A stretch of DNA of 64,000 nucleotides from positions 6,673 through 70,672 of the forward strand of contig CACYHG010000004.1 of assembly GCA_902774175.1 (NCBI GenBank). The letters run 5' to 3'. The notes under the pieces were generated by a model. The model was not told the DNA's origin, did not search any database, and saw only the letters and a program-made list of their open reading frames with translations. Of this stretch, positions 1-64,000 are shown piece by piece; positions within the stretch are counted from its first letter, which is position 1, and every line of letters starts with the position of its first letter. Source of the stretch: an uncultured Bacteroidota bacterium. Its GTDB lineage: Bacteria > Bacteroidota > Bacteroidia > Bacteroidales > WCHB1-69. The position numbers and the translations under genes are program-made.

Positions 1-701
1 AATATATAGTTAAAAATATGAAAAATCAGCTCGATCAAGCATATAAATGCAAATGAAATCCCCATATATTTCATATAAAAACGCAAGCGGGGGCTTTGTA
101 AATCCACCGCCATGCCCAGCAAAACCCATATCAATGCGGTGCCAGGTGCGACAATAGCGAACAACGCGAGCAGAAGATACACCCATGGTTTCTTGCACTG
201 CTGCTCCCTCAAATCAAGCAGCAGCTTAATAACCAACAGACCCAAAAACAGATATGGGATATAGGCCGGCCAACCCCAAAGATGCACCCAAGCTGACACA
301 GCACGAATTTTCTTAAGATGAAAATAGACATGTATCAAAATCCCATAAACCGCATATTCGGTAATATGCGCCGCCCATGCCGCCTGCCGTTTTTCCGCAT
401 ACAGGGATATAAGATAGAGAATAATGGCAAATCCGGCATCTACAAAAAGGCAGGCCACCAGCAACACAACATTCCAGCGGCCCCGCTTCCACATCTCCGC
501 CGCCAGAAAGCAGCAGCCTATCAGGTTACACAAATATATCTGATAACCCAAAAATCTGAAACCCAATTCTGTAACTGAATCCGAAGCACTGAACATTTCC
601 AATAAAGGAAAAAACAAGGCATTGATGGCCGCATGCAAAAGAAAGAGCCCCAGCAGCACTATCGCGAACTTCTTCAGGGTTGGAAAAACAGACTTGTCCA
701 T
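1..701 (-). CDS. Multi-pass integral membrane protein, 3' end cut by the window edge (absent from the ORF track because it has no stop in the window)
   Basis: Own translation of the minus strand from the ATG (cat at 699-701) gives MDKSVFPTLKKFAIVLLGLFLLHAAINALFF... The frame stays open to nt 1. It has several hydrophobic helices (WNVVLLVACLFVDAGFAIILYLISL, PWVYLLLALFAIVAPGTALIWVLLGM). No family was recognised. Confidence 0.5.
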   Translation of the reverse strand, partial: MDKSVFPTLKKFAIVLLGLFLLHAAINALFFPLLEMFSASDSVTELGFRFLGYQIYLCNLIGCCFLAAEMWKRGRWNVVLLVACLFVDAGFAIILYLISLYAEKRQAAWAAHITEYAVYGILIHVYFHLKKIRAVSAWVHLWGWPAYIPYLFLGLLVIKLLLDLREQQCKKPWVYLLLALFAIVAPGTALIWVLLGMAVDLQSPRLRFYMKYMGISFAFICLIELIFHIFNYI

Positions 702-851
702 TGTTGTATTTTTGCAGACATAACGGTGCAATTTTAAAATTATTGTTTGAATTTGCACCATAATCCATCTTTTTGCAAAACTAAAATCCATCCGATACAA
801 TTTTATTGGAATTGCTCCGTTAATTGGGTTTTAACCATCAAAAACAACAAC

Positions 852-2306
852 ATGAATAACAACCATCAAAAACGCAGAAACATTCTCATGGCGATATTGT
901 TCGCCGTATTCTGCCTTCCTATGGCCAACGCCCAAAAGTGGAAAACTGTCAAATGCGGTGGGGAGTTCACCATCGGCATAAAGGAGGACGGCAGCCTTTG
1001 GGGCTGGGGCATGAACGGCAACGGACAGCTTGGTTTTGAAAGTGAGGAGCAATATGTTAAAAAGCCCCGGCAAATTTTTCAGGAGACCGATTGGAAGGAT
1101 GTCGCCGCAGGCAGTTTACACACCATCGCAATTAAAAATGACGGAACCCTCTGGGGCTGCGGACTGAACAGCAACGGTCAGACCGGCCTTGGAGAAAATG
1201 ATGAGAGCATGGGCTATAACCGTTATGAGTTTGAACAGATTGGAACGGACACGGATTGGGTGGCCGTCGAAGCCTGTTATGCCAGTTCATACGCCATCAA
1301 AAGGGACGGGAGCCTATGGGCATGGGGCTATAACTTATATGGTATGCTCGGCACAGGAAACGACACGGCAACAAGTCTTTTCACCCCTACAAAGGTGGGG
1401 ACACAATCGCATTGGGTGAAAGTTTCCGCAGGAGGATTTGCCACAGCTGCCATTGACACCAACGGACATCTCTATTTGTGGGGACTGGTGTTTGACGGGG
1501 CAGATTACGAGATATTGGACCAACCGTTCCGAATGGCTGCTCCGGAAGATTCCAACGCCACCTTCACGGATGTCTCAGTCGGATGGGATTTCATGATCGC
1601 CCTGCGCAACGACAGCACACTCTGGGCTTCCGGCTCCAACTATTACGGATGCCTGGGAGAACTGACCGACAGCATCTATGTGGACGGTTGGACACAAGTC
1701 TGCACGGCACACAACTGGACCAAGATCCGTTGCGGCAGCATATGCGCCTACGCCATCAATGACAAAGGCGAGGTCTACGCATGGGGCGGCAACCTTTACG
1801 GCCAATTGGGGTTTACCACACAGGGACAAAGCACCTCCACCCTGACGCGGATTGAAGATGTTAAAGATTGCAGGGATGTCCAGGCGGCAAAATCCTTCCT
1901 GTATGAATTCAGCCTTTACGGATTCCACACCTGTCTGCTGAAGGAGGACGGCTCACTATGCAACATGGGGAGCAACTATGTCTGCCAGCTGGGCAGGGGC
2001 GAACCCGACTATGACATACATACGCTTTATTGTGAAGAGACATCTGTCAGGGAAGCGATGGAAAACAATTCTGAACTGCTGCTCTTCCCTAACCCATGTC
2101 ATGGGCAGGTCACTGTCAGCCGGATTCCGAAAACAGCCGTGGAAATCATGCTCACCGACGCCACCGGCCGTCTTATCCGGCGCATTCCCGTCACAGATAG
2201 CGAAATGCAAATCTCCATGCAAGGATTGGCCGATGGAATTTATTTCCTGCAAGTGTCCGGCAAAGAGAACCGCATAATCAAAAAAATAGTTAAAAACACT
2301 TATTAA
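852..2306 (+). CDS. Secreted RCC1/BLIP-II repeat protein with a T9SS C-terminal sorting domain
   Basis: The signal peptide MNNNHQKRRNILMAILFAVFCLPMANAQ starts at ATG 852; the track start at 747 is a TTG extension. Repeats of the form DGSLWGWGxNxxGQLG recur about 7 times. The C-terminus LLLFPNPCHGQVTVS...GIYFLQV...KKIVK is Por_Secre_tail-like. Confidence 0.85.
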   Translation: MNNNHQKRRNILMAILFAVFCLPMANAQKWKTVKCGGEFTIGIKEDGSLWGWGMNGNGQLGFESEEQYVKKPRQIFQETDWKDVAAGSLHTIAIKNDGTLWGCGLNSNGQTGLGENDESMGYNRYEFEQIGTDTDWVAVEACYASSYAIKRDGSLWAWGYNLYGMLGTGNDTATSLFTPTKVGTQSHWVKVSAGGFATAAIDTNGHLYLWGLVFDGADYEILDQPFRMAAPEDSNATFTDVSVGWDFMIALRNDSTLWASGSNYYGCLGELTDSIYVDGWTQVCTAHNWTKIRCGSICAYAINDKGEVYAWGGNLYGQLGFTTQGQSTSTLTRIEDVKDCRDVQAAKSFLYEFSLYGFHTCLLKEDGSLCNMGSNYVCQLGRGEPDYDIHTLYCEETSVREAMENNSELLLFPNPCHGQVTVSRIPKTAVEIMLTDATGRLIRRIPVTDSEMQISMQGLADGIYFLQVSGKENRIIKKIVKNTY

Positions 2307-2327
2307 AAACAATTATAAAACATCATT

Positions 2328-4472
2328 ATGAAGATCAGAACCAGCATTTTGTGCATCGCCATCGCGATGTTTGTGACGGCAGCCCGCGCCGATGAGGGGA
2401 TGTGGCAGCCCTATTTCATCAACGGACAGAACCTTGCGGAGATGCAGCGGCTCGGCTGCAAGCTCACCGCAGAGCAGATTTTCAGTTTCAACCAGCCCAG
2501 CCTGAAGGATGCCATCGTGCAGTTCGGCAACGGCTGCACCGGAGAACTCATCTCCCCGGAGGGACTGCTGCTCACCAACCACCATTGCGGCCTCGGACAG
2601 ATTCAGGCGCACTCATCAGTAGAGCACGACTACCTGCAGACCGGATTCTGGGCCCGCAGCAAGGGCGAGGAGCTACCGAACAAGGGACTGACCGTCTCAT
2701 TCTTGAATTATATTGAGGATGTGACCGGAGCGGTGCTTAAAGGGGTCACCGACAACATGTCGGAGGAAGAACGTGCCAAAACAATCCAGAAAAACGGCAA
2801 GATGCTGATCGAAAAACGCGGAAAAGAGGGCGGCAAGCGCGTGGAGATTGTCCCCTTCTACCACGGGAACCAGTTCATCCTGTTTGAATATGAAGTCTAT
2901 AAGGATGTCCGCTTAGTGGCCTGCCCGCCATGGGGCATCGGCAAATACGGCGCCGACACCGACAACTGGACCTGGCCGCGCCACAAGGGCGACTTCTGCA
3001 TTTTCCGCGTATATACCGCACCGGACGGCTCCCCCGCCGAATACAGCAAGAACAACATCCCGATGAAGCCGAAGCACTTCCTCCCCATCTCGCTCAAGGG
3101 GGTGCAGCCCGGCGACTACACCATGATTCTCGGCTACCCCGGCTCCACCGACCGCTACTCCCACTCCGGCTCGGTCAAAAATGTGATGGAGCTGGAGGGA
3201 CCTGCCATCATCGCCTGCCGCACCACCAAACTGGAGCAGTACCGCAAGCACATGGATGCCGACCCCGCCGTATTTATCCAGTACGCCTCCAAACAGGCCA
3301 GCGTGAGCAACTATTGGAAATACAGCATCGGACAGGTGAAACAATTGAAGAACAACAAGGTGTATGAGAAACGGCTTGCGCAGGAGCAGGCCTTCCGCGA
3401 ATGGGTGAATGCCGATAAGGGACGCAAAGCCAAATACGACGGCATTCTGGAGGAGCAGGACCGCTATTGGGAGCACCAGTCCAAATACACCAAGGCGCTG
3501 ATCTACCACCGCGAGGCCGGCTGGCGTGGCGGTGAGGCGGTGGCCTTCGCCAACAAATTCCTGCGGCTGAGCAACGCCATCGGACAAAAGAGCCTGACCG
3601 ATGAGCAGATTGCCGGATACGCCAAACAGATGAAACCTGAAGTTGACGCATTCTTCAAGGATTACAACAAGGCGTTGGACCGTGACGTGACCATAGCTCT
3701 GCTGAATCTCTTCTACAAGGATATACAGCCCGACCAGCTGCCCGCCCTCATCAGGAAGGTTGGCGACAAGGCGCACGGCGACTTCACCGCATACGTGAAC
3801 AAAGCCTTCGACAAGTCGGTGCTGGTGGACAAGAGCAAACTGGACGCCTGGCTTGACAACCCCAAACCGCTGGACAAAGACCCCATCTTCGCACTGATGT
3901 ATGACATCGTTAAATCATACGTCACACTGGATGAAGCGTCGGAAACGGTCAACAACGGACATGCCGAAAGGCTCTACATGCAGGGACTGATGGAGATGCA
4001 GAAGGAGCGCAACTTCTACCCCGACGCCAACTTCACCATGCGGCTCACCTACGGCAGCGTGCAGGACTGCCACCCTGCGGACGGTGTCACCTACAGCCAC
4101 TTCACCACACTGGACGGCGTGATGGCCAAGTACAAGCCCGGCGACTGGGAGTTTGACCTGCCGAAGGATCTCATCAGTCTTTGGGAGAAGAAGGACTACG
4201 GCCGCTACGCCGACAAGGAGGGCAACCTCGTGGTAAACTTCATCACCACCAACGACATCACCGGCGGCAACTCCGGCAGCCCCGTCATTGATGCCGAAGG
4301 CAACCTCATCGGCCTCGCCTTCGACGGCAACTGGGAGGCCATGAGCGGCGACATCTCCTTCGAGCACAAGGTGCAGCGCACCATCTGCATGGACATGCGC
4401 TACCTGCTCTTCATCATCGACAAGATGGCCAACGCCCAAAACCTGCTGCAGGAGCTGAAGATTGTAGAGTGA
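2328..4472 (+). CDS. S46 family dipeptidyl-peptidase (DPP7/DPP11-like serine protease)
   Basis: A signal peptide is followed by ADEGMWQP. The catalytic His context is LLLTNHHCG and the catalytic Ser context is TGGNSGSPV. The length (714 aa) is typical of the S46 family. Confidence 0.9.
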   Translation: MKIRTSILCIAIAMFVTAARADEGMWQPYFINGQNLAEMQRLGCKLTAEQIFSFNQPSLKDAIVQFGNGCTGELISPEGLLLTNHHCGLGQIQAHSSVEHDYLQTGFWARSKGEELPNKGLTVSFLNYIEDVTGAVLKGVTDNMSEEERAKTIQKNGKMLIEKRGKEGGKRVEIVPFYHGNQFILFEYEVYKDVRLVACPPWGIGKYGADTDNWTWPRHKGDFCIFRVYTAPDGSPAEYSKNNIPMKPKHFLPISLKGVQPGDYTMILGYPGSTDRYSHSGSVKNVMELEGPAIIACRTTKLEQYRKHMDADPAVFIQYASKQASVSNYWKYSIGQVKQLKNNKVYEKRLAQEQAFREWVNADKGRKAKYDGILEEQDRYWEHQSKYTKALIYHREAGWRGGEAVAFANKFLRLSNAIGQKSLTDEQIAGYAKQMKPEVDAFFKDYNKALDRDVTIALLNLFYKDIQPDQLPALIRKVGDKAHGDFTAYVNKAFDKSVLVDKSKLDAWLDNPKPLDKDPIFALMYDIVKSYVTLDEASETVNNGHAERLYMQGLMEMQKERNFYPDANFTMRLTYGSVQDCHPADGVTYSHFTTLDGVMAKYKPGDWEFDLPKDLISLWEKKDYGRYADKEGNLVVNFITTNDITGGNSGSPVIDAEGNLIGLAFDGNWEAMSGDISFEHKVQRTICMDMRYLLFIIDKMANAQNLLQELKIVE

Positions 4473-4473
4473 T

Positions 4474-4585
4474 TTCCGCCAAATCGCCGAACAAAATTCC
4501 GCCAAATCGCCGAACGAAATTCCGCCAAATCGCCGAACGAAATTCCGCCAAATCGCCGAATGAAATTCCGCTAAATCGCCGAACA
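4474..4585. repeat. Tandem repeat, 23-bp unit x about 5 (ttccgccaaatcgccgaacgaaa)
   Basis: Copies start at 4474, 4497, 4520, 4543 and 4566. Copies 2 and 3 are identical and the others differ by 1-4 nt. The array starts 2 nt after the S46 peptidase stop codon. The period is not a multiple of 3, so it is non-coding. Confidence 0.9.
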
Positions 4586-4827
4586 TATTGAAATAATGAT
4601 TATTTTTGCGGCGTAAAAACGATGAACATGAACAGATATAAATGGTGACGATTTCATTAATGTAGTGCCGGTGGGGTGTTTGAAGGGGTAAGGAAAACTT
4701 TTTTTTCTATTCTTCATTCGGAAAAAAAATTGGGTGTATATGGAATATGTAATCATATTTTACGGAAATTTGCAAATTATTAATTGGTGTCTGCAATATA
4801 CAAATTGAGAAAGAGAATTTGAAAGGT

Positions 4828-7818
4828 ATGGCTCTTGAAAAACAAATAGAAGACCAGTTTATTAGATATTTAAGCGAAAATCTGAAATATGTCTATCGCG
4901 AGGACATTCATGACAGGAATTCGCTTGAGCGGAATTTTCGGGAGAAGTTCCAATCCTTGAATCGTTGTCATTTGACCGATAATGAGTTTGCCCGTTTGTT
5001 GGAGGAAATCACGGATTCGGATGTGTTCAACGCTTCGAAACGATTGCGTGAACGCAATACTTTCATGCGTGAAGATGGAACGCCGCTACAGTATATGTTG
5101 GTGAACATCAAAGATTGGTGTAAGAACGATTACGAGGTGATTCACCAGTTGCGCATGAACACACGGAACAGTTTTCAGCGCTATGATGTCATTTTGCTCA
5201 TCAACGGTTTGCCAGTCGTGCAGATTGAGTTGAAGACTTTGGATGTCAGTCCGCGCCGCGCCATGCAGCAAATTGTGGACTACAAGAACGATGCCGGCAA
5301 CGGCTACACCAATTCGCTGCTGTGTTTCATGCAAATGTTCATTGTGAGCAATCAGCATAATACCTATTATTTCGCCAATAATAACAAGGAGCATTTCAAC
5401 TTCAATGCTGAGGAAAAATATCTGCCTGTGTATCAATGGGCTGACGAGAAAAACCAGAAGATAACAGGTTTGGAGGCTTTTTCGGATGCTTTCTTGCAAA
5501 AGTGCCGCTTAGGCGAGATGATTAGTCGCTATATGGTTTTGGTGGCTTGTGAACGGAAGGTGCTGATGATGCGCCCATATCAGATCTATGCGGTAAAGGC
5601 GATTGTCAGTTGCATCAACGAGAACCGTGGCAACGGCTACATTTGGCACACCACGGGTAGCGGAAAAACACTCACTTCGTTCAAGGCTTCAACGCTATTG
5701 AAGGACAATCCTGAAATTGAGAAATGCCTTTTTGTGGTGGACCGTAAAGACCTCGATAAGCAAACGCGCGAGGAATTCAACAAGTTCCAAGAGGGTTGCG
5801 TGGAGGAAAACACCAACACGGATGCACTTGTCCGCCGTATGCTTTCCGAGGACTATGCCGACAAGATTATTGTGACCACCATTCAAAAGTTGGGCATTGC
5901 CCTTGATCCACAAAACCGCCGTAATTATCAGGAAAGGCTTATGCCGTTGAGAGACAAACGGGTGGTATTTATCTTCGATGAGTGCCATCGTTCGCAATTT
6001 GGCGATAACCATAAGGCCATTAAGGAGTTTTTCCCGAAATCGCAGTTGTTTGGGTTTACGGGAACTCCTATTTTTGAAGAGAATGCCACCTATACTCAAA
6101 GAACTGGTGAAGAGGCTAGATACAAGACTACGAAAGATGTCTTTCAAAAGGAACTGCATGCCTACACTATCACCAATGCCATTGAGGACAGGAATGTGCT
6201 GCGTTTCCATGTGGATTACTTCAAACCCGAAAAGTCGGATATGGCGGGAGAGACGGTGAAGAAATCTGCGGTTGTGCGTACCATTTTGGCCAAGCATCGT
6301 GCAGCCACCGCCGACGGGCGTTTCAACGCCATTCTTGCTACGGGTTCCATCAATGAGGCCATTGAGTATTACCATCTGTTCAAGGAGATGCAAGCACAAA
6401 AGTTAGAGATGGATAATACTTATGATCCTTTGAACATTGCTTGCGTGTTCTCGCCGCCCGCCGAGGGTAATCGTGACATCCAGCAGATTCAAGAAGATTT
6501 GCCACAGGAACAAAAAGACAACGAGCAGGAACCCGACAAGAAAAAGGCTGCCTTGATGACCTTCATTGCTGATTATAACAAGCAGTTTGGTACTAATTAT
6601 TCTGTGAACGAGTTTGATGCGTATTATCAGGATGTGCAGCAGCGTATCAAGAACCAGCAATACAGTAATAAGGACTATGCCCACGAGAACAAAATAGACA
6701 TCACGATTGTGGTGGATATGTTGTTGACGGGCTTTGATTCCAAGTATCTGAACACACTATATGTGGACAAGAACTTGAAATACCATAGTTTGGTGCAGGC
6801 CTTTTCGCGCACCAATCGTATCCTAAACGATAGCAAGCCTTACGGAAACATTCTTGACTTCCGTGGTCAACAGGAGGCCGTGGATACTGCCATCGCCTTG
6901 TTCTCTGGCGAGAAGAAGGAAGAGGCAAGACAAATTTGGTTGGTGGAACCTGCTTCGGTTATCAGGAAGAAATACCTTGATGCGGTGAATGGTTTGCGCA
7001 ATTTCATGGCACTTCATCATCTTGATTTTAAGGCGGAGGATGTGTTCAATCTGAAAGGTGACGATGCAAAGGCTGGTTTCATCGTTTGCTTCAAAGAAGT
7101 GCAGCGACTCAAGACACAACTCGACCAATATACTGACCTTGTGGAAGTTGAAGAGGAAAGCGCTCCGAGTTTTGTGGCAGAGCCGCAAGCATCGTATGGT
7201 TTCACTGATGATGACTTGCGGGCCTTCCGTGGGGCGTATCTCGACATTGCCCGCGAACTGAAAACACGAAGAGAAAAGTCGGATGCATCCGTTCCAAATG
7301 AGGTAGAGGAACTCGATTTTGAGTTTGTCTTGTTTGCTTCGGCCATGATTGACTACGACTATATCATAGAATTGATTTCCAAGTGTATGGGACAGCCAGC
7401 TAAATGGAAGATGACCAAAGAGGAATTGGTCAACTTGATTCGTTCGAGTGCCAACCTCCTTGACGACCGTGAGGACATTATTGCCTACATCGACAGCCTC
7501 GATGGCGTGAATGGTCGAACAGTTGATGAAATCAAGGATGGATACGAGGTCTTCAAGACGGAGAAATATGCCAAGGAATTGATGGCCATTGCTGAAAAAC
7601 ATGGTTTGAGTGTAGCCTCGTTGCAGGCTTTTGTGAACGACATTGTAGATCGCAAGATTTTCGATGGCGAAAAATTGAACGACTTGCTTGAACCCCTTGA
7701 TTTGGGTTGGCGCGACCGCACTCGCAAGGAAACCGAACTGATGAACGACCTTGTGCCGTTGCTGAAACGCTTGGTGCCTGGGCAAGAGATTTCGGGGTTG
7801 AAGGCGTATGAGGAATGA
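4828..7818 (+). CDS. hsdR: Type I restriction enzyme R subunit (HsdR)
   Basis: SF2 motif I is WHTTGSGKTLTSF and motif II is FIFDECHRSQ. The protein is about 1000 aa and sits in a locus with hsdS and hsdM. ATG at 4828 is preferred over the TTG at 4819. Confidence 0.9.
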   Translation: MALEKQIEDQFIRYLSENLKYVYREDIHDRNSLERNFREKFQSLNRCHLTDNEFARLLEEITDSDVFNASKRLRERNTFMREDGTPLQYMLVNIKDWCKNDYEVIHQLRMNTRNSFQRYDVILLINGLPVVQIELKTLDVSPRRAMQQIVDYKNDAGNGYTNSLLCFMQMFIVSNQHNTYYFANNNKEHFNFNAEEKYLPVYQWADEKNQKITGLEAFSDAFLQKCRLGEMISRYMVLVACERKVLMMRPYQIYAVKAIVSCINENRGNGYIWHTTGSGKTLTSFKASTLLKDNPEIEKCLFVVDRKDLDKQTREEFNKFQEGCVEENTNTDALVRRMLSEDYADKIIVTTIQKLGIALDPQNRRNYQERLMPLRDKRVVFIFDECHRSQFGDNHKAIKEFFPKSQLFGFTGTPIFEENATYTQRTGEEARYKTTKDVFQKELHAYTITNAIEDRNVLRFHVDYFKPEKSDMAGETVKKSAVVRTILAKHRAATADGRFNAILATGSINEAIEYYHLFKEMQAQKLEMDNTYDPLNIACVFSPPAEGNRDIQQIQEDLPQEQKDNEQEPDKKKAALMTFIADYNKQFGTNYSVNEFDAYYQDVQQRIKNQQYSNKDYAHENKIDITIVVDMLLTGFDSKYLNTLYVDKNLKYHSLVQAFSRTNRILNDSKPYGNILDFRGQQEAVDTAIALFSGEKKEEARQIWLVEPASVIRKKYLDAVNGLRNFMALHHLDFKAEDVFNLKGDDAKAGFIVCFKEVQRLKTQLDQYTDLVEVEEESAPSFVAEPQASYGFTDDDLRAFRGAYLDIARELKTRREKSDASVPNEVEELDFEFVLFASAMIDYDYIIELISKCMGQPAKWKMTKEELVNLIRSSANLLDDREDIIAYIDSLDGVNGRTVDEIKDGYEVFKTEKYAKELMAIAEKHGLSVASLQAFVNDIVDRKIFDGEKLNDLLEPLDLGWRDRTRKETELMNDLVPLLKRLVPGQEISGLKAYEE

Positions 7819-7841
7819 TATTAATGATAATAATCTAATCA

Positions 7842-8372
7842 ATGATGATTTCTAACGAACAAGCTGATTATTTGATTCATTTGAAGAAGAAAATCTTTCA
7901 GAATGACAATGTTTTGGAGAATCTTGCCATAAACCAAGAGTTTCCATTGAACTTGCGTTATGAACTGGTTTCCGAAGATGATGATGAATTCACGTTTTTA
8001 TGGGTGATTACGCAAAGTGCAAAAAACGCCCTGAAGATTTCATTACACTATCAAGAAAATGAAAGTAACGTAGGTTTACTTAGGGTGGATTATTATGGGA
8101 CACATCAAAATCCATTTGCCGCAAAGGAGAACCTTCCCGACAAATTCCGACCTTATATAGGAAAGTTTTTCTCATACGATGAATGTCATGTGCATTATCA
8201 TGTTGAGGGGTATAAACCTTTGGCTTGGGCTGTTCCGATAGCAGATTCCGAAATGGACACAACAGAAATTACAGAAACGAATGTGAATCAACAGATGATT
8301 TCTGCTATTATGGATTTTGCCAAAATAATTAAAATTGAAACAAAAATAACTATTAATCCCTTGTTGTTATGA
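7842..8372 (+). CDS. Hypothetical protein (176 aa) embedded in the type I R-M locus; no family recognised
   Basis: The ORF starts at an ATG 24 nt after the hsdR stop. Its stop overlaps the next gene's start (ATGA at 8369-8372). It has a His/Cys-rich patch, SYDECHVHYHVEGY, and an LLRVDYYGTHQNP segment. Confidence 0.6.
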   Translation: MMISNEQADYLIHLKKKIFQNDNVLENLAINQEFPLNLRYELVSEDDDEFTFLWVITQSAKNALKISLHYQENESNVGLLRVDYYGTHQNPFAAKENLPDKFRPYIGKFFSYDECHVHYHVEGYKPLAWAVPIADSEMDTTEITETNVNQQMISAIMDFAKIIKIETKITINPLLL

Positions 8373-9160
8373 ATGATTGGTTTGAAGACAGTATTAGTCA
8401 GTATTATCACTGGTTAAGAGAAAAAACATTTACCAAATCTGATGGACAATCGGGTTGGATTGCAGTGTCCACTCCCTTTTTGGGACTTTTTAACGATCCT
8501 ATTGAAGTATACATGAGGTTACAGGGGGATACTATTTTGTTGTCTGACGATGGGGTTACATTAAAGAATCTGGCTTTATCGGGGGCGAACGTGACCCGTT
8601 CTCAAAAAAGGAAGGAATGGTTGGAATACATATTGTTAAATTACGGGGTCGAGCTACATAACGATGAATTATGTATTAGTGCGAAACAGGCTGATTTTCC
8701 ACAGAAAAAGCACAATCTGATTTGTGCCATATCAGAAATTTCAGACATGGAAATTACTGCGAAACACATAGTATCATCGTTATTTAAAGAAGATGTAAAA
8801 CAGCTGCTTGATGATCAAGGCATTATTTACACGCCCCAGTTTATCACGAAGGGAAGTACGGGTATAGAATTCACTTTTGACTTTCAGATTGCAAGCAGAG
8901 AAAAGGAATTGGTGCTGAAATCGTTCAATTCATTGAATAAAATCAATGTTCCAAGTTTCCTTTTTAGCTTGGACGATATCAAGCCTGTTCGAGAAAGAAC
9001 ATCTGGGAAACAGTTGCTTAGCCTTGCTGTGGTTAATGATGTGGAAAAAGAGATAAAACAAGAGTTCATTAGTGCATTACAGAGCAAAAACACAGACATC
9101 ATATATTGGAGTGAACGTAATAAACCCGAAAACATACAGAAACTTCATTTAGTAGCATAA
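8369..9160 (+). CDS. DUF1828/DUF1829-like two-domain protein (263 aa), function unknown
   Basis: The N-terminal segment GWIAVSTPFLGLFNDPIEVYMRLQGDTILLSDDGVTLKNL matches my recollection of DUF1828. The C-terminal half (GSTGIEFTFDFQI...) resembles DUF1829. It is translationally coupled to the upstream ORF. Confidence 0.6.
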   Translation: MNDWFEDSISQYYHWLREKTFTKSDGQSGWIAVSTPFLGLFNDPIEVYMRLQGDTILLSDDGVTLKNLALSGANVTRSQKRKEWLEYILLNYGVELHNDELCISAKQADFPQKKHNLICAISEISDMEITAKHIVSSLFKEDVKQLLDDQGIIYTPQFITKGSTGIEFTFDFQIASREKELVLKSFNSLNKINVPSFLFSLDDIKPVRERTSGKQLLSLAVVNDVEKEIKQEFISALQSKNTDIIYWSERNKPENIQKLHLVA

Positions 9161-9188
9161 TAATGAATGTGAGTATTGAAATATATTG

Positions 9189-9196
9189 TATCTTTG
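9189..9196 (+). promoter_or_regulatory. Candidate Bacteroidetes -7 box (TATCTTTG) inside the R-M locus
   Basis: It matches TAnnTTTG and lies in the 179-bp gap between the DUF1828/1829 gene and hsdS. It is about 145 nt upstream of the hsdS ATG, so the assignment is weak. Confidence 0.3.
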
Positions 9197-9339
9197 TGCT
9201 TTCAAATAAAAGCAATGTTTTATTTGAGAAACTTATTGATAATAAGCCTCTCAGGCGCGCCTTTGGCAGCATACTTGAGGGGCGTTTCTCATTTTATAAC
9301 CCCAGTTGTTACTAATTCTAACGAAAGAATCCATTGATT

Positions 9340-10563
9340 ATGGCCGAAGAACGAACATATAAGCACATCCCCGCCCTTCGCTTCACCGATTTCGCCAATG
9401 ATGGGGATTGGGAAGTGAAGCGATTGGGAGATTGTTTATTACAAACACCAGATTATGGAATAAATGCACCCGCGGTTCCTTTTTCTAACAATTTGCCGAC
9501 ATATTTGAGAATTACTGACATTTCTGATAATGGGCGTTTTATTAAAGAAGGGAAAGTTTCCGTTGACACCGTTTTAACAAAAGACAATTCCCTTCAAGAT
9601 GGTGATATAGTGTTTGCTAGAACAGGTGCAAGTGTTGGAAAAGTATATAAATATAGAAAAGAAGACGGCCCACTAGTTTTTGCAGGTTTTTTGATACGAG
9701 TTAAACCTAATGAAACCCGATTGAATTCTGGCTTTTTATTTCATTATTTGTTTACAAGTGCATATAAGAAATGGGTTGAGGTAACTTCAACAAGAAGCGG
9801 ACAGCCTGGAATTAATAGTGCTGACATTGCTTCTTTGCCAATTTTCTTTCCTCATCTTACCGAGCAGCAGCACATAGCAGTTTGCCTTTCTGCGGCAGAT
9901 GAAATGATTGCCACCACCAACGGAAAACTCGAACAACTGAAAGCCTACAAGAAAGGTTTGATGCAGAAACTATTCCCCGCCAAAGGCAAAAAACTGCCCG
10001 AACTGCGTTTTAAGGAGTTTGAGAAGGATGGGGAATGGGAAGAAAAGAAGTTGGGAGAGATAGTTAATGTTTTAGATTCTCAGCGCAAGCCTGTGGCAAA
10101 GAATGAGCGTATGAGAGGAAAATATCCGTATTATGGAGCTAATGGTATTCAGGATTATGTTTCTGATTATATTTTTGATGGTTCTTTTTTACTAATGGGT
10201 GAAGATGGGAGTGTCATTAACAAAGATGGCACACCAGTATTACACTGGGCAGAAGGGCGGATTTGGGTTAATAATCATGCACATGTAATGAGTGAAAACT
10301 GTAATGCTGCATATCTCAAATATGTATTTTATGTTCTTTCAAAAGTTGATGTGCAATCTCTGGTTAAGGGAATACCACCAAAAATAAACCAACAAAATAT
10401 GCGTAACATATTATTACTTATTCCATCTTTGCCAGAGCAGGTGAAAATTGCCTCATGCCTTTCCACATTGGATGAAAAGATAAATTCATACAAGGAAAAG
10501 ATTGCTCTATTGGGGCAATATAAAAAAGGATTGATGCAACAACTGTTTCCAACTTCAAAATAA
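9340..10563 (+). CDS. hsdS: Type I restriction-modification specificity subunit (HsdS), two target-recognition domains
   Basis: Two half-repeats each end in a conserved helix: LEQLKAYKKGLMQKLFP and IALLGQYKKGLMQQLFP. It lies between hsdR and hsdM. ATG at 9340 is preferred over the TTG at 9334. Confidence 0.85.
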   Translation: MAEERTYKHIPALRFTDFANDGDWEVKRLGDCLLQTPDYGINAPAVPFSNNLPTYLRITDISDNGRFIKEGKVSVDTVLTKDNSLQDGDIVFARTGASVGKVYKYRKEDGPLVFAGFLIRVKPNETRLNSGFLFHYLFTSAYKKWVEVTSTRSGQPGINSADIASLPIFFPHLTEQQHIAVCLSAADEMIATTNGKLEQLKAYKKGLMQKLFPAKGKKLPELRFKEFEKDGEWEEKKLGEIVNVLDSQRKPVAKNERMRGKYPYYGANGIQDYVSDYIFDGSFLLMGEDGSVINKDGTPVLHWAEGRIWVNNHAHVMSENCNAAYLKYVFYVLSKVDVQSLVKGIPPKINQQNMRNILLLIPSLPEQVKIASCLSTLDEKINSYKEKIALLGQYKKGLMQQLFPTSK

Positions 10564-10573
10564 TTCAAGAGAC

Positions 10574-11704
10574 ATGAAATTGATAGAAATAGCAAAACAG
10601 ATAAGAGAAGCGAAGGAAAGCATATTTCTCATATATGCATTCAATGGCACAGGAAAGACAAGGCTTTCTATTCAATACAAAGAAGATGCAAGAGAACAAC
10701 AGCCTGATGAAAATGGAAAAAGAAAGCAAACTGGAGTTTACTATAATGCCTATAGTGAAGACTTGTTCGTCTGGGATAATGACATTGAACATTCAGAGGA
10801 AAATATCAAGTTGCGTATAGTCCCAAGTAGTCTGAATGAGTCCCATTCATTGATTTATGAAGATGATGTAAGGCTAAAACTAAAACCATATAACCCAAAA
10901 TATGATTTTGTTTTCCATTCGTATGAGGATGACCCGTCAAAGGGTATTGAGTTTATTTCATTTCATTTGGATGACAAAGATGAAAAAAGCATAAAACTAT
11001 CTAGGGGAGAGGAAAGAATCTTTGTTTGGTGTTTTTTCTTGGCTTTGATTGATTCGGAAGGATGGGCGGACAAACAAAATCAGTATATTTTTATTGACGA
11101 TCCTGTTTCAAGCCTTGACGATCATAATATATTTGTGACGGCATTCACTTTGTTTGAACTTATCAAGAAGCATTACGAAACTCGAAAGATTATTATCACG
11201 ACTCACCATATCGGATTTGCAACAATTCTTGGCAATTGGCTAACGGATCCAAGTAATCATTTCAGAGGGAATAAAGGGAATAATAAATATCAACTCAGGG
11301 GATTATCATTAGATAATGGTGACTACTCGTTTGTTAGTTTTGCTGATAAGGCGGTTTGGCTTTATCATTTGAGAATGTTACAGGTTTTGGACAAAGCTAT
11401 TCAAGATGATGCAGATGATAGTTCGGAGAATGGAATTGAGGTCTATCATATGGCAATTTTGAGACAGATTTTGGAGAATATTTCTTCGTTTTTAGGTGTC
11501 GGAAGGATTGGTTTTGTGTTGGAACAAATTGGATATAGTAAAGAAGAGGCAGATAGAATAGCTCTTGAAGACAATGCTTTAACTCATAGGAATGTGTATT
11601 TCCCGCAATCCGATATCATGGTTCCTGATAATAAGAACCTGTTAATAGATGTGTTTAATAGAATTATCGAAAAGTATCATTTTGATTATAAAAGAATGCA
11701 ATAA
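10574..11704 (+). CDS. prrC: PrrC-type anticodon nuclease (ABC-like NTPase N-domain plus C-terminal ACNase domain)
   Basis: Walker A is LIYAFNGTGKTRLS, followed by YYNAYSEDLFVWDND. The signature-like motif is KLSRGEE, Walker B plus D-loop is YIFIDDPVSSLDDHN, and the H-loop is IITTHH. The C-terminal ILRQILENISSFLG (R-x3-E) and LTHRN (His) parallel the Arg320/Glu324/His356 triad of E. coli PrrC as I recall it. It is inserted between hsdS and hsdM with 10-nt and 3-nt gaps. Confidence 0.8.
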   Translation: MKLIEIAKQIREAKESIFLIYAFNGTGKTRLSIQYKEDAREQQPDENGKRKQTGVYYNAYSEDLFVWDNDIEHSEENIKLRIVPSSLNESHSLIYEDDVRLKLKPYNPKYDFVFHSYEDDPSKGIEFISFHLDDKDEKSIKLSRGEERIFVWCFFLALIDSEGWADKQNQYIFIDDPVSSLDDHNIFVTAFTLFELIKKHYETRKIIITTHHIGFATILGNWLTDPSNHFRGNKGNNKYQLRGLSLDNGDYSFVSFADKAVWLYHLRMLQVLDKAIQDDADDSSENGIEVYHMAILRQILENISSFLGVGRIGFVLEQIGYSKEEADRIALEDNALTHRNVYFPQSDIMVPDNKNLLIDVFNRIIEKYHFDYKRMQ

Positions 11705-11707
11705 AAT

Positions 11708-13291
11708 ATGACACAAAATAACCAACAAGAACTCGGTAAGACCCTTTGGAACATCGCCAACAACCTGCGCGGTGCAATGATGGCGGATGATTTCCGCGAT
11801 TATATGTTGTCATTCCTTTTCTGGAAATACCTGTCGGATAATTATATAAAATCAGCACAAAAGGAACTGGGCTCGGATTATACAGCCTTGCAAGTATGGT
11901 ATAAAGAAAATCCCAACGATACGCTGTTGTTTGAACGACAAATGCGGCGCAAGATTCATTATGTTATTGAGCCTCAATATCTTTGGGACAACGTTGTGGA
12001 ACTTGCCCGCACACAAAGCAATGATTTGCTTCAAACGTTGCAAGACGGTTTCAAATATATTGAAAATGAGTCGTTTGAAAGTTCGTTCAAGGGGTTGTTC
12101 TCTGAAATCAACCTGAATTCGGAGAAGTTGGGCAAGAACTACACCGAACGCAATGCACTTTTGTGCAAGGTCATCAAGACCATTGCCGACGGCCTTGCAG
12201 AGACCCCTTCGGACTCCGATGATCTGGGTGATGCCTACGAATACTTGATAGGTCAGTTTGCGGCAGGTTCGGGGCAAAAAGCAGGTGAGTTCTACACACC
12301 GCAAATGATTTCAACTATCCTTTCTCGTATCGTCACCCTCGACTGTCAAGACCCCACAACGGGCAAAAAGAAACGCATTGATAAAGTGCTCGACTTTGCT
12401 TGCGGTTCGGGCTCGTTGCTGCTGAATGTGCGCCGAGAAATGAAAGACCATGCTATCGGCAAGATTTACGGTCAAGAGAAAAACATCACTACCTACAACC
12501 TTGCCCGAATGAACATGCTGCTGCATGGTGTGAAGGACACAGAATTTGAAATCCACCACGGTGATTCGCTTGCCAATGATTGGGACATTCTCAACGAGCA
12601 GAATCCCGCCAAGAAGATGCAGTTTGACGCAGTGGTTGCCAATCCACCTTTCAGTCTGCGCTGGGATCCGACGGAAGAAACCGCCAAAGATTTCCGTTTC
12701 AATCGCTATGGAGTGGCACCCAAGTCCGCCGCCGATTTTGCTTTCTTGTTGCATGGTTTCCACTTCTTGAGCGACAACGGCACGATGGCCATCATACTGC
12801 CTCACGGCGTGTTGTTCCGTGGCGGCAAGGAAGAAGTCATCCGCAAGAAACTGCTTGAAGACGACAACATCGATGCCGTCATTGGCCTGCCTGCCAACTT
12901 GTTCTATTCCACCGGCATTCCGGTGTGCATCCTTGTGTTGAAGAAATGCCGCAAGAACGACAAGATTCTGTTCATCAATGCTAGCGGAGAGGAGCATTAC
13001 GAGAAAGGCAAACGCCAGAACTACCTTCGAGTCAAGAATGTGGATAAGATTGTGGAAACTTATCAATTCCGCAAAGAGGAACCGCGTTTCTCTCGCTTGG
13101 TTTCATTGGCGGAAATCAAGGAAAACGACTACAACCTCAATATCACACGCTATGTCAACCTGTCGAAGGAAGAAGAACAGATTGACCTTGAAGTCGTTAC
13201 CAAGCAACTGCATGAAACGGATGCAAAAATTGAGGAATCACGAGGCAAACTCAATGTGTTTTTGAAGGAGTTGGGGTTGGAGGAGATATAG
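11708..13291 (+). CDS. hsdM: Type I R-M N6-adenine DNA methyltransferase subunit (HsdM)
   Basis: The AdoMet motif is LDFACGSGSLLLN and the catalytic motif is VVANPPFS. The N-terminal HsdM_N-like segment is LWNIANNLRG. Confidence 0.92.
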   Translation: MTQNNQQELGKTLWNIANNLRGAMMADDFRDYMLSFLFWKYLSDNYIKSAQKELGSDYTALQVWYKENPNDTLLFERQMRRKIHYVIEPQYLWDNVVELARTQSNDLLQTLQDGFKYIENESFESSFKGLFSEINLNSEKLGKNYTERNALLCKVIKTIADGLAETPSDSDDLGDAYEYLIGQFAAGSGQKAGEFYTPQMISTILSRIVTLDCQDPTTGKKKRIDKVLDFACGSGSLLLNVRREMKDHAIGKIYGQEKNITTYNLARMNMLLHGVKDTEFEIHHGDSLANDWDILNEQNPAKKMQFDAVVANPPFSLRWDPTEETAKDFRFNRYGVAPKSAADFAFLLHGFHFLSDNGTMAIILPHGVLFRGGKEEVIRKKLLEDDNIDAVIGLPANLFYSTGIPVCILVLKKCRKNDKILFINASGEEHYEKGKRQNYLRVKNVDKIVETYQFRKEEPRFSRLVSLAEIKENDYNLNITRYVNLSKEEEQIDLEVVTKQLHETDAKIEESRGKLNVFLKELGLEEI

Positions 13292-13353
13292 AGTCAAAAT
13301 TATGGAGTGTAAAACTCAAATTAAAGGTTGAAAAAAAACATAAAGAACATATT

Positions 13354-14181
13354 ATGGGCAAAACAATAACAACCTATTTGATAGACGGTGACCCGAAAGG
13401 CACCCAATACGTGTTCATCAGCAATAAGATTTGCCAGATGTATGTGATTCCTCGTTCCAACCTCTCGATTCTGAATGAGCGACAGGAATTGCAGACCCCG
13501 GCATTTTATATTCTGTTGGGCGAGGATGAGACCACAAAGCCAAAGGCATACATCGGTGAGACAGAGAATTTCCGCGAGCGAGTGAAAGACCACGACAGTA
13601 AGAAAGAGTTTTGGCAAAAGGCACTGCTGTTTATCTCGAAAGATGCTGCTATGACAAAGGCTGACGTACAGTATTTGGAATATCGTGCTATCACAGAAGC
13701 GAAAACCTCAAATACGTTTGTTCTAAATGAGAACAAACAGTCACCCAAGGCTCCCAATCTTCCAGAATTCAGGAAGGACGATATGGACGCTTTCTTTGAA
13801 GATGTTAAATTCCTCACATCTTTTGTTGGCTGCAATATTTTTGATGTAGCCATACCTAAAGAAGAGCATCTTTTCTACACAAAGGGGCGTGGTTGTGATG
13901 CCAGAGGTTTCTATGATGCCAATGGTTTTACCGTATTAAAAGGAAGCATTGTTGCCAAAACATCTGTCCCTTCGCTCGATTGGAAAGAGAAACGTGCAAA
14001 CCTTCTCAAAGATTACACTATATCCAATGGCGACAAGTTGGAATTGGAAACAGACAAAACTTTCCCAAGTCCTAGCACCGCATCAATGTTTGTTTTAGGC
14101 CGTCCTTCCAATGGCTGGACCGATTGGAAAGATAAAGATGGACATACTTTGGATGATGTGTATAGGAAACAATTAGAATAA
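13354..14181 (+). CDS. GIY-YIG nuclease-like protein with a DUF4357-like C-terminus
   Basis: The GIY-YIG-like elements are PAFYILLGED...KAYIGETENFRERVKDH. The C-terminal FPSPSTASMFVLGRPSNGWTDWKDKDG resembles DUF4357. Confidence 0.7.
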   Translation: MGKTITTYLIDGDPKGTQYVFISNKICQMYVIPRSNLSILNERQELQTPAFYILLGEDETTKPKAYIGETENFRERVKDHDSKKEFWQKALLFISKDAAMTKADVQYLEYRAITEAKTSNTFVLNENKQSPKAPNLPEFRKDDMDAFFEDVKFLTSFVGCNIFDVAIPKEEHLFYTKGRGCDARGFYDANGFTVLKGSIVAKTSVPSLDWKEKRANLLKDYTISNGDKLELETDKTFPSPSTASMFVLGRPSNGWTDWKDKDGHTLDDVYRKQLE

Positions 14182-14352
14182 ATGATTGAAACACCATGAC
14201 TACCAACAGGAAAACATCGGAGTTTGTCACCCCGCAACCATTGGTTTTATACAACACGAGGCACACTCCTATTTTTCATTTTGCCTGTGCATCCAACAAT
14301 CAATCAGCGGTAAAAATCGCCAATGAAATAATTGAGAAAAAAAAGAAATAAA

Positions 14353-15090
14353 ATGAAAACAACAATAATTGAATGGACGGACAAGACTTGGAATCCCATA
14401 ACGGGATGCACCAAAAAGTCAGCTGGTTGCGCACACTGCTATGCGGAAGTGATGTCGCGGAGGCTGAAGGCCATGCGACTTGAAAAATACCGCAACGGCT
14501 TTGAGCTGACACTGCATGAGGACGATCTGTACGAACCTCTCCAATGGAAGAAATCGCACAACATCTTCGTGTGTTCCATGAGTGACATCTTTCACGAGAA
14601 GGTCCCGTTTGAATTTGTGGATAAGATTTTGCAAACAATAGAACAGACACCACAGCACCGCTATCAGATTTTGACCAAACGTTCGGAGAGAATGGCGGAA
14701 TATTTCAAATCGAGGAAAATACCAAATAATGTCTGGTTAGGAGCGACTGTGGAATGCAGGGATTCTAAAAAAAGGATTGACGATTTGAGGTCATTTGATG
14801 CCACGGTTAAATTTCTCTCCTGCGAACCCCTAATTGAGGATTTGGGCACCTTGAACCTTGATGGCATAGACTGGGTGATTGTAGGCGGCGAAAGCGGACC
14901 TTTTGCACGACCGATGAAACCTGAATGGGTAGTCAGTATCAAAGAACAAGTCGAGCAGCAAGGGGCTTCGTTTTTTTTCAAACAATGGGGAACCTGGGGA
15001 AGCGATGGCAAAAAACGCAGCAAACATGCGAACGGAAAGCTGTTGCAAGGAAAAGTAATACAACAAATGCCTGACACAAAAAACATATAA
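14353..15090 (+). CDS. DUF5131 / phage Gp37-Gp68 family protein
   Basis: IEWTDKTWNPITGCTKKSAGCAHCYAE (C-x6-C-x2-C) and WVIVGGESGP...FFFKQWG are characteristic of this family as I recall it. ATG at 14353 is preferred over the upstream alternative start at 14332. Confidence 0.75.
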   Translation: MKTTIIEWTDKTWNPITGCTKKSAGCAHCYAEVMSRRLKAMRLEKYRNGFELTLHEDDLYEPLQWKKSHNIFVCSMSDIFHEKVPFEFVDKILQTIEQTPQHRYQILTKRSERMAEYFKSRKIPNNVWLGATVECRDSKKRIDDLRSFDATVKFLSCEPLIEDLGTLNLDGIDWVIVGGESGPFARPMKPEWVVSIKEQVEQQGASFFFKQWGTWGSDGKKRSKHANGKLLQGKVIQQMPDTKNI

Positions 15091-15540
15091 AATCAATACA
15101 TCATGTCACGATTAAGCGATTTGTGCAAGGCAAGTGAGGGAATAAATGAGGGAATAAATGACAAACAAACGATATGACATCAAATAAAGATAACAATGTT
15201 TTATGACCAAAGAGATAAAAAAGACAAATAAAGAGGTCGTTTCCACATTAAATTATAGAATTGTGCCATTTGAAACAGCACAAAATCAACCTTTTCAATT
15301 TGTGCCAATTCAATTGTCACAAATTCCCGAGGTGCATTTCAGTACTGGATGGACAAAACATCAAACTGCCCAACAAATAAGATCGAAGTGTAATAAAAGC
15401 TATTCTGGAACAATATGACAAACACCAACACAACACCTACCAACGAAAATCAATTCATATTATACCAACTTCCAGAGGAAGAAGGGGTAATACAAGTGGT
15501 TATTAAAGACATTACAAAAAAATTAAACACCCAAACCATC

Positions 15541-16272
15541 ATGAAAAGATTTATGCTTTTGGTCACAGCGGTGGCCGTTACGGTGATGAGCTCCTTTGCG
15601 CAACGCGACAGCGTCATCCCCTATTTGAGCGTCAGCGAACTGCCAAACCTGATAAAGTGCCTGCCACCTCCGCCCTCCAGCAACAGCCCTGAGTTCGCAT
15701 ACGACGTGCTGCGCTACCAATGGGGAAAGACACAGCGTCTGAACCCCGAACGCGCCGCCATCGCCAAGCGCGACGCCGTATGGTCATACGAGGCGCTGCT
15801 GGCGGAGTTCAACGTCCCGTTCGGCATGACCATCTCCAAAACGGAGACACCTGAAATATGGAAACTTTTGGAAACCAGCCTTGTCACCACTGACCAGATG
15901 CGTGTGGCACCAAAAAAGTACTATCACCGCACACGTCCGTTCGAGATGTACGAAGAGCATCTGCTCTCCCCTGAAACCGAGGCGGATCTGCGCGGAGAAG
16001 GAAGCTATCCGTCAGGACATACGGCCCGAGGCTGGATGGCGGCACTGCTGTTGGCGGAAATCAATCCGGCCCGTGCCGACACCATCTTCGCACGAGGATG
16101 GATGTACGGCGAGAGCCGCGTCATAGAGGGTGCGCACTGGCAAAGCGACGTGGATGCCAGCCGGGTGGCGGCCAGCATAGGCTACGCGGCCCTGCAGAAC
16201 AGCGAGGCATTCCGCAAACAGGTGGAAAAGGCCAAGGCAGAGTTTGCACGTAAAAGCGGTAAGAAAAAATAG
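15541..16272 (+). CDS. Class A non-specific acid phosphatase (PAP2 family), secreted
   Basis: The PAP2 motifs are KKYYHRTRPF, YPSGHTARG and SRVIEGAHWQSDV. The signal peptide MKRFMLLVTAVAVTVMSSFAQ starts at ATG 15541. The track ORF start at 15415 adds unrelated upstream sequence. Confidence 0.85.
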   Translation: MKRFMLLVTAVAVTVMSSFAQRDSVIPYLSVSELPNLIKCLPPPPSSNSPEFAYDVLRYQWGKTQRLNPERAAIAKRDAVWSYEALLAEFNVPFGMTISKTETPEIWKLLETSLVTTDQMRVAPKKYYHRTRPFEMYEEHLLSPETEADLRGEGSYPSGHTARGWMAALLLAEINPARADTIFARGWMYGESRVIEGAHWQSDVDASRVAASIGYAALQNSEAFRKQVEKAKAEFARKSGKKK

Positions 16273-16277
16273 ACATC

Positions 16278-17378
16278 ATGGATCGTAATTCGCAAATAAT
16301 CAGAACAAGTGTCATTGGCATTATCGCCAATGTGCTGTTGGCTGCTTTTAAAGCCATTGTAGGAATCATCGCCAACAGTGTGGCCATCGTTATGGATGCC
16401 GTGAACAACCTGAGCGACGCGCTGTCAAGCGTCATCACAATTGTCGGAGCCAAGCTGTCGCAGCGGCCCGCCGACAACAAGCATCCCTTCGGCCACGGGC
16501 GGATTGAATATTTCAGCGCAATCATCATTGCAGTAATAGTACTTTCGGCAGGTATCACATCACTCATCGAATCGGTGAAAAAGATTTTTGAACCTGTCAT
16601 CCCCACCTATAGCGCCACCACGCTTATTGTCATCATTGTGGCGATTGCGGTCAAACTGATATTGGGAGAATATGTGAAGCGCAAGGGCAAACAGCTGAAA
16701 AGCGACGCGCTGACCGCCTCCGGCTCCGACGCGCTGTTTGATGCGGCCATCACACTCACAACGTTGATTTCGGCCGGCATAATGCTGATATGGAACGTGT
16801 CGCTTGACGGCATTCTCAGCACGCTGATTTCCGCAGTTATCATCAAGGCGGGTATTGAGATGCTGGCTTCGCCCGTGAACGAGCTGCTCGGCGCAAGGGT
16901 TCCCGCAGAACTGACAAGACAGATAAAGGAAGAGGTAAGCGCAATTGAGGGAGTCCACGGCGTTTTCGACCTGATATTGCACAACTACGGCCCGGAAGTG
17001 ATGATCGGTTCGCTCCACATAAATGTTTACGACACATTATCCGCCTACGACATACATGGCCTGTCCCGTAAAATTTCCATGCAGATGTACGAAAAACATG
17101 GCATAATCATGTCGATAGGCATCTATGCCATCTCCACCGGCGAAAACCAGCGCACGGAATTGCAGTCAAAAGTGATGGAAAAACTCTCCGCGCATAAGGA
17201 AATCATTCAGATTCACGGTTTCTACTGCTCGGAGAAGGAAAAAATGTTTTCCGTGGATGTCGTCCCAGACATGAGCGTCCACAACGATGCCGCCCTGTCC
17301 GCCTCACTTGTCAGCGAACTGCAGCCGCTTGCCCCCGACATGCGGGTGACAGTTGTCATAGACCATAATTATTGCTGA
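16278..17378 (+). CDS. Cation diffusion facilitator (CDF) family metal efflux transporter
   Basis: The N-terminal TM domain has IANSVAIVMDAVNNLSDA and HPFGHGRIEY. A C-terminal cytoplasmic domain follows. Confidence 0.85.
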   Translation: MDRNSQIIRTSVIGIIANVLLAAFKAIVGIIANSVAIVMDAVNNLSDALSSVITIVGAKLSQRPADNKHPFGHGRIEYFSAIIIAVIVLSAGITSLIESVKKIFEPVIPTYSATTLIVIIVAIAVKLILGEYVKRKGKQLKSDALTASGSDALFDAAITLTTLISAGIMLIWNVSLDGILSTLISAVIIKAGIEMLASPVNELLGARVPAELTRQIKEEVSAIEGVHGVFDLILHNYGPEVMIGSLHINVYDTLSAYDIHGLSRKISMQMYEKHGIIMSIGIYAISTGENQRTELQSKVMEKLSAHKEIIQIHGFYCSEKEKMFSVDVVPDMSVHNDAALSASLVSELQPLAPDMRVTVVIDHNYC

Positions 17379-17398
17379 TTTCCAATAAACAACATAAG

Positions 17399-18142
17399 AT
17401 GACCGAAACGCTTATACGCTACGCGCAACAATACGAGACTGTGGATTTCCTCAACGGGGATCCGTCATGGTTCATGCATCAGGTTGAAGGCAGGGAGAAT
17501 CAGGAGACAATGGCCTTCCTCGCCTCCTGCCTGAGCTACGGCAGCCGCAGACAGTTCATGCCAAAAATCCGGCAGCTGCTTGACAGCTCGGAAGGGAAGC
17601 CCTACGAATGGGTGCGAAACGGAGGCTACGGGAAAATGTTTTGTCCGGATGACGGGCACTGTTTCTACCGCCTTTACACAAACGCCACCATGTGCCGTTT
17701 CCTGACCGCCTACCGGCAGCTGCTCACCGACTACAGGACTCTTGGCGACTATGTCCGGCAGAACGCCTCCGACGGCTTCGGCGCGGTGAAGGCGATTTGC
17801 GGCTATTTCGGCGGTAAAGGTGTCAGCGTGGTGGTGCCGAAGGACACGCAGTCGGCCTGCAAACGCGTCTGCATGTTCCTGCGCTGGATGGTGCGCGACA
17901 ACTCCCCCGTTGACCTTGGCCTGTGGGCGGACTTTATCGACCGCCGCACACTGATCATGCCGCTTGACACACATGTTTTGGCCGAAGCCATGCGACTCGG
18001 CCTGCTCAACAGCCGCAACGCCACGATGAGCGCCGCCATAAAACTTACAGAATCATTGGCCAAAATCTTCCCAGACGACCCGCTGCGCGGCGATTTCGCG
18101 CTGTTCGGTTACGGGGTAAACAACTCTTTGCCTAAAAAATAA
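17399..18142 (+). CDS. TIGR02757/DUF2400-like protein (function unknown)
   Basis: GDPSWFMHQV...ETMAFLASCLSYGSRRQF resembles the DUF2400 N-terminal signature. ATG at 17399 is preferred over the TTG at 17372. Confidence 0.55.
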   Translation: MTETLIRYAQQYETVDFLNGDPSWFMHQVEGRENQETMAFLASCLSYGSRRQFMPKIRQLLDSSEGKPYEWVRNGGYGKMFCPDDGHCFYRLYTNATMCRFLTAYRQLLTDYRTLGDYVRQNASDGFGAVKAICGYFGGKGVSVVVPKDTQSACKRVCMFLRWMVRDNSPVDLGLWADFIDRRTLIMPLDTHVLAEAMRLGLLNSRNATMSAAIKLTESLAKIFPDDPLRGDFALFGYGVNNSLPKK

Positions 18143-18174
18143 AGCTACAACAAACGACAAGACAGAAACATAAC

Positions 18175-18489
18175 ATGAAGAAAGTACGCATCACCGCAGT
18201 CCGTCAGACAGTTTACCATGACCTGACGGCAAAATACGAAAACCCTATCGAACACACCTGCGATGTGAGGGAGGGGCAGCAATGGCTCTCCATTGACGGA
18301 ATGTGCCCGGAAGGGTTGTGCCCCTCGGCATGGGGATCCATGCGCGAATTCGTGGAATCGCTGGCACGGGGTGAAGGCAACTTCTACGACGGCTGGATGC
18401 GCAACCCAATGAGCGCAATGATCAGCTGCAACGACGGTTTCCGCCCGTTCAGCTTCTACATCGAAGCCTTGGAAGAATCTGACCACTAA
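18175..18489 (+). CDS. TIGR04076-like small Cys-rich protein
   Basis: The protein is 104 aa. The pattern C-x..CPEGLCPSAW...ISCNDGFRPFSF matches my recollection of TIGR04076. Confidence 0.5.
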   Translation: MKKVRITAVRQTVYHDLTAKYENPIEHTCDVREGQQWLSIDGMCPEGLCPSAWGSMREFVESLARGEGNFYDGWMRNPMSAMISCNDGFRPFSFYIEALEESDH

Positions 18490-18511
18490 TTATTTAAAAT
18501 ATTGTATAATC

Positions 18512-19267
18512 ATGATTTTCTACTTTTCAGGTTGCGGCAACAGCCGCTTTATTGCAAAAAGCATCTCAGAAGCGTTGGACGAGAGGTTAGTGTTCATTCC
18601 AGAGGCGGAGCGTAACGGCGATTATGACTATTCCTTAGCGAAGGATGGGCGCGTTGGCTTCGTGTTCCCGATTTATTCATGGTGCCCGCCGCAGTTAGTG
18701 GCGGATTACGTGAAAAAACTGCATTTCGACCGGCAGCCCTCATACGTATGGATGGCGGTCACCTGCGGGGATAACGGAGGCTATGCCGACCGCGTGTTTG
18801 CCGGACAGCTGCAGGAGGCCGGGCTCCCCATGCACGCCTGCTACTGCTTTGTGATGCCCAACACCTACATCAACATGTCATTCATGGGTATTGACAAGCC
18901 GGAGATATCACAGCGTAAAATAGAAACGGCAAAGGCGCATCTTCCCGAAGTCATTCAAGGGATTAGGGACAAAAAACCGGTGATGGAGCTGAAACGCGGC
19001 ATGTTCCCGAAGTTCAAGACCAATGTGATTGGGAAGAGTTTCCACAAATGGGTCTCCGACGAGCCGTTTTTCAGCACCGGCAGCTGCATTTCCTGCGGCA
19101 AATGCGTGAAGGTATGTCCGCTACAGAACATTACCTTGGAAAACGGCCGCCCGAAATGGAACGGACACTGCACCAATTGCGACGCATGCTACCACTATTG
19201 TCCGCAGCATGCCATACAGTTCGGCAAGGCCTCCAAAGGGAAGGGCCAGTACCATTTTCCGGAATAG
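18512..19267 (+). CDS. EFR1-type ferredoxin (flavodoxin-like N-domain plus 2x[4Fe-4S] motifs)
   Basis: The N-terminus is MIFYFSGCGNSRFIA. The Cys clusters are CISCGKCVKVCP and CTNCDACYHYCP. Confidence 0.7.
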   Translation: MIFYFSGCGNSRFIAKSISEALDERLVFIPEAERNGDYDYSLAKDGRVGFVFPIYSWCPPQLVADYVKKLHFDRQPSYVWMAVTCGDNGGYADRVFAGQLQEAGLPMHACYCFVMPNTYINMSFMGIDKPEISQRKIETAKAHLPEVIQGIRDKKPVMELKRGMFPKFKTNVIGKSFHKWVSDEPFFSTGSCISCGKCVKVCPLQNITLENGRPKWNGHCTNCDACYHYCPQHAIQFGKASKGKGQYHFPE

Positions 19268-19272
19268 CGGGT

Positions 19273-19833
19273 TTACCCGTTCGGGCGCAGCTTATGGTTC
19301 ACTTTGAAGCTCAGCCGGAGCGACTTGATTGAAGATTTGTTCAGATCGGCCTCGGCAGTGCGGTTTCCGCTCGTAAAATGGAAACAGAGGCGTTTGCGTT
19401 GCAGGAAACGCTTGACTACAATGCAGGTCGCCGTGCCATTCGCGCCCAACCTTTCGGCACCGGTGGCTAATCTGCAGGGGAACTCGACAGTGGTGCCCGG
19501 ATCCTTCTCCAAAAGGGCAAGCAGTGTGTCGGTGAAGGCGAAGGCCTCCTCCGGCGTTGCTCCCATCCAAATGAGGGTCTCATCCACATGGGCGACGGAC
19601 ATGTCGGTGATGTCGTCACGGACCATTTTAAGCAGCTCATATACATGGCTTACGCCCAAATAGTAGCCGAATGTGCCGTCCTCATCCTTATAGGTGAAGA
19701 TTGAGCTTTTGTATTCGTCGTTGATTTCGGCTTCCGCCACCTCCATCCGTAATCCGGCCGGAACCTCCTTGTTCTGGGCAAAGATGGAAACTGCAATGAA
19801 TGCAAGCGCAAAGGTGATAATGACTTTTCTCAT
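19273..19833 (-). CDS. Hypothetical secreted protein
   Basis: It has an ATG start and the signal peptide MRKVIITFALAFIAVSIFAQ. No family was recognised. Confidence 0.55.
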   Translation of the reverse strand: MRKVIITFALAFIAVSIFAQNKEVPAGLRMEVAEAEINDEYKSSIFTYKDEDGTFGYYLGVSHVYELLKMVRDDITDMSVAHVDETLIWMGATPEEAFAFTDTLLALLEKDPGTTVEFPCRLATGAERLGANGTATCIVVKRFLQRKRLCFHFTSGNRTAEADLNKSSIKSLRLSFKVNHKLRPNG

Positions 19834-19877
19834 GTGTGTGTTTTTACGTTATTATGATTGATTGTACTGAATAATGC

Positions 19878-21032
19878 TTACTTTTTCAATTCATTATATA
19901 GAGCCAGCCCCTTCACTGTCAACAGATACTTCTGGCGGGGATGGTTTGGGGATTGTGGATATAGCAGACGGACATATCCGTCGGTGATGGCAGGGTTAAG
20001 GTGATATTCAATGAAGTTTGGCCTGTGTTTTAAGCCGCTTTTAGCCATCAACTGGGAGACAGACAATTCTTCACAACCTATTTTTTGTATTAGTTCCACA
20101 ATTAAAGGATTATTTGTATGCAATAAATCTTTTACTTGTTCGGGTACTTGTTCGGGTACCTGTTCGGGTACTTGTTCGGGTAAGGACAGATTGGGCTGAA
20201 CGCTCCATTTTTCAGTAGGATGGATATGCAGGTAGCGGTTGCGCAAATCCCACTGTTCGCCAAGCAGTAGGTTGCGAAAGAAACGCTCCAGAAATACAGG
20301 AGAATAGTCAATGCCTTTCACAGCATTTTTGTAATTGGCGCGAACCAGCGCATTGCGGAAATACCATGAATGCAGTGCGAACATATCGTTGTTCACCCCA
20401 AAGCCGATGTGACGCAGATAAAGTATGGTAAACACCGCCGTAGTACGCGTGTTACCTTCTCCGAAGGCGTGTATCTGCCAAAGGCCGGAGACAAATCGGG
20501 TAATATGTCTGATAAGCTCGTTATGAGAAAGCCCCTTGTAACTGAAAGCCCGTTCTTGAGCAATGTCATAGTCCAATGCACGGTGCAAATCTTCCCAGTT
20601 CAAATAACGCACCGTGTCACCTTCCAACACCCACTCTTTTTTAGTGATGTTGTATTTGCGCAGTTCACCGGCATGTTTCATGACACCTTCAAAAATCTTA
20701 CGGTGCAATGAAACATACCCTCTAGTTGTAAAATCAATTGTGGCGGCTGAGAGAATCTCCTGGATGTTGTTTGAGACTGTGTCTGCCTCATGACGTTCGT
20801 CATCATCCGGCTCACGTTTGGTTTTAGTCTGATAATATTCCTTGATGAGACGCCTTACATCATCAGTGGAAATTTCTCCTTCAATGTGTCGTTGGGCCGT
20901 ATGCTTGAGATAGTCAGAAACCCGCAAACCGTCCACCGCCTGCAAACCTATGGCGGTCTGCCAGTTACGGGCTTTTTCCTGCTGAACAGGCTCAACCTGC
21001 CTGATATATTCGTCAAAATCCTCTTGCCTCAT
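19878..21032 (-). CDS. Fic/DOC family protein with a C-terminal winged-helix-like domain
   Basis: The Fic motif variant is HAFGEGNTRTTAVF. An internal (PEQV)x4 linker is present. The C-terminus is ...LKHRPNFIEYHLNPAITDGYV. Confidence 0.85.
   Translation of the reverse strand: MRQEDFDEYIRQVEPVQQEKARNWQTAIGLQAVDGLRVSDYLKHTAQRHIEGEISTDDVRRLIKEYYQTKTKREPDDDERHEADTVSNNIQEILSAATIDFTTRGYVSLHRKIFEGVMKHAGELRKYNITKKEWVLEGDTVRYLNWEDLHRALDYDIAQERAFSYKGLSHNELIRHITRFVSGLWQIHAFGEGNTRTTAVFTILYLRHIGFGVNNDMFALHSWYFRNALVRANYKNAVKGIDYSPVFLERFFRNLLLGEQWDLRNRYLHIHPTEKWSVQPNLSLPEQVPEQVPEQVPEQVKDLLHTNNPLIVELIQKIGCEELSVSQLMAKSGLKHRPNFIEYHLNPAITDGYVRLLYPQSPNHPRQKYLLTVKGLALYNELKK
20133..20180. repeat. 12-nt x 4 in-frame tandem repeat inside the Fic gene (encodes PEQVPEQVPEQVPEQV)
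   Basis: The unit tacttgttcggg is repeated at 20133, 20145, 20157 (one substitution) and 20169. Confidence 0.9.
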
Positions 21033-21046
21033 GACCTAACTCTATG

Positions 21047-21054
21047 CAAATATA
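21047..21054 (-). promoter_or_regulatory. Candidate -7 box TATATTTG for the Fic gene
   Basis: The reverse complement of caaatata matches TAnnTTTG. It lies 15 nt upstream of the Fic ATG (21032). Confidence 0.5.
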
Positions 21055-21220
21055 ACGCTCCGATTGCTGTTATATTGTGCCTCCCCACATTTTTTTGAAC
21101 CCTCCCACAATATTTTTTCAGCGGAAGCGTTATTTTTACGCCAATCTGAGCTTTCCCGTGGAAGCCCTTTATTTTGGCGATTTGGAATATTGTGAATGAA
21201 GAGGTAAAAAAAATAAACGG

Positions 21221-21439
21221 ATGATAGCCGGTTTTAGAAAGATAGACAGATTGTTATGGAAGCCGCTCGTTTGGAATCCGGCAGATGGAGAAAGCAGAAG
21301 GTACACCACATTAAAATCCCTTGAAAATGAATGCTGGCTGCAACTGAATGATTTTCCGGATGAACCTATGTGGACGCTATTTTTTAAAGGAGAAGAGAGA
21401 AATATTGAAGACACACCATTATTATGGAAAATCAATTAA
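21221..21439 (+). CDS. Hypothetical small protein (72 aa)
   Basis: It is an ATG ORF in an otherwise empty 560-bp gap. The sequence LQLNDFPDEPMWTLFFKGEERNIEDTPLLWKI looks protein-like. There is no family assignment and coding status is uncertain. Confidence 0.3.
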   Translation: MIAGFRKIDRLLWKPLVWNPADGESRRYTTLKSLENECWLQLNDFPDEPMWTLFFKGEERNIEDTPLLWKIN

Positions 21440-21535
21440 AATATTGACAATAAATCCACATTCACTCTTTGAGAAAGTCTTATCTCATATATTTCTGTTT
21501 TATTGTGTACCCGTCATGCTTTTTTCATAAAATCC

Positions 21536-21597
21536 TCCTGCTTGATGTATTGGAAATGGTTCCCCAGTTCCTTGCAGCCATGAAGCCCGGTGAATTT
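21536..21597. repeat. 62-bp direct repeat, copy A (flanks the TA cassette on the toxin side)
   Basis: It is 56/62 identical to 22220-22281, and the first 47 nt differ at only 1 position. Confidence 0.9.
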
Positions 21598-21871
21598 ATT
21601 TTTCAAACAGTTCCCTGTGACTGCCCAATCTGACCAGTTGGATGATGTCATTTTTTTTGTCATACCATATCAGCAAAAAATCACCCTGGATATGACACTC
21701 CATACAGTTTTTGAATTTTCCATGAAGCTTATGGGGAAACAGCTCTGCCGGGACAGGTTTGCCATTTTGCAGCAGTAAAAGAACACTTTTAAGCAGTGCG
21801 ATTTTTTCAGGGTCGTTTTTTATTCGCTTGAAATCTTTCCTGAATTGGGTAGTGGGTTGTAGTTTTTTCAT
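21596..21871 (-). CDS. yafQ: YafQ-family (RelE/ParE superfamily) type II toxin, mRNA interferase
   Basis: FRKDFKRIKND...HKLHGKFKNCMECHIQGDFLLIWY...RLGSHRELF is typical of YafQ. Its ATG overlaps the antitoxin stop (ATGA at 21868-21871). Confidence 0.8.
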   Translation of the reverse strand: MKKLQPTTQFRKDFKRIKNDPEKIALLKSVLLLLQNGKPVPAELFPHKLHGKFKNCMECHIQGDFLLIWYDKKNDIIQLVRLGSHRELFEK

Positions 21872-22119
21872 TCCGCCGCATTCAAATCGTTAAACAGTTC
21901 GTCCACATTTCCATAAACTTTATTTGGGTTGCGTCCTGACATGGCTTCGGCAATGGCCGCCTTTGTCACAGCATTGGGTTCATCACATACCGCATCAAGC
22001 AGCACACATTCCACATAGTTGTTAAGCGTCCTGTTCACTTTGGCGGCATTCTGCTTCAAGATGTCCAAAAGGTCTGTCCGCAGGCGGAACGAAGTGTTCT
22101 TTCTCACAATTGTTTCCAT
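21868..22119 (-). CDS. Type II antitoxin (ribbon-helix-helix, RelB/DinJ-like) paired with YafQ
   Basis: The protein is 83 aa. The N-terminal FRLRTDLLDILKQNAAKVNRTLNNYVECVL is RHH-like. It is translationally coupled to the toxin gene. Confidence 0.65.
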   Translation of the reverse strand: METIVRKNTSFRLRTDLLDILKQNAAKVNRTLNNYVECVLLDAVCDEPNAVTKAAIAEAMSGRNPNKVYGNVDELFNDLNAAE

Positions 22120-22194
22120 TTGTAATACATTTAAATATTTTCAGCTGCAAAAGTAACACTTTTTTGAATCAAATGCCCGTTTTTTTTATTTTTT

Positions 22195-22329
22195 TCATTC
22201 ACCCGCTTTTCCCAGCCCTTCCTGCTTGATGTATTGGAAATGGTTTCCCAGTTCCTTGCAGCCATGGAATCCCGTAAATTTGCGGAGCTTGTCGATAATC
22301 GGTTGCAGATGTTCATTTTTGATAATCAT
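22195..22329 (-). CDS. Small ORF (44 aa) translationally coupled to the DUF2238 gene; its 3' part is duplicated beyond the TA cassette
   Basis: The ATG at 22329 overlaps the DUF2238 stop (ATGA). The product is MIIKNEHLQPIIDKLRKFTGFHGCKELGNHFQYIKQEGLGKAGE. A second copy of the KFTG(L/F)HGCKELGNHFQYIKQE coding sequence lies at 21536-21597. Confidence 0.3.
   Translation of the reverse strand: MIIKNEHLQPIIDKLRKFTGFHGCKELGNHFQYIKQEGLGKAGE
22220..22281. repeat. 62-bp direct repeat, copy B (flanks the TA cassette on the antitoxin side)
   Basis: See copy A. Copy B lies inside the small ORF at 22195-22329. Confidence 0.9.
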
Positions 22330-22955
22330 GATATTTTTTCTTTGAAAGAAAAGCATTTGATGGCAAGTATTATCATCAAGGCACACAACGAACCGACAAG
22401 GCAGCAGAACATATCCGATTGTGTATCCCATATATAGCCTTGTGTGCCGAGAAAGGCCTCCGTATCCGTAGGATTAGACAGGGAAGCCAACCATTCTATG
22501 ATTTCATAGACAGCCGAAATCATCATGGCGACGCTGAATGAGAGAAAAGTTATCCAACCATATGATTTCAATGTTGTTTTTCTGCTAAGAATCTCCACTG
22601 CTATTAGCGTTGGGGTAAAACCTTGCATAAAATGCCCTATTTTGTCGTAATTGTTGCGGGTAAAACCAAACCAATCCTGCATTCGGTAACCCAATGGCAC
22701 TTCAGCATATGAATAATGTGCACCTACCAGCATTACAATAATATGGAGCAACATTATCACATACATCCAGTTTGGAAAGCGGAAACGCTTACATGTCAGC
22801 ACCAACACCATTACCCAAAGAATGGCGGGTAAAGCCTCTAGCATCCATGTCAGATAGGTATCTTGTACATCAACAACCGACCAAACCAATACACCAACTG
22901 CTACCAACAATAACAAGGCGGGAAATCCCCATTTTATAAAAAAGCTATCTTTCAC
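22326..22955 (-). CDS. DUF2238 (YjdF-like) inner-membrane protein
   Basis: It is multi-TM. The segment HYSYAEVPLG...FGFTRNNYDKIGHFMQGF resembles DUF2238. The start codon is GTG at 22955. Confidence 0.6.
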   Translation of the reverse strand: MKDSFFIKWGFPALLLLVAVGVLVWSVVDVQDTYLTWMLEALPAILWVMVLVLTCKRFRFPNWMYVIMLLHIIVMLVGAHYSYAEVPLGYRMQDWFGFTRNNYDKIGHFMQGFTPTLIAVEILSRKTTLKSYGWITFLSFSVAMMISAVYEIIEWLASLSNPTDTEAFLGTQGYIWDTQSDMFCCLVGSLCALMIILAIKCFSFKEKIS

Positions 22956-22972
22956 TTTTATTGAGATTCAAA

Positions 22973-23458
22973 TTATTCACGAAATTCATTAATGAAATGG
23001 TATACTTGTCCTGTTACCTTATCAAATACAAGAAGATGTTGTAGCGGTGTTCTTGTGCATTTATAGAATTCAAGACTATCGGGATGTTCGCACCAACGCC
23101 ACTCCACATATTCAGGGTATGTTTCTTCGGATGGCAGTTGAATATTGTTGAGTATATATTCTTTGTCGCATGAGACAAGAACAGAGTCGGGAACAATCTC
23201 AACATAGGAACACGTCTTTGCCATTAATGCATTTTCGACTTCGGCAGGTATGGCTTTGTATCGAAAACAATAGTTATAGAAAATCACATCGTCAATTTTT
23301 ATTCCATCGCAGTCTTTCCCTTTCAAGTCAGAATAAAGAGAACCGATATGGCATTCTGTTATTGCACAGTTTGTTATCACGCTTTCAACTTTATTTTTTA
23401 TTCTCGTGCAGGCAGAAAGTGTAAGGAGAACTACGCATAGTATCAAAGTTTTCTTCAT
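22973..23458 (-). CDS. Hypothetical lipoprotein
   Basis: The lipobox is MKKTLILCVVLLTLSAC. The mature part is Cys-rich. No family was recognised. Confidence 0.55.
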   Translation of the reverse strand: MKKTLILCVVLLTLSACTRIKNKVESVITNCAITECHIGSLYSDLKGKDCDGIKIDDVIFYNYCFRYKAIPAEVENALMAKTCSYVEIVPDSVLVSCDKEYILNNIQLPSEETYPEYVEWRWCEHPDSLEFYKCTRTPLQHLLVFDKVTGQVYHFINEFRE

Positions 23459-23574
23459 TTCATAAATCTTTAAATATTCATCAATAATAAAGCTATGATG
23501 TGTGTTTTATTGTATTTCGGAGATGTGTGTCTATTCTCTTTCTAATTTTGGGTTAATCTTATTTTGGGATTATA

Positions 23575-24363
23575 TCATTGCACAGTGAAAGCGTATCTCT
23601 TTTCCTTTAATGCCTGTCTGATTTCATCATCCAATTGATCTTCATCATACTTTGTTGACCAATAATCGTTTTCATTGACTTTTTTGAAATTGAGGAGATA
23701 GTCGGTTCGTAGTCGCGACACGAAATAGAAATATTCCGGTTTTATTTCATTGCTTGTCACAAAATCATAGTTGTCCTCTCCGGAAAAAATACGCAATCCT
23801 TTGTCTATCGGAAACGAAGACGAGGTGGAATGATATTCGCAAAACCCCTCAATCTTCCAATTCTCTGTACGCATTTTGATGAAAAAGCGAACCGCACCAA
23901 GTTTTTCCCGTTCATAATGATGAAGAGCTTCGTGCAATAAAACCGAGGAAAGACTGCGTGACAAAAGTTCCGTTTTTCGTGGTTCTATAGAATTTTTCGC
24001 CCAGTCGCACGGTCGGAAAAAGGTTGCCTTCAGACCTGTTCGCGATAAAGCAAGAGGTTTGCCAATCGCAATAGCCTTAATATGAAACTCGGCCATTGTT
24101 CGGCATAAATAGACAGAAATATTTGGAGAATACTCGCTGTCAACCTCCGATAATTGAACTCTAAGAGTTTCTGTCATTTGCTTAGCCTCCTCTTTATGAC
24201 CAACGCCATCGGCATATATGGTAATGCCGTTTTTGGAATAGGCTTTTTTAAGACCTATGCCACATGCCAAGCGATAGGTCGAAGCCAAAAGGAGCAAAAC
24301 AGCCACACTCGCAAGTGCCGTGATGATAATTCTTTTCCTATTCTTTCTCGCTACTTTGTGCAT
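23575..24363 (-). CDS. Membrane-anchored hypothetical protein with an HEXXH motif (putative zinc metalloprotease)
   Basis: The N-terminal anchor is IIITALASVAVLLLLAS. The LLHEALHHYE motif is present. The family is not recognised. Confidence 0.5.
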   Translation of the reverse strand: MHKVARKNRKRIIITALASVAVLLLLASTYRLACGIGLKKAYSKNGITIYADGVGHKEEAKQMTETLRVQLSEVDSEYSPNISVYLCRTMAEFHIKAIAIGKPLALSRTGLKATFFRPCDWAKNSIEPRKTELLSRSLSSVLLHEALHHYEREKLGAVRFFIKMRTENWKIEGFCEYHSTSSSFPIDKGLRIFSGEDNYDFVTSNEIKPEYFYFVSRLRTDYLLNFKKVNENDYWSTKYDEDQLDDEIRQALKEKRYAFTVQ

Positions 24364-24366
24364 ATA

Positions 24367-24537
24367 CTATTTGACAGCGTCCTTGTTATTTTTTTGTTTC
24401 TTATGGTGTCCCGGTCCTTTCGGGAACCAGCCCTTTTCCACACGCTTGCGTTGTTTTACAAGTTCCAGTATCGACCAAAGGCTGCTGAATCCCACCACAC
24501 CCAATATAATGGAAAAAATGCCGTGCAGAATTTCCAT
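24367..24537 (-). CDS. Small single-TM protein (56 aa), below the ORF-track length cutoff
   Basis: Own translation gives MEILHGIFSIILGVVGFSSLWSILELVKQRKRVEKGWFPKGPGHHKKQKNNKDAVK. It stops 3 nt before the start of the HEXXH gene. Confidence 0.3.
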   Translation of the reverse strand: MEILHGIFSIILGVVGFSSLWSILELVKQRKRVEKGWFPKGPGHHKKQKNNKDAVK

Positions 24538-24633
24538 TATTTTTGTCGTGTTTTTGAAGTTTGGTGCTTATTAAATAGTTTTCTCTATTGTTTAATAATA
24601 ACAAAGGGATTTTAATCTATTTATTGTGATGTT

Positions 24634-25176
24634 CTAATTCATCAGCCTGCTTTCGCCCCAGGTGTATTGCAGGTAGGCCTTTTTCAGGTCGGAGGCGGAG
24701 CCTTCCACGCCGCTGCCGCCGCTGGTGGCGAACACATTGAGCACCTTTCCGCTGAGGTCGTGCGCCTCGATGAAGGTGTTGACAATAGTGGGTGCGGTGT
24801 ACCACCACACAGGGAAACCGATCCAGACAGTGTCGTATTGGGCGATGTTCCCACAAACTCCCTTGATGGCGGGACGGGAACTCTTGTCCTTCATCTCCAC
24901 GGTGGAGCGGGAGTTCTTGTCGCGCCAGTCGAGGTCGGCGGCGGTATAGGGAGTTTCAGGCGTGATCTCGTAGAGGTCGGCATTGAACTCGCGGGCAAGT
25001 TTTTCGGCGGCGGCCTTCGTGTTGCCGGTGGCTGAGAAATAAACGATTAAGGTCTTTTTCATGTCGTTGTTGTTTTGAGTGTTGTCGTTTTGGATGTTGC
25101 TGTTTCTGTTGTTTTTCTGCGCACAGGCCGTCATCATCAGGCAGCAGGCGGCAAGGATAAAGGTGATATGTTTCAT
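24634..25176 (-). CDS. Flavodoxin-family protein with a lipoprotein signal peptide
   Basis: The lipobox is MKHITFILAACCLMMTAC. An N/Q-rich linker precedes KKTLIVYFSATGNTKAAAEKLA. ATG at 25176 is preferred over the TTG at 25182. Confidence 0.8.
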   Translation of the reverse strand: MKHITFILAACCLMMTACAQKNNRNSNIQNDNTQNNNDMKKTLIVYFSATGNTKAAAEKLAREFNADLYEITPETPYTAADLDWRDKNSRSTVEMKDKSSRPAIKGVCGNIAQYDTVWIGFPVWWYTAPTIVNTFIEAHDLSGKVLNVFATSGGSGVEGSASDLKKAYLQYTWGESRLMN

Positions 25177-25226
25177 GTTCAAACGGGTTTTATGAGATTG
25201 AATTCGGATATTTCTGAAAACAAAGA

Positions 25227-25670
25227 TTATAGAATCTGCGCCGTATGGTTCTTGGTGTCCACCTTGCCGATGGCATCAATGATTATTCCATTCTCGTCAA
25301 TGACGTAGGTGGTGCGGAGCGTCCCTTCGGTCACCTTGCCGTACATCTTTTTCTCACCCCAGGCCTCGTATGCCTTCAATATGGTGAGCTCCGTGTCGGC
25401 GATGAGGTGGAACGGCAGGCTGTACTTGGCGATGAACCGCTGGTGCGAGGCGGCGCTGTCCCTGCTTACCCCAAGCACCTGATAGCCCAACGCGAGGAAA
25501 CGCTGGTAGTTGTCGCGCAGGTCGCAGGCCTCGGCGGTGCAGCCCGGGGTGCTGTCCTTGGGATAGAAGTAAAGTACAAGTTTCTTTCCGGCGAAATCGC
25601 TCAGCCGGACAAGGTTCCCGTTTTCGTCATGCCCTTCAAAATATGGGGCTTTTGTTCCTTTCTGTAACAT
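25227..25670 (-). CDS. bcp: Thiol peroxidase Bcp (peroxiredoxin)
   Basis: The motif FYPKDSTPGCTAEAC is present and the protein is about 148 aa. ATG at 25670 is preferred over the TTG at 25676. Confidence 0.9.
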   Translation of the reverse strand: MLQKGTKAPYFEGHDENGNLVRLSDFAGKKLVLYFYPKDSTPGCTAEACDLRDNYQRFLALGYQVLGVSRDSAASHQRFIAKYSLPFHLIADTELTILKAYEAWGEKKMYGKVTEGTLRTTYVIDENGIIIDAIGKVDTKNHTAQIL

Positions 25671-25753
25671 GGTCAATATGGTTTTATTGGTTTATAACGT
25701 TATTGTTTGAGGGTTTATTGCATTTTCGGCAGGAAAAAAGTGGAATCTCCCTG

Positions 25754-28522
25754 CTACTGCCATTTCGAAAGCCGTTTTGATTTTTCGCGCTTCCATGCTG
25801 AAAAGGCATCCTTGCGGGCTTTCAGCAGCATTTTCCGTCCATCAAGGTTCCGGGTATAGACAACTTCGCATTCGCCAATATACTTCTCCCACAACTTTTT
25901 GAACATATCCACACTTTTCCTCCTCGCCGACAATACTGCGGGAACAGAGAAATAGTCGGTCTGCTTTGTTTTCCCCAAGGATTTGTTGTGTTTGACAAGA
26001 AGATAGCGCGGATTGCCAACTGGATCCAGCAATTCCTGCAAAGATTGTATGAACATGTTGTTCTCTTCAGTAGGAAGATTACAGCAGCTTACGAAGAACA
26101 TGCCGTTGTCTTCAGTAACGTGCAATCCTACATTTTTGACGGACGACTTGATGATTCCCTGGGACGACATCGTTTCCAGAAGCGCAATGGCGATTTGCTT
26201 CAAAACGCCCTCCACTGTTCCGGTCCTGAGATATTTTACGCCGATAACGCCAAAGAATATTGCCGATACCAACAGCATGAGGATGGTGGAAAAAACAGGA
26301 GGGAAAGTTTGCATAAGTAAATAGTAGGCGAAGAAAGCGGCTGTCAAAAATGTGATTATGATGTACTTGTAACCTGTATATAGCAATGTTTTTGTGGTCA
26401 TTTTAGGCACTTTGACACCCGTTGACAATCTTGTGTTCTTGTGGTTGTATCCAAGGTACAGTGCCTCCTTCCACCATTGCCGTATCTGCTCCCTGTCGGA
26501 GGCAAGCATTGCGGTGATGTTTTTAATCCTTGTCAGTTTCTCCTTCAGTCTGGCCGCTTCCGGCAGAGGCATTGCGTTGGGAGAGCCCATGATTCTCTCT
26601 ATGCCCGACTCGATTTCATGTTTGCCATAATAGGAGGGAGCCTCGAATCCTTTGAATCTGGTTTCCAGCTGGTCAAGGTCGTATGTGTATAAACGGAGAT
26701 TTTCAATGTCAATGTCAGAAACAATCCCAAATATCGGATAATCATTCTTGTCAGGAACGTCAACGGTGGCAAGGTGCCAGATATTCGACACTTTGTCGGG
26801 ATTGTTCTTGTCGATACGGATAGCACGTCCCCGCATCTGATTGGAAAGCATGTAGGAAGTCACCGTACTGGATAGTATCAGCGAATTGATGGCAGGAGCA
26901 TCCCAGCCTTCTCCGAGCAACGCCTGCGTGCCGATCAGCACTGTCAGGTCGCCGGCACAGAACATTTCTGTGATAATTCTCACGATATCATTCCTGAGAT
27001 TATCCTTGGGTGTGATTCGGATGTGATTCCTATCCTCACCAAAACGGCCAATTTTTACGGAATCCGTGCCAATATTGTTGTCTGATAACAACCTGTACAG
27101 TTTGCCGATGGTGCTTTCCGGAAGCAGTATAAGGGAACCGCACAACAAACCGACAGACACATTCCCTTCCACACTCTCTTTCAGTTTTCTCCAAATCGGC
27201 ACTACGCCTATACTTTGGCAGGCAGTATCGTCCATTCTGATGTAGTCGGCCAGAATGACCATGCGCAACCGCTCTTTCAATTGCGATGATTCCTGTTTTA
27301 CAATCTGGACAATTGAATCAAGTTTGCCGAGACTCCCGGCAATCATTCTGCGGATTTTGACACTTTCGTCCAAAACAATCTTTTTGTTGGCGACAAGCCC
27401 CAACCTTTTGGCAAGCTCGAAATACTCGTGTTTCTTCTGCTCAAGAGGTTTGAAATAATCGGCCTCGCTTTCCAGAAAACCTTTGATGAACACCGAGGCC
27501 CTTTTAAGGTCAAATCCCGGCAGATCCGACTGTCCGGCATCGAATAGTTCCAGAAACCTCCGTGAAATCTGATACCCTTTGGATTTCAGCAGGGACGCAA
27601 TGGAAACATAAAACTCGGGTTGTTCAAAAATCGTTTCCACATCGGTGTCATCCGCCTCAAAGAATTTCATTTTTGACAGGCATTCCAACAGCTCCGAATC
27701 ATTCCGCAGCATCTCCACAAAGTCCCTTACGTGCCGGTTATGCTTGCCTATAAGTTCCTTTTCGTTCTGCTTCAAGAACGAGATGAAGATATAGTCCTGA
27801 TGAGGACACAAATCCCCGTTCTTTACCAGTTCGGGTATGGAAATCACTTCGTCTATTTCGCCGCAGAGTTCCTGATACCTTTTCCATTCGCCATAATCCG
27901 CATCGTATGGAGGCGTGGCCGTCAGAGCTAATGTCTGTTCAGGCTTAAGCTGTTCGTTTAAATATGTCAGCGCTTTCCACCATTCTTTGCGCAGATGGTG
28001 GGCCTCGTCAAAACAGAGCAGCGAGACATTGGCGGCTTTCAGGATTCCAATGATTTCATCGGCCTTTTCCTGTTTGAATCTTACGGAAGAGGTTATGGAA
28101 TCGCTATCGGTGTCGTCCGGTTCAATTTCCCCATTTTCCTCCGAAACGGGAGACTCTTCCTCCTCGACACGCCCGCAGAAAGCGGCCAAAAGTGCCTGAT
28201 AGGTTGTCACGGTCACGTATCCCGGCTTCCTTATAATGGTGGAAACAATGCCATAGTCCTTTTCCTGAAGGAATGAGGAACAGATGCGCTCCCTCCATTG
28301 GTTTTTTATCGTGTTCGTTGGACAGAGTATCAGTGTTGGACGCTGAAGTCTGGCTATCACCTCAATGCCGAGTGTCGTCTTTCCAGCACCCGGGGCGGCA
28401 ACAATATGAAGCTTCTTGTCCCGCAGATGGAAATCAAGGTTGTTTAGAATCCGCTGCTGGTAGCTTCTCCAAGTTCCGTTAAAATTTAGAATCCGCTCCT
28501 GTGACATTGTCTCCAAACACAT
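25754..28522 (-). CDS. SF2 (ResIII/DEAD-DEAH-like) helicase with two predicted TM helices and an uncharacterised C-terminal domain
   Basis: Walker A is IVAAPGAGKTTLG, motif II is LLCFDEAHHL, motif III is LALTATP, and the helicase-C segments are LIGTQALLGEGWDAPAINSLIL...MRGRAIR. The hydrophobic segments are YKYIIITFLTAAFFAYYLLM and VFSTILMLLVSAIFFGVIGV. The start was chosen at ATG 28522 because a -7 box lies at 28559-28566; ATG 28507 is also possible. Confidence 0.8.
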   Translation of the reverse strand: MCLETMSQERILNFNGTWRSYQQRILNNLDFHLRDKKLHIVAAPGAGKTTLGIEVIARLQRPTLILCPTNTIKNQWRERICSSFLQEKDYGIVSTIIRKPGYVTVTTYQALLAAFCGRVEEEESPVSEENGEIEPDDTDSDSITSSVRFKQEKADEIIGILKAANVSLLCFDEAHHLRKEWWKALTYLNEQLKPEQTLALTATPPYDADYGEWKRYQELCGEIDEVISIPELVKNGDLCPHQDYIFISFLKQNEKELIGKHNRHVRDFVEMLRNDSELLECLSKMKFFEADDTDVETIFEQPEFYVSIASLLKSKGYQISRRFLELFDAGQSDLPGFDLKRASVFIKGFLESEADYFKPLEQKKHEYFELAKRLGLVANKKIVLDESVKIRRMIAGSLGKLDSIVQIVKQESSQLKERLRMVILADYIRMDDTACQSIGVVPIWRKLKESVEGNVSVGLLCGSLILLPESTIGKLYRLLSDNNIGTDSVKIGRFGEDRNHIRITPKDNLRNDIVRIITEMFCAGDLTVLIGTQALLGEGWDAPAINSLILSSTVTSYMLSNQMRGRAIRIDKNNPDKVSNIWHLATVDVPDKNDYPIFGIVSDIDIENLRLYTYDLDQLETRFKGFEAPSYYGKHEIESGIERIMGSPNAMPLPEAARLKEKLTRIKNITAMLASDREQIRQWWKEALYLGYNHKNTRLSTGVKVPKMTTKTLLYTGYKYIIITFLTAAFFAYYLLMQTFPPVFSTILMLLVSAIFFGVIGVKYLRTGTVEGVLKQIAIALLETMSSQGIIKSSVKNVGLHVTEDNGMFFVSCCNLPTEENNMFIQSLQELLDPVGNPRYLLVKHNKSLGKTKQTDYFSVPAVLSARRKSVDMFKKLWEKYIGECEVVYTRNLDGRKMLLKARKDAFSAWKREKSKRLSKWQ

Positions 28523-28558
28523 ATAACCAGTCTCTTCATATAATTCTGAAATATTTTG

Positions 28559-28566
28559 CAAATTTA
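28559..28566 (-). promoter_or_regulatory. Candidate -7 box TAAATTTG for the helicase gene
   Basis: The reverse complement of caaattta matches TAnnTTTG. It overlaps the TTG start given by the track, which argues for a downstream ATG start. Confidence 0.45.
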
Positions 28567-28606
28567 CTCAAAATCCGGACACGGATTCCATGCCTGATGA
28601 AAAAAA

Positions 28607-28733
28607 CAAACTCAGGTGCGGAAACACGATTTTTTTTTCACTTTCCGCAGTCGAGTTTGCCAATTTGCGGCAAAAACATGCAACTCAGGTGCGGAAACCG
28701 ATGTTTTTACCCCTGTTTCCGCAGTTGAGTTTG
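28607..28733. repeat. Two tandem hairpin-forming units of about 53 nt (period 73 bp)
   Basis: The units lie at 28607-28659 and 28680-28733. Each has a left arm aactcaggtgcggaaac and a right arm (c/g)tttccgcagt(c/t)gagtttg. These pair 6+8 bp around a 3-nt internal mismatch, with T-rich loops. Confidence 0.8.
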
Positions 28734-28759
28734 ACTCCGTTAGTCACAAACTTTTTTTC

Positions 28760-28818
28760 ATTATACAAATCTGCGTAACGCAATTTTGTATAAAAATATT
28801 TCCCCGTCGTGCGACAGC
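28760..28818. repeat. 59-bp direct repeat, copy 1, containing a 33-bp hyphenated palindrome
   Basis: It is 57/59 identical to 30396-30454. The palindrome is ttatacaaa-tc-tgcg-taa-cgca-at-tttgtataa at 28761-28793. Confidence 0.9.
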
Positions 28819-29061
28819 GGCGGCGCAGTAAAGAAAGTGGTTGTGAAGTAAGTTACGGATTAGAATTTTATACATGGCAGCAACTATAACAAGAATGGTC
28901 AACCTTGTTTATAATATGTGCCGTTACGAGCAGATTATGCGGCTGGGGTTGCTGCAGCCGGAAAAAATATGAAAAAACCCATTCGTAACGCATTGATATA
29001 TATATATGAAGTAATTGATATTAAAAGCGGAAAAATGACGTAATTATATCGTATAAATGAT

Positions 29062-29069
29062 TACTTTTG
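29062..29069 (+). promoter_or_regulatory. Candidate -7 box TACTTTTG for the FGE-type lipoprotein gene
   Basis: It matches TAnnTTTG and lies 27 nt upstream of ATG 29096. Confidence 0.5.
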
Positions 29070-29095
29070 CAAATCTAATTTAAAATTATAATACG

Positions 29096-29905
29096 ATGAT
29101 AAACAGATTTAACATTTTACCATTATTGTTTGTTGCCCTGATGCTGATCAGTGGCTGCGAAAAAGACCCTGTAAAACCAGAGGATCCGCAACAGACGGAC
29201 AAATCTTCCATAGATTTCAATGTGAACGGTGTGAACTTCACCATGATTTTGGTGGAACACGGTTCTTTCGTAAAAGGGGAGATGACACAATACCTTTATC
29301 ATACCCCTGTCATACTGACCAAGGATTATTACATTGGCGAATATGAGGTCACGCAGGAGTTGTGGGAGGCTGTGATGGGTGCGGAATCCAACCCAAGTGT
29401 ATTCAAGGGCGGCAACCTGCCAGTCAACAACATTTCCTGGAACGACTGCAATGCATTTATCAACAAGCTGAACGAAATCACAGGCAAAAGTTTCCGCCTG
29501 CCCACCGAGTGTGAATGGGAATTTGCCGCAAGGGGCGGGAACAATTTGGAACCCTACACCTTCAGCGGAAGCAACGATGTGGACGAAGTGGCTTGGTACA
29601 AGGATAATTCCGACAACCAGGTACATGCAGTGGGCGGGAAAAAGGCGAATGCCCTCAAACTTTACGACATGACCGGCAATGCGATAGAATGGGTGCAAGA
29701 TCCTATGATTGAGGGGTATTATAAAACAGATACCCTTGTTGACCCCAATCCGACAGCCGACAATCCGCAATTTCGTGTACTGAAAGGAGGATGTTATTAC
29801 TTAGAACATGGCAAATATGAGTATTTGTCAGTAAGTGCCCATTTTGCGGAAGTCCCAACCACAAGGGACAATCCTTTGGGGTTCCGCCTCGCACTGACAA
29901 AGTAA
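29096..29905 (+). CDS. Formylglycine-generating-enzyme (SUMF1/FGE-sulfatase) domain lipoprotein
   Basis: The lipobox is LLFVALMLISGC. The segments YYIGEYEVTQELWEAVMG, NNISWNDCNAFINKLN, FRLPTECEWEFAARGG and VLKGGCY are typical of FGE-sulfatase domains. Confidence 0.85.
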   Translation: MINRFNILPLLFVALMLISGCEKDPVKPEDPQQTDKSSIDFNVNGVNFTMILVEHGSFVKGEMTQYLYHTPVILTKDYYIGEYEVTQELWEAVMGAESNPSVFKGGNLPVNNISWNDCNAFINKLNEITGKSFRLPTECEWEFAARGGNNLEPYTFSGSNDVDEVAWYKDNSDNQVHAVGGKKANALKLYDMTGNAIEWVQDPMIEGYYKTDTLVDPNPTADNPQFRVLKGGCYYLEHGKYEYLSVSAHFAEVPTTRDNPLGFRLALTK

Positions 29906-29927
29906 GGTGTTAATCTGCATATCACAG

Positions 29928-29965
29928 ATGTGAAAAAAAGGGGCTTTTTAAGCCCCTTTTCACAT
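29928..29965. terminator. Bidirectional intrinsic terminator hairpin between convergent genes
   Basis: The sequence is atgtgaaaaaaaggggctttttaagccccttttcacat. It has a GC core (ggggc/gcccc) with A/T-rich extensions on both sides. Confidence 0.8.
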
Positions 29966-29989
29966 GTTCTATATCAGGCAATTTCATCA

Positions 29990-30395
29990 CTACTTTTGAT
30001 TCAGCCAATAATACAGGAAATAGTCGTAGATGTAATACTGCCCGTTACTGTTTGTGACAATGTCCTTTTCCTGCAGGGCGGCCAGACTTCTCTGAACCGC
30101 GCTGGCTGAGGTGAGATGATGTTTCCGGATGAAATCCCCGCTGGTCGGCTGCACGTCTCGTCCCGAACGTGCCAGAGCCATAAGCAATGTTTTTTGTCTG
30201 GCGGAAAGCCTTGTCATCAGGTCCTGATAGGTATCCTCCTTCTCTTCCAGCACATTGCAGATGGCGGCATCCACTTCGCCGATTCCGCAAGGAACCCCCT
30301 GTTCTGCCATTGCAAACAGCTCGTTACATATTTTTTGGATATACCATGTGACTCCTTCAAATTTCTCATAGACATATTGTATGGCCTCCGGATTA
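29990..30395 (-). pseudogene. 3' fragment of an AAA ATPase gene (archaeal-ATPase/DUF234-like, C-terminal wHTH), 5'-truncated
   Basis: Beyond the track ORF (29990-30310), the same frame reads INPEAIQYVYEKFEGVTWYIQKICNELFAMAEQG... up to nt 30395. No Walker A/B region is present. The frame ends exactly at copy 2 of the 59-bp repeat. Confidence 0.65.
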
Positions 30396-30454
30396 ATTAT
30401 ACAAATCTGCGTAACGCAATTTTGTATAAAAATATTTTCCCATCGTGCGACAGC
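30396..30454. repeat. 59-bp direct repeat, copy 2 (same orientation as copy 1)
   Basis: It is 57/59 identical to 28760-28818. The palindrome lies at 30397-30429. Confidence 0.9.
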
Positions 30455-30528
30455 AGTTGGGTTTTATAACTACGCTACCAGTTAATACACTACAAGTCAA
30501 ACTTGTAGAATTCCAAACATCGGAAAAA

Positions 30529-30609
30529 TTTACACTTTTCCAACGAAATTTTTGCATTTTTTTACACTTTTCCAACATAAATTCATACGGAAATTTACAC
30601 TTTTCCAAC
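30529..30609. repeat. Three iteron-like 16-bp direct repeats (tttacacttttccaac) spaced 32-33 bp apart
   Basis: Exact copies lie at 30529-30544, 30561-30576 and 30594-30609. Copies 1 and 3 share a cggaaa(aa) prefix. Confidence 0.85.
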
Positions 30610-30693
30610 ATTCGTGGCACGGTGAGAAAAATGTCATTCTGACTCGTGCAAAAGTTGCGTTTGCTTATTGAATTTAGGCAATAGTTTTCCAGT

Positions 30694-31236
30694 TCAAATT
30701 GCACGGATGTATTCCACCCTGTTGCCCACACCTGCCAGAAACTGCTGGAACGCGGCCTGGCTGATGACCACCGTCCCTCGGCAGTCGTTCGGGTGGAAGC
30801 TCAGCGAGGCGGCCTCCTTCAGTCGGCTGTCCAAAAAGAGGATCACATGATGCTCCGTGTCGTTGATCAGCCCGAACGGGCTCACACTTCCCGGTTCCAG
30901 CCCCAGATATCGCATCATCCGCTCCGGCGAGGCGAATGAGAGCTTGCCGGGAGCCTTCATGCCCTGCGACACAAGCACCTCCTTAAGCCAATGCTCAATG
31001 TCATGGATGGCCAGGTCGTCGTCGCACGGGAAACAGATGAGGTAGTGCTGGTCGCCCTTATGGTTGCGCATGAAGATGTTCTTGCAGTGCAGGCTTCCGT
31101 CGTCGCGCCACCAGCGTTTCGCCTCCTCAATGGTCTTGCCTTCAGGATGGTTGTAGGTTGTGAACGGGATGCCGCGCCCTTCAAGGTAGCGCAGCACCTT
31201 CTCCTGCCGTTCCGATATGATTTCGTAGTTGTCCAT
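30694..31236 (-). CDS. YbaK/ProX-type prolyl-tRNA-synthetase-associated (aminoacyl-tRNA deacylase) domain protein
   Basis: HCKNIFMRNHKGDQHYLI..., LGLEPGSVSPFGL and LSFHPNDCRGTVVIS resemble the PrdX/YbaK family. Confidence 0.75.
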   Translation of the reverse strand: MDNYEIISERQEKVLRYLEGRGIPFTTYNHPEGKTIEEAKRWWRDDGSLHCKNIFMRNHKGDQHYLICFPCDDDLAIHDIEHWLKEVLVSQGMKAPGKLSFASPERMMRYLGLEPGSVSPFGLINDTEHHVILFLDSRLKEAASLSFHPNDCRGTVVISQAAFQQFLAGVGNRVEYIRAI

Positions 31237-31316
31237 GGTAGGATTTCTGTTTGAAAAAGATAACGCACCCGCTCCGGAAATATTGCCCGGAAACCGGAAT
31301 GAAACAGTTTTTTTTA

Positions 31317-31324
31317 TACTTTTG
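31317..31324 (+). promoter_or_regulatory. Candidate -7 box TACTTTTG for tcdA
   Basis: It matches TAnnTTTG and lies 53 nt upstream of ATG 31377. Confidence 0.45.
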
Positions 31325-31376
31325 CACCGAAAGAACCGGAAAGGGCTTTTTTGAAAAAATATTTTATTAAATAATT

Positions 31377-32195
31377 ATGAATCAGGCTATATTCAGACGG
31401 ACAGAGCTTCTGTTGGGGGAGAATACGATGGAACGTGTTGCCCGGCAGAGGGTGATTATATTCGGTGTCGGGGGTGTTGGCTCGTGGTGCGCTGAAAGTC
31501 TGGTGCGCAGCGGCATCAATCATCTGACAATCGTGGATAGCGACCGCGTCTGCATCACCAACGTCAACCGCCAGCTGATGGCGACAGCCGGAACTGTCGG
31601 GGAGGTGAAGGTTGAGGCGCTCAAGGAGCGGCTGCTCAGCATCAACCCCATGGCGGAGATAACTGCACTGCAGAAGATTTTCACCCAGGAGACGGCAGAT
31701 GAGTTCGGACTCGAAAACTACGACTATATCATTGACGCCATTGACTCGCTGAAGGACAAGGCATTGCTTATCCTGATGGCCTGCCGCACCAAAGCGCGGT
31801 TTTTCTCATCGATGGGCGCTGCGCTGAAGATGGACCCCACCCGCATCAAGGTGACGGAATTCTGGAAGGTGCAGGGCGACCCTTTGGCCCGTGCTCTGAG
31901 GAACAAGTTCAAGTCGCTGGAGCAGTTTCCGAAACGCAAGTTCCAGTGTGTCTATAGTGACGAGCAGCTTGCCAACCGCGGGCACAACGCCACATGCGGC
32001 ACGGAACACTGCATGTGCCCCAAAGCGATGACGGGGCCGGGCGACCCCACTCTGCTGAACCATGAATGGTGCTCGGCGAAAGCCAGGATCAACGGCACGG
32101 TAGCGCACATAACCGCCATTTTCGGCTTCATGCTGGCAGGCCTGGTGCTGGAGGATATTGACAAGAGATGTAGTCAGGTCGGAGGGGAAGGTTAG
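31377..32195 (+). CDS. tcdA: tRNA threonylcarbamoyladenosine dehydratase (ThiF/E1-like, TcdA/CsdL)
   Basis: The Rossmann motif is VIIFGVGGVGSWCAESLVRSGI. NVNRQL is also present and the protein is about 270 aa. Confidence 0.8.
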   Translation: MNQAIFRRTELLLGENTMERVARQRVIIFGVGGVGSWCAESLVRSGINHLTIVDSDRVCITNVNRQLMATAGTVGEVKVEALKERLLSINPMAEITALQKIFTQETADEFGLENYDYIIDAIDSLKDKALLILMACRTKARFFSSMGAALKMDPTRIKVTEFWKVQGDPLARALRNKFKSLEQFPKRKFQCVYSDEQLANRGHNATCGTEHCMCPKAMTGPGDPTLLNHEWCSAKARINGTVAHITAIFGFMLAGLVLEDIDKRCSQVGGEG

Positions 32196-32728
32196 ATCGC
32201 GCCCTCCAGACGGAGCAGCGCGGCCTTGTTGCGTAATCCGCCGCCATAGCCGGTGAGGCTGCCGTTCGCGCCCATCACACGGTGGCAGGGCACAATCAGG
32301 CAGATGGGGTTCCAGCCCACCGCGCCGCCCACGGCCTGCGCCGAACGGATTCCCAAATGTCCGGCGATTTCCCCGTATGTCATGATGCGCCCCCACGGGA
32401 TGGTGCAGACCATCTCCAGCACCCTTTTGCGGAACAGGGTCAGGTTGTCCATTTGAAAAACAGGGGTGAAATCGGGTTGGCGGCCTGAAAAATAGATGTC
32501 CAGCCAACGGCAGGTTTCGCGGATGACGGGTGACGGTGGTTCCGGTGATGATGGTATTTGCGATGATTGTTGTTGTGATGATGATTTTTGCGACGATTGT
32601 GGTAGAGACGCACGGCCGTGCGTCTCTACAAAACCGACAAACCGCAATCCCGTCAACACCCCGCCATCGGCGGTTAGGATAATGTCGTCGAACCCGTCAG
32701 GGGTGTGATAAATGGTTTCGCAGGTCAT
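32192..32728 (-). CDS. ogt: Methylated-DNA--protein-cysteine methyltransferase (Ogt/MGMT) with a low-complexity insertion
   Basis: The active site is LIVPCHRV. Also present are TYGEIAGHLG and GGGLRNKAALLRLEG. The insertion VETHGRASLPQSSQKSSSQQQSSQIPSSPEPPSP lies between the N- and C-domains. The ATG overlaps the GH89 stop (ATGA). Confidence 0.85.
   Translation of the reverse strand: MTCETIYHTPDGFDDIILTADGGVLTGLRFVGFVETHGRASLPQSSQKSSSQQQSSQIPSSPEPPSPVIRETCRWLDIYFSGRQPDFTPVFQMDNLTLFRKRVLEMVCTIPWGRIMTYGEIAGHLGIRSAQAVGGAVGWNPICLIVPCHRVMGANGSLTGYGGGLRNKAALLRLEGAI
32602..32629. repeat. Perfect 28-bp palindrome gtagagacgcacggccgtgcgtctctac, located inside the ogt coding sequence
   Basis: It is self-complementary over all 14 pairs. 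It shares its 9-bp outer arms (gtagagacg/cgtctctac) with the element at 50572-50599. Confidence 0.9.
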
Positions 32729-35022
32729 TTTGTCTGTTTAATCCAGCGTATGTAAATAGTCCAAGCGGCATTATATGTTGGATCGTTCTGCCACTCTGGC
32801 AGTGCTGCCGCCAGACCATGTTTGGTGCGCACAACTTTACCCTTTACCGGTTTGAAATCTGTTTTCTGCGGCTCTACCGGATACTTCGTGTGACTCTCCG
32901 TCCAGGCCTGCTCAAACTTGGAGAGTTCTTCACCAAACGCCTTTTCGTCGAACTCCTTGCCCTCTTTCACGGCCTGGATGACCGCCTCAAAGAAGAGGTT
33001 CCAACGGCGGGCGTAATAATCCTTCACCAGACCGCCCCACATGCGGTTGGCATAGTCGTTGAGCACGGGACCGCCCCAGATGGTGAGCAACGTGCGCGCC
33101 TGCCGCTCGTAGTAGTCCTTCTCCTCCTCGGTGGTTCCCCAGTCGCGTGCCATCTCAATCCAAGGTCCCAGCATGAAGGCGGGATGGGTGTTGAGCAGCG
33201 TGTCCACATCCGCAAACAATTGGTTGGCGATTTCCACCTGCCGTTCCATTTCCTTAATATCACGGTTTTTATACGCCGCCGTAAAATCGTTGCGGATGTC
33301 CATAAAAAGGTTGCCCATCCATTGGGAGAAGAGATTAACCAAGTCGTATTTGTAGGAATCCTTGCCTATTGAATACAAGCTGAATCTAGTGACAAAAGCC
33401 TTGCAGATGCTCTTGAGCGTATCGTTATTGTAAGAATAGTAGGGCTTTGTGTAATAGGTACCATGTCCTTCTAAAGATGGTCGCGCCACCAATTGGGTGC
33501 CGAGACCGTAAAACGACCAATCCTTATAGATGCTGTCGTTCAACAGCCGCCATTCCTTTTCGTGAGTGACCGATGCTGTACGGAGTCTGCACCAGTCGTC
33601 AATCCATTGCTGCACATCGGGTTGCTTTTCCCACGCACGTTCAAAGAGATATTCGTATATCTGCGGGCTCACGTCGAAGGCCTCCAATGTGGAGCCGATG
33701 CCGGTCATGTTCGATCCCGCCTCCTCTAAGGCGGCTGCGAGTTTTTTCTCCAGCTCGTTGATATTGCCCACCAGCATGGTGTTGCCGCCGAAGTTGCCAA
33801 GGTAGCACCAGATGAAGGGCTGTCCGTAGAAACCGTCGGTGGTGCGCCACACCTCCGTCTTTTCGCAGAAGTAGTCGAGCAGCACCAGCTGGTCCTGGGG
33901 CACGGCAGTGAGGTAGGCGCGTAGTCGCTCTGGTGTCCATGACTTGCGCTTGTAGTAGAAGACCCAGGTCATCTGCAGCCAGCGGGCGGCGGAGTCACAT
34001 TGTTGCAGCGAGCCGTAAATGTTGCGGGCCACGTTGGCGAGGTAATCGGGCTCCCAACTGGGCGGATCCATTTCGTTGAAAGGGTCCACGCCATAGATGT
34101 GGTCGGTGCCGAAGAGGGCGGTCTGTTTTTCCAGAAACGACTTCTGGATTTTGGCGAACAGCGGATCGGATGAGTTGAGGAAGCAGGTGGGTTCGAAGCC
34201 GCACCACGCGCTCAGCTGCCGGATGTCGGCGTCGGGGTGCATCTCGGCGAACCTTTTGGGCACATGGCCGGCGAAAGCGGGCAGCACCGGCGTCATGTTG
34301 AACTCGCGCTCGCGGGCCACAATCTGTTTCTGCAACTCCTTCTGTCCCTCCAGCCACGACATCGGCAGCGGACCACCGAAACCGTCAAGGTTGGCCATGC
34401 GGTGCCACGGCAGGTGTGCAGGTCCCGAGAAGTAGCCGCGAATCTCCTCATCGGTCATGCCAAACTCCTTCCACACCTCATACCACACAGCCTCCTGACC
34501 CGTAATGGCGAGCGGCATGGTAATGCCGTTCAGCGCCATCCAGTCGATAAACCGCTCCCACTGCTCCCATTTCCACCAGGGCATGGTGTATCCGAAGGTG
34601 CAGTAGTTCAAGAAAAAGCGATCCTTCACCAGAGATTCTTTCCGGATGGGTTTATAAGGGGACCAGAATCGGGAAGGCAGTTCTATGGGTTCACAGGCCA
34701 ACCATGAGACGTGTATGCCTGCACAGTGTTTCAGATAATAATTAAACCCAACTGCCAACGAATTGTCATTGTTGCCGGTTATACGGATTTTCTGGTCATA
34801 TCGTTTAGGAATGGCCCCGGTGTCCCCGTTCAGTCTCTCAATCACAAAATAGTCAACGGTATCAGGTTGACATACAAATTTGAAGAGGGTGTCCCTGTCG
34901 CCAAGTATGCGGTGCGCAAGCCCGTCAATGGGGCGTGCGTAGGGCTGCACCTGTGCATGTGCCATGGCAGTCATGGTGGCAAGTGCAAGCATTATCGCGT
35001 AAAGTCTCATTCTTGTAATCAT
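32725..35022 (-). CDS. Alpha-N-acetylglucosaminidase (GH89, NAGLU-like), secreted
   Basis: A signal peptide ...AMAHAQ is present. YCTFGYTMPWWKWEQWERFIDWMALNGITMPLAITGQEAVW and later blocks resemble the NAGLU TIM-barrel and C-terminal domains. ATG at 35010 is an alternative start. Confidence 0.85.
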   Translation of the reverse strand: MITRMRLYAIMLALATMTAMAHAQVQPYARPIDGLAHRILGDRDTLFKFVCQPDTVDYFVIERLNGDTGAIPKRYDQKIRITGNNDNSLAVGFNYYLKHCAGIHVSWLACEPIELPSRFWSPYKPIRKESLVKDRFFLNYCTFGYTMPWWKWEQWERFIDWMALNGITMPLAITGQEAVWYEVWKEFGMTDEEIRGYFSGPAHLPWHRMANLDGFGGPLPMSWLEGQKELQKQIVAREREFNMTPVLPAFAGHVPKRFAEMHPDADIRQLSAWCGFEPTCFLNSSDPLFAKIQKSFLEKQTALFGTDHIYGVDPFNEMDPPSWEPDYLANVARNIYGSLQQCDSAARWLQMTWVFYYKRKSWTPERLRAYLTAVPQDQLVLLDYFCEKTEVWRTTDGFYGQPFIWCYLGNFGGNTMLVGNINELEKKLAAALEEAGSNMTGIGSTLEAFDVSPQIYEYLFERAWEKQPDVQQWIDDWCRLRTASVTHEKEWRLLNDSIYKDWSFYGLGTQLVARPSLEGHGTYYTKPYYSYNNDTLKSICKAFVTRFSLYSIGKDSYKYDLVNLFSQWMGNLFMDIRNDFTAAYKNRDIKEMERQVEIANQLFADVDTLLNTHPAFMLGPWIEMARDWGTTEEEKDYYERQARTLLTIWGGPVLNDYANRMWGGLVKDYYARRWNLFFEAVIQAVKEGKEFDEKAFGEELSKFEQAWTESHTKYPVEPQKTDFKPVKGKVVRTKHGLAAALPEWQNDPTYNAAWTIYIRWIKQTK

Positions 35023-35036
35023 ATCATCCCCACCAT

Positions 35037-35473
35037 TTATTCCATTGACGGCGTGATGAAAACCCGCCAGGAACCTTCCGTTGAGCCACGCTCAATGTAA
35101 TGTTTGTCAAGCAGAAGATTTACCAGTTTTTTAACCGCTGACATATTGATGCCCATGCGGCTCTGCATCTCCGAAAGAGTTAGTACCGGCTCCGTCATCA
35201 TCATCATGAGCAGTTCGCCATAGTGGGGTGAGCGGAATACAATGCGCTCGCTGTCATATCCTGCACATCCTTCACGTTGGCCTCGCCTATCACCTTGCCG
35301 AACAACAGCAGGATTTCGGTCTGCCCGTATGTCAGGGTGTTGCCCTCCATGTGGTTGGAATTGAAGTTGAAATCAACCGTAAACCGGCGGCTCAGCCTGT
35401 TTCTGTCCTCTTCCGATAGTGGCTGGATGCTCCGCCACGCTGTAATTGCTTTCTCTAATGTAAGGTATCGCAT
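35037..35473 (-). pseudogene. Fic-family gene remnant: N-terminal Fic_N-like piece plus out-of-frame C-terminal wHTH piece, with the core Fic domain deleted
   Basis: The ORF 35204-35473 encodes ...FNFNSNHMEGNTLTYGQTEILLLFGKVIGE... and then stops. A different frame downstream (own translation) reads ...MMMMTEPVLTLSEMQSRMGINMSAVKKLVNLLLDKHYIERGSTEGSWRVFITPSME and stops at 35037-35039. No HxFx(D/E)GN motif is present. Confidence 0.6.
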
Positions 35474-35569
35474 TTTTAAAAATGTTCTCTTAAAGGTGGC
35501 TATATGGCCACCTTTTCGGCTGCAAAATTACAAAAAATACCAATACGGATTTCAAAAGGGAGAAAAAAA

Positions 35570-36067
35570 TCAATCACCGCCCGTCACCTTTTTCAGCAGG
35601 AGCCGCATGGCGGCGGACTGCTCTTCAGGAACCATCATCTGGAGGATGCTTTTGAACTCCTCAAGCAGTTCGGGATAATGCCTGCTTTGCGCATACGACA
35701 GCTTGACGGCCAGAGTCCGTACGCCGACCGGTTCGGTGGAAAGTATTGTGTTGAAGCAGAAATCCAGAAAATCGGTGCGGAGCCGGTCGCGCTCGAACGG
35801 GGTTCGCGCCAACAATGATAGTATAAGCCTGCGCTTGGAGGTGCTGTTTGTGCGCAACACCTCGTCAATCAAAGCCTCCTGCCGTTCGGCCAGCCAACTG
35901 TCCGCCGATGGGGGGAGATGGGTCAGCGCCCATGCGGCATTGTCGGAGGTGCGCTTGTCCGCATCAAACAGCAGCCGGAAAAGTTCCTCTTCACGACCAC
36001 TCGCGCCTAACATTTTGGCTTCATACCCACTGATGCGGTCTGACAAGATGGTTTTGAGTTCGGACAT
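35570..36067 (-). CDS. Hypothetical all-alpha protein
   Basis: ATG at 36067 (MSELKTIL...) is preferred over the upstream extension. No family was recognised. It follows the lipoprotein gene after a 4-nt gap. Confidence 0.5.
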   Translation of the reverse strand: MSELKTILSDRISGYEAKMLGASGREEELFRLLFDADKRTSDNAAWALTHLPPSADSWLAERQEALIDEVLRTNSTSKRRLILSLLARTPFERDRLRTDFLDFCFNTILSTEPVGVRTLAVKLSYAQSRHYPELLEEFKSILQMMVPEEQSAAMRLLLKKVTGGD

Positions 36068-36071
36068 GGTG

Positions 36072-36560
36072 TTAATAGACAGCGTGATCCAATACCAGAA
36101 CCATCCGAGAAACGGAATCAGCACGGACAGTTACAGGCAAATAACCACCTGATCCATCCATTTCGTTTGCATACATTTTCCCGTTTTCTAACAGAAAAAC
36201 AGAATATTTTCCGGGTTTCAGCGGAATTTCATAAAAACCGTCCGCATTGGACACGGCAGTTGCCACAAGAGGCTTTGGCATTTTGTCAATTGGGAAATGG
36301 GAATAACAGTTGTGTCGGGTGGTACTGTCAAAATCAGATATTCTTGTGTATTCATAGACATATATTCCCGCTATGATTGGACGTTCCCCATGATCATTGG
36401 AGTTGGGATCAATAACTGGCATCCAATTACCATAACGTTCCACCACAATGCCGCTAATGCCCTCCTTAATGGATTGATGTTCCTTCTCGCAGGCTGTTAG
36501 AAACATTGCTCCTGCAATACACATTGTTGCCAAAACCGGCAATAAAAATTTTTTTTTCAT
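36072..36560 (-). CDS. Hypothetical lipoprotein (carboxypeptidase-regulatory-like beta-sandwich suspected)
   Basis: The lipobox MKKKFLLPVLATMCIAGAMFLTAC starts at ATG 36560. SNADGFYEIPLKPGKYSVFL is CarboxypepD_reg-like. Confidence 0.55.
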   Translation of the reverse strand: MKKKFLLPVLATMCIAGAMFLTACEKEHQSIKEGISGIVVERYGNWMPVIDPNSNDHGERPIIAGIYVYEYTRISDFDSTTRHNCYSHFPIDKMPKPLVATAVSNADGFYEIPLKPGKYSVFLLENGKMYANEMDGSGGYLPVTVRADSVSRMVLVLDHAVY

Positions 36561-36661
36561 TTCAAATGTTTTTATGTTCAACAAACATTAAACGTTTAAG
36601 AACCCCGAAATATTACAGGTTGTCTGTTTTTTTTTGTTAGTGATAAATTATCTCACAGATG

Positions 36662-37450
36662 TTACTGGTAATTCCTGATGCGCACATCGATGCCGTCGCC
36701 CTTCAGGCCGTCCGCCAGCTGGCTGAGGTCCGTCTGGCTGTAATGGTAGGGGAACAGCACCTTGGGACGGATGCGCCGCGCCGCCCGCATAATCTGCTCC
36801 GGAGTCATGGTGTAGGGCTGGTTGCATGGCAGGAAGGCCACATCGATGTTTTTGACGCTGTCCATTTCCGGAATGTCCTCGGTGTCACCGGCAATGTAGA
36901 TGCGCAGCCCTCCGATGGTAAGGATATAGCCGTTGTCGCGCCCTTTGGGATGGAACTGCAGATGCCCCTCCGTGGTGTTGTAGGCCGGCACCGCCTCAAT
37001 CGTCAGCCAGCCGCCGACCTCAGTGCGCCCACCGTTTGCCATGACCGTCCCGTGGCCGAGCTTGGCGGCACCGTTTTGGTTGATGAAAAGCTGCGTCCCA
37101 TTTTTGGTAAGGGTTGCGATGGCGGCGGGGTCAAGATGGTCGAAATGCTCGTGCGTGACCAGAATCACATCCGCTTTGGGAAACTTGGTGTAGTCGATGG
37201 TGCGGCTTCCGGCATTGCACACCGGGTCGATCTCGATTTCCTTCCCGTCGTATTCGATACGTATGCTGGCATGGGTCAGCGCATGGATTTTCACGGTTTT
37301 GCCGTCAGGTGTGACAAAACTGTCGGTCTCGAAGCCGAAATTGTCCGTTTCCGGTTTAAAATTATCCGTTTCCGGACTGTTGGCCGGTGTGTTCCGATGG
37401 CCGCAGGTGGCCATAAGGCCGAAAAGAATTGGTATGGCGATGGTTTTCAT
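36662..37450 (-). CDS. Secreted MBL-fold metallo-hydrolase
   Basis: The motif VILVTHEHFDHLD (HxHxDH) is present. The signal peptide MKTIAIPILFGLMATC starts at ATG 37450. A 21-nt x 3 repeat encodes PETDNF(K/G). The plus-strand ORF 36659-37501 is its antisense shadow. Confidence 0.85.
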   Translation of the reverse strand: MKTIAIPILFGLMATCGHRNTPANSPETDNFKPETDNFGFETDSFVTPDGKTVKIHALTHASIRIEYDGKEIEIDPVCNAGSRTIDYTKFPKADVILVTHEHFDHLDPAAIATLTKNGTQLFINQNGAAKLGHGTVMANGGRTEVGGWLTIEAVPAYNTTEGHLQFHPKGRDNGYILTIGGLRIYIAGDTEDIPEMDSVKNIDVAFLPCNQPYTMTPEQIMRAARRIRPKVLFPYHYSQTDLSQLADGLKGDGIDVRIRNYQ

Positions 37451-37473
37451 GATGGGATTTGTATTTTTTTTTC

Positions 37474-39228
37474 TTATTTCCAAAACACGCTGTGCACATA
37501 AACATTTTTAAAGTCAATCTGGAAAGTGGAATCCTGCGTGAATGACAATGACTTGAAGATAATCATGGCATCCTTCCCCTGGAATGAGAGGAGCGTCTCG
37601 CGATGATTCTGCAACCATTTGTCCTCTATTTTCGTTCCTTCTTTCCAGCCGCTTTCGCGCAACTGACGGTGCAGCAGCGTGTCGGTATGGATGGAACCGC
37701 CGGGGTAGAACAGATGGTTGTCCTTCACATAAACGATATTTGAATTCCTGTAATTGTCCGGTCTGACACAGACATGGTCGTAACATTCCGGAAGCGACAG
37801 CATCAAATCTGCATAAAACTTTATCTGAAAATCCCGCTGCGGTTCTTCTATCACATCATCTTCATCTATTATCACCGGTTCGACCTCCTCCTCCCGCCAT
37901 GAGGTGGCATAATCCTTTGTGTGGGTGGAAAGAGTGGCGGAGTATTCATCGGGTTCATTCATGCCGAATTGTTTGACCAGCATGGTATCCTCGTAGTAAT
38001 ACAGATAATTCAAAGACTGGTAGATAATCCGGTGCTGTTTGGCATAAAGGCTGTCGGCAACGGAGGGTTTGCCCAATTTCAGGGTGCCGTCGTCGTTCAG
38101 GATGCCCAATTCGGCGGCTGTCTGGCGGATGCGCTGCTCCTGGGAGCGTATGCTGCATGCCTTTGCGGAGATTGGAGGGATGCAGACCGCCGCCAGCACA
38201 AGCAGGAAGGCCGTGCCGATTAACAGGAAGTAGCCCCTGCGGTTGCGGAAGAGGAACAGCAGCACGTAAAGTGTCATCAGCAGGCCGCAGAGCAGCAGGT
38301 AGTAACGGGATTCCGTCACGCCGTAGTCGGAAATGCGGCGGATACAGCCAACCCAAAATAACAGCAGCAGCGGCAGCGAAATCCAGCTGAATGCGTTGAA
38401 GTACCAGCTGAAAGGCTGCTTCTCCGTAAACTGCCGCAGCAGTTTGACTATCATGGCTATCAGGCAGAAGACGAACACCATCACCGCCACGTTGCCCTTG
38501 GGCAGCTCCCATAGGAAGAGGATGTATCCGGCGTACAGGAACAGCAGTAGCGTATAGAGCAGCAGCGCCGGGGTGAAGACCCAATGCAGCAGGTTCTCGA
38601 AGAATTTGGCAAGCTTCATCTCCCTCTCATTTTCCACCATGCCCAAGAACAGCAGCGGCACAAGGAGCACCATAACCACCAAGGCGCTGTCATCGTAGGC
38701 AAGCCGCAGCCACCTGCCCTCAACATTGAAAAGCAGTTCGACGCTCACTTCCATAAGGTATAGCAGCAGACAGGCCACACCGCCGAAAAAGAGCGGCACC
38801 AGCACCGACCATGCCGTATGCAGCATCCGGTTGGAAAAGGGACGGTTCTGAATCCGGAATGGCAGCAGCAACATCCAGAGCGGCAGCAGCACCATCACCC
38901 AGATGAAATAATTGCCATCTTTCACAAAATGCTCCAATGACGGCACAAAAAAGAACGGGATGATGAGCAGCGGCAAAATGTAATAGAGGATTTGCCACAG
39001 CAGGTGCCGTCCTCGGATGAACTGCAACGAAAATGCCGCCACAAACAGGAATGGGATCACATACGCGGCTGTCACCCAGCAGGGATTGTCGCCTGTAACA
39101 TGGTTGTCATAAATGATGGCCACCAAAGCGTACAGCAGCAGGACTGTCTCGGAAAGATGGCGGAAGAGGAATCCGGGCAGCGCGTCGGCCAACCGTTTCA
39201 AATTGGAATGGAAGGATGCTTTTCTCAT
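37474..39228 (-). CDS. Large multi-pass membrane protein (DUF4153-like; family assignment tentative)
   Basis: There are about 10 hydrophobic helices in the first 350 aa, followed by a soluble C-terminal domain. It has an ATG start. Confidence 0.6.
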   Translation of the reverse strand: MRKASFHSNLKRLADALPGFLFRHLSETVLLLYALVAIIYDNHVTGDNPCWVTAAYVIPFLFVAAFSLQFIRGRHLLWQILYYILPLLIIPFFFVPSLEHFVKDGNYFIWVMVLLPLWMLLLPFRIQNRPFSNRMLHTAWSVLVPLFFGGVACLLLYLMEVSVELLFNVEGRWLRLAYDDSALVVMVLLVPLLFLGMVENEREMKLAKFFENLLHWVFTPALLLYTLLLFLYAGYILFLWELPKGNVAVMVFVFCLIAMIVKLLRQFTEKQPFSWYFNAFSWISLPLLLLFWVGCIRRISDYGVTESRYYLLLCGLLMTLYVLLFLFRNRRGYFLLIGTAFLLVLAAVCIPPISAKACSIRSQEQRIRQTAAELGILNDDGTLKLGKPSVADSLYAKQHRIIYQSLNYLYYYEDTMLVKQFGMNEPDEYSATLSTHTKDYATSWREEEVEPVIIDEDDVIEEPQRDFQIKFYADLMLSLPECYDHVCVRPDNYRNSNIVYVKDNHLFYPGGSIHTDTLLHRQLRESGWKEGTKIEDKWLQNHRETLLSFQGKDAMIIFKSLSFTQDSTFQIDFKNVYVHSVFWK

Positions 39229-39338
39229 GGTCGGAAATTTTTAAAGTGATGCACCGCTAACGCAGCATGTTCCATGTTTATTGTGCGTGAAAGCGAAAAA
39301 AACGGACATAAAATGGATGGGGAAAGCGAAAAAATGAC

Positions 39339-39346
39339 TACTTTTG
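39339..39346 (+). promoter_or_regulatory. Candidate -7 box TACTTTTG for the ruvX-def operon
   Basis: It matches TAnnTTTG and lies 27 nt upstream of ATG 39373. Confidence 0.5.
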
Positions 39347-39372
39347 CGTTTTTGGTAAAAACAGACGAATTC

Positions 39373-39807
39373 ATGGGTAGGATTGTCTCCATCGATTACG
39401 GAAAAAAACGGACCGGTATCGCTGTAACAGATGAATTACAGCTGATAGCCAACGCCTTATGCACAGTCCCAACCAAAGACATCCTCACCTTCCTGCGGGA
39501 TTATACCGCCAAGGAGCCTGTGGAGCTTTTCCTGGTCGGGAAGGCGGTGCAGATGGACAGCACCGATTCGGAATCGGCCCGCTACATTGAACCGTTCGTC
39601 CGGCAGCTGGCCAAAACCTTCCCGGACATCCCCATAGACCGCATGGACGAAAGGTACACCTCCAAGATGGCATTCCAGACCATGATTGACGCCGGACTGC
39701 ACAAGAAGGCGCGCCAGAACAAGGCGCTTGTCGACGCCCTGAGCGCAACCATACTTTTGCAGTCATACATGGAAAGCAGAAAATATAAAGAAAGGAAAAT
39801 GCAATGA
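39373..39807 (+). CDS. ruvX: Putative pre-16S rRNA nuclease / Holliday junction resolvase-like RuvX (YqgF)
   Basis: The N-terminus is MGRIVSIDYGKKRTGIAVTD and the protein is about 144 aa. Its stop overlaps the def start (ATGA). The track start at 39274 lies upstream of the predicted -7 box. Confidence 0.85.
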   Translation: MGRIVSIDYGKKRTGIAVTDELQLIANALCTVPTKDILTFLRDYTAKEPVELFLVGKAVQMDSTDSESARYIEPFVRQLAKTFPDIPIDRMDERYTSKMAFQTMIDAGLHKKARQNKALVDALSATILLQSYMESRKYKERKMQ

Positions 39808-40364
39808 TACTACCTATCACCCTGTACGGAAACCCGATATTGCGAAAAGAGGTGGAAGAGGTTGAGACAGGCTCCGCCAATCAGGAACTGAAGCAGCTTG
39901 TTGAAGACATGTTCGACACCATGTACCATGCGAACGGGGTCGGGCTGGCCGCCCCGCAGGTCAACAAGTCACTGGCGCTGTTTGTAATCGACACCGAGGC
40001 CTTCCTGGACGAAGGCGACACGGAAAAGGCGGTCAAAAAGGCCTTTGTCAATCCGGAAATTACAGAAACCTCAGAAAACAGGTGCTCTTTCAGCGAAGGC
40101 TGCCTGAGCGTGCCCGGCATCAACGAGGAGGTGCTGCGCCCCGAAGGGGTCCGCATCAGCTACCAGGATGTGGAGGGCAACAGCTTTGATGAGGAATACC
40201 ACGGCAAGGCGGCCCGCGTCATACAGCACGAATACGACCACCTGTACGGGAAAATGTTCGTCGACAGGCTATCCCCCCTTAAAAAGACGCTGCTGAAAAG
40301 CAAGCTGAACGAAATTGTTAACGGGAAAAAAGTCCCCTCCTACCGAATCAAACCGAACAAATAA
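39804..40364 (+). CDS. def: Peptide deformylase
   Basis: The three signature motifs are GVGLAAPQV, EGCLSVPG and HEYDHL. Confidence 0.93.
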   Translation: MILPITLYGNPILRKEVEEVETGSANQELKQLVEDMFDTMYHANGVGLAAPQVNKSLALFVIDTEAFLDEGDTEKAVKKAFVNPEITETSENRCSFSEGCLSVPGINEEVLRPEGVRISYQDVEGNSFDEEYHGKAARVIQHEYDHLYGKMFVDRLSPLKKTLLKSKLNEIVNGKKVPSYRIKPNK

Positions 40365-40372
40365 AATAAGAA

Positions 40373-40906
40373 ATGAGAACAAAGTATATGTTTCTGGGAC
40401 TCTCCCTGCTCTGCCTGCTGGCGGGATGCTCCCTCTCCAAGGAAAAGCAGCAGGAGAAAATAGCCGGTCTGGAAAAAAGCGTGTTGGATGAAAATGACAC
40501 AACACGGCAGCAGGAGCTGTTCAAATGCTACGACAGCTATATCGGCAAATTTCCCGATGACTCCCTTTCACCGGAATACCTTTTCCGGAAAGCCGGCATC
40601 CTTCGTGTGGAGAAACAGGGGGACGCCGCATTGGACGCACTTGCGGAAATTGTCAACCGCTATCCGCAGAGCCCTCGGGTGGTGGAATGCTACTTCCTGC
40701 GCGGACTCATATACGAAGAGGTGTTTTATGACCAGGAGCTGGCAAAAAAGGCCTATCAGAGCTTCATCGACCGCTATCCTGACCATCCCCTTGCCGACAA
40801 CGCGCGGTATTCCATCCGCTACCTTGGAATGAGCAACGAGGAGATCATCGCCTCATTCAGCGCACCGGACGGCACGCAGACGTCAGAATCCAACACGGAG
40901 GAATAA
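40373..40906 (+). CDS. Tetratricopeptide-repeat lipoprotein
   Basis: The lipobox is LSLLCLLAGCS. TPR-like helices include YLFRKAGIL..., YFLRGLIYEE... and AKKAYQSFIDRYPDHPLADNARY. Confidence 0.7.
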   Translation: MRTKYMFLGLSLLCLLAGCSLSKEKQQEKIAGLEKSVLDENDTTRQQELFKCYDSYIGKFPDDSLSPEYLFRKAGILRVEKQGDAALDALAEIVNRYPQSPRVVECYFLRGLIYEEVFYDQELAKKAYQSFIDRYPDHPLADNARYSIRYLGMSNEEIIASFSAPDGTQTSESNTEE

Positions 40907-41685
40907 TGGAGACATACGGCTCTCTGGATGATTTCACGCACCGGACCGATTCTGTGGTAAGTTTGGGCATGTTCGACGGTCTGCATCTGGCGCACCGCGA
41001 AGTGCTCCGTGCTCTGACCGACCGTGCGCGAGCCACCGGCAGCCGTTCCGTTGTCATCTCCTTCACGCCACATCCGCGAGCCCTGCTCTCCGGGAAACCC
41101 TTCCCGCTGATTCTCACCCAAGATGAGAAGCGGCTGCTGCTGGAAGAGCAGCATGTGGACATCTGGTGCCGCCTGCCATTTACACGCGAACTGGCCGCCA
41201 CCCCGCCGGAAACGCTGTTGGAACAATTGGACAGCAAACTTAAAATCAACCATATTGTGTTGGGATACAACCACAATTTCGGAGCCGGAAAAAGCGGCGG
41301 CATACACACTCTTAACGCCCTGCGGAGCCGTTACGGCTTCGGCATCACCGAAATCCCGCGCATGCAATCGGAAGGCACCGAAATCAGCTCCTCCGCCATC
41401 CGGAAGGCGCTGCTGGCAGGTGACATACGGACCGCATCGCGGCTGCTCGGATATTCCTATTTCGCCCATATACAACCCGTCGGCAAGAATGATGACGGCT
41501 CGCTGCACGCCCGCGTGCCGGCTGAAAAGCTTCTGCCGGCCCCGGGCAACTATGAAGGACATTTCAACCACTCACCCGTAAAAATAACCATTTTAAATCA
41601 ACAGGAGATGCTGCTGCGCTCCGGTGACGGAACCCCGCTGCCGGAACTGCCGCGGCAACTCCCCTTATATTGGGACAGCTTATGA
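40906..41685 (+). CDS. FAD synthetase (RibF-like) family protein with a short or degenerate C-terminal kinase region
   Basis: The N-terminal nucleotidyltransferase motif is LGMFDGLHLAHREV. ISSSAIRKALLAGDI is also present. At 259 aa it is shorter than typical bifunctional RibF. Confidence 0.6.
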   Translation: METYGSLDDFTHRTDSVVSLGMFDGLHLAHREVLRALTDRARATGSRSVVISFTPHPRALLSGKPFPLILTQDEKRLLLEEQHVDIWCRLPFTRELAATPPETLLEQLDSKLKINHIVLGYNHNFGAGKSGGIHTLNALRSRYGFGITEIPRMQSEGTEISSSAIRKALLAGDIRTASRLLGYSYFAHIQPVGKNDDGSLHARVPAEKLLPAPGNYEGHFNHSPVKITILNQQEMLLRSGDGTPLPELPRQLPLYWDSL

Positions 41686-42827
41686 GAAAAAAACAAGACC
41701 CTTTTGTGGAAATAAGGCCCTACAACACCGAAGAAATCCCTTACGCCATCAACCGGATGCTGATGTCATCGAACTTTGTCACCTCGCTGACAAACTTCAT
41801 AGAGACATCCAACCCCTCAACACTTGTGAGGCGCATGAGGAAAATGAAGACCATCAGCGACCTCCAGCGTGAAATCTACGCCCCGATGGTGCACACCTTC
41901 GAGCAGCGCAGCATGGAGGGGCTCACCTTCGGCGGTTTTGACAAGGTCGACATGAACAAGCCCCATCTGCTGATTGCCAACCACCGCGACATCGTGATGG
42001 ATTCGGCCATCCTGCAAGGCTACCTGATCGACCACAACCTGCCGGCCACCCGCTCCGGCATCGGCGACAACCTTCTCACCTCCCCCGTGATGACCGACAT
42101 CGCCAAAACGAACAACATGTTCACCGTGTTCCGCTCCCACGACACCCGGACCATGCTGGCCAACTCGCGGCTGCTTTCGGACTACATCAGGCAGAGCATC
42201 ACCAAGGACAAGATTTCAGTATGGATTTCCCAACGCAACGGCCGTACAAAGGACGGTTTGGACAAGACCCAGCAGGGCGTGCTTAAAATGCTCTATTCCA
42301 GCAAACGTCCGCATGTGATTGAGAGCCTTAAGGAGCTGGACATCGTCCCGCTGACCGTCTCCTACGAATACGAGCCCTGCGACCAGATGAAGGCGCGGGA
42401 ACTGCTGCTGACCAAGCAGAACAAGTCATACGTCAAGGATCCGGAAGAGGATTTCCACAGCATCACCAAAGGCATATTCTCCTACAAGGGGCGTGTGCAC
42501 ATGCAGCTCGGCCAGCCTATCAACAACCTTTTGGACGAAACCATGGCATTCGCATCCGACAACGATGCGCTGCAATATGTCGCGGAGATCATCGACCAGG
42601 AGATTTACCGCGACTACCGGCTGTGGGAGACCAACTACATGGCCTACGACATCCTCCACAACACCGACCGCTTCGCCGACGAATACGAGGAGGGTGAGAA
42701 AAAGGAGTTCCTCCAGTATATCCGCAAGCAGGCCAACATCGCCGACGTTAACTACACCAAGATGAAACAGCAGCTGCTGACCATATACGCCAATCCGGTG
42801 GAATCCTTTTTGAAAACGGAAGACTAA
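41682..42827 (+). CDS. Glycerolipid (PlsC-like) acyltransferase family protein
   Basis: IANHRDIVMDSAILQ resembles the HX4D acyltransferase box region. ATG at 41682 overlaps the upstream stop (ATGA). The track start at 41670 is TTG. Confidence 0.65.
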   Translation: MRKKQDPFVEIRPYNTEEIPYAINRMLMSSNFVTSLTNFIETSNPSTLVRRMRKMKTISDLQREIYAPMVHTFEQRSMEGLTFGGFDKVDMNKPHLLIANHRDIVMDSAILQGYLIDHNLPATRSGIGDNLLTSPVMTDIAKTNNMFTVFRSHDTRTMLANSRLLSDYIRQSITKDKISVWISQRNGRTKDGLDKTQQGVLKMLYSSKRPHVIESLKELDIVPLTVSYEYEPCDQMKARELLLTKQNKSYVKDPEEDFHSITKGIFSYKGRVHMQLGQPINNLLDETMAFASDNDALQYVAEIIDQEIYRDYRLWETNYMAYDILHNTDRFADEYEEGEKKEFLQYIRKQANIADVNYTKMKQQLLTIYANPVESFLKTED

Positions 42828-42842
42828 CCGCACGCGCCACAC

Positions 42843-45800
42843 ATGGAAAACAAGACCTACAACAACTTCCGGCAGGACATCAGCCGAATCACCGCCTACT
42901 ACACCTTTCTGGTGCAGGAGACCAAGAACAACCGCATAGTTGGCAGCACCAACGAATGGGTGCTGGACAACTACTACATGATCAGCGAGCAGGAGAAGGT
43001 GCTGAAGGTGGAGCTGAAATCCATCGGAAAAGGTTCCATGAAAATTGGCAGGCAGCGCATCGAACTGCTTTGGAAACAGATTGAGACCTATCTGGACCGC
43101 GACCGTTGCTGCATTGACAAGACCTTGATGTTCAAATATCTGAACGAAATTCAACTTGAACAGAAGGATTATTTCTCCTATCCGGAAGTCTGCGCACTGC
43201 TGCCGCTCGTAAAGGCTGTCCTGATAAACAGGCTGGCAGATTTGTGCAGCCAGCTGGAATCCCGGAAGGCGTACCATTACAACCTCACCGACAAGAGCAA
43301 TGCCGACATGGGGCACCTGAACGAGGTGACGCGGCAGAACCTGTTGATGATGAATATTTTCAACTCCCTGAAAAAGATAACCAAACTGCCGATGGCCGAA
43401 TTCATCGACGCGGTGAGTTTTTCAGAGAGGCTGCTGAAGGCTGAAAAGGCCGGAATGTACGACCAGATGTACGACAAGACAAAGGAGGACTACCGGAACA
43501 GGATCGTATATCTGTGCAAAAAAGGGAAAAAGGAGGAGAATGAGCTTGTAAGGGAACTGGTTGCCACCGCCGACAGCCGTGGCGAACATGTGGGCTGGCA
43601 ACTGTTTCCGCCGAAGAGGTGGAAGGCACGCGCCCGCTGGTACGTATGGATTGTTGTGCTTGCCTCGCTGCTGCTGGCTTTCAGTTTTGCATCGTGGTGC
43701 ACATGGGGTGAAGGGTTCACATGGCTCACCGCCATCCTTACAATACTGATGTGGGTGCCTATGAGCCAGGTGGTCATCGACCTCTTCAACTGGCTTTTGG
43801 GCAAGCTGCACAAGCCACACGGCACCTTCAAGATAAAATTCAAGGACGGGCTGATACCGAAGGAGTACGCCACCATGGTGATCATGCCCACAATTCTTAA
43901 GAACAAGGAGAAGACAATTGAGCTGCTGGAGCAACTGGAGGTCTATTACCTCTCCAATGTCAACCGCGCCTCCGAAGGCAGAAGGCTGGAGAACCGTCCG
44001 CAGAACCTCTATTACACACTTATCGGGGATGCCGCCAGCTACAAGGAGGCCGACGCCCCGTGGGACGATGAGGTGGCTGAAGCCGGACTGGAAAAGGTGC
44101 GGGAACTCAACGAAAAATATGGCGCGCCGATTTTCAACTTTGTTTACCGCAGGCGTTCATGGAGCGACGGGGAGAACACATGGCTCGGACACGAACGCAA
44201 GCGCGGCGCGATACTCCATTTCAACGACCTGCTTCTCGGGAACAGCACCGCTGCGGAGGCGGAAAAGCGTTTTCGCTGCGAGACCATAAGCAGATGGCGG
44301 CAGGGGGCGGTGCCGGACATCCAGTTTGTCATCACCCTTGACACCGACACCGAACTGGTGCTATATTCCGCGCAGAAGCTGATAGGCGCCATGGCGCATC
44401 CGCTCAACCGCGCCAAGCTGAGCGACGACGGACGGCGGGTTGAGAGCGGCTACGGCATCATGCAGCCGCGCGTGAACGTGGATGTGGAGGTCACCAACAA
44501 GAGCCGCTACGCCCAACTCTTCGCCGGATTAGGCGGGCTGGACGTCTATACCACCGCCAGCTTCGAACTGTATCAGGACATCTTCAACGAAGGTACCTTC
44601 TGCGGCAAGGGAATCTATGACCTGAAGGTTTTCCAGCAGGTGCTGAAGGGCACATTCCCCGAAAACCTCATCCTCAGCCACGACCTTATCGAGGGCTGCC
44701 ACATCCGCTGCGGCCTCATCAACGACCTGGAGCTTTTCGACGACAACCCCTCCAACTACATCGACGACGCCAAGCGGCACCACCGCTGGACGCGCGGCGA
44801 CTGGCAGATAATAGGCTGGCTGAAAAACCGCGTGCGCAACGAAAAGGGTGAAAAAGTGAAGAACCAGGTGAACACCATCGGACGCTGGAAAATTTTCGAC
44901 AACCTGCGCCGCTCGGTACTGAGCCTCGCTCTGCTGGTTATACTTTTTGTGGGATTCAGCGGCATCACATGGGCACATGCCGTCTGGTTCCTTGTGGTTG
45001 CGCTTGTCGCCGTGGCATCGCCAATACTTTTCTTCATCATCGGACAAATCACGACACTGCCGCGCTTCGGCAAGCGGTACCGCTACTACATGACGCTGAT
45101 GCGGGGCTTCAAAGTTATAGTCTATCGCTCGATAGTGAAGTTCGCGCTATTGCCGAAAGAGGCCTGGATGTACACAGATGCGGCCATACGCGCCTGCTGG
45201 CGCATGTGGTTCAGCCATAAAAATCTGCTCAACTGGATAACCAGCGACGAGGCCGCCAAGAGCACCAAAGGCACTTTGGGCGACTATATCGGCAAGTTCT
45301 GGTTCAACTATGCGGCTTCACTTGCACTGCTCTTGTGCAAGCTCCAAAGTTATGGCAACATGGCCGATTTTGCGGCAATGCTGTTCTGCCTGCTGTCATG
45401 GTGCGGAGCACCCTTCCTGATGTACTGGCTCGGCAAAAAATTCTCCCATGACAAGAACCGCCTCACCGTAAAGGAGAATGCGGAGGTCAGGCAGATAGCC
45501 AAGGACACATGGCATTTCTTCGACAGCATGATCACCGAGGAGCATAACTGGCTTATCCCCGACAACTACCAGCTTAACCGCGAGAACAAGACCGACTACA
45601 AGACCTCGCCCACCAACATCGGCTATTCGCTCACCGCAACGGTCAGTGCTGCGGAGCTGGGCTTCATAAGCCACAACGAGGCGGCGGACAGGCTGGAGCA
45701 TATCATCGACACCGTCTGCAGGCTTGAGAAATGGAACGGACATCTGTACAACTGGTATGACGTGAAGTCGCTCAAGGCACTGCCCGACTTTTTCATCAGC

Positions 45801-48800
45801 ACCTGCGACAGCGGCAATTTCGTGGCCTGCCTCTATGCCGTGAAGGGATACCTCAACAGCCTGTCCGGCACAGAGAGCGTCAATGCCAAAGGCCTGCTGG
45901 CCAAAGTGCAGCGGCTCATCGACCAGACCGACTTCATGAAGCTGTACAACCCTGAGCTGGATGTGTTCAGCATCGGCTACGACTGCGGCAACTACAAGCT
46001 CCTGCCCTACCATTACAACAATTTCGCCTCCGAGGCGCGGCTCACCAGCTTCCTGACCATCGCGCAGGGCGACGCCCCCTACAAACACTGGTTCTGCCTT
46101 GACAAGACATTAGTCCAGTACAAGGGATACAAAGGGGTCGCCTCCTGGTACGGCACGCTGTTCGAATATTTCATGCCGCTGATTTTCCTGCCCACCTACC
46201 GGCACACCCTGATGGACGAGACCTACAGTTTTGCCATCCGCGCCCAACGCGCCTTCATCCGCAATTCCGGGGCGAAGAACCTGCCATGGGGCATCTCCGA
46301 GACCGCCTACAACGAGATGGACGACGCGCTTAACTACAAATACCACGCTTTCGGGGTGCCATACCTGAAATTCCAGAACACCACCCCCGACCGTATTGTC
46401 ATCTCCCCATACAGCTCGCTGCTGGCCATAAGCGCAAACCCGCGTGCCGTATACGAGAACATCCGCCGTTTCAGGAAACTGGACATGTATGACGATTTCG
46501 GCTTCTATGAAAGCTACGACGATGAGGATCATGTGCATGTGCTGGCACACTACGCCCACCATCAGGGGATGATTCTGGCCTCGCTTGCCAATTATCTGTG
46601 CAACAATTGTATACAGAATTTCTTCATGCAGGAGCCAGCCATGCGTTCCATGGAGACCCTGCTCAAGGAGAAGGCCCAGGTGAAACCTTACATCGACCTC
46701 AAGGTCACACAATACAAACGCTACCAGTATTCAAAGGTCCAGACGGAGAGCGACGCCCGCGATTTCGACAACATTGCCACAGTGCCTGAGATAGGCGTGC
46801 TGAGCAACGGGCTATATACTGTGCTGCTTAATGACCGCGGCAGCGGCTTCTCCCGCTACAAGGAGACCATGCTCGGACGCTACCGCAAGATAAGCGCCGA
46901 CCATTACGGCTCATACCTTTACATCCGCAACCTCAGGAACGACCGGCTCTGGTGCAACACCTACGCCCCTCTCGACGTGATGCCGGAGGGCTACCATGTG
47001 AGCTTCGCCAGCGACAAGATCAGCTTCCTGCGGGTGGACGAGGGGATTGAGACCAAGACTGAAATAACGGTGCTTAAGGAGCGTTCGGCTGAAATCCGCC
47101 GCATCACATTCACCAACAACAGCGGCAGCGATGCCGACCTGGAAATCACCAGCTACGGCGAGGTGGTGCTTGCCACCTGCGCCGAAGACGAGAGCCACCG
47201 CGTCTTCAACGGGATGAAGATCCTTTCCGAATACGACTCCGAGCATGAGGCGCTGCTCTTTGTGAAACCGGCGGCCAACAACACCCGCAACTATCTGCTC
47301 CACAAACTGTGGGTGGCGGACAACGGCAATGATGGCGACAAGGGGGGCTGCTCAAATCTGGTGGAGTATGAGACCTCACGGCTCAAGTTCCTCGGACGCG
47401 GCAACAGCCTGCAGCACGCCGACATAATGGAGAGCCGCCGCACCCTTACAGGCACCGTGGGGACCACCCTCGACCCGATAATGAGCATGCGCCGCCGTCT
47501 CCATATTCCGGAGGGCAAACAGGCGGAAGCCTATATCCTCACCGGTTTCGCCAAATCGCGCGAACAGCTGCTGCAGCTTGCCGGACAGTACCGGAGCCCC
47601 ATCGACATTGAGGACGCATTCCGCACCGCATCGGTATATAACAACATCCGCACCAACATGTCGCTGCTCAAAGGCTCACAGATGCGGCTGTACAACAACA
47701 TCGCCAAATACATGGCCCAGACTGCCGCCCTCGGCAACACACGCCAGCCCATACTCGCCCGCAACACCTTGTCGCAAAGCGGCCTGTGGCGTTTCAGCAT
47801 AAGCGGGGACTTTGCCATACTGCTGCTGGAAATCGACAGCATGGAGCGTTCCGGCTTCGCCAAGGAGCTGCTCAGGGCATTTGAATATTACAAGGTGCAC
47901 GGCCTGATTCTCGACCTTGTAATCATCAACGATGCGCCGCAGAACGAGCGCGAGGGGCTGAAGCATTTCATCCTCGGGATGGCCAACACGGAGCATCTTT
48001 GGGCTCCACACAGCGACAAAGGGCACGTATATGTGATTGACGGGGATGACATCACCGGAGAGGAACGCATACTGCTGCACACGGTTGCGCGGTTGGAATT
48101 CAACACCCGCGACGGAGTGACCATCGAGCAGCAGCTGCAACGCCTTGAAGAGGCCAACCAGCATTATCAGGACAAGGTGGAGCATCCGGTGCTGAAACCG
48201 AAGAAGGAATTCCGCGTATGGAGCGACCTCGAATTCTACAACCAGTACGGCGGTTTCGACAACGACGGGCGCGACTACGTCATCACCAACACCAACACCC
48301 CGATGCCGTGGGTGAACGTGATCGCCAACCGGCACTTCGGATGCGTGGTCAGCTCCACCATGGCCGGATTCACCTTCGCCAACAACGCGCAGCAGTTCAA
48401 GCTCACCAGCTGGAGCAACGACATTGTCCGCGACAATGCCAGTGAAATGCTGCTCATAAACAAAAAACAGTTTGTGCCGGCCACCGCACGGCACAGCCAG
48501 GGCTATTCCGCCTTTGATGCCGAATATGACAGCATGAAGGTTGATGTGCGGCTCTTTGTTGCGCGGGAGCGCATGGAGAAATACTACCAGATAAGGGTCA
48601 CCAACAAAACCGCCGAAACGATGGAGGTGCAGCTCGACATGGTCTACAAACTTGTGCTCGGCATGTGCGAGGAGCGGACCGCACGCTATCTCCATTCCGA
48701 ATGGGATGAAAGTACGAACAGCCTTTATGTGCGGAACGTCTATCATCCCATCTACAGCAACATGGTGGTGCGGCTTACAGCAACCGAACCGCTCACCGGC

Positions 48801-50519
48801 TTCGGGCTGGAATCGCCCAACCGCAAGCGTCTTGGACTGTCCGTCACCGTTCCGGCCAACGGCGAAAGGCAGATGGCCTTTGTCATCAGCTCCTTCGACA
48901 GGAGGGAAGGCAACACCCCATTTGCAGCGCCCACGATAGAGGGCATCAACGCCGAATTTGAAAGGGTCAGGGAATTTTGGGACGAAAAGCTCTCCTGCAT
49001 CCAGGTGGAGACCCCCGACAGAAGCTTCAACCACATGCTGAACCGGTGGTACCTCTACCAGGTATATTCGTCAAGGCTGTATGCCCGCGCCGGATTCTAC
49101 CAGGTGGGTGGGGCGACCGGCTTCCGCGACCAGCTGCAGGATGTGATGTCACTGCTCTACAGCGACCCCGGCTATGCCCGACGGCAGATTCTCGACCACG
49201 CCGCCCACCAGTTTGCTGAAGGCGATGTGCTGCACTGGTGGCACGAGAGCATGAAACTGGGTGCCAGAACCACCTTCAGCGACGACTACCTCTGGTTAGT
49301 GTTTGTGACCTACCAGTACATCACCGTCACCGGCGACACGGCTATACTTTCCGAGACCGTGCCATTCTGCCAGGCCGACCAGCTGGCCCCGAACGAGGCC
49401 GAAAGGGGCATGAACTATTCCGTTCCGGATGGGGATAATGACACACGGTTCGAATATGCCACGCTATACGAGCATCTGCGAAGGGCCGTCAACAGGGCGA
49501 TGTCGCGCAAAGGGGTGCACGGGCTGCCGCTAATGGGCTGCGGGGACTGGAACGACGGCATGAGCGCAGTTGGTGTCAAGGGCAAAGGCGAAAGCGTATG
49601 GGTGGCCTTCTTCCTTGCCGACCTTCTGCCGAAAATGAGGCAACTTACAGAGATGATGCCCGGGGCGGACCTCTCCTATTGCGAGGAGCTGGACATGTAC
49701 CGCACCGCCCTTATCGACGCGCTTCAGAAGAATGCCTGGGACGGCGCATGGTTCCTGCGCGCCTACTACGACAACGGCGACCCGATGGGTTCGCGCAACA
49801 ACACGGAATGCCAGATAGACCTCATCAGCCAGGCCTGGAGCATCCTCACCGATGTGGCCACACCGGAGCAGAAGGAGAGCGTGATGCGCGAGACCGACAG
49901 ACGTCTGGTGAACCGCGAGCATGAGATTATCCAGCTGCTGACCCCCGCCTTCCAGAATTCGCAGCCTTCACCGGGATATATAATGAACTATCCTGTCGGG
50001 GTGCGCGAGAATGGAGGCCAATATACGCACGGAGCCATGTGGTACATCATGGCGCAGCTCAAGGAGGGGCGCAACGACATGGCCTATTTCCTCTATTCGC
50101 TCATCAATCCGGTGCACCGCACGCAGACTCTTGCCGATGTGCTTAAATACAAGGTGGAGCCATACTGCATCGCCGCCGACATCTACAGCAACCCGCAGCA
50201 TCCGGGCCGCGGCGGCTGGACATGGTACACCGGCTCCGCCTCATGGGCCTACAAGACCGGCATAGAGAACATTCTCGGCTTCCACAAGAGCGGCGTACGG
50301 CTGGCCATGGAGCCCTGCACACCGGCCGCATGGCAGTCGTTCGGACTGGACTACCGCTACGGGGAAACGCTGTACCGCATCCGCTGCGAGTTCAAGGGCA
50401 GGGAGGGCGAACCTCCGCGCTTCCGCCAGCTGACGCTCGACGGCGCACCGCTTGACGGCAACAGCCTTACGCTTTGCGACGACGGTAACACGCACATTGC
50501 GGAATGGGTTTTTGAATAG
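42843..50519 (+). CDS. Cyclic beta-1,2-glucan synthase-like giant enzyme (Cgs/NdvB/ChvB family: GT84 domain, TM helices, alpha-helical middle region, GH94-like C-terminal domain)
   Basis: The protein is 2558 aa. The GT84-type blocks are HERKRGAILHFN, FVITLDTDT, FCGKGIYDL, LSHDLIEGC and RHHRWTRGDWQ. TM clusters flank the GT domain. The C-terminal phosphorylase-like blocks are GGFDNDGRDYVI, NTPMPWVNVIAN and GGQYTHGAMWY. Confidence 0.85.
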   Translation: MENKTYNNFRQDISRITAYYTFLVQETKNNRIVGSTNEWVLDNYYMISEQEKVLKVELKSIGKGSMKIGRQRIELLWKQIETYLDRDRCCIDKTLMFKYLNEIQLEQKDYFSYPEVCALLPLVKAVLINRLADLCSQLESRKAYHYNLTDKSNADMGHLNEVTRQNLLMMNIFNSLKKITKLPMAEFIDAVSFSERLLKAEKAGMYDQMYDKTKEDYRNRIVYLCKKGKKEENELVRELVATADSRGEHVGWQLFPPKRWKARARWYVWIVVLASLLLAFSFASWCTWGEGFTWLTAILTILMWVPMSQVVIDLFNWLLGKLHKPHGTFKIKFKDGLIPKEYATMVIMPTILKNKEKTIELLEQLEVYYLSNVNRASEGRRLENRPQNLYYTLIGDAASYKEADAPWDDEVAEAGLEKVRELNEKYGAPIFNFVYRRRSWSDGENTWLGHERKRGAILHFNDLLLGNSTAAEAEKRFRCETISRWRQGAVPDIQFVITLDTDTELVLYSAQKLIGAMAHPLNRAKLSDDGRRVESGYGIMQPRVNVDVEVTNKSRYAQLFAGLGGLDVYTTASFELYQDIFNEGTFCGKGIYDLKVFQQVLKGTFPENLILSHDLIEGCHIRCGLINDLELFDDNPSNYIDDAKRHHRWTRGDWQIIGWLKNRVRNEKGEKVKNQVNTIGRWKIFDNLRRSVLSLALLVILFVGFSGITWAHAVWFLVVALVAVASPILFFIIGQITTLPRFGKRYRYYMTLMRGFKVIVYRSIVKFALLPKEAWMYTDAAIRACWRMWFSHKNLLNWITSDEAAKSTKGTLGDYIGKFWFNYAASLALLLCKLQSYGNMADFAAMLFCLLSWCGAPFLMYWLGKKFSHDKNRLTVKENAEVRQIAKDTWHFFDSMITEEHNWLIPDNYQLNRENKTDYKTSPTNIGYSLTATVSAAELGFISHNEAADRLEHIIDTVCRLEKWNGHLYNWYDVKSLKALPDFFISTCDSGNFVACLYAVKGYLNSLSGTESVNAKGLLAKVQRLIDQTDFMKLYNPELDVFSIGYDCGNYKLLPYHYNNFASEARLTSFLTIAQGDAPYKHWFCLDKTLVQYKGYKGVASWYGTLFEYFMPLIFLPTYRHTLMDETYSFAIRAQRAFIRNSGAKNLPWGISETAYNEMDDALNYKYHAFGVPYLKFQNTTPDRIVISPYSSLLAISANPRAVYENIRRFRKLDMYDDFGFYESYDDEDHVHVLAHYAHHQGMILASLANYLCNNCIQNFFMQEPAMRSMETLLKEKAQVKPYIDLKVTQYKRYQYSKVQTESDARDFDNIATVPEIGVLSNGLYTVLLNDRGSGFSRYKETMLGRYRKISADHYGSYLYIRNLRNDRLWCNTYAPLDVMPEGYHVSFASDKISFLRVDEGIETKTEITVLKERSAEIRRITFTNNSGSDADLEITSYGEVVLATCAEDESHRVFNGMKILSEYDSEHEALLFVKPAANNTRNYLLHKLWVADNGNDGDKGGCSNLVEYETSRLKFLGRGNSLQHADIMESRRTLTGTVGTTLDPIMSMRRRLHIPEGKQAEAYILTGFAKSREQLLQLAGQYRSPIDIEDAFRTASVYNNIRTNMSLLKGSQMRLYNNIAKYMAQTAALGNTRQPILARNTLSQSGLWRFSISGDFAILLLEIDSMERSGFAKELLRAFEYYKVHGLILDLVIINDAPQNEREGLKHFILGMANTEHLWAPHSDKGHVYVIDGDDITGEERILLHTVARLEFNTRDGVTIEQQLQRLEEANQHYQDKVEHPVLKPKKEFRVWSDLEFYNQYGGFDNDGRDYVITNTNTPMPWVNVIANRHFGCVVSSTMAGFTFANNAQQFKLTSWSNDIVRDNASEMLLINKKQFVPATARHSQGYSAFDAEYDSMKVDVRLFVARERMEKYYQIRVTNKTAETMEVQLDMVYKLVLGMCEERTARYLHSEWDESTNSLYVRNVYHPIYSNMVVRLTATEPLTGFGLESPNRKRLGLSVTVPANGERQMAFVISSFDRREGNTPFAAPTIEGINAEFERVREFWDEKLSCIQVETPDRSFNHMLNRWYLYQVYSSRLYARAGFYQVGGATGFRDQLQDVMSLLYSDPGYARRQILDHAAHQFAEGDVLHWWHESMKLGARTTFSDDYLWLVFVTYQYITVTGDTAILSETVPFCQADQLAPNEAERGMNYSVPDGDNDTRFEYATLYEHLRRAVNRAMSRKGVHGLPLMGCGDWNDGMSAVGVKGKGESVWVAFFLADLLPKMRQLTEMMPGADLSYCEELDMYRTALIDALQKNAWDGAWFLRAYYDNGDPMGSRNNTECQIDLISQAWSILTDVATPEQKESVMRETDRRLVNREHEIIQLLTPAFQNSQPSPGYIMNYPVGVRENGGQYTHGAMWYIMAQLKEGRNDMAYFLYSLINPVHRTQTLADVLKYKVEPYCIAADIYSNPQHPGRGGWTWYTGSASWAYKTGIENILGFHKSGVRLAMEPCTPAAWQSFGLDYRYGETLYRIRCEFKGREGEPPRFRQLTLDGAPLDGNSLTLCDDGNTHIAEWVFE

Positions 50520-50571
50520 GATTGCCGTCCGCCCGCGACACCATGACCGTCGGGGAATGGGTGGTGTCTTC

Positions 50572-50599
50572 GTAGAGACGTGGCGCGCCGCGTCTCTAC
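50572..50599. terminator. 28-bp near-perfect palindrome gtagagacgtggcgcgccgcgtctctac between convergent genes (probable bidirectional terminator or REP-like element)
   Basis: 13 of 14 pairs are complementary. It has the same 9-bp outer arms as the palindrome at 32602-32629. It lies 52 nt after the glucan synthase stop. Confidence 0.6.
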
Positions 50600-50663
50600 A
50601 CAAAACGGGAATACAAACCGGTGAAAAAAATGCACAATCCACGGGGATTCCTGTGGGAACAAA

Positions 50664-53324
50664 TCAATTATAAATGATCATCGTGGCCGGTTCCTCTTTC
50701 GCCTCGGAGAACCTGTAGGCAAGGCCTATCAGCAGGCTGCCGGGGATTTTACGGTAAATCGTGGTGGAGGTGTAGACAGGGTTCATATTTATCTGCACCC
50801 ATTCTATTTTGTTGAGGTTAAGCAAATTCGTACCTTGCAGCCAAATTTCCAGACGTTTGAACTTGTAGGTAACTGAAAATCCCAGGTCACAGATGTCAAT
50901 GTCGGCCAAACGGTTAATCAGCAGGGAATAGCCTGCATGAAGGCTGGCCTTCCAATGGTCATCGGCATAACTGCATTTGGCCTTCCCGCTTATATGTTGC
51001 ATACGGTTACTCAATGTAGTGAGTTTGTTATCTGTAAATCCGAAATTTCCGCTTATTTCACCATTTATGCGGCCTTTGTTCCGGGTCACAAGGGACAATC
51101 CCGTGGAGTAATTGTCATACAATGTCGGGACTTTCTCTCCATTGACCTTGCCCTCATTGGCGGAACGGCTGAAACGCCCCGACAGCCTGGCTTCTACCGG
51201 AATGAATTTCAAAGCCTGGCTCACATTCATACTGAGAGAAAAACTTTGCGACTCCCCCTTGTTGTCGTAGAAGGTGATACCAAGCAACCCGTCCTGTTGG
51301 TAATTGGTTGTTGCAAAACATTGTCTGTGCGTATAAGAGGCATTTGCATAAAAACCTGTTCCGGAATGTATGTTCCTGATACGGTAGTTCATGCTTACGT
51401 TGGCCGACTTGCTGAAAGGGTCCGTGATTTCCGATCCGCCGTACATGCTGCTGTAGGACTTGACTATAGTATCGCGCAGCAGCATGGTCAGTCCGATAGG
51501 CGACCTGCCGTTTCTGGCGGTAAGTGAGAGACTGTGTGTGGGTTTGAAATTGAGACTGACGTTTGCCGAGCCGGTCAGGAATGGGGTGATCCCCTCCTCC
51601 ATCCCCATGATGTCGGTCCGCCAATGGTCGGCAATAGCCGACAGCCTCAGCGAGTAATTGAGCAGGCCTCTCCTTTCGCTAAATGAGATGTGGGCGGAAC
51701 AGACATCCTCCTCCAGATTATGGTGCAGTTCCTGATAACTGTAATCGTTACGCCCATGCTCCCATGTCACGGTTGTTTTCATCTTAAGGTTTTTGGTGAC
51801 CGGCAGGGAATAGGTGACATCCGATTTGAGACTGCTCTGCACCTGCTGTATGCCAAGATGCAGGCCGAGGCTGTCGCCCTTGCAAACATATGTTACAGGC
51901 AGCATTGCCGAATCGGTCCACAACTGGTTTTCATCCGTCCGGTTTGTCATCTGGAAAGAGATGTGCGGAGAGAGCAATCCCTTGCCAATCTTGTGGTGGC
52001 AGACCACCTCCTCCTTAAAGGAGAACCTGTCGGTAGTGTCGTCGGAAAAGATGTTCAGTTTCCGCACAAAACCGTAATCGCTTTGTATGTAGTCCGACCG
52101 CGAACCGTTATAGGAGACCTGTGTGAGAGAGGTGAACTCCCATTTTTTGCTTGGCTGGTAAAAAATCCTGACATGTCCGTCGAAAAGGCGACCGCTGTTT
52201 GTCTGTTCGAGGCTGTGGTAGTTGGTGGCCCCTGTGGCGGCGTAAAGCTGTTCGGAGAATTTTTCCGACTTTGTCAGGGAGGCGTTGCCGATGAAGCGGC
52301 TCTTGACGTTGAATTTTTTCGAGTGATGGTAGCTGACATCCAAAGAGAGCATCCCCTTGTCCGCCTGGTAAACGTTTGTCGCGGGTGATGAGAGGCTCAT
52401 CAAATCTTCGTCAGCGGAGGAAAAAGAGACAAAGTCGTTAGAGCTAAGCGAATTGTCCAGTTGATAAAAAGCCATTGAGGCCCCGCTTGTAACTCCTTTG
52501 TCCAGATTGTTGGCGGAGATGTTGGCGGAGACGGACCACTTGCCGCCGGTGTGCAGCATGTTGCCGGAAACATCATAGGCGTTTGTGATGCCGGCCAACA
52601 TCCGGACATTTCCGCTTGTCCGCCCCTTCCCGTCGGTTTTGATGTTGAGGGCGGTCTGGTCCCCATCCCTGAATTCCTCGGCCAAGCTGCCGTCATTGTA
52701 TTTTGTCAGCAGCTCCGCCCCCTTCACCGCATCGGCGGACAGGTTGTTCATCAGCACCTGACCGTTATTGATGAAAATCTCCTTGCCGTCCAGCAGCACC
52801 TTGTCCACCTTTTTCCCCGCATAGGTGACATCGCCGCCCTCGGAAACCTCCACGCCGGGAATCTTGCCTATCAGCTCGCCTGCCGTCTCCTCCGTGCCGT
52901 TTTTGAAATAGTCGGTGCTGAATTTCACCGTGTCCCCAGCCACACTTATGCCGTAGAAACTGCTTTTGACCGTCACCTCCTTCAGGGATTTTATGTCCTC
53001 CTCCAGATAAAAGGTGAAAGAGTGCCGCTTCGGATCAAGCTCCTTCCGCTGCTCCTTGAATCCGACACAGCGGACAACCGCCCAGTTGCCCTTCTCCACT
53101 TTAGTGCTCATTTTAAAACACCCGTCATTGTCGGTGATGGCGTATGCCTTGGGTGTCCCACCGGTGATGTCAGTGTTATATAGCAACACGGTGGCGTAAG
53201 GGACAGGCTTTTTCTGCCTGTCCGTGACCTTCCCGGTGATTTGTGCGGATGCGTTCCCCGCAAAAAACAATGCGAGAACCGCCGCCAGAACTATTCTATA
53301 TACTGTATTTACCAGTTTTCCCAT
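50664..53324 (-). CDS. TonB-dependent-receptor-like outer-membrane beta-barrel protein (CarboxypepD_reg + plug + OMP_b-brl_3 type)
   Basis: The signal peptide is MGKLVNTVYRIVLAAVLALFFAGNASAQ (ATG 53324). ITGKVTDRQKKPVPYATVLL is the CarboxypepD_reg segment. The plug-like segment is AGELIGKIPGVEVSEGGDVTYAGKKV. A long beta-rich region ends in ...GLAYRF. Confidence 0.75.
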   Translation of the reverse strand: MGKLVNTVYRIVLAAVLALFFAGNASAQITGKVTDRQKKPVPYATVLLYNTDITGGTPKAYAITDNDGCFKMSTKVEKGNWAVVRCVGFKEQRKELDPKRHSFTFYLEEDIKSLKEVTVKSSFYGISVAGDTVKFSTDYFKNGTEETAGELIGKIPGVEVSEGGDVTYAGKKVDKVLLDGKEIFINNGQVLMNNLSADAVKGAELLTKYNDGSLAEEFRDGDQTALNIKTDGKGRTSGNVRMLAGITNAYDVSGNMLHTGGKWSVSANISANNLDKGVTSGASMAFYQLDNSLSSNDFVSFSSADEDLMSLSSPATNVYQADKGMLSLDVSYHHSKKFNVKSRFIGNASLTKSEKFSEQLYAATGATNYHSLEQTNSGRLFDGHVRIFYQPSKKWEFTSLTQVSYNGSRSDYIQSDYGFVRKLNIFSDDTTDRFSFKEEVVCHHKIGKGLLSPHISFQMTNRTDENQLWTDSAMLPVTYVCKGDSLGLHLGIQQVQSSLKSDVTYSLPVTKNLKMKTTVTWEHGRNDYSYQELHHNLEEDVCSAHISFSERRGLLNYSLRLSAIADHWRTDIMGMEEGITPFLTGSANVSLNFKPTHSLSLTARNGRSPIGLTMLLRDTIVKSYSSMYGGSEITDPFSKSANVSMNYRIRNIHSGTGFYANASYTHRQCFATTNYQQDGLLGITFYDNKGESQSFSLSMNVSQALKFIPVEARLSGRFSRSANEGKVNGEKVPTLYDNYSTGLSLVTRNKGRINGEISGNFGFTDNKLTTLSNRMQHISGKAKCSYADDHWKASLHAGYSLLINRLADIDICDLGFSVTYKFKRLEIWLQGTNLLNLNKIEWVQINMNPVYTSTTIYRKIPGSLLIGLAYRFSEAKEEPATMIIYN

Positions 53325-53623
53325 GTGATTTCCATACCGTACAACAATGAAACGTTCCAGCACCACGGAATATTACAGGATGCGAAAAAAATTTTCCAGC
53401 CGCGTCTGGAACCTTATTTTGGGATGAAAAATGCGTGTTTTTTTGGAAAATAGTTCCATAATATGGCGGAGAGATGGCATCATTTTCCACCGTTCTTGGT
53501 GAAAAACAGCCTTAGAACAAGACAGACGTGTTTAACAATAAATTATAATACAGGCGATTATAAACCCAAAGCAGGATTCACAGATTTTTTTTCAAAAACA
53601 AAAAAAGCTATCTGGAAAAGTAG

Positions 53624-53631
53624 TACTTTTG
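53624..53631 (+). promoter_or_regulatory. Candidate -7 box TACTTTTG for rplM-rpsI
   Basis: It matches TAnnTTTG and lies 94 nt upstream of ATG 53725. Confidence 0.45.
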
Positions 53632-53724
53632 CACGCTTAAAAGTCCGTGTTTATTATCCACAAACAAAGAAGGTGAAATATTTGTTTGAACATTAATTAA
53701 AGAAAGTTAAAACTAAAAAAAGAG

Positions 53725-54180
53725 ATGGATACATTAAGTTATAGGACAGTGTCCGCGAATCCTTCCACAATAAAGAAGGAATGGGTTCTGATTGACGCAG
53801 AGGGAGAGGTTGTCGGCCGCCTCGCCTCGATTGCCGCCCAGATACTGAGGGGCAAATACAAGACCAACTACACCCCGCACATGGACTGCGGAGACAATGT
53901 TGTGATTATCAACGCCGAGAAGATCCGCTTCACTGGAAAGAAAATGACGGACAAACAGTATGTGCGCCACACCGGATACCCCGGCGGACAGCGTTTCTCC
54001 ACACCTAAGGAGGTGCTGCAGCGCAAACCCATTTTCGTGCTGGAACACGCCATCCGCGGCATGCTCCCCAAAACCAAACTGGGGGACAAACTGTACAGGA
54101 ACCTCTACGTGTACGCAGGACCGGACCACAAACAGCAGGCACAACAGCCCAAACTAATTAACATTAAAGAGATCAAATAA
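53725..54180 (+). CDS. rplM: 50S ribosomal protein L13
   Basis: KKEWVLIDAEGEVVGRLAS...RHTGYPGG is typical of L13, and the gene is adjacent to rpsI. Confidence 0.95.
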   Translation: MDTLSYRTVSANPSTIKKEWVLIDAEGEVVGRLASIAAQILRGKYKTNYTPHMDCGDNVVIINAEKIRFTGKKMTDKQYVRHTGYPGGQRFSTPKEVLQRKPIFVLEHAIRGMLPKTKLGDKLYRNLYVYAGPDHKQQAQQPKLINIKEIK

Positions 54181-54182
54181 AC

Positions 54183-54569
54183 ATGGAAGTCATCAATACC
54201 TCAGGAAGAAGAAAAACCGCCGTCGCCCGTATTTATATGAAGCCCGGCACCGGCAACATCACGGTTAACGGCCGTGACTATAAGGATTATTTCTCCACTG
54301 ACACGCTCCGCTACGTGGCAGTGCAGTCCCTCCGGATTGTCCAGATGGAAGACCAGTTCGACATCAAGGCCAACCTGGACGGAGGCGGCATCAACGGTCA
54401 GGCGGAGGCACTGCGTCTGGCCATCGCCAAAGCGCTTTGCGAATACAATCCGGAGAACCGTCAGGCTCTTAAAGCCGAAGGTCTGATGCGCAGGGACCCG
54501 CGTATGGTCGAGCGTAAGAAACCGGGACATCCCAAAGCACGCAAAAGATTCCAATTCAGCAAACGTTAG
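54183..54569 (+). CDS. rpsI: 30S ribosomal protein S9
   Basis: GRRKTAVARIYM...GGGINGQAEALRLAIAKAL...RKKPGHPKARKRFQFSKR is typical of S9. Confidence 0.95.
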   Translation: MEVINTSGRRKTAVARIYMKPGTGNITVNGRDYKDYFSTDTLRYVAVQSLRIVQMEDQFDIKANLDGGGINGQAEALRLAIAKALCEYNPENRQALKAEGLMRRDPRMVERKKPGHPKARKRFQFSKR

Positions 54570-54690
54570 CAGATTTAGCATACCAAGCATAGAGGAATGT
54601 TTAGTATCTAAACCGAAGAGATTCCCGCTACGGCGGGACTACTCTGCGGTTGCTTAAACAAAAAGAATGTAAACATTTAATTAACAAAAC

Positions 54691-55530
54691 ATGTCAAGTT
54701 TAGATTTCAACCAGTTACTGGAAGCGGGTGCCCATTTCGGCCACCTGAAAAGAAAATGGAATCCCAACATGGCTCCTTACATTTTCATGGAGAAGAACGG
54801 GATCCACATCATTGATTTGCACAAAACCGTCGCCAAAATTGACGAGGCTGCGGCAGCTATCCGCCAGATTGCCAAATCCGGCAAGAAAATCCTTTTTGTA
54901 GCCACCAAAAAGCAGGCAAAGGAGATTCTTTCCGAGCAGGTGAGCGCAATCCACATGCCCTACGTGACGGAACGCTGGCCCGGCGGTATGCTGACCAACT
55001 TCAACACCATCCGTAAGGCTGTCAAGAAGATGTCCTCCCTGGACGAAATGATGAACGGTCCGCAATGGGCAAACATCTCCAAGCGTGAGAAACTGCAGAT
55101 CCAGCGTGAGAAGGCCAAACTGGAGAAGAACCTCGGTTCTATCGCCGACCTGAACAGCCTCCCCTCCGCGCTCTTTGTGGTGGACGTGCTGAAAGAACAC
55201 ATTGCCGTGGCGGAAGCCCGCAAGCTTAACATCCCGATTTTCGCCATCGTGGACACCAATTCCAACCCCAACCTTATCGATTTCCCCATCCCTGCCAACG
55301 ACGATGCATCCAAATCAATCGCCCTGATTGTGAAAACCATGTGCGAAGCCATTCAGGAAGGGCTGAACGAACGTGCGCTCAGCAAGGAGAAGAATGAGCT
55401 TGAAGAGGAGGAGCCTGCAGAAGAGGAGAGCCAGGAGGAGACAAAGGATGAGGACAAGGAGAGAGGCCGCGGACGCAGACGCAGAATCGGTGAGAAAGAG
55501 GGCGGTGAAGAGAGACGCCCCAGAAGATAA
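54691..55530 (+). CDS. rpsB: 30S ribosomal protein S2 (with a charged C-terminal extension)
   Basis: LLEAGAHFGHLKRKWNP... and ERWPGGMLTNF are typical of S2. The protein has an E/R-rich tail. Confidence 0.95.
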   Translation: MSSLDFNQLLEAGAHFGHLKRKWNPNMAPYIFMEKNGIHIIDLHKTVAKIDEAAAAIRQIAKSGKKILFVATKKQAKEILSEQVSAIHMPYVTERWPGGMLTNFNTIRKAVKKMSSLDEMMNGPQWANISKREKLQIQREKAKLEKNLGSIADLNSLPSALFVVDVLKEHIAVAEARKLNIPIFAIVDTNSNPNLIDFPIPANDDASKSIALIVKTMCEAIQEGLNERALSKEKNELEEEEPAEEESQEETKDEDKERGRGRRRRIGEKEGGEERRPRR

Positions 55531-55560
55531 TTTAGTTTAACCCTTTAAAATTTAGAGACT

Positions 55561-56391
55561 ATGGCTATTACAGCTGCTGATGTAAATAAACTCAGACAAA
55601 TGACCGGTTCAGGAATGATGGACTGCAAGAACGCTCTGGTGGAAGCCGAGGGCGATTTTGAGAAAGCCATTGACATCCTGAGGAAAAAAGGTCAGAAAAT
55701 TGCCGCCAAACGCGCCGACCGCAATGCCAACGAAGGCTATGTGGTGGCCAAGACAAATGCGGACAACACCTTCGGAATCGTGCTGATGGTGAACTGCGAG
55801 ACCGACTTCGTCGGCAAGACCTCCGATTTCACCGGCTACGCCAACGCCCTGGCCGAACTGGCCATCGAAAAGCACATCACCACCAAGGAGGATATGCTGA
55901 AGGCCGAATTCAAAGGCCAGACCGTGGAGGCCAGCCTGACTGAAATGAGCGGCAAGACCGGTGAGAAGGTTGAGATGAACGGCTTCGCAAGCCTTGAGAA
56001 ACCCTACGTGAACGCATACAACCACATGGGCAACCGTCTGGCTGTCATCGTCGGTTTCAACAAAGGAGGTGAGGCTCTCACCGAAACCGCACACGAAATC
56101 GCGATGCAGATTGCAGCCATGAACCCGCTGGGCGTCACCGAAAACGAGATTCCTCAGGAGGTGATTGACCGCGAACTGGAAGTGGCGCGCGAACAGGTCC
56201 GCAACGAAGGCAAGCCCGAGAACATGGTAGAGAAGATCGCCCAGGGCAAGCTGAACAAATTCTTCAAGGAGAACACCCTGCTGCATCAGGAATTCATCCG
56301 CGACACCAAGATGAACGTGGCCGAATACATGCACAAGGCTGACAAGGATTTGGTCTGCGAAGGTTTCTTCCGCATCCAGTTGGGTGCATAA
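55561..56391 (+). CDS. tsf: Translation elongation factor Ts
   Basis: VNKLRQMTGSGMMDCKNALVEAEGDFEKAIDILRKKG is typical of EF-Ts, and the gene follows rpsB. Confidence 0.95.
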   Translation: MAITAADVNKLRQMTGSGMMDCKNALVEAEGDFEKAIDILRKKGQKIAAKRADRNANEGYVVAKTNADNTFGIVLMVNCETDFVGKTSDFTGYANALAELAIEKHITTKEDMLKAEFKGQTVEASLTEMSGKTGEKVEMNGFASLEKPYVNAYNHMGNRLAVIVGFNKGGEALTETAHEIAMQIAAMNPLGVTENEIPQEVIDRELEVAREQVRNEGKPENMVEKIAQGKLNKFFKENTLLHQEFIRDTKMNVAEYMHKADKDLVCEGFFRIQLGA

Positions 56392-56409
56392 TTACCATAC
56401 ATCCTACAA

Positions 56410-56440
56410 AAAAACGGGGTTCCGATGGAACCCCGTTTTT
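56410..56440. terminator. Bidirectional intrinsic terminator between tsf and the giant T9SS gene
   Basis: The sequence aaaaacggggttcc-gat-ggaaccccgttttt forms a perfect 14-bp stem flanked by an A-run and a T-run. Confidence 0.85.
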
Positions 56441-56455
56441 TTTTAATATTAAATG

Positions 56456-59400
56456 TTACCGGACGACGTTCATCTTCTTGACGATCCGTTCGCCACGGTA
56501 TTCAACGCTGTAGTAGTAGACACCGGCCGCCAGGTCGGAGAGGTTCACACGGATGCTGCCGCTGCCGGCCTCCGCATTGACATCCTCACGGTACAGGACC
56601 TGGCCGTTCATGCCCATGATGCGCAGCGTCAAGACGCCGGCCTCAGGAATGACGTAAGGTATACGCGTAAGCTCGGAAGCGGGGTTCGGCACGTTCTGAC
56701 CCACAGTCCAGCGGTCGGCGGTGGCATCCTCAATGCCTACTCCGCCCTCAACGCAGGCCTCCACTTTCGCCGTGTCGTTGCTCAGGTCGATGTCGTCCGT
56801 CAGAGCGCCCAGATATACGGTCACCTTGTACGGGGCCTGCGCACCGTTCACGCTCAGGCGCGGCACCCGGTAGCTCTGGCTGAAGGTGTGGTTGCGGTTT
56901 TCACCGCCATACATCGGGGCAATCTTCTCCGTCAGGGTGGCATAGGCCACACCGGCGCTGTCGATGACCGCCGTCAGCAGCAGGCTGTCCGTGTTGTCCA
57001 CGGTGCCGTTGTTGAAGAGGCGCACCTCCACCTTGGCCATGGAACCGCCCATCGCGCACGGCGTGGCGGCAGGCGTAATGATGGAGAGGATGCCGTTGTC
57101 AACCACATTCACCAGACCGGTGATGCGCACCGAATCGTTGTCACCGTTCGCGTCGCAAGGCATCTGCGCATAGACATCCAGCAGGTAGAAGGGCTGGTCG
57201 AAGGTGGTCACAGGCACAATGATGCCCTGGCTGAAACGGTGGTAAAGGGTGTCGCCCGGCTTCAGAACCCGGCTGATCCTCTCCCTCACCGTATCCTCCA
57301 TGTTGAGCACCACCAGCACATCAAACGGACTCACAATATCCAGGTTGCCGATGTTCTTCATGGTAAATCCGACATAGACCGTGTCGCCCGGCTCGGTATA
57401 GCCGATGGCATCGTGCCGTGTCACCGCCAAGTCGGGATTCAGGTTCAGGCTGAACTTCGCCGTATCGTTCGAAGCGTTGCTGTCTATGGCGTTCACATAG
57501 ACCTTAACGTCGAACTGGCCGCCGCCCACGTAGTCGATCGGGCTCAGCACCAAGGAGTCAAGCTCACGGCTTTCCAGACGGCCGCTCAACGCCTGCTTGA
57601 GCACGAAGTTCGAAGCTCCGCTCATCTCCACGGTCACGGAATCGCCCGCCCTGAACGGGACCTCCTGGCCGGTCAGGTTCTCCAGGTAGACCTTCAGGCT
57701 CCGGCCGGTCAGGTTGCAGGCCGCGAAATCGGATTCCACAGGCGCATCCACACGCACCTGCATGTCCTGCATGGCCACAATCTTAACCTGGTCGATGGTC
57801 TGGTCGCCGCCACCATAGCTGTAGGCGGTGAACACCAGCACAATGCAGTTGCCGGTGGTATAGTTGGAAAGGTCAATCTGGTAACGTTTCCAGGTCGGCT
57901 GCGTGCATTTGGCATCGTAACGGTAGAGTGTCTGCAATGTCTTGAAGGTCGCGCCACCATCCTGGGAGATGCGCACATCCATCTGATCCATCAGATAGGG
58001 GTTCTTGTTGTCGTGCGCATACCAGAAGTAGAGCTGCGGACGGTAGGTGTTCTGCAGGGTCATGGAGGTGAAGACGGCCTGGCTTATGGAGCCGCGCTCC
58101 GTCGAGGAGCGGAACAGCAGGCTGCCCGTGCCGTACACAGGGTTCAGCACCGGATTGCTGTTCGTCACCTCCCACATGATGTCGCCGTAGGTCTGGTTCA
58201 CCGACACACCCGCAAAGGTGCCCGTAAAGTTGTTCTCGTACGGAAGGATGGTCTTGTCCACATAGTAGTTCAGCCGCAGCGTGTCGTTGAATTTCTGCTG
58301 GTCACTTGCCCATTCGATCCATGCGGTCAGCCTGTACATGCCCGGATAGGTGATGTCAAGATGGGAAAGGAGATCAACAGTGTCATATCCCATCACCTTG
58401 ATGCCGCCAGTTTTCACATCCACACTGGTCTGCAGGTTCACGGAATCGCTTTCACACTTCAGCCAGACCTTCATCGGGGTGGTGGAGAAGTCAACATCAA
58501 CGGTTCCCTGGTTGTAGATGCGGAGTTTCACCGGTGTGCTGTTCGGCACGCACTGGATACCGCCGGTCAGCGGCTCCACATAGGCATCCGGCATCAGGTC
58601 GGAACCCTCGAACAGCGGCGTGCTGTAGGCTCCCATCACCGTCAGCCTGGTTCTGGGTGTCCCGTTGATGTCGCGGGTCACACGGTGGTGACGGTTGATC
58701 TTCAGGGCACCGGAGTACTGGGCGATGCTCAGGTCGTTCGGGAAGTTCGGGAAGACCAACGCCTCCGTCACAGAATTGAGATCCTGCTTGTGCGAACTCT
58801 GCCAACTGGCCAACGTCTTGGCACTGGAACAGTAGAAATTGGTGTTCTTGGTACCGGTGGTGTAGTAGTTGTTGGAATCCAAATAGGTAGGATTGGCGGT
58901 GTTGGTCACGTTGGCCGCCGTGCCGACATAAACCATGTAGTTGTTGGTGGAACCGTTCTCCGTCTTGATGACGTTGTTCTTCACATAAAGGCTGCATTTG
59001 GCATTGGTCTGGCCCGTGTTGTAGAGCACATAGTTGGTGTTGCCCTTGGCATAGAAGGAATTGTTCACAATCTGCACATTGGCGTTGTAACCGAAATAGA
59101 GGCCGTAAACGGTGCTGCCGGTCACAATGACATCGTTGTTGGCGAACAATGCCGGCTGGGTGACTGTGTCGAAAATGGCAGGATTGTTGATGGTGTTGTA
59201 CATATAGAATGCACGGGAAGTGGTATTGGCGTTGATGCGGATCCTGTTTCCGATGATGCTGTCGAACAGAATCACCTGCTGGAAATAGGCGCCGTAATGC
59301 GTGTTCACCCCGTCACGGTTGGTTAGCGTGTTGTAGGAGAAGCTGGGGATATACGCATAGTAGTAGCAGTATATCGAATAATAGTACTGATCCGCAATCA

Positions 59401-62400
59401 CATTGCTGTCCATCACCAGACTGGAGCGCTTGGCCGCAGTGGCCAGGCAGTTGCTCTGGCTTCCGGCAGGATACTGGAAATAGAAGCCATAGTAGCCGCC
59501 GATGATCCGGTTGCCGATAAAGCGCACATCCTTCATGTAATTGACATTGTTGCTGGAGTTGTTGTAGTTGACAACACGGTAGGTGCTGTTGGAGGTGGTG
59601 GTGCTTACATAGAGGTTGCAATGGTGGAAAAGCACATCCTCGATGTAACCCTCAAAGAGCACAGCATTCTCGGGACTGGCAGCGCGTTGCGTGCCGAAGG
59701 TCATCTTTTCGAAATGGAGGAAGGAGGCGTTCTGCAGCTTCAGGGCCACCGTAGCATCCTCACCGACCACCACCGTATTGGCATCGTTGGCGGCGGAGAC
59801 AAAGGTGATGGTGCTGTTGGCACCGGCTCCGGGAATGTTTCCGGAAAACTCCATTGCATCATAGATGCCGGAGGCCACCTTGAAGACCACATGACCGGCC
59901 ACACCGCAATAATACAGTGCGTTGACAGCATCGTTCAGGTCGGCATAATGCGCTCCCTTGCCGCCGACGTTGTAGGTTCCCTTCAGCGCGGAATCGCAGG
60001 AGATGACCGAAATGTAGGCTGTGTCGTTGGTGACATCAGCATCGGTGTTGCCGTCGGGACTCTCCGTCCAGGCCTTGATGTTGTAACGGCCGGAAGGCAC
60101 GGTGAAACCGCCGATCCGAACATCCGTCACCACATCGCCATAAGCCAGCGCCTTTCCACCGGCCTGCCATTTGAACGGGGTCTGCAGCACGCCGTTCAGC
60201 ATCCACTGGACAGTGATGGTAGAGACGCTGCCCGCACCCATGTTACGGAGGGTAACCAGCACGGAATCCTTGCTGCCCTTCACCGCACCGTTCACAGGAT
60301 GGGTAACGGCATAGACCTGCACATCGTATTTGGCAGGCACATAGTCGTGGTAGCATCCGGCATTGGTGATGCTGGAGCGGAACAGACGGTTCTTGTCCTC
60401 AGTCACTATAGGATCGGAAGGAACCAGCACACTGCTGCCGGTCGTATGGAAATTACGGGCGGCGACATCCGTAAAGATCGGCTTCTCCCACTTGGAGTGC
60501 ACATCGTTGCTGACCAGCTGGCTCCATGCATGAATGTTCGCGGCGCCATGACCGATCACCTTCAGGTCGTTAAAATAGACATTGTTGTCCATGGTGGTGC
60601 CGGCATTCAGATAGGAGCCGTTCGTCTGATGATGGACACATTCGGCCACGCCGTTGGTACCAGCCATGTAGATCAGGTTCTCCTGGGAATTGAAGTACCA
60701 GTTGGTGTTGTTCGTGTTCGCCAGGAAAATGCCGTAGCGCGTCCCGCTCGTGTTCATATAGATGGTGTTGTGACGCACATCCGTCATGTTGAGCGAACTG
60801 GAATAAATGCCATAGCTGGTGGAAGTGCCCTTGCCTTCAATGATGATTTCGTTGTTGAAGATGCAGGCCGGCTGGGTGTATGGAACACCGCTGTTCACCC
60901 GCTGCCCGAAATAGACGGCATAAGTGCTGCTGGAAGCGGTCGACCAGATGCGGTTCCGGGCCATGGTGTCAATGCCGACGTAAGCCACCGCATTGCCAAA
61001 GCTGAGAGCACGATAAGTTCCTGAATTATAGGCATTATGGAAATAGTTGTCACGGACGGTCATCCTGTAATAGCCGTTGGCGCACTGGAAACCGTAGTAA
61101 TAGCCGTTCAGCAGCTGGCAGCTGTCGATCTCCAGCGAGCCGAAAGTGGTGGCGGAACTGCCGCCGCCGTCGTTGAGCTGGATGTTCGCATAGCCGCCGT
61201 AAATCAGGCACTGTTTGAAGCGCAGCTGCTTGAAGGGCTTGCCGGTGGCCGTATTGTTACTGAAGACCACATAGGCCTGGCTGTTCTGGCTGCCAGGCAT
61301 GGCACACAGGTCACAATTCCGGAAAGTGATATCCGTCAGGGTGTTCTTGATGATAATAGTCTTCACATCGGTGTTGGTGTCGCCGATGCAGAGTTCATTG
61401 AAGCAGAGGTAGCCGGCATCCACCAACATCAGGGCGGTGGTGGTGCTCTTACCCTTCAGCATGACATCCCCGCGTTTGCCGGTGGCGGAAGTGAAGGTCA
61501 CAATGTTCTTGCTGCCTCCTCCGGGGAAGGTGCCTTCGAATTCGACATCCTCATACACCCCTTTAGCCAGGCGCATCTCCACCGGACCGCCCACACCGCA
61601 CTTGTAAAGGGCGAATATAGCATCGGTCAGGGTGGTGAAGTCGCAACCGGCACCCACGGTGTAGCTGCCTGACAGCGGCAGCGCACAACCGAAGAAGTTG
61701 TTGGACAGGGTGTCGTCCGCAGCAAGCATGTCGGCATGGTCATCCAGATGGACCCACACCACAATCAGGTTGTTCTTAGGTTGTCCCACAATCGTATCCA
61801 GCGTAACCGCCTCACTCTTGTCACCGGGCAGGCTGCCTTTCCACTTGTATGGCGTTTGGCTCACGCCATTGAACGTCCAGTAGATGGTGGCCGCCGTGAT
61901 GGTGGAGTCACCCTTGTTAAGCAGATTGACCGTAACAGGAATCTTGGCACCCGGATTCAGTGTGGCTCCGGCGGGAGAGGCAAAGCCCTTGAAAGCGGCG
62001 TTGTACCTCAGTTCAACCGCATTGTAGGCACCACGGATGGTGGTTTTCGCACGCACGTTTCCGTCAAAATCAGCCTGGGCTTCGCTGTAGGAGGGGCAAT
62101 CCAAAGCGGTGCTCTGGGTCTTCCGGATCTTCATATCCCGGTTGATGTCGATGAACTCCGGATAGACGTTGGTGGCAGTGGCATCCGTCTTCTGCACCGC
62201 CGCCAGGTTGGCCTGGGCACTGCCGAAATAGGCCAGATTGGTGCCACCCTGCCGATAATAGTTGTTGCCCGAAAGCTTGATCTGGGCCGCAGCGGCACTG
62301 TTCGAATAGAACGGATAGGCACTGCCGCCGGCACCAATATAGATGAGGTTATTGTTCAGCACCTCCTGCATATAGTTGGCAACAGTATAGACATACATGC

Positions 62401-64000
62401 AAAATCCGTAGGTGTATGGATTGTCCACATACACGGAATTATTGATAATCTTTGCCTTGTTGTAGTAGCTGCGCAGACCATACACATAGCCGTTGCTGCC
62501 CTTGGCCCTGATTTCATTGTTCGAAATGATGGTCATGCCAGTGGCAGATTGTCCATAGGTATAATTGGAGTAGTTGATGCTTATCGGATTATGTGTATTG
62601 GCGATATAATCGCGATAGGAATCGATGAAGTTGCCGTTGACCAGGTCGATGTTGCAATAATAGGTGTAAATGCCGTTAAAATAGTTGTATCCGCCATTCT
62701 TCCGGGCAAGGATCCTGTTGTGCGAAATGCTGGTGAGATCGGTGTAATAGGCATAGATGAAATGGTAGTAGGCATTGGTGATGTCGTTGCTGTCAATCAC
62801 ACAGCCTTTGCCATGCTGGTTGGCCGCCGAGCCGCTGCCGTTGTACATATATATGCCATAATATCCGCCATTGACCGTGTTGCCGATAATGCGGATGTCG
62901 TTACGGATGCTTCCGTCACTGCTGCCCAAAATGCCGTACTGCTCCGTGGTGATGGCAGGATTGAGCATGATCCGGCAGTGACGCACCTCCACGTCAGACA
63001 TGGAGCCGGTCATGGCCAGACCGTTGCCGCCCTTCGTGGCATCCAAGGTCAGGTTGGTGATACGTACATTGCCGATACCCTTCAGCTCGACAGCGGAGCC
63101 GTCGGCCACGATGGTGACATCCTCCGCCTTGCCGGTGGAAGAGGTGATGGTAAGGGTATTCTTGCTGTTGAGCCCCTGGATGGTGCCGCCGAGAGAGACA
63201 TGCGGATAAGTACCCGGCAACAGCTTCAGGGTCACCGGCGCATCCATGCCGCAATGGTTCAGCTTGCTGATGGCATCATTCAGTGTGACAAAATCAGCGG
63301 AGGCACCGCCCACCGTCTTCACGCCGGACATAGGGGCGACACAGCCGTAAGCGGTCTGTGCGATGGTGTCGTCCGTGGGCTTGTTGTCGGAACGCATGCC
63401 GTTCTGCATCGTCACCCAGACCAGGATCTCGTTTTCGCCCTCCTTCGGGGTGAAGTTGCCGATGAGCACGGTGTCCATGGTATAGGGAGGCAGCATACCG
63501 GTCCATTTCATGTCGGTCTGCTTCACACCGTTCCAGGTCCATTGCAGGGTGCAGGAACGCAGCGTGTCCTTGGAGCCGCCGTTCATCAGGATCACCTTCG
63601 CCGGATATTTGGAGGTGGTCAGGCAGGAATAGGGCCAGTCCACAAAGCCGTTCAGTGTGGCGTTGAAAGGCACCGGCACGTCGGAATAGCAGCCCATGGT
63701 CGTGCTGACCGTACGGACACCGCCGTCAATGTCTTTGGAGACACCGCTGAACATCGGGCAATCCAGCCCGCTGTAGAAGAGGCATTTTGCGGAGACCGAA
63801 GGATCCACGAAATTGGGGTTGATGTTGGTGGCATGGATATCCTTCGTAGCCTGCTGCCAGGAGGAGAGATCGGTGTATTCGCCTTTGCAGTATCCGATGT
63901 ACTTGTTGCCGTAGCAGTTGTTGTAGTCGGCCGTCACGCTGGTGCCGACGTTGCTGGGATCCTCATAATAGATCGGGAAGCCCGCGTTGTAGCAGATGAA
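56456..64000 (-). CDS. Giant T9SS-secreted surface protein (over 2500 aa; N-terminus beyond the window) with repeated Ig-like + parallel beta-helix supermodules, a MAM/jelly-roll-like domain and a T9SS C-terminal sorting domain
   Basis: The frame stays open from 63937 (a GTG, not a real start) to nt 64000. The motif W-x-(W/F/L)-NGV-x-QT recurs near 63.53, 61.88 and 60.20 kb. N/G/Y/T-rich beta-helix turns follow each copy. The C-terminus is ...LSDLAAGVYYYSVEYRGERIVKKMNVVR. Confidence 0.85.
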   Translation of the reverse strand, partial: FICYNAGFPIYYEDPSNVGTSVTADYNNCYGNKYIGYCKGEYTDLSSWQQATKDIHATNINPNFVDPSVSAKCLFYSGLDCPMFSGVSKDIDGGVRTVSTTMGCYSDVPVPFNATLNGFVDWPYSCLTTSKYPAKVILMNGGSKDTLRSCTLQWTWNGVKQTDMKWTGMLPPYTMDTVLIGNFTPKEGENEILVWVTMQNGMRSDNKPTDDTIAQTAYGCVAPMSGVKTVGGASADFVTLNDAISKLNHCGMDAPVTLKLLPGTYPHVSLGGTIQGLNSKNTLTITSSTGKAEDVTIVADGSAVELKGIGNVRITNLTLDATKGGNGLAMTGSMSDVEVRHCRIMLNPAITTEQYGILGSSDGSIRNDIRIIGNTVNGGYYGIYMYNGSGSAANQHGKGCVIDSNDITNAYYHFIYAYYTDLTSISHNRILARKNGGYNYFNGIYTYYCNIDLVNGNFIDSYRDYIANTHNPISINYSNYTYGQSATGMTIISNNEIRAKGSNGYVYGLRSYYNKAKIINNSVYVDNPYTYGFCMYVYTVANYMQEVLNNNLIYIGAGGSAYPFYSNSAAAAQIKLSGNNYYRQGGTNLAYFGSAQANLAAVQKTDATATNVYPEFIDINRDMKIRKTQSTALDCPSYSEAQADFDGNVRAKTTIRGAYNAVELRYNAAFKGFASPAGATLNPGAKIPVTVNLLNKGDSTITAATIYWTFNGVSQTPYKWKGSLPGDKSEAVTLDTIVGQPKNNLIVVWVHLDDHADMLAADDTLSNNFFGCALPLSGSYTVGAGCDFTTLTDAIFALYKCGVGGPVEMRLAKGVYEDVEFEGTFPGGGSKNIVTFTSATGKRGDVMLKGKSTTTALMLVDAGYLCFNELCIGDTNTDVKTIIIKNTLTDITFRNCDLCAMPGSQNSQAYVVFSNNTATGKPFKQLRFKQCLIYGGYANIQLNDGGGSSATTFGSLEIDSCQLLNGYYYGFQCANGYYRMTVRDNYFHNAYNSGTYRALSFGNAVAYVGIDTMARNRIWSTASSSTYAVYFGQRVNSGVPYTQPACIFNNEIIIEGKGTSTSYGIYSSSLNMTDVRHNTIYMNTSGTRYGIFLANTNNTNWYFNSQENLIYMAGTNGVAECVHHQTNGSYLNAGTTMDNNVYFNDLKVIGHGAANIHAWSQLVSNDVHSKWEKPIFTDVAARNFHTTGSSVLVPSDPIVTEDKNRLFRSSITNAGCYHDYVPAKYDVQVYAVTHPVNGAVKGSKDSVLVTLRNMGAGSVSTITVQWMLNGVLQTPFKWQAGGKALAYGDVVTDVRIGGFTVPSGRYNIKAWTESPDGNTDADVTNDTAYISVISCDSALKGTYNVGGKGAHYADLNDAVNALYYCGVAGHVVFKVASGIYDAMEFSGNIPGAGANSTITFVSAANDANTVVVGEDATVALKLQNASFLHFEKMTFGTQRAASPENAVLFEGYIEDVLFHHCNLYVSTTTSNSTYRVVNYNNSSNNVNYMKDVRFIGNRIIGGYYGFYFQYPAGSQSNCLATAAKRSSLVMDSNVIADQYYYSIYCYYYAYIPSFSYNTLTNRDGVNTHYGAYFQQVILFDSIIGNRIRINANTTSRAFYMYNTINNPAIFDTVTQPALFANNDVIVTGSTVYGLYFGYNANVQIVNNSFYAKGNTNYVLYNTGQTNAKCSLYVKNNVIKTENGSTNNYMVYVGTAANVTNTANPTYLDSNNYYTTGTKNTNFYCSSAKTLASWQSSHKQDLNSVTEALVFPNFPNDLSIAQYSGALKINRHHRVTRDINGTPRTRLTVMGAYSTPLFEGSDLMPDAYVEPLTGGIQCVPNSTPVKLRIYNQGTVDVDFSTTPMKVWLKCESDSVNLQTSVDVKTGGIKVMGYDTVDLLSHLDITYPGMYRLTAWIEWASDQQKFNDTLRLNYYVDKTILPYENNFTGTFAGVSVNQTYGDIMWEVTNSNPVLNPVYGTGSLLFRSSTERGSISQAVFTSMTLQNTYRPQLYFWYAHDNKNPYLMDQMDVRISQDGGATFKTLQTLYRYDAKCTQPTWKRYQIDLSNYTTGNCIVLVFTAYSYGGGDQTIDQVKIVAMQDMQVRVDAPVESDFAACNLTGRSLKVYLENLTGQEVPFRAGDSVTVEMSGASNFVLKQALSGRLESRELDSLVLSPIDYVGGGQFDVKVYVNAIDSNASNDTAKFSLNLNPDLAVTRHDAIGYTEPGDTVYVGFTMKNIGNLDIVSPFDVLVVLNMEDTVRERISRVLKPGDTLYHRFSQGIIVPVTTFDQPFYLLDVYAQMPCDANGDNDSVRITGLVNVVDNGILSIITPAATPCAMGGSMAKVEVRLFNNGTVDNTDSLLLTAVIDSAGVAYATLTEKIAPMYGGENRNHTFSQSYRVPRLSVNGAQAPYKVTVYLGALTDDIDLSNDTAKVEACVEGGVGIEDATADRWTVGQNVPNPASELTRIPYVIPEAGVLTLRIMGMNGQVLYREDVNAEAGSGSIRVNLSDLAAGVYYYSVEYRGERIVKKMNVVR

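Follow-up and report, generated by a model that had tools for sequence, protein, structure and literature searches.

Gene organisation of the locus

The window analysed here, a 64,000-nucleotide stretch of a metagenome assembly, comes from an uncultured rumen Bacteroidales bacterium and contains an island of about 11 kb between two housekeeping genes (Table 1). The gene order and domains proposed in a preliminary description were borne out: hsdR, DUF6978 (the 176-residue reading frame), DUF1828/1829, hsdS, prrC, hsdM, GIY-YIG/DUF4357, and DUF5131. That description had counted four extra cargo genes in a type I R-M locus; the R-M locus stands, with five extra genes rather than four, arranged as four units.

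Table 1. Features of the island and its flanks (window coordinates)
Feature	Position	Strand	Details
S46 (DPP7/DPP11-type) peptidase gene	2328..4472	+	left flanking core gene, 57% GC; Pfam Peptidase_S46 6.9e-233
23-bp direct tandem array	4474..4584		unit TTCCGCCAAATCGCCGAACGAAA, 4.8 copies; TRF score 201
Left arm, conserved spacer	4585..4694		common to the different cargo allele L156
hsdR, type I restriction subunit	4828..7818	+	TIGR00348 397 bits (cutoff 284.55); Pfam HSDR_N, SWI2_SNF2, T1R_D3-like, EcoR124_C
DUF6978 protein, 176 aa	7842..8372	+	Pfam DUF6978 9e-18; PADLOC PDC-M24A 2.3e-57
DUF1828/DUF1829 protein	8369..9160	+	Pfam 2e-25 and 1e-18; PADLOC PDC-M24B 5.5e-92
Intergenic region before hsdS	9161..9339		-7 box and hairpin/U-tract leader
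hsdS specificity subunit, two target-recognition domains	9340..10563	+	Pfam Methylase_S, 2 stretches
PrrC-type anticodon nuclease cassette	10574..11704	+	PADLOC PrrC 1.4e-92
hsdM, N6-adenine methyltransferase subunit	11708..13291	+	TIGR00497 398.8 bits (cutoff 242.75); motifs DFACGSG, NPPF
GIY-YIG-like N-domain and DUF4357/RAMA-like C-domain protein	13354..14181	+	PADLOC PDC-S14 9.7e-85; Pfam DUF4357 1e-17
DUF5131 (phage Gp37/Gp68 family)	14353..15090	+	Pfam 1e-105; PADLOC PDC-M30B and PDC-M41B ~1e-114
Right arm, non-coding debris	15091..15517		12-bp repeat and truncated RhuM-family 5′ end
PAP2 / class-A acid-phosphatase-like lipoprotein gene	15541..16272	+	right flank; Pfam PAP2 9.8e-14

HsdR has an EcoR124-type C-terminal domain, and its GSGKT (residue 277) and DECH (residue 384) motifs are intact. 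PrrC carries the Walker A motif AFNGTGKT, the LSRGE and IFIDDP motifs, R295-x3-E299, and H336. The DUF1828/1829 start and the DUF6978 stop share an overlap of 4 nt, and the two genes form a translationally coupled pair. The DUF6978 protein contains an invariant His/Asp cluster (H69, D83, H88, H116, and H118 in alignment A3), and its AF2 model (pLDDT 94, pTM 0.91) matched no fold in the PDB or BFVD; the predicted fold, apparently without a known structural relative, is a residual curiosity. The AF2 model of the DUF1828/1829 protein (pLDDT 85) was matched by Foldseek to VC1899, Cdn1, Bax1, AF1548, Can2, and Card1 (E 2.5e-5 to 1e-3), and the protein is predicted to consist of a sensor-like N-domain and a PD-(D/E)xK-like nuclease C-domain. 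The GIY-YIG match of the gene following hsdM scores 21.8 bits, just below the Pfam cutoff of 22.6, and a homologue of this gene also lies immediately 3′ of hsdM in two other loci (L161 and L162). DUF5131, which bears the motif C19-x6-C26-x2-C29, is an orphan, as the A component of PDC-M30/M41, with which it is usually paired in PADLOC, is missing here.

Upstream of hsdS, a candidate -7 box (TATCTTTG, 9189-9196) is accompanied by a leader of about 60 nt with a near-invariant hairpin and U-tract (approximately 9236-9300, by alignment with L159 and L160). The leader RNA folds at -33.6 kcal/mol (z -2.95) and has no match in Rfam. Its exact 31-mer was not found outside L159, L160, and the contigs of the window itself.

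Boundaries of the variable slot

How is the slot delimited? Its left limit is the stop codon of the S46 gene. The 23-bp array begins 2 nt past this stop and is unique within the window. It had been described as the left edge of the island; it does lie right after the peptidase stop, but it belongs to the framework of the slot rather than marking the edge of this one island, being common to at least four different cargo alleles. The array heads every occupied allele, which is itself a residual curiosity, and is missing from the empty and filler alleles described below. There are three copies in L156, four in L153/L154/L157, six in L155, and one fewer in L081. The adjoining left arm contains a candidate Bacteroidetes-type -7 box found by motif scan (TATTTTTG, 4601-4608). 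L156 aligns with window positions 4335-4692 and diverges thereafter, and in run X3 one contig links 4694 with 15259 via 14 nt.

At the right end, the 12-bp repeat (15135-15161, TRF) varies in copy number between strains, with run X12 carrying an additional 24 nt at 15134. About 30 residues encoded at approximately 15424-15513 match, at 63% identity, the N-terminus of L002:6382-7320(-), a genuine RhuM-family protein (Virulence_RhuM, 2.2e-90). Thus, of the Fic and RhuM-like fragments claimed for this debris, the RhuM fragment was recovered, while no signal was found for Fic. The variable segment extends up to and including 15517, the unitigs of X2, X3, X5, X25, and X26 start at 15518, and the end coordinate of 15540 given in the preliminary description is correct. 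PAP2 homologues align only from about residue 43 of the long reading frame; the true start is the ATG at 15541, with the signal peptide MKRFMLLV..., and the extension at 15415-15540 is spurious. The PAP2 product matches the NCBIfam PhoC-like model at 1.9e-50, under its cutoff.

Composition

The variable block (4474-15517) has a GC content of 35-47%, as compared to 54-57% in the flanking S46 and PAP2 genes (GC3 64-80%), in agreement with the AT-richness noted previously. This AT-richness is non-uniform, and the island is a compositional mosaic: hsdR and hsdM have 46-47% GC and a GC3 of 56-58%, whereas DUF6978, DUF1828/1829, hsdS, and prrC have 35-38% GC and a GC3 of 32-38%. The tetranucleotide distance to the window mean reaches its maximum at 8-11 kb, and the composition of the block differs from that of the flanks.

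Empty and alternative alleles of the slot

The suggestion that relatives might reveal an empty site proved correct. The peptidase and phosphatase genes are directly adjacent, with 4473 joined to 15518, in contigs of X11, X25, and X26 at a depth of 12-19; these are de Bruijn contigs of three cattle metagenome samples from one study, in which the shorter side of the junction is 30 nt (a k-1 overlap). In this empty allele, 24 nt separate the peptidase stop from the phosphatase ATG. In X26, the PAP2 depth (35) is close to the sum of the island (18) and the empty form (19), and in run X10 both flanks are covered about 10-fold and the island not at all. In the conspecific metagenome contig L158, the S46 stop is followed by a 241-nt filler and then PAP2.

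Further alleles, also in conspecific contigs, have different cargo behind the same stop codon. In the metagenome contigs L153/L154/L157, the S46 gene is 97-98% identical at the nucleotide level, and the same stop codon is followed by an HKD-SNF2 helicase and SLFN/AlbA_2. L156 carries HKD-SNF2, AlbA_2, a type IIG-like methyltransferase, and two unknown genes, and L155 an unknown gene pair. The nearest species representatives (76-82% amino acid identity) have no S46-PAP2 synteny, and related species carry housekeeping genes downstream of S46. Rather than being syntenic across the family, the block is absent from this position in relatives, even in conspecific strains; the island is an allele segregating among strains.

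Cassette turnover and horizontal spread

Turnover also occurs inside the R-M locus. The prrC cassette is present or absent between strains: it is skipped at the joints 10563>11706 (X11), 10551>11707 (X2), and 9965>11708 (X9), and in X9 the depth of prrC is 5 versus 28 for the island. The target-recognition domains of hsdS are likewise strain-variable, with joints at 9413>9847, 9431>9883, and 9588>10262, and HsdS is only 35-58% identical in amino acid sequence to its L159/L160 counterparts, whereas R and M are 83-97% identical.

The R/M backbone has spread between lineages. Against L159, a MAG from a different lineage with an S46 peptidase of only 67% amino acid identity, hsdR shows 90.7% nucleotide and 95% amino acid identity, and hsdM 91% and 97%. 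The island had been called old or recombination-acquired; this approximately 91% nucleotide identity to another lineage indicates a recent allele rather than an old one, and the acquisition by recombination fits both the empty site and the lack of mobility signs discussed below. HsdR homologues that are 63-68% identical occur across phyla, including in an archaeon. Across 65 related loci, the R-S-M order persists, with variable inserts between the hsd genes; a PrrC-like gene is found in 38, and only about three lack extra DNA. An identical DUF1828/1829 protein (P0006) resides in an R-[DUF1016]-[DUF6978-DUF1828/1829 pair]-S-M layout in L425 and L426, in different chromosomal contexts, and the pair is found, too, in a second R-M family and on its own.

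Origin of the island

We propose, with a probability of about 0.8, that the slot between the S46 stop and the PAP2 start is a strain-variable defence hotspot, here occupied by a horizontally acquired R-S-M type I R-M system with accessory cassettes, and that its alleles are exchanged by recombination. Several points count against this proposal: the empty site is documented by de Bruijn contigs with a shorter side of 30 nt from a single study, the nearest species representatives offer no S46-PAP2 synteny by which to polarise the change, and plain homologous recombination does not explain the array common to different cargo alleles. The sub-cutoff GIY-YIG match and the missing partner of DUF5131 also weigh against it. 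A decayed site-specific integrative element (e.g. Tn7-like, targeting the 3′ end of a conserved gene), with its recombinase lost or acting in trans and the 23-bp units as former binding sites, could account for the array always pointing the same way, with a copy number that varies, ahead of four different cargo sets, and for the left boundary fixed 1 nt past the S46 stop in every allele. In single-stranded form, the array is also unstructured (z +2.75), as expected of a putative protein-binding iteron. However, the window contains no copy of the unit in inverted orientation, and neither terminal or other inverted repeats nor a target duplication were found. The preliminary description had noted the lack of a tRNA target, integrase, or transposase; tRNA genes are indeed missing from the window as a whole, and no integrase or transposase Pfam family was recorded on the called genes within 10 kb on either side. 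Neither enzyme was found in the 11 kb here, the 11.7 kb of L156, or the 5.5 kb of L157. As an array, the repeat was not found in 185,579 GTDB species representatives or IMG/VR, and the right junction is identical in the empty and filler alleles, which lack the repeat. An integrative element is therefore improbable, and the lack of a recombinase, tRNA, inverted repeat, or target duplication fits recombination-mediated acquisition.

Could the locus instead be ancestral and vertically inherited, with a bias in R-M genes, whether functional or mutational, behind its low GC content, and with secondary deletions or replacements behind the empty and alternative forms? The AT shift of hsdR and hsdM is only moderate (46% GC), and the direction of the presence/absence change, gain or precise deletion, cannot be polarised with these data. 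Nevertheless, this history is, if anything, slightly less probable than the integrative element, given the similarity of hsdR and hsdM to L159 as against its divergent S46, the conservation of HsdR across phyla, the identical DUF1828/1829 protein in two unrelated chromosomal contexts, the GC3 of the inner cargo relative to the flanks, and the housekeeping genes downstream of S46 in related species. Least credible is a chimera, with the "alleles" representing mis-joins at the repeat. In its favour, the window derives from a metagenome assembly, k=31 graphs collapse the 23-bp repeat, and the L081 assembly is one copy off. Against it, the same sequence is present in two ENA assemblies, Logan contigs of X1 tile the right junction from both sides, and a 1782-nt contig of X9 spans S46 and the array into hsdR. 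Moreover, the island and flank depths in X1 are equal (~12x), and the other alleles are seen in independent JGI and GenBank contigs.

Comparison with known systems and proposed mechanism

The gene order of the E. coli prr locus is M-S-prrC-R, unlike the R-S-prrC-M order of the island, which also differs in its four further accessory genes and its Bacteroidales host. The two loci share a PrrC-family protein with ABC-ATPase motifs and an R-x3-E...H triad, nested in a type I R-M operon (in E. coli EcoprrI, type IC, which silences PrrC; for this and the R-E-H triad, PMC1484252), and the HsdR here has the EcoR124 (type IC) C-terminal domain. The extra genes also resemble those embedded in type I R-M, BREX, and DISARM systems (Payne et al., bioRxiv 10.1101/2024.01.29.577857), among which PrrC is almost exclusively embedded: they occupy slots between or beside the hsd genes, and in related loci these slots hold varying cargo. 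In the island, in contrast, the turnover (prrC present or absent) can be followed, down to exact breakpoints, in the population of a single species. All five extra genes match PADLOC models (PrrC, PDC-M24A/B, PDC-S14, PDC-M30B/M41B), although DUF5131 lacks the partner that defines PDC-M30/M41. The P. aeruginosa core defence hotspots cDHS1/2 (PMC10250203) and the S. suis variable defence locus (PMC5398294) resemble the slot in their conserved flanking core genes, strain-differing defence systems, GC content below the genome, lack of mobility genes, and proposed exchange through flanking homology. Unlike these, the slot lies between a peptidase stop and a phosphatase start, with neither a tRNA nor a tmRNA gene at its borders, has an array common to its occupied alleles, and is known from metagenome contigs rather than isolate genomes. 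The island thus matches what has been published on embedded defence genes and on core defence hotspots; the pattern is well known, and the case is an ordinary one.

We infer the route of exchange and the biochemical activities as follows. The DNA would arrive by conjugation or transduction, and slot alleles and single R-M cassettes would be swapped by homologous recombination via the flanking genes and short common arms, the island probably having no mobility machinery of its own. In the cell, HsdM2S would methylate the host DNA, and HsdR would cut unmethylated incoming DNA, while the R-M complex would keep PrrC silent. Once that complex is disabled by a phage anti-restriction protein, PrrC would cleave tRNA anticodon loops. 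The remaining cassettes may provide independent nuclease-type layers of defence.

Strain variation between the S46 and PAP2 genes

The type I restriction–modification (R-M) island occupies a slot between an S46 peptidase gene and a PAP2 phosphatase gene, and the content of this slot differs among conspecific strains. Among the species representatives, the nearest are MAGs of rumen Bacteroidales, with only 76–82% amino acid identity. Protein searches of the GTDB species representatives with S46 and PAP2 revealed no synteny around either gene and no common neighbours; in the relatives, housekeeping genes lie downstream of S46. Therefore, the empty-site comparison was made within the species, by aligning contigs of public cattle metagenome runs to the window. 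These contigs contain 55–64% of the 31-mers of the flanks, so the runs hold conspecific strains.

In three runs (X11, X25, and X26; three samples from one study), position 4473 is joined directly to 15518 through k−1 (30-nt) contig overlaps, skipping 11,044 nt at a depth of 12–19. The check proposed in the preliminary description, a search for genomes in which the two flank genes adjoin, thus yielded an exact junction. In the empty form, the sequence is ...GTAGAGTGA-T-AAAAATTAAACACCCAAACCATC-ATG, and the flank genes are 24 nt apart. The depth of the PAP2 contig in X26 (35) is approximately the sum of those of the island (18) and the empty junction (19), and the unitigs of five runs start exactly at 15518. 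The raw-read run X24, used as a check on the junction, was too shallow, with only eight reads placed. Furthermore, both flanks are present at about 10× in X10, where the island is absent, and an X3 contig links 4694 to 15259 via 14 nt.

A scan of metagenome contigs from JGI and GenBank for the last ten S46 codons identified six contigs, in which S46 is 95–98% identical at the nucleotide level. Behind the S46 stop codon, three of them (L153, L154, and L157) carry four units of the 23-bp tandem repeat that also follows S46 in the window, an HKD(PLD)–SNF2 helicase (1086 aa), and a Schlafen/AlbA_2 protein. In L156, three units and the 110-nt spacer that the window also has are followed by a different HKD–SNF2 helicase, an AlbA_2/Fic-like_C protein, an Eco57I/TaqI_C methyltransferase resembling type IIG enzymes, and two unknown proteins; L155 carries six units followed by two unknown genes. 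In L158, the repeat is absent and a 241-nt filler precedes PAP2. Therefore, the slot has at least six states, and its cargo is AT-richer than the flanks in every allele. With conserved flanks and defence content that is strain-different or missing, the slot is a core defence hotspot.

An assembly artefact was rejected, since the sequence is reproduced by the metagenome-run contigs and by ENA contigs of a cattle rumen assembly; the latter are identical to the window, with one assembly having one 23-bp copy fewer. The L158 filler (1455–1696) encodes a peptide (…WQRNYYEHIIRNTNSYKAIANYIKQNPAKW…) that by eye resembles the C-terminus of an IS200/RAYT-type tyrosine transposase.

The neighbourhood also differs between species. 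An AhpC/redoxin gene, located 10 kb past PAP2 in the window, is 91–93% identical at the amino acid level in five related loci (L001, L002, L090, L092, and L115). It adjoins S46 in some related species and PAP2 in others, so the S46–PAP2–AhpC neighbourhood has been rearranged between species. A complete RhuM gene abuts AhpC in L002.

Gene content of the island

Features of the island and its surroundings (window coordinates)
Feature	Position	Strand	Remark
S46 peptidase	2328–4472		left flank
23-bp tandem array	4474–4584		4.8 copies, from 2 nt past the S46 stop
−7 box	4601		Bacteroidetes type
hsdR	4828–7818	+	
DUF6978 protein, 176 aa	7842–8372	+	PDC-M24A
DUF1828/DUF1829 protein	8369–9160	+	PDC-M24B; ATG overlaps preceding stop
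−7 box	9189		Bacteroidetes type
Near-invariant block of ~60 nt	9236–9300		5′ of hsdS
hsdS	9340–10563	+	
PrrC homologue	10574–11704	+	PADLOC PrrC, 1.4e-92
hsdM	11708–13291	+	
GIY-YIG-like/DUF4357 protein	13354–14181	+	PDC-S14
DUF5131 protein	14353–15090	+	PDC-M30B/M41B
Right arm	15091–15517		non-coding
12-bp tandem repeat, TGAGGGAATAAA	15135–15161		2.2 copies
RhuM-family fragment	~15424–15513		first ~30 codons
PAP2 / class-A acid-phosphatase-like gene	true ATG 15541		right flank
Second AT-rich block	~20000–24400		37–42% GC
12-bp tandem repeat	20133–20182		in second AT-rich block
AhpC/redoxin	25227–25676		
SNF2-type helicase	25754–28561		beyond second AT-rich block

The HsdR, HsdM, and HsdS subunits are encoded together. 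The hsdR and hsdM genes exceed their NCBIfam cutoffs (TIGR00348, 397 bits against 284.55; TIGR00497, 398.8 bits against 242.75), and HsdS has Methylase_S matches in two stretches. The helicase motifs I and II of HsdR (GSGKT at 277 and DECH at 384) and the SAM-binding and NPPF motifs of HsdM (DFACGSG at 229 and NPPF at 312) are intact. As a type I R-M system, the locus is predicted to methylate DNA sequence-specifically and to cleave unmodified DNA in an ATP-dependent manner. All five of the extra genes are named by PADLOC models, four of them belonging to PADLOC candidate (PDC) systems.

The prrC gene is separated from hsdS by 10 nt on one side and from hsdM by 3 nt on the other, and HsdR of the locus bears an EcoR124_C domain. 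The PADLOC match covers profile positions 20–349 of 372. The N-terminal ABC-type NTPase motifs are AFNGTGKT at 20–27 (Walker A), LSRGE at 140 (signature), and IFIDDP at 170 (Walker B). In the C-terminal domain, R295-x3-E299 and H336 are arranged like the catalytic triad Arg-x3-Glu...His of EcoPrrC (R320, E324, and H356; PMC1484252), as judged by spacing and motif rather than by alignment with EcoPrrC. The protein is thus a predicted anticodon nuclease, linked to an EcoprrI-like type I R-M locus. PrrC nested in a type IC R-M locus has already been described (PMC1484252). In the metagenome-run contigs, prrC is a cassette that is present or absent depending on the strain. Clean joints at 10563>11706 (X11), 10551>11707 (X2), and 9965>11708 (X9) leave it out, from the stop codon of hsdS to the start codon of hsdM, and its depth in X9 is 5, versus 28 for the remaining island. 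The target-recognition domains of hsdS also vary among strains.

The DUF6978 and DUF1828/1829 genes match the A and B components of PDC-M24 (2.3e-57 and 5.5e-92). They are adjacent, as PDC-M24 requires, and are joined by a 4-nt ATGA overlap; the pairing recurs in L160, L196, and L425–L430. The literature searched contained no validation of phage protection by PDC-M24. DUF1829 has been implicated in a separate validated system, DS-6/HipAD (PMC13092281). The DUF1828/1829 model (pLDDT 85) matches VC1899, Cdn1, Can2, Card1, Bax1, AF1548, and other PD-(D/E)xK nucleases in Foldseek, with E values of 2.5e-5 to 1e-3 and low TM scores, and D171, Q173, E180, and K184 are invariant. The model suggests a sensor-plus-nuclease effector. 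The DUF6978 model is highly confident (pLDDT 94, pTM 0.91), and its fold has no significant Foldseek match in PDB or BFVD. Its invariant His/Asp cluster (H69, D83, H88, H116, and H118) may form a metal site in an undescribed fold.

The GIY-YIG-like/DUF4357 protein matches the PDC-S14 model (9.7e-85) and DUF4357 (1e-17). Its Pfam GIY-YIG score of 21.8 bits is under the cutoff of 22.6, and hence this domain is putative. PDB sequence searches with the DUF6978, DUF1828/1829, GIY-YIG/DUF4357, and PrrC proteins returned no matches. The DUF5131 protein, with the motif C-x6-C-x2-C, matches the B component of PDC-M30/M41 (~1e-114). None of the island proteins matches the A component, so we call it an orphan. 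The gene has 171 nt of non-coding DNA upstream and debris downstream.

The flanks have 54–57% GC and 64–80% GC3. Values within the island are lower and vary from gene to gene in a mosaic: hsdR and hsdM have 46–47% GC (GC3 56–58%), the DUF6978, DUF1828/1829, hsdS, and prrC genes 35–38% (GC3 32–38%), and the last two genes 42–44%. The tetranucleotide distance is maximal at 8–11 kb.

The positions of the two −7 boxes suggest at least two transcription units, hsdR–DUF6978–DUF1828/1829 and hsdS–prrC–hsdM, the latter with or without the GIY-YIG gene. An Rfam scan of the island gave nothing meaningful. The block 5′ of hsdS, which follows a TAnnTTTG −7 box, recurs at L159:14045–14128 and L160:15570–15652, while the neighbouring DNA is ~76% identical. 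It folds into a hairpin of 10 bp, behind which comes a U-rich tract (z −2.95), and matches no Rfam family. It has the look of a leader, an attenuator, or a regulatory site belonging to this R-M subfamily.

Edges of the island

The 23-bp unit has no copy elsewhere in the window, and the array is unusually unstructured as a single strand. It heads every occupied allele in 3–6 copies, with differing cargo behind it, and is absent from the empty and filler alleles. Scanning genome and viral contigs with the core of the 23-mer yielded no array, and nothing beyond isolated chance matches in unrelated genomes of high GC content.

At the right edge, the listed PAP2 ORF (15415–16272) starts too early: the alignment with homologues begins only at about residue 43, and the signal peptide begins at the true ATG. 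Therefore, the end coordinate of 15540 in the preliminary description is right. That description had also placed Fic/RhuM-like debris here, of which the RhuM part stands. By tblastn against related loci, the fragment shares 63% identity with the N-terminal end of L002:6382–7320(−), a Virulence_RhuM match (2e-90); Fic gave no signal. Pfam searches at E≤10 with the right-arm peptides and the L158 filler found nothing. The 12-bp repeat of the right arm is strain-variable, with an X12 contig having two extra copies (+24 nt).

Mobility of the backbone and the cassettes

How were the island and its cassettes acquired? We found no tRNA gene in the window, no significant terminal inverted or flanking direct repeats of the island, and no recombinase domains or families, either in the island or recorded on the genes within 10 kb on either side. 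Lacking a recombinase, a tRNA target, and such repeats, the island does not have the make-up of an integrase- or transposase-borne element or of an ICE. Tn7-like or IS ends were rejected, as there are no inverted 23-mer copies and no terminal repeats. Homologous recombination via the conserved flanks and the shared short arms (4585–4694 and 15259–15517) is the most likely route of acquisition and exchange, and recombination through the flanks has been proposed for core defence hotspots (PMC10250203). The array common to alleles of different cargo is an unexplained residue. A bolder reading takes the array as an iteron-like landing pad, through which a trans-acting recombination or replication factor channels defence cassettes into the slot, and DUF6978 as a new metal-dependent partner controlling the DUF1829 nuclease. 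We regard this reading as very unlikely. If true, the slot would be a cassette-exchange site that is recombinase-free in cis.

Among the 80 loci with HsdR relatives, 65 place hsdR, hsdS, and hsdM in this order, with hsdR and hsdM on the same strand. In these loci, R and M lie 25 to 6981 nt apart (median 2698); about three have no DNA beyond hsdS, 38 have a PrrC-like gene, and in 23 the gap from R to S exceeds 500 nt. In L159, from a Candidatus Limimorpha MAG, S46 is 67% identical at the amino acid level, yet hsdR and hsdM are ~91% identical at the nucleotide level (95–97% amino acid). This locus has a different hsdS and no cargo in the S-to-M gap. L160 has the DUF6978/DUF1828 pair in common with the island (74% and 86% amino acid identity) and lacks prrC. 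Moreover, one DUF1828/1829 protein (P0006) is identical in L425 and L426, in unrelated chromosomal contexts, both with an R-[DUF1016]-[pair]-S-M layout. Elsewhere, the pair lies within an M-S-...-R family locus, or stands alone. Thus, the backbone and the cassettes are independently mobile modules. The L425 and L426 R-M loci sit between unrelated housekeeping genes with no recombinase nearby in either, another sign of R-M modules moving without visible mobility genes.

Other regions of the window

The second AT-rich block, ~4 kb to the right of the island, encodes a YafQ-type toxin preceded by a small partner, a DUF2238 protein, and several products without a Pfam match. It may be another variable or defence region. 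At the left end of the window, the aligned contigs of all runs break between 709 and 838, where L153 and L154 have 1.3–1.8 kb of extra DNA. Together, these observations indicate a further polymorphic insertion point, located 5′ of the RCC1/Por-tail gene.

Proposed mechanism and implications

Drawing on the established knowledge of these protein families, we propose the following. The type I enzyme would restrict unmethylated DNA. PrrC would be kept latent by the R-M complex and freed when a phage inhibitor disables the complex (PMC1484252; bioRxiv 10.1101/2024.01.29.577857). The nuclease-type cassettes would supply additional defence layers.

Embedded defence genes are widespread in type I R-M loci, the source of the PDC models (bioRxiv 10.1101/2024.01.29.577857), and mobility-gene-free hotspots between core genes have been described (PMC10250203; PMC5398294). 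As every element of the picture is already described, the finding is real and of a known type. The earlier reading, an old or recombination-acquired island rather than an active mobile element, is essentially right, apart from "old". Current concepts are unchanged by the finding, which provides, in an uncultured Bacteroidales species of the rumen, a clean natural case joining two published ideas, defence genes nested in type I R-M loci and hotspots free of mobility genes between core genes.

The defence biology of Bacteroidales is far less explored than that of E. coli or Pseudomonas. The base-exact junctions from public metagenomes provide ready isogenic comparisons, with and without the island and with and without prrC. 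Such comparisons could show whether PrrC, the DUF6978/DUF1829 pair, and the GIY-YIG/DUF4357 protein back up R-M in Bacteroidales.

Follow-up and report, generated by a model that had tools for sequence, protein, structure and literature searches.

A type I restriction-modification operon with a PrrC-like gene and the two-gene anti-phage candidate PDC-M24

Introduction

PDC-M24 of PADLOC-DB v2 is one of 145 "guilt-by-embedding" candidates for phage defence and was proposed because of its embedding in type I restriction-modification (R-M) loci. It is described as cassette CAS_00098 with the composition FAM_00129>>FAM_00065 and 153 occurrences, and it was given the status 'assign as candidate' (Payne, Hughes, Fineran, and Jackson 2024, bioRxiv 10.1101/2024.01.29.577857). 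The two genes analysed here, termed A and B, have the same gene order and the same embedding. They show no difference in kind from PDC-M24 and are a member of it. PdpSau is a different protein and is anchored in the membrane.

Four further kinds of system invite comparison. PrrC of EcoprrI is, like the pair, an accessory gene that lies within hsdRMS and in the same orientation, and a homologue of it is present in the locus analysed here. It is composed of an ABC ATPase and an anticodon-nuclease domain, and no sequence or fold relation to the pair exists; in addition, the pair, unlike PrrC, is frequently found without R-M genes. HipAD/DS-6 is a validated two-gene defence system, the second protein of which, DS-6B, carries DUF1829 and is proposed to interact both with its partner and with DNA (DefensePredictor, Science 2026, PMC13092281). 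The likeness, i.e. two genes and a DUF1829 in the second protein, is by Pfam domain name alone: DS-6B has the composition DUF3037+DUF1829, whereas B is DUF1828+DUF1829, and the partner in DS-6 is a HipA-like kinase instead of a DUF6978 protein.

Card1, Can2, VC1899, and Cdn1, which combine a sensor domain with a PD-(D/E)xK nuclease, act in type III CRISPR and related signalling and gave the best Foldseek matches to B (E 7.7e-5 to 7e-3). The plan in common has a regulatory domain at the N terminus and a restriction-endonuclease-like one at the C terminus; the pair, however, has no linked cyclase or CRISPR genes. Type II toxin-antitoxin operons resemble the pair in that two small genes overlap by 4 nt (ATGA), are highly mobile, and occur as solo copies scattered over genomes, plasmids, and prophages. 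They differ from it in the direction of decay: in the pair it is the upstream gene that is lost, with the nuclease-fold gene downstream preserved, the opposite of what an antitoxin-first operon would lead one to expect. Neither an HTH nor an RHH antitoxin domain was detected in the pair.

Results and Discussion

The window, i.e. the whole 64,000-nucleotide stretch of contig CACYHG010000004.1 that was analysed, contains a type I R-M operon with all genes named here on the forward strand. A complete restriction subunit is encoded by hsdR (4819..7818). After 23 nt follows A (7842..8372), which encodes a small acidic protein of 176 aa and thus begins 24 nt past the last base of hsdR. B (8369..9160; 263 aa) overlaps A by the sequence ATGA (8369..8372), in which the stop codon of A and the start codon of B are merged; both genes start with ATG. 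Downstream of B, hsdS (9340..10563) encodes a specificity subunit with two target-recognition domains. The gap between B and hsdS is 179 nt when the ATG at 9340 is taken as the start, as in close relatives (407 aa), or 173 nt if the upstream TTG at 9334 is used. A PrrC-like ABC-ATPase gene (10574..11704; 376 aa, AAA_13 domain) lies between hsdS and hsdM (11708..13291), the latter identified by a Pfam profile match. A preliminary description of this DNA had given the same coordinates, lengths, overlap, and distances and had recognized PrrC in the locus, which the PADLOC PrrC model confirmed (1.4e-92). The GC content of the cassette is 35-37%, compared with 46-47% for hsdR and hsdM and 50% for the whole window. 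A locus with both PDC-M24 and PrrC inside one R-M operon is an addition to the PDC-M24 record.

Profile searches placed both proteins in families. Running PADLOC had been suggested beforehand, and each protein matched a PDC-M24 model: A matched PDLC04537 (PDC-M24A) over residues 2-175 of 176 (2.3e-57), and B matched PDLC04539 (PDC-M24B) over residues 4-256 (5.5e-92), the two genes being adjacent and in the order A, B. In Pfam, A belongs to DUF6978 (PF22398; E 9e-18; 65.3 bits at a gathering cut-off of 29.6), so that the earlier statement that it fits no family had to be abandoned. B had been described as a DUF1828/DUF1829 protein and indeed harbors the two domains in that order: DUF1828 at residues 35-124 (8471..8740; E 2.3e-25; 89.2 bits, cut-off 22.0) and DUF1829 at residues 162-250 (8852..9118; E 1e-18; 68.1 bits, cut-off 22.2). 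NCBIfam models matched neither protein, and only families of unknown function were hit in PHROGs, B matching phrog_5059. The idea of a new defence module thus stood in one respect, as PADLOC lists the pair as a phage-defence candidate, and fell in the other, as it is already catalogued and hence not undescribed. Judged by its sequence, the pair is the catalogued anti-phage candidate PDC-M24, and it should be annotated as such and not as a new discovery.

A and B are paired far beyond chance. In species-representative genomes, A immediately preceded B in 77 of the 80 loci seeded with B; in metagenomes, a full-length B followed A in all 66 loci seeded with A. The overlap of exactly 4 nt recurred in 73 of the 77 genome loci and was also seen in Flavobacteriia and plasmid copies, and the ATGA motif is consistent with translational coupling. 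Pairwise identities of A and B were correlated (r = 0.93, 134 loci), and A evolved faster than B (52% versus 65% identity). The survey of homologues for co-occurrence that had been recommended therefore agreed with the initial view of a conserved, translationally coupled two-gene module.

The AF2 model of B had a pLDDT of 87.9 and a pTM of 0.52. Foldseek matched it to VC1899 (7.7e-5), Bax1, Can2, Cdn1, AF1548, R.BspD6I, R2 RLE, and viral cap-snatching endonucleases. Many of these matches had a probability of 1.0, including those to VC1899, Bax1, AF1548, R.BspD6I, and R2 RLE. The model thereby shows the alpha-beta-beta-beta-alpha-beta core of the PD-(D/E)xK restriction-endonuclease-like fold. 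Superposition on whole-chain CARF-nucleases was partial, with TM-scores of only 0.26-0.35. Most likely, it is the C-terminal DUF1829 part that accounts for the fold matches, as judged from predicted secondary structure. For the N-terminal DUF1828, a beta-meander with helices is predicted, and no obvious CARF Rossmann fold was seen.

Asp171, Gln173, Glu180, and Lys184 (D171, Q173, E180, K184), the putative nuclease residues of B, were invariant in 81 of 81 sequences of the subfamily. In distant phage copies they lapse: D171 is replaced by Asn in Javan197, K184 is replaced by Arg, and E180 is variable. Moreover, the motif is spaced as E180-x3-K184 (ExxxK) and not as the canonical (D/E)xK. Because of this loss and the non-canonical spacing, B may bind nucleic acid instead of cutting it. 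The DUF1828 residues P36, F37, D60, D61, and T64 (SDDGxT motif) as well as R81 did not vary at all, distant phage copies included.

The AF2 model of A, which is mainly beta, reached a pLDDT of 94.7. A Foldseek search against PDB and BFVD returned nothing below E 0.1, and searching the PDB by sequence and by profile gave nothing meaningful for either A or B. Of the structure searches that had been proposed, only those with B thus led to known folds; A has a confidently predicted fold without a neighbour in PDB or BFVD. The best 150 among 322 representatives of the family were about 100-225 aa long throughout and showed no fusion of A to other domains. Across 66 sequences with 24-53% identity, K16, R81, H88, N90, P91, H116, and H118 were invariant, and D83 was nearly so in the family alignments. 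R81, H88, and N90 were retained in phage homologues as well. These residues would make up a sharply defined polar site and are largely encoded in two short segments, R81-V-D83-Y-Y-G-T-H88-Q-N90 (8082..8111) and H116-V-H118, or HxH (8187..8195).

Two features of A had been pointed out previously. The R-x6-H spacing in LLRVDYYGTH is present, and both R81 and H88 proved invariant. The His/Cys-rich peptide DECHVHYHVEGY is also present with its invariant H116 and H118; Cys115 is not conserved beside them and H120 varies, and a His/Cys metal site was rejected on account of Cys115. Three other assignments were considered and discarded. In the case of a HEPN RNase, the invariant R81-x6-H88 is located where a beta-hairpin ends in the mainly beta model and not in an all-alpha-helical bundle, and no HEPN match was obtained in Pfam, PADLOC, or Foldseek. 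A HIT hydrolase was suggested by a local match of 24 residues (HxHxH..G.K.LAW) to 3oj7, which was not significant (E 0.56-1) and was gone with a broader profile; the third His is not conserved, HIT structures were absent from the Foldseek matches, and hhalign against HINT1 gave a probability of 17%. A cupin-like HxH...E was noticed by eye, yet E122 is not invariant, and cupins did not occur among the Foldseek matches. As had been stated at the outset, an enzymatic function of A still cannot be read from the sequence, and the protein belongs to no recognisable fold or family of known function.

From these data we favour the idea that A and B form an autonomous, horizontally mobile module that acts in Abi- or toxin-antitoxin-like anti-phage defence independently of HsdRMS and PrrC. 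We put the chances of this full reading at about even. That the pair serves defence at all is somewhat more probable, and the particular division of roles, with B as executor and A as licensing or sensing subunit, is put forward only tentatively. As low-GC cargo, the pair would belong to the transcription unit of hsdR within the type I R-M operon and would add to HsdRMS and PrrC, acting independently of both. Through the ATGA overlap, A and B would be made in a fixed ratio and would assemble into an A-B complex. B, presumably inert by itself, would act by way of its C-terminal DUF1829 with the PD-(D/E)xK nuclease fold and putative nuclease activity, and the N-terminal DUF1828 (SDDGxT, R81, E100) would provide a regulatory or ligand site. 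The faster-evolving A would switch B on after binding or processing, by means of K16, R81, H88, N90, H116, and H118, either a phage cue or a small ligand that contains phosphate. A point against this reading is the acidic nature of both proteins.

The two genes are not lost alike. A was inactivated while B remained intact in 13 of the 80 genome loci. Two of these losses were due to nonsense mutations, six to frameshifts, and four to 5' deletions, two of which leave a short 3' remnant; in one locus A was absent completely. Beside the destroyed A, B kept all conserved residues checked in 12 of the 13 loci, the exception being D142N in L053, and D171, Q173, E180, and K184 were kept in 13 of 13. 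The reverse case, an intact A without an intact B, was seen in 0 of 66 loci (Fisher p = 2.6e-4), whereby the two counts come from different collections, genomes for the former and metagenome contigs for the latter. The decay speaks against an essential antitoxin function of A; of the two partners, it is A that is dispensable or costly. A sensor or activator role of A leaves the absence of intact A without intact B unexplained.

This asymmetry is the pattern expected of orphan antitoxins and never-orphan toxins. It invokes the reversed assignment, in which A is an active, costly enzyme of a new fold, and B is its neutraliser, a DNA-binding regulator and possible sensor with a non-catalytic PD-(D/E)xK domain. 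The catalytic-looking constellation of invariant residues in A points in the same direction, as do the degenerate nuclease residues of distant B copies next to invariant DUF1828 residues. A precedent is available in the validated HipAD/DS-6 system, where DS-6B (DUF1829) is proposed to partner a toxic kinase in the manner of HipB (PMC13092281). On the other hand, an acidic protein (computed pI 4.9) that evolves faster than its partner is more typical of antitoxins or sensors, A is tied to no enzyme by fold or family, and the decay surveys drew on the two different collections. We consider the reversed assignment rather unlikely. Still more doubtful is its fuller form, in which DUF6978 is a new-fold enzyme or toxin with a K16/R81/H88/N90/HxH active site, DUF1828/DUF1829 is the immunity or sensor partner, and A is reversibly switched off at a poly-A tract. 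In the window, A codons 60-62 contain an in-frame A6 run (8021..8026). Homologues of this run have 8-9 A, and at five other loci the reading frame is shifted there by +1 or -1. Comparable A-runs are present elsewhere in the A gene, and for this reason poly-A phase variation is only a lead.

The genomic surroundings of the pair are relevant both to its autonomy and to its supposed link with R-M systems. Such a link had been noted from the window, and a strong enrichment was evident: same-strand type I R-M operons hold the pair in 46 of the 80 genome loci. When only the 33 loci flanked on either side by 5 kb or more were regarded, 18 were embedded in type I R-M operons and one was adjacent (about 58%). 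The remaining 14 had no type I hsd genes, so the survey of embedding found it to be common and by no means general. Within R-M loci the gene orders R-A-B-S-M, M-S-A-B-R, and M-A-B-S-R were encountered, the hsdR frame often opens no more than 4 nt from the B stop codon, and the hsdR families beside the pair differ widely. Defence contexts of other, unrelated kinds also count in favour of a defence role: Type ISP enzymes lie immediately upstream in loci L032 and L037, a type IIG-like methyltransferase forms the context in L059, and Cas9 is next door in L073.

Many copies, on Flavobacteriia chromosomes, on plasmids, and in prophage lysogeny modules, have no R-M genes within 10 kb. Solo pairs occur among housekeeping genes, which are also the prevailing neighbours at hsd-negative loci. 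Plasmid copies include those of an IncP-1 plasmid and an Acetobacter plasmid. In Lactobacillus prophage Lj965, Staphylococcus phage 37, and Streptococcus phage Javan197, the pair is situated between repressor and integrase; the gene upstream of B is DUF6978/PDC-M24A in these three prophages, too, and no hsd genes are nearby. The pair spans Bacteroidota, Chlorobiota, Planctomycetota, Desulfobacterota, phages of Firmicutes, proteobacterial plasmids, and a methanogen, i.e. one archaeon besides several bacterial phyla, and at least 10 switches between R-M and solo context were counted on the B tree. Given its R-M, solo, plasmid, and prophage contexts, we deduced that the pair is autonomous and not an obligate R-M guard.

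The same contexts may be interpreted without defence. The pair could be a selfish addiction module or serve mobile-element housekeeping, e.g. DNA processing, and gather in R-M and prophage regions that tolerate insertion. Its solo copies amid housekeeping genes, the resolvases and homing endonucleases adjoining copies on viral contigs and plasmids, and a composition foreign to the host would fit this explanation. So would the outcome of a literature search on PDC-M24, DUF1828, and DUF6978, in which no report of validation or of a phenotype was found. However, neither in the window nor in most of the loci is the pair accompanied by an integrase or transposase, and its shared orientation and close coupling with hsd genes point to membership in the operon over random landing. 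The slot between prophage repressor and integrase, moreover, is the usual site of immunity genes expressed in the lysogen. We regard a role outside defence as improbable.

Even less probable is the guard function that had been proposed initially, in which the pair, like PrrC, is held latent by HsdRMS and is freed once an anti-restriction protein from a phage puts the complex out of action. The same-strand enrichment in type I R-M operons, the proximity of hsdR to the B stop codon, and the Type ISP enzymes in L032 and L037 would agree with it, and PrrC itself is a precedent (Payne et al. 2024, bioRxiv 10.1101/2024.01.29.577857). PrrC, however, is almost exclusively embedded according to the same authors, whereas the pair is by no means found essentially only in type I R-M loci. 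It occurs solo, on plasmids, and in prophages, its adjoining hsd gene varies with the arrangement, the neighbouring hsdR families are very different, and its context switched repeatedly on the B tree. Latency imposed by HsdRMS is unlikely because the pair is often found without R-M genes, and the guard proposal was not supported.

A classical type II toxin-antitoxin operon, with the upstream A as labile antitoxin and the downstream B as constitutively toxic nuclease, would conform to the commonest type II layout in gene order, sizes, and ATGA overlap, to the acidic, faster-evolving A, and to the nuclease-fold matches of B, but is most improbable, because a free toxin B should kill any cell that has lost A, and A is destroyed and B conserved in 13 independent loci, so that for this assignment only the rule that a toxin cannot persist without its antitoxin is broken.

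For the autonomous defence module that we favour, handles for testing are given by the conserved residues of A and B, which can be mutated, and by tractable natural copies: the lysogeny module of Staphylococcus phage 37 has ORF031/ORF014, and Lactobacillus prophage Lj965 has Ljo_0292/Ljo_0291. If PDC-M24 works in defence, it would be a compact two-protein addition to the prokaryotic immune repertoire. Finally, the gap between B and hsdS in the window contains TATCTTTG (9189..9196), which by motif match is a candidate for the Bacteroidota -7 promoter box (consensus TAnnTTTG). It is possible that this element is part of a putative internal promoter for hsdS-prrC-hsdM.

Identification of the Gene Pair

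ORF-A (7842-8372, 176 aa) and ORF-B (8369-9160, 263 aa) lie on the forward strand within a type I restriction-modification (R-M) operon and share the ATGA at 8369-8372, exactly as laid out in the preliminary description. ORF-A starts 24 nt after hsdR (4819-7818, forward strand). ORF-B is followed by hsdS on the same strand (ATG at 9340, or TTG at 9334, to 10563), a PrrC-like gene (10574-11704), and hsdM (11708-13291). Directly downstream of hsdM, PADLOC matched a candidate defense gene encoding GIY-YIG plus DUF4357 (13354-14181) to PDC-S14 at 9.7e-85, and a further candidate, a DUF5131 gene (14332-15090), to PDC-M30B and PDC-M41B at about 1e-114. An obvious A partner for the latter match was not found. 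With these two candidates downstream of hsdM, the locus constitutes a small defense island.

A Pfam search confirmed the suspected DUF1828 and DUF1829 domains of ORF-B and placed ORF-A, which had earlier been left without a family, in DUF6978 (65 bits against a cut-off of 29.6). Comparison with PADLOC-DB v2, as had been suggested earlier, matched both proteins over their full length to components of one candidate defense system, ORF-A to PDC-M24A (2.3e-57) and ORF-B to PDC-M24B (5.5e-92). As judged from these matches, the pair is the already catalogued candidate PDC-M24; the module had therefore wrongly been called undescribed, and the locus would not surprise a specialist who uses PADLOC. PDC-M24 is one of 145 predicted "phage defence candidates" reached through "guilt-by-embedding" in loci of the BREX, DISARM, and type I R-M systems, where it appears as cassette CAS_00098 with 153 occurrences and the status "assign as candidate" (Payne et al., bioRxiv 10.1101/2024.01.29.577857). 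In the literature found by full-text searches, PDC-M24 was absent by name, and no phenotype was reported for DUF1828 or DUF6978. DUF1829 occurs without DUF1828 in the validated HipAD/DS-6 system, which is built differently from the pair in that DS-6B, the proposed partner of a HipA-like kinase, combines DUF3037 with DUF1829 (PMC13092281). The A family is small; a collection of 1.84 billion representatives contains 322 clusters of it at 50% identity, and no domain fusions were seen among the best 150 of these clusters, all of them stand-alone proteins of about 100-225 aa.

Expression and Base Composition

A sigma-70-type promoter scan is not informative for the host phylum. The Bacteroidota -7 promoter box TAnnTTTG was matched at 4601-4608, upstream of hsdR, and at 9189-9196, in the gap between ORF-B and hsdS; both are motif matches only and belong to a set of no more than eight on the forward strand between 4.4 and 13.5 kb. 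Together with the close spacing of hsdR and ORF-A on one strand, they suggest two transcription units, hsdR-A-B and a separate hsdS-prrC-hsdM.

The GC content was 35.0% for ORF-A, 37.2% for ORF-B, 34.6% for prrC, and 38.4% for hsdS, compared with 46-47% for hsdR and hsdM and 49.9% for the window. GC3 was 0.32-0.38 for the same four genes, 0.56-0.58 for hsdR and hsdM, and 0.64-0.80 for flanking housekeeping genes. By composition, these variable inner genes of the operon (7842-11704) look recently acquired or exchanged. In a close relative with a near-identical hsdR-A-B-hsdS arrangement (L003:5781-8646), genes for SIR2_2 and a HerA/DUF87 ATPase follow hsdS in the slot of prrC, which demonstrates that cassettes are exchanged at this position.

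Linkage and Mobility

Homologues were surveyed, as had been proposed, from ORF-B in genomes (one genome per species, best 80 loci, 53-86% identity) and from ORF-A in metagenome contigs with room downstream. An A homologue lay directly upstream of B on the same strand in 77 of the 80 genome loci, and full-length B followed A in 66 of 66 A-seeded loci. The stop of A and the start of B overlapped by exactly 4 nt in 73 of the 77 loci. In Flavobacteriia, distant A homologues (37-41% identity) likewise precede B, each overlapping it by 4 nt. Pairwise identities of A and B were correlated over 134 loci (r = 0.93), A being the faster-evolving protein (mean identity 52% versus 65% for B, with A the less similar of the two in 99.4% of pairs). 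A and B form a tightly linked unit.

Type I hsd genes were present within 10 kb in 46 of the 80 genome loci, always on the strand of the pair. Three orders recurred, R-A-B-S-(x)-M as in the window, M-S-A-B-R, and M-A-B-S-R, with widely differing hsdR families (E = 0 versus about 1e-30 to HsdR of the window); several loci have an hsdR reading frame that opens at most 4 nt from the B stop codon. Of the 33 loci flanked on each side by 5 kb or more, 18 had the pair embedded, 1 had it adjacent, and 14 were without type I hsd genes. Neighbors in hsd-negative loci were a Type ISP enzyme immediately upstream (L032, 4451-9385; L037, 6405-9452), a type IIG-like methyltransferase (L059), an adjoining Cas9 gene (L073, 10840-14871), and, in the others, heterogeneous housekeeping genes. 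A neighbor-joining tree of B implies no fewer than 10 changes between the R-M and solo states (after shuffling, mean 18.5 and minimum 15).

The pair was also found in the lysogeny modules of three temperate phages, flanked by the cI-type repressor and the integrase on the same strand: Lactobacillus prophage Lj965 (Ljo_0292/Ljo_0291), Staphylococcus phage 37 (ORF031/ORF014), and Streptococcus phage Javan197. The small upstream genes were missed by tblastn and recovered by HMM as DUF6978/PDC-M24A (E 1e-31 to 1e-38). The repressor-integrase interval is a typical site of immunity genes expressed by lysogens, and the three phages are genetically tractable systems for the study of PDC-M24. Further copies reside on the IncP-1 plasmid pRSB223, on the Acetobacter plasmid pAOF1, and in 13 IMG/VR contigs. 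Taxa carrying the pair include Bacteroidota, Chlorobiaceae, Brocadiaceae, Thermodesulfobacteriota, and Lentisphaeria, besides Firmicutes phages, Proteobacteria plasmids, and the archaeon Methanimicrococcus. Given these varied contexts and the switches between them, the phage and plasmid copies, the wide taxonomic range, and the low GC content, the pair behaves as an autonomous, mobile cassette often lodged in R-M operons and other defense or accessory regions, not as an obligate R-M accessory. The earlier view of an R-M-linked defense candidate holds, but its suggestion that HsdRMS might keep the pair latent as a PrrC-style guard is unsupported, given the loci that lack type I hsd genes.

In pAOF1 (Acetobacter orientalis, AP018516.1), the DUF6978 gene is intact (L175:4504-4980); it starts with GTG, overlaps the DUF1828 gene by ATGA, and is unannotated in the public record, which lists small spurious 'prophage protein' ORFs instead.

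Predicted Structures

The AF2 model of A was very confident (pLDDT 94.7, pTM 0.91) and showed a helix at the N terminus, followed by an antiparallel sheet of six strands and then by helices and strands. Fold searches detected no significant neighbor, the best E being 0.13 in the PDB (TM at most 0.26) and 0.1 in BFVD. Lys16, Arg81, His88, Asn90, Pro91, His116, His118, Trp129, Ala130, and Pro132 were invariant in 66 members (24-53% identity), and Phe52, Asp83, and Pro99 were nearly so. The invariant residues look like a catalytic or ligand-binding site, possibly for a phosphate-containing ligand. The cysteine of the His/Cys-rich patch noticed earlier is not conserved. The R-x6-H spacing is real but sits in a predicted β-hairpin, which rules A out as a HEPN domain. 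A local likeness to the C terminus of HIT proteins failed further testing.

The model of B (pLDDT 87.9, pTM 0.52) comprises two domains whose mutual orientation is uncertain, as reflected in the pTM. Foldseek searches against the PDB gave many matches at probability 1.0, with VC1899 the best listed (7.7e-5). Bax1, Can2, Card1, Cdn1, AF1548, the small subunit of R.BspD6I, the R2 RLE endonuclease, and bunyavirus and arenavirus cap-snatching endonucleases were also matched; all of these, like VC1899, contain PD-(D/E)xK (restriction-endonuclease-like) nuclease domains. The Foldseek output carries no aligned ranges; the match was assigned to the C-terminal DUF1829 part on account of the αβββαβ layout predicted for residues about 107-222. 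Assignment of the PD-(D/E)xK fold is solid, and the nuclease residues are putative. Asp171, Gln173, Glu180, and Lys184 were invariant in 81 of 81 sequences of the subfamily (53-100% identity), as were Asp60, Asp61, Thr64, Arg81, Glu100, Gln112, and Arg208. In the phage copies (25-30% identical), the residues that stay invariant, Tyr12, Pro36, Phe37, Asp60, Asp61, Thr64, Arg81, Asp142, and Asp203, belong mostly to DUF1828 and the linker; Asp171 is replaced by Asn in one copy, Lys184 by Arg, and Glu180 is variable. Because putative nuclease residues are altered there, catalytic competence of B is less secure than its fold.

Asymmetric Decay and Possible Function

Of the 80 B-seeded loci, 13 had a destroyed A beside full-length B, the causes being nonsense mutations in two (L041, L062), frameshifts in six (L052, L053, L059, L063, L068, L078), 5' truncations in two (L019, L034), deletions that spared no more than the final ~25 codons and the junction in two (L043, L046), and complete absence in one (L082). 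B kept Asp171, Gln173, Glu180, and Lys184 in all 13 loci and every checked conserved residue in 12, the exception being D142N in L053. Defective B occurred in none of the 66 A-seeded loci (Fisher p = 2.6e-4, metagenome contigs versus genomes). Homopolymer artefacts cannot account for the nonsense mutations and deletions. This asymmetry is a new clue to PDC-M24.

In our view, the pair is best explained as an autonomous anti-phage module of the Abi/TA-like kind and probably has a defense function. Judging from the loss of A beside intact genes for B, B does not act as a lethal toxin in its own right that depends on A as antitoxin. The asymmetry leaves two roles for A: a subunit for licensing or sensing, or a costly component that needs B. 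Tentatively, we favor the former: B might be a nuclease-fold executor, inert without its partner, and A might license or sense, its loss silencing the system. The main rival, a reversed toxin-immunity arrangement with A as the costly component, is in our estimate unlikely, and it does accommodate both the loss of A beside intact B and the lack of defective B beside A. The pair is a well-defined experimental target because A has an orphan fold, the distribution is broad and extends to prophage lysogeny modules, and decay is asymmetric.

The frameshift in L053 lies in an A-run at the His88-x-Asn90 codons. The other five, from independent loci, are +1 or -1 changes in one and the same poly-A run at A codons ~59-62, represented in the window by an in-frame A6 (8021-8026). 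Other parts of the gene contain similar A-runs, and the cause of these five frameshifts may therefore be phase variation, a hot spot of mutation, or sequencing error in homopolymers; one of the five was found in the complete genome of the archaeon Methanimicrococcus hongohii Hf6.
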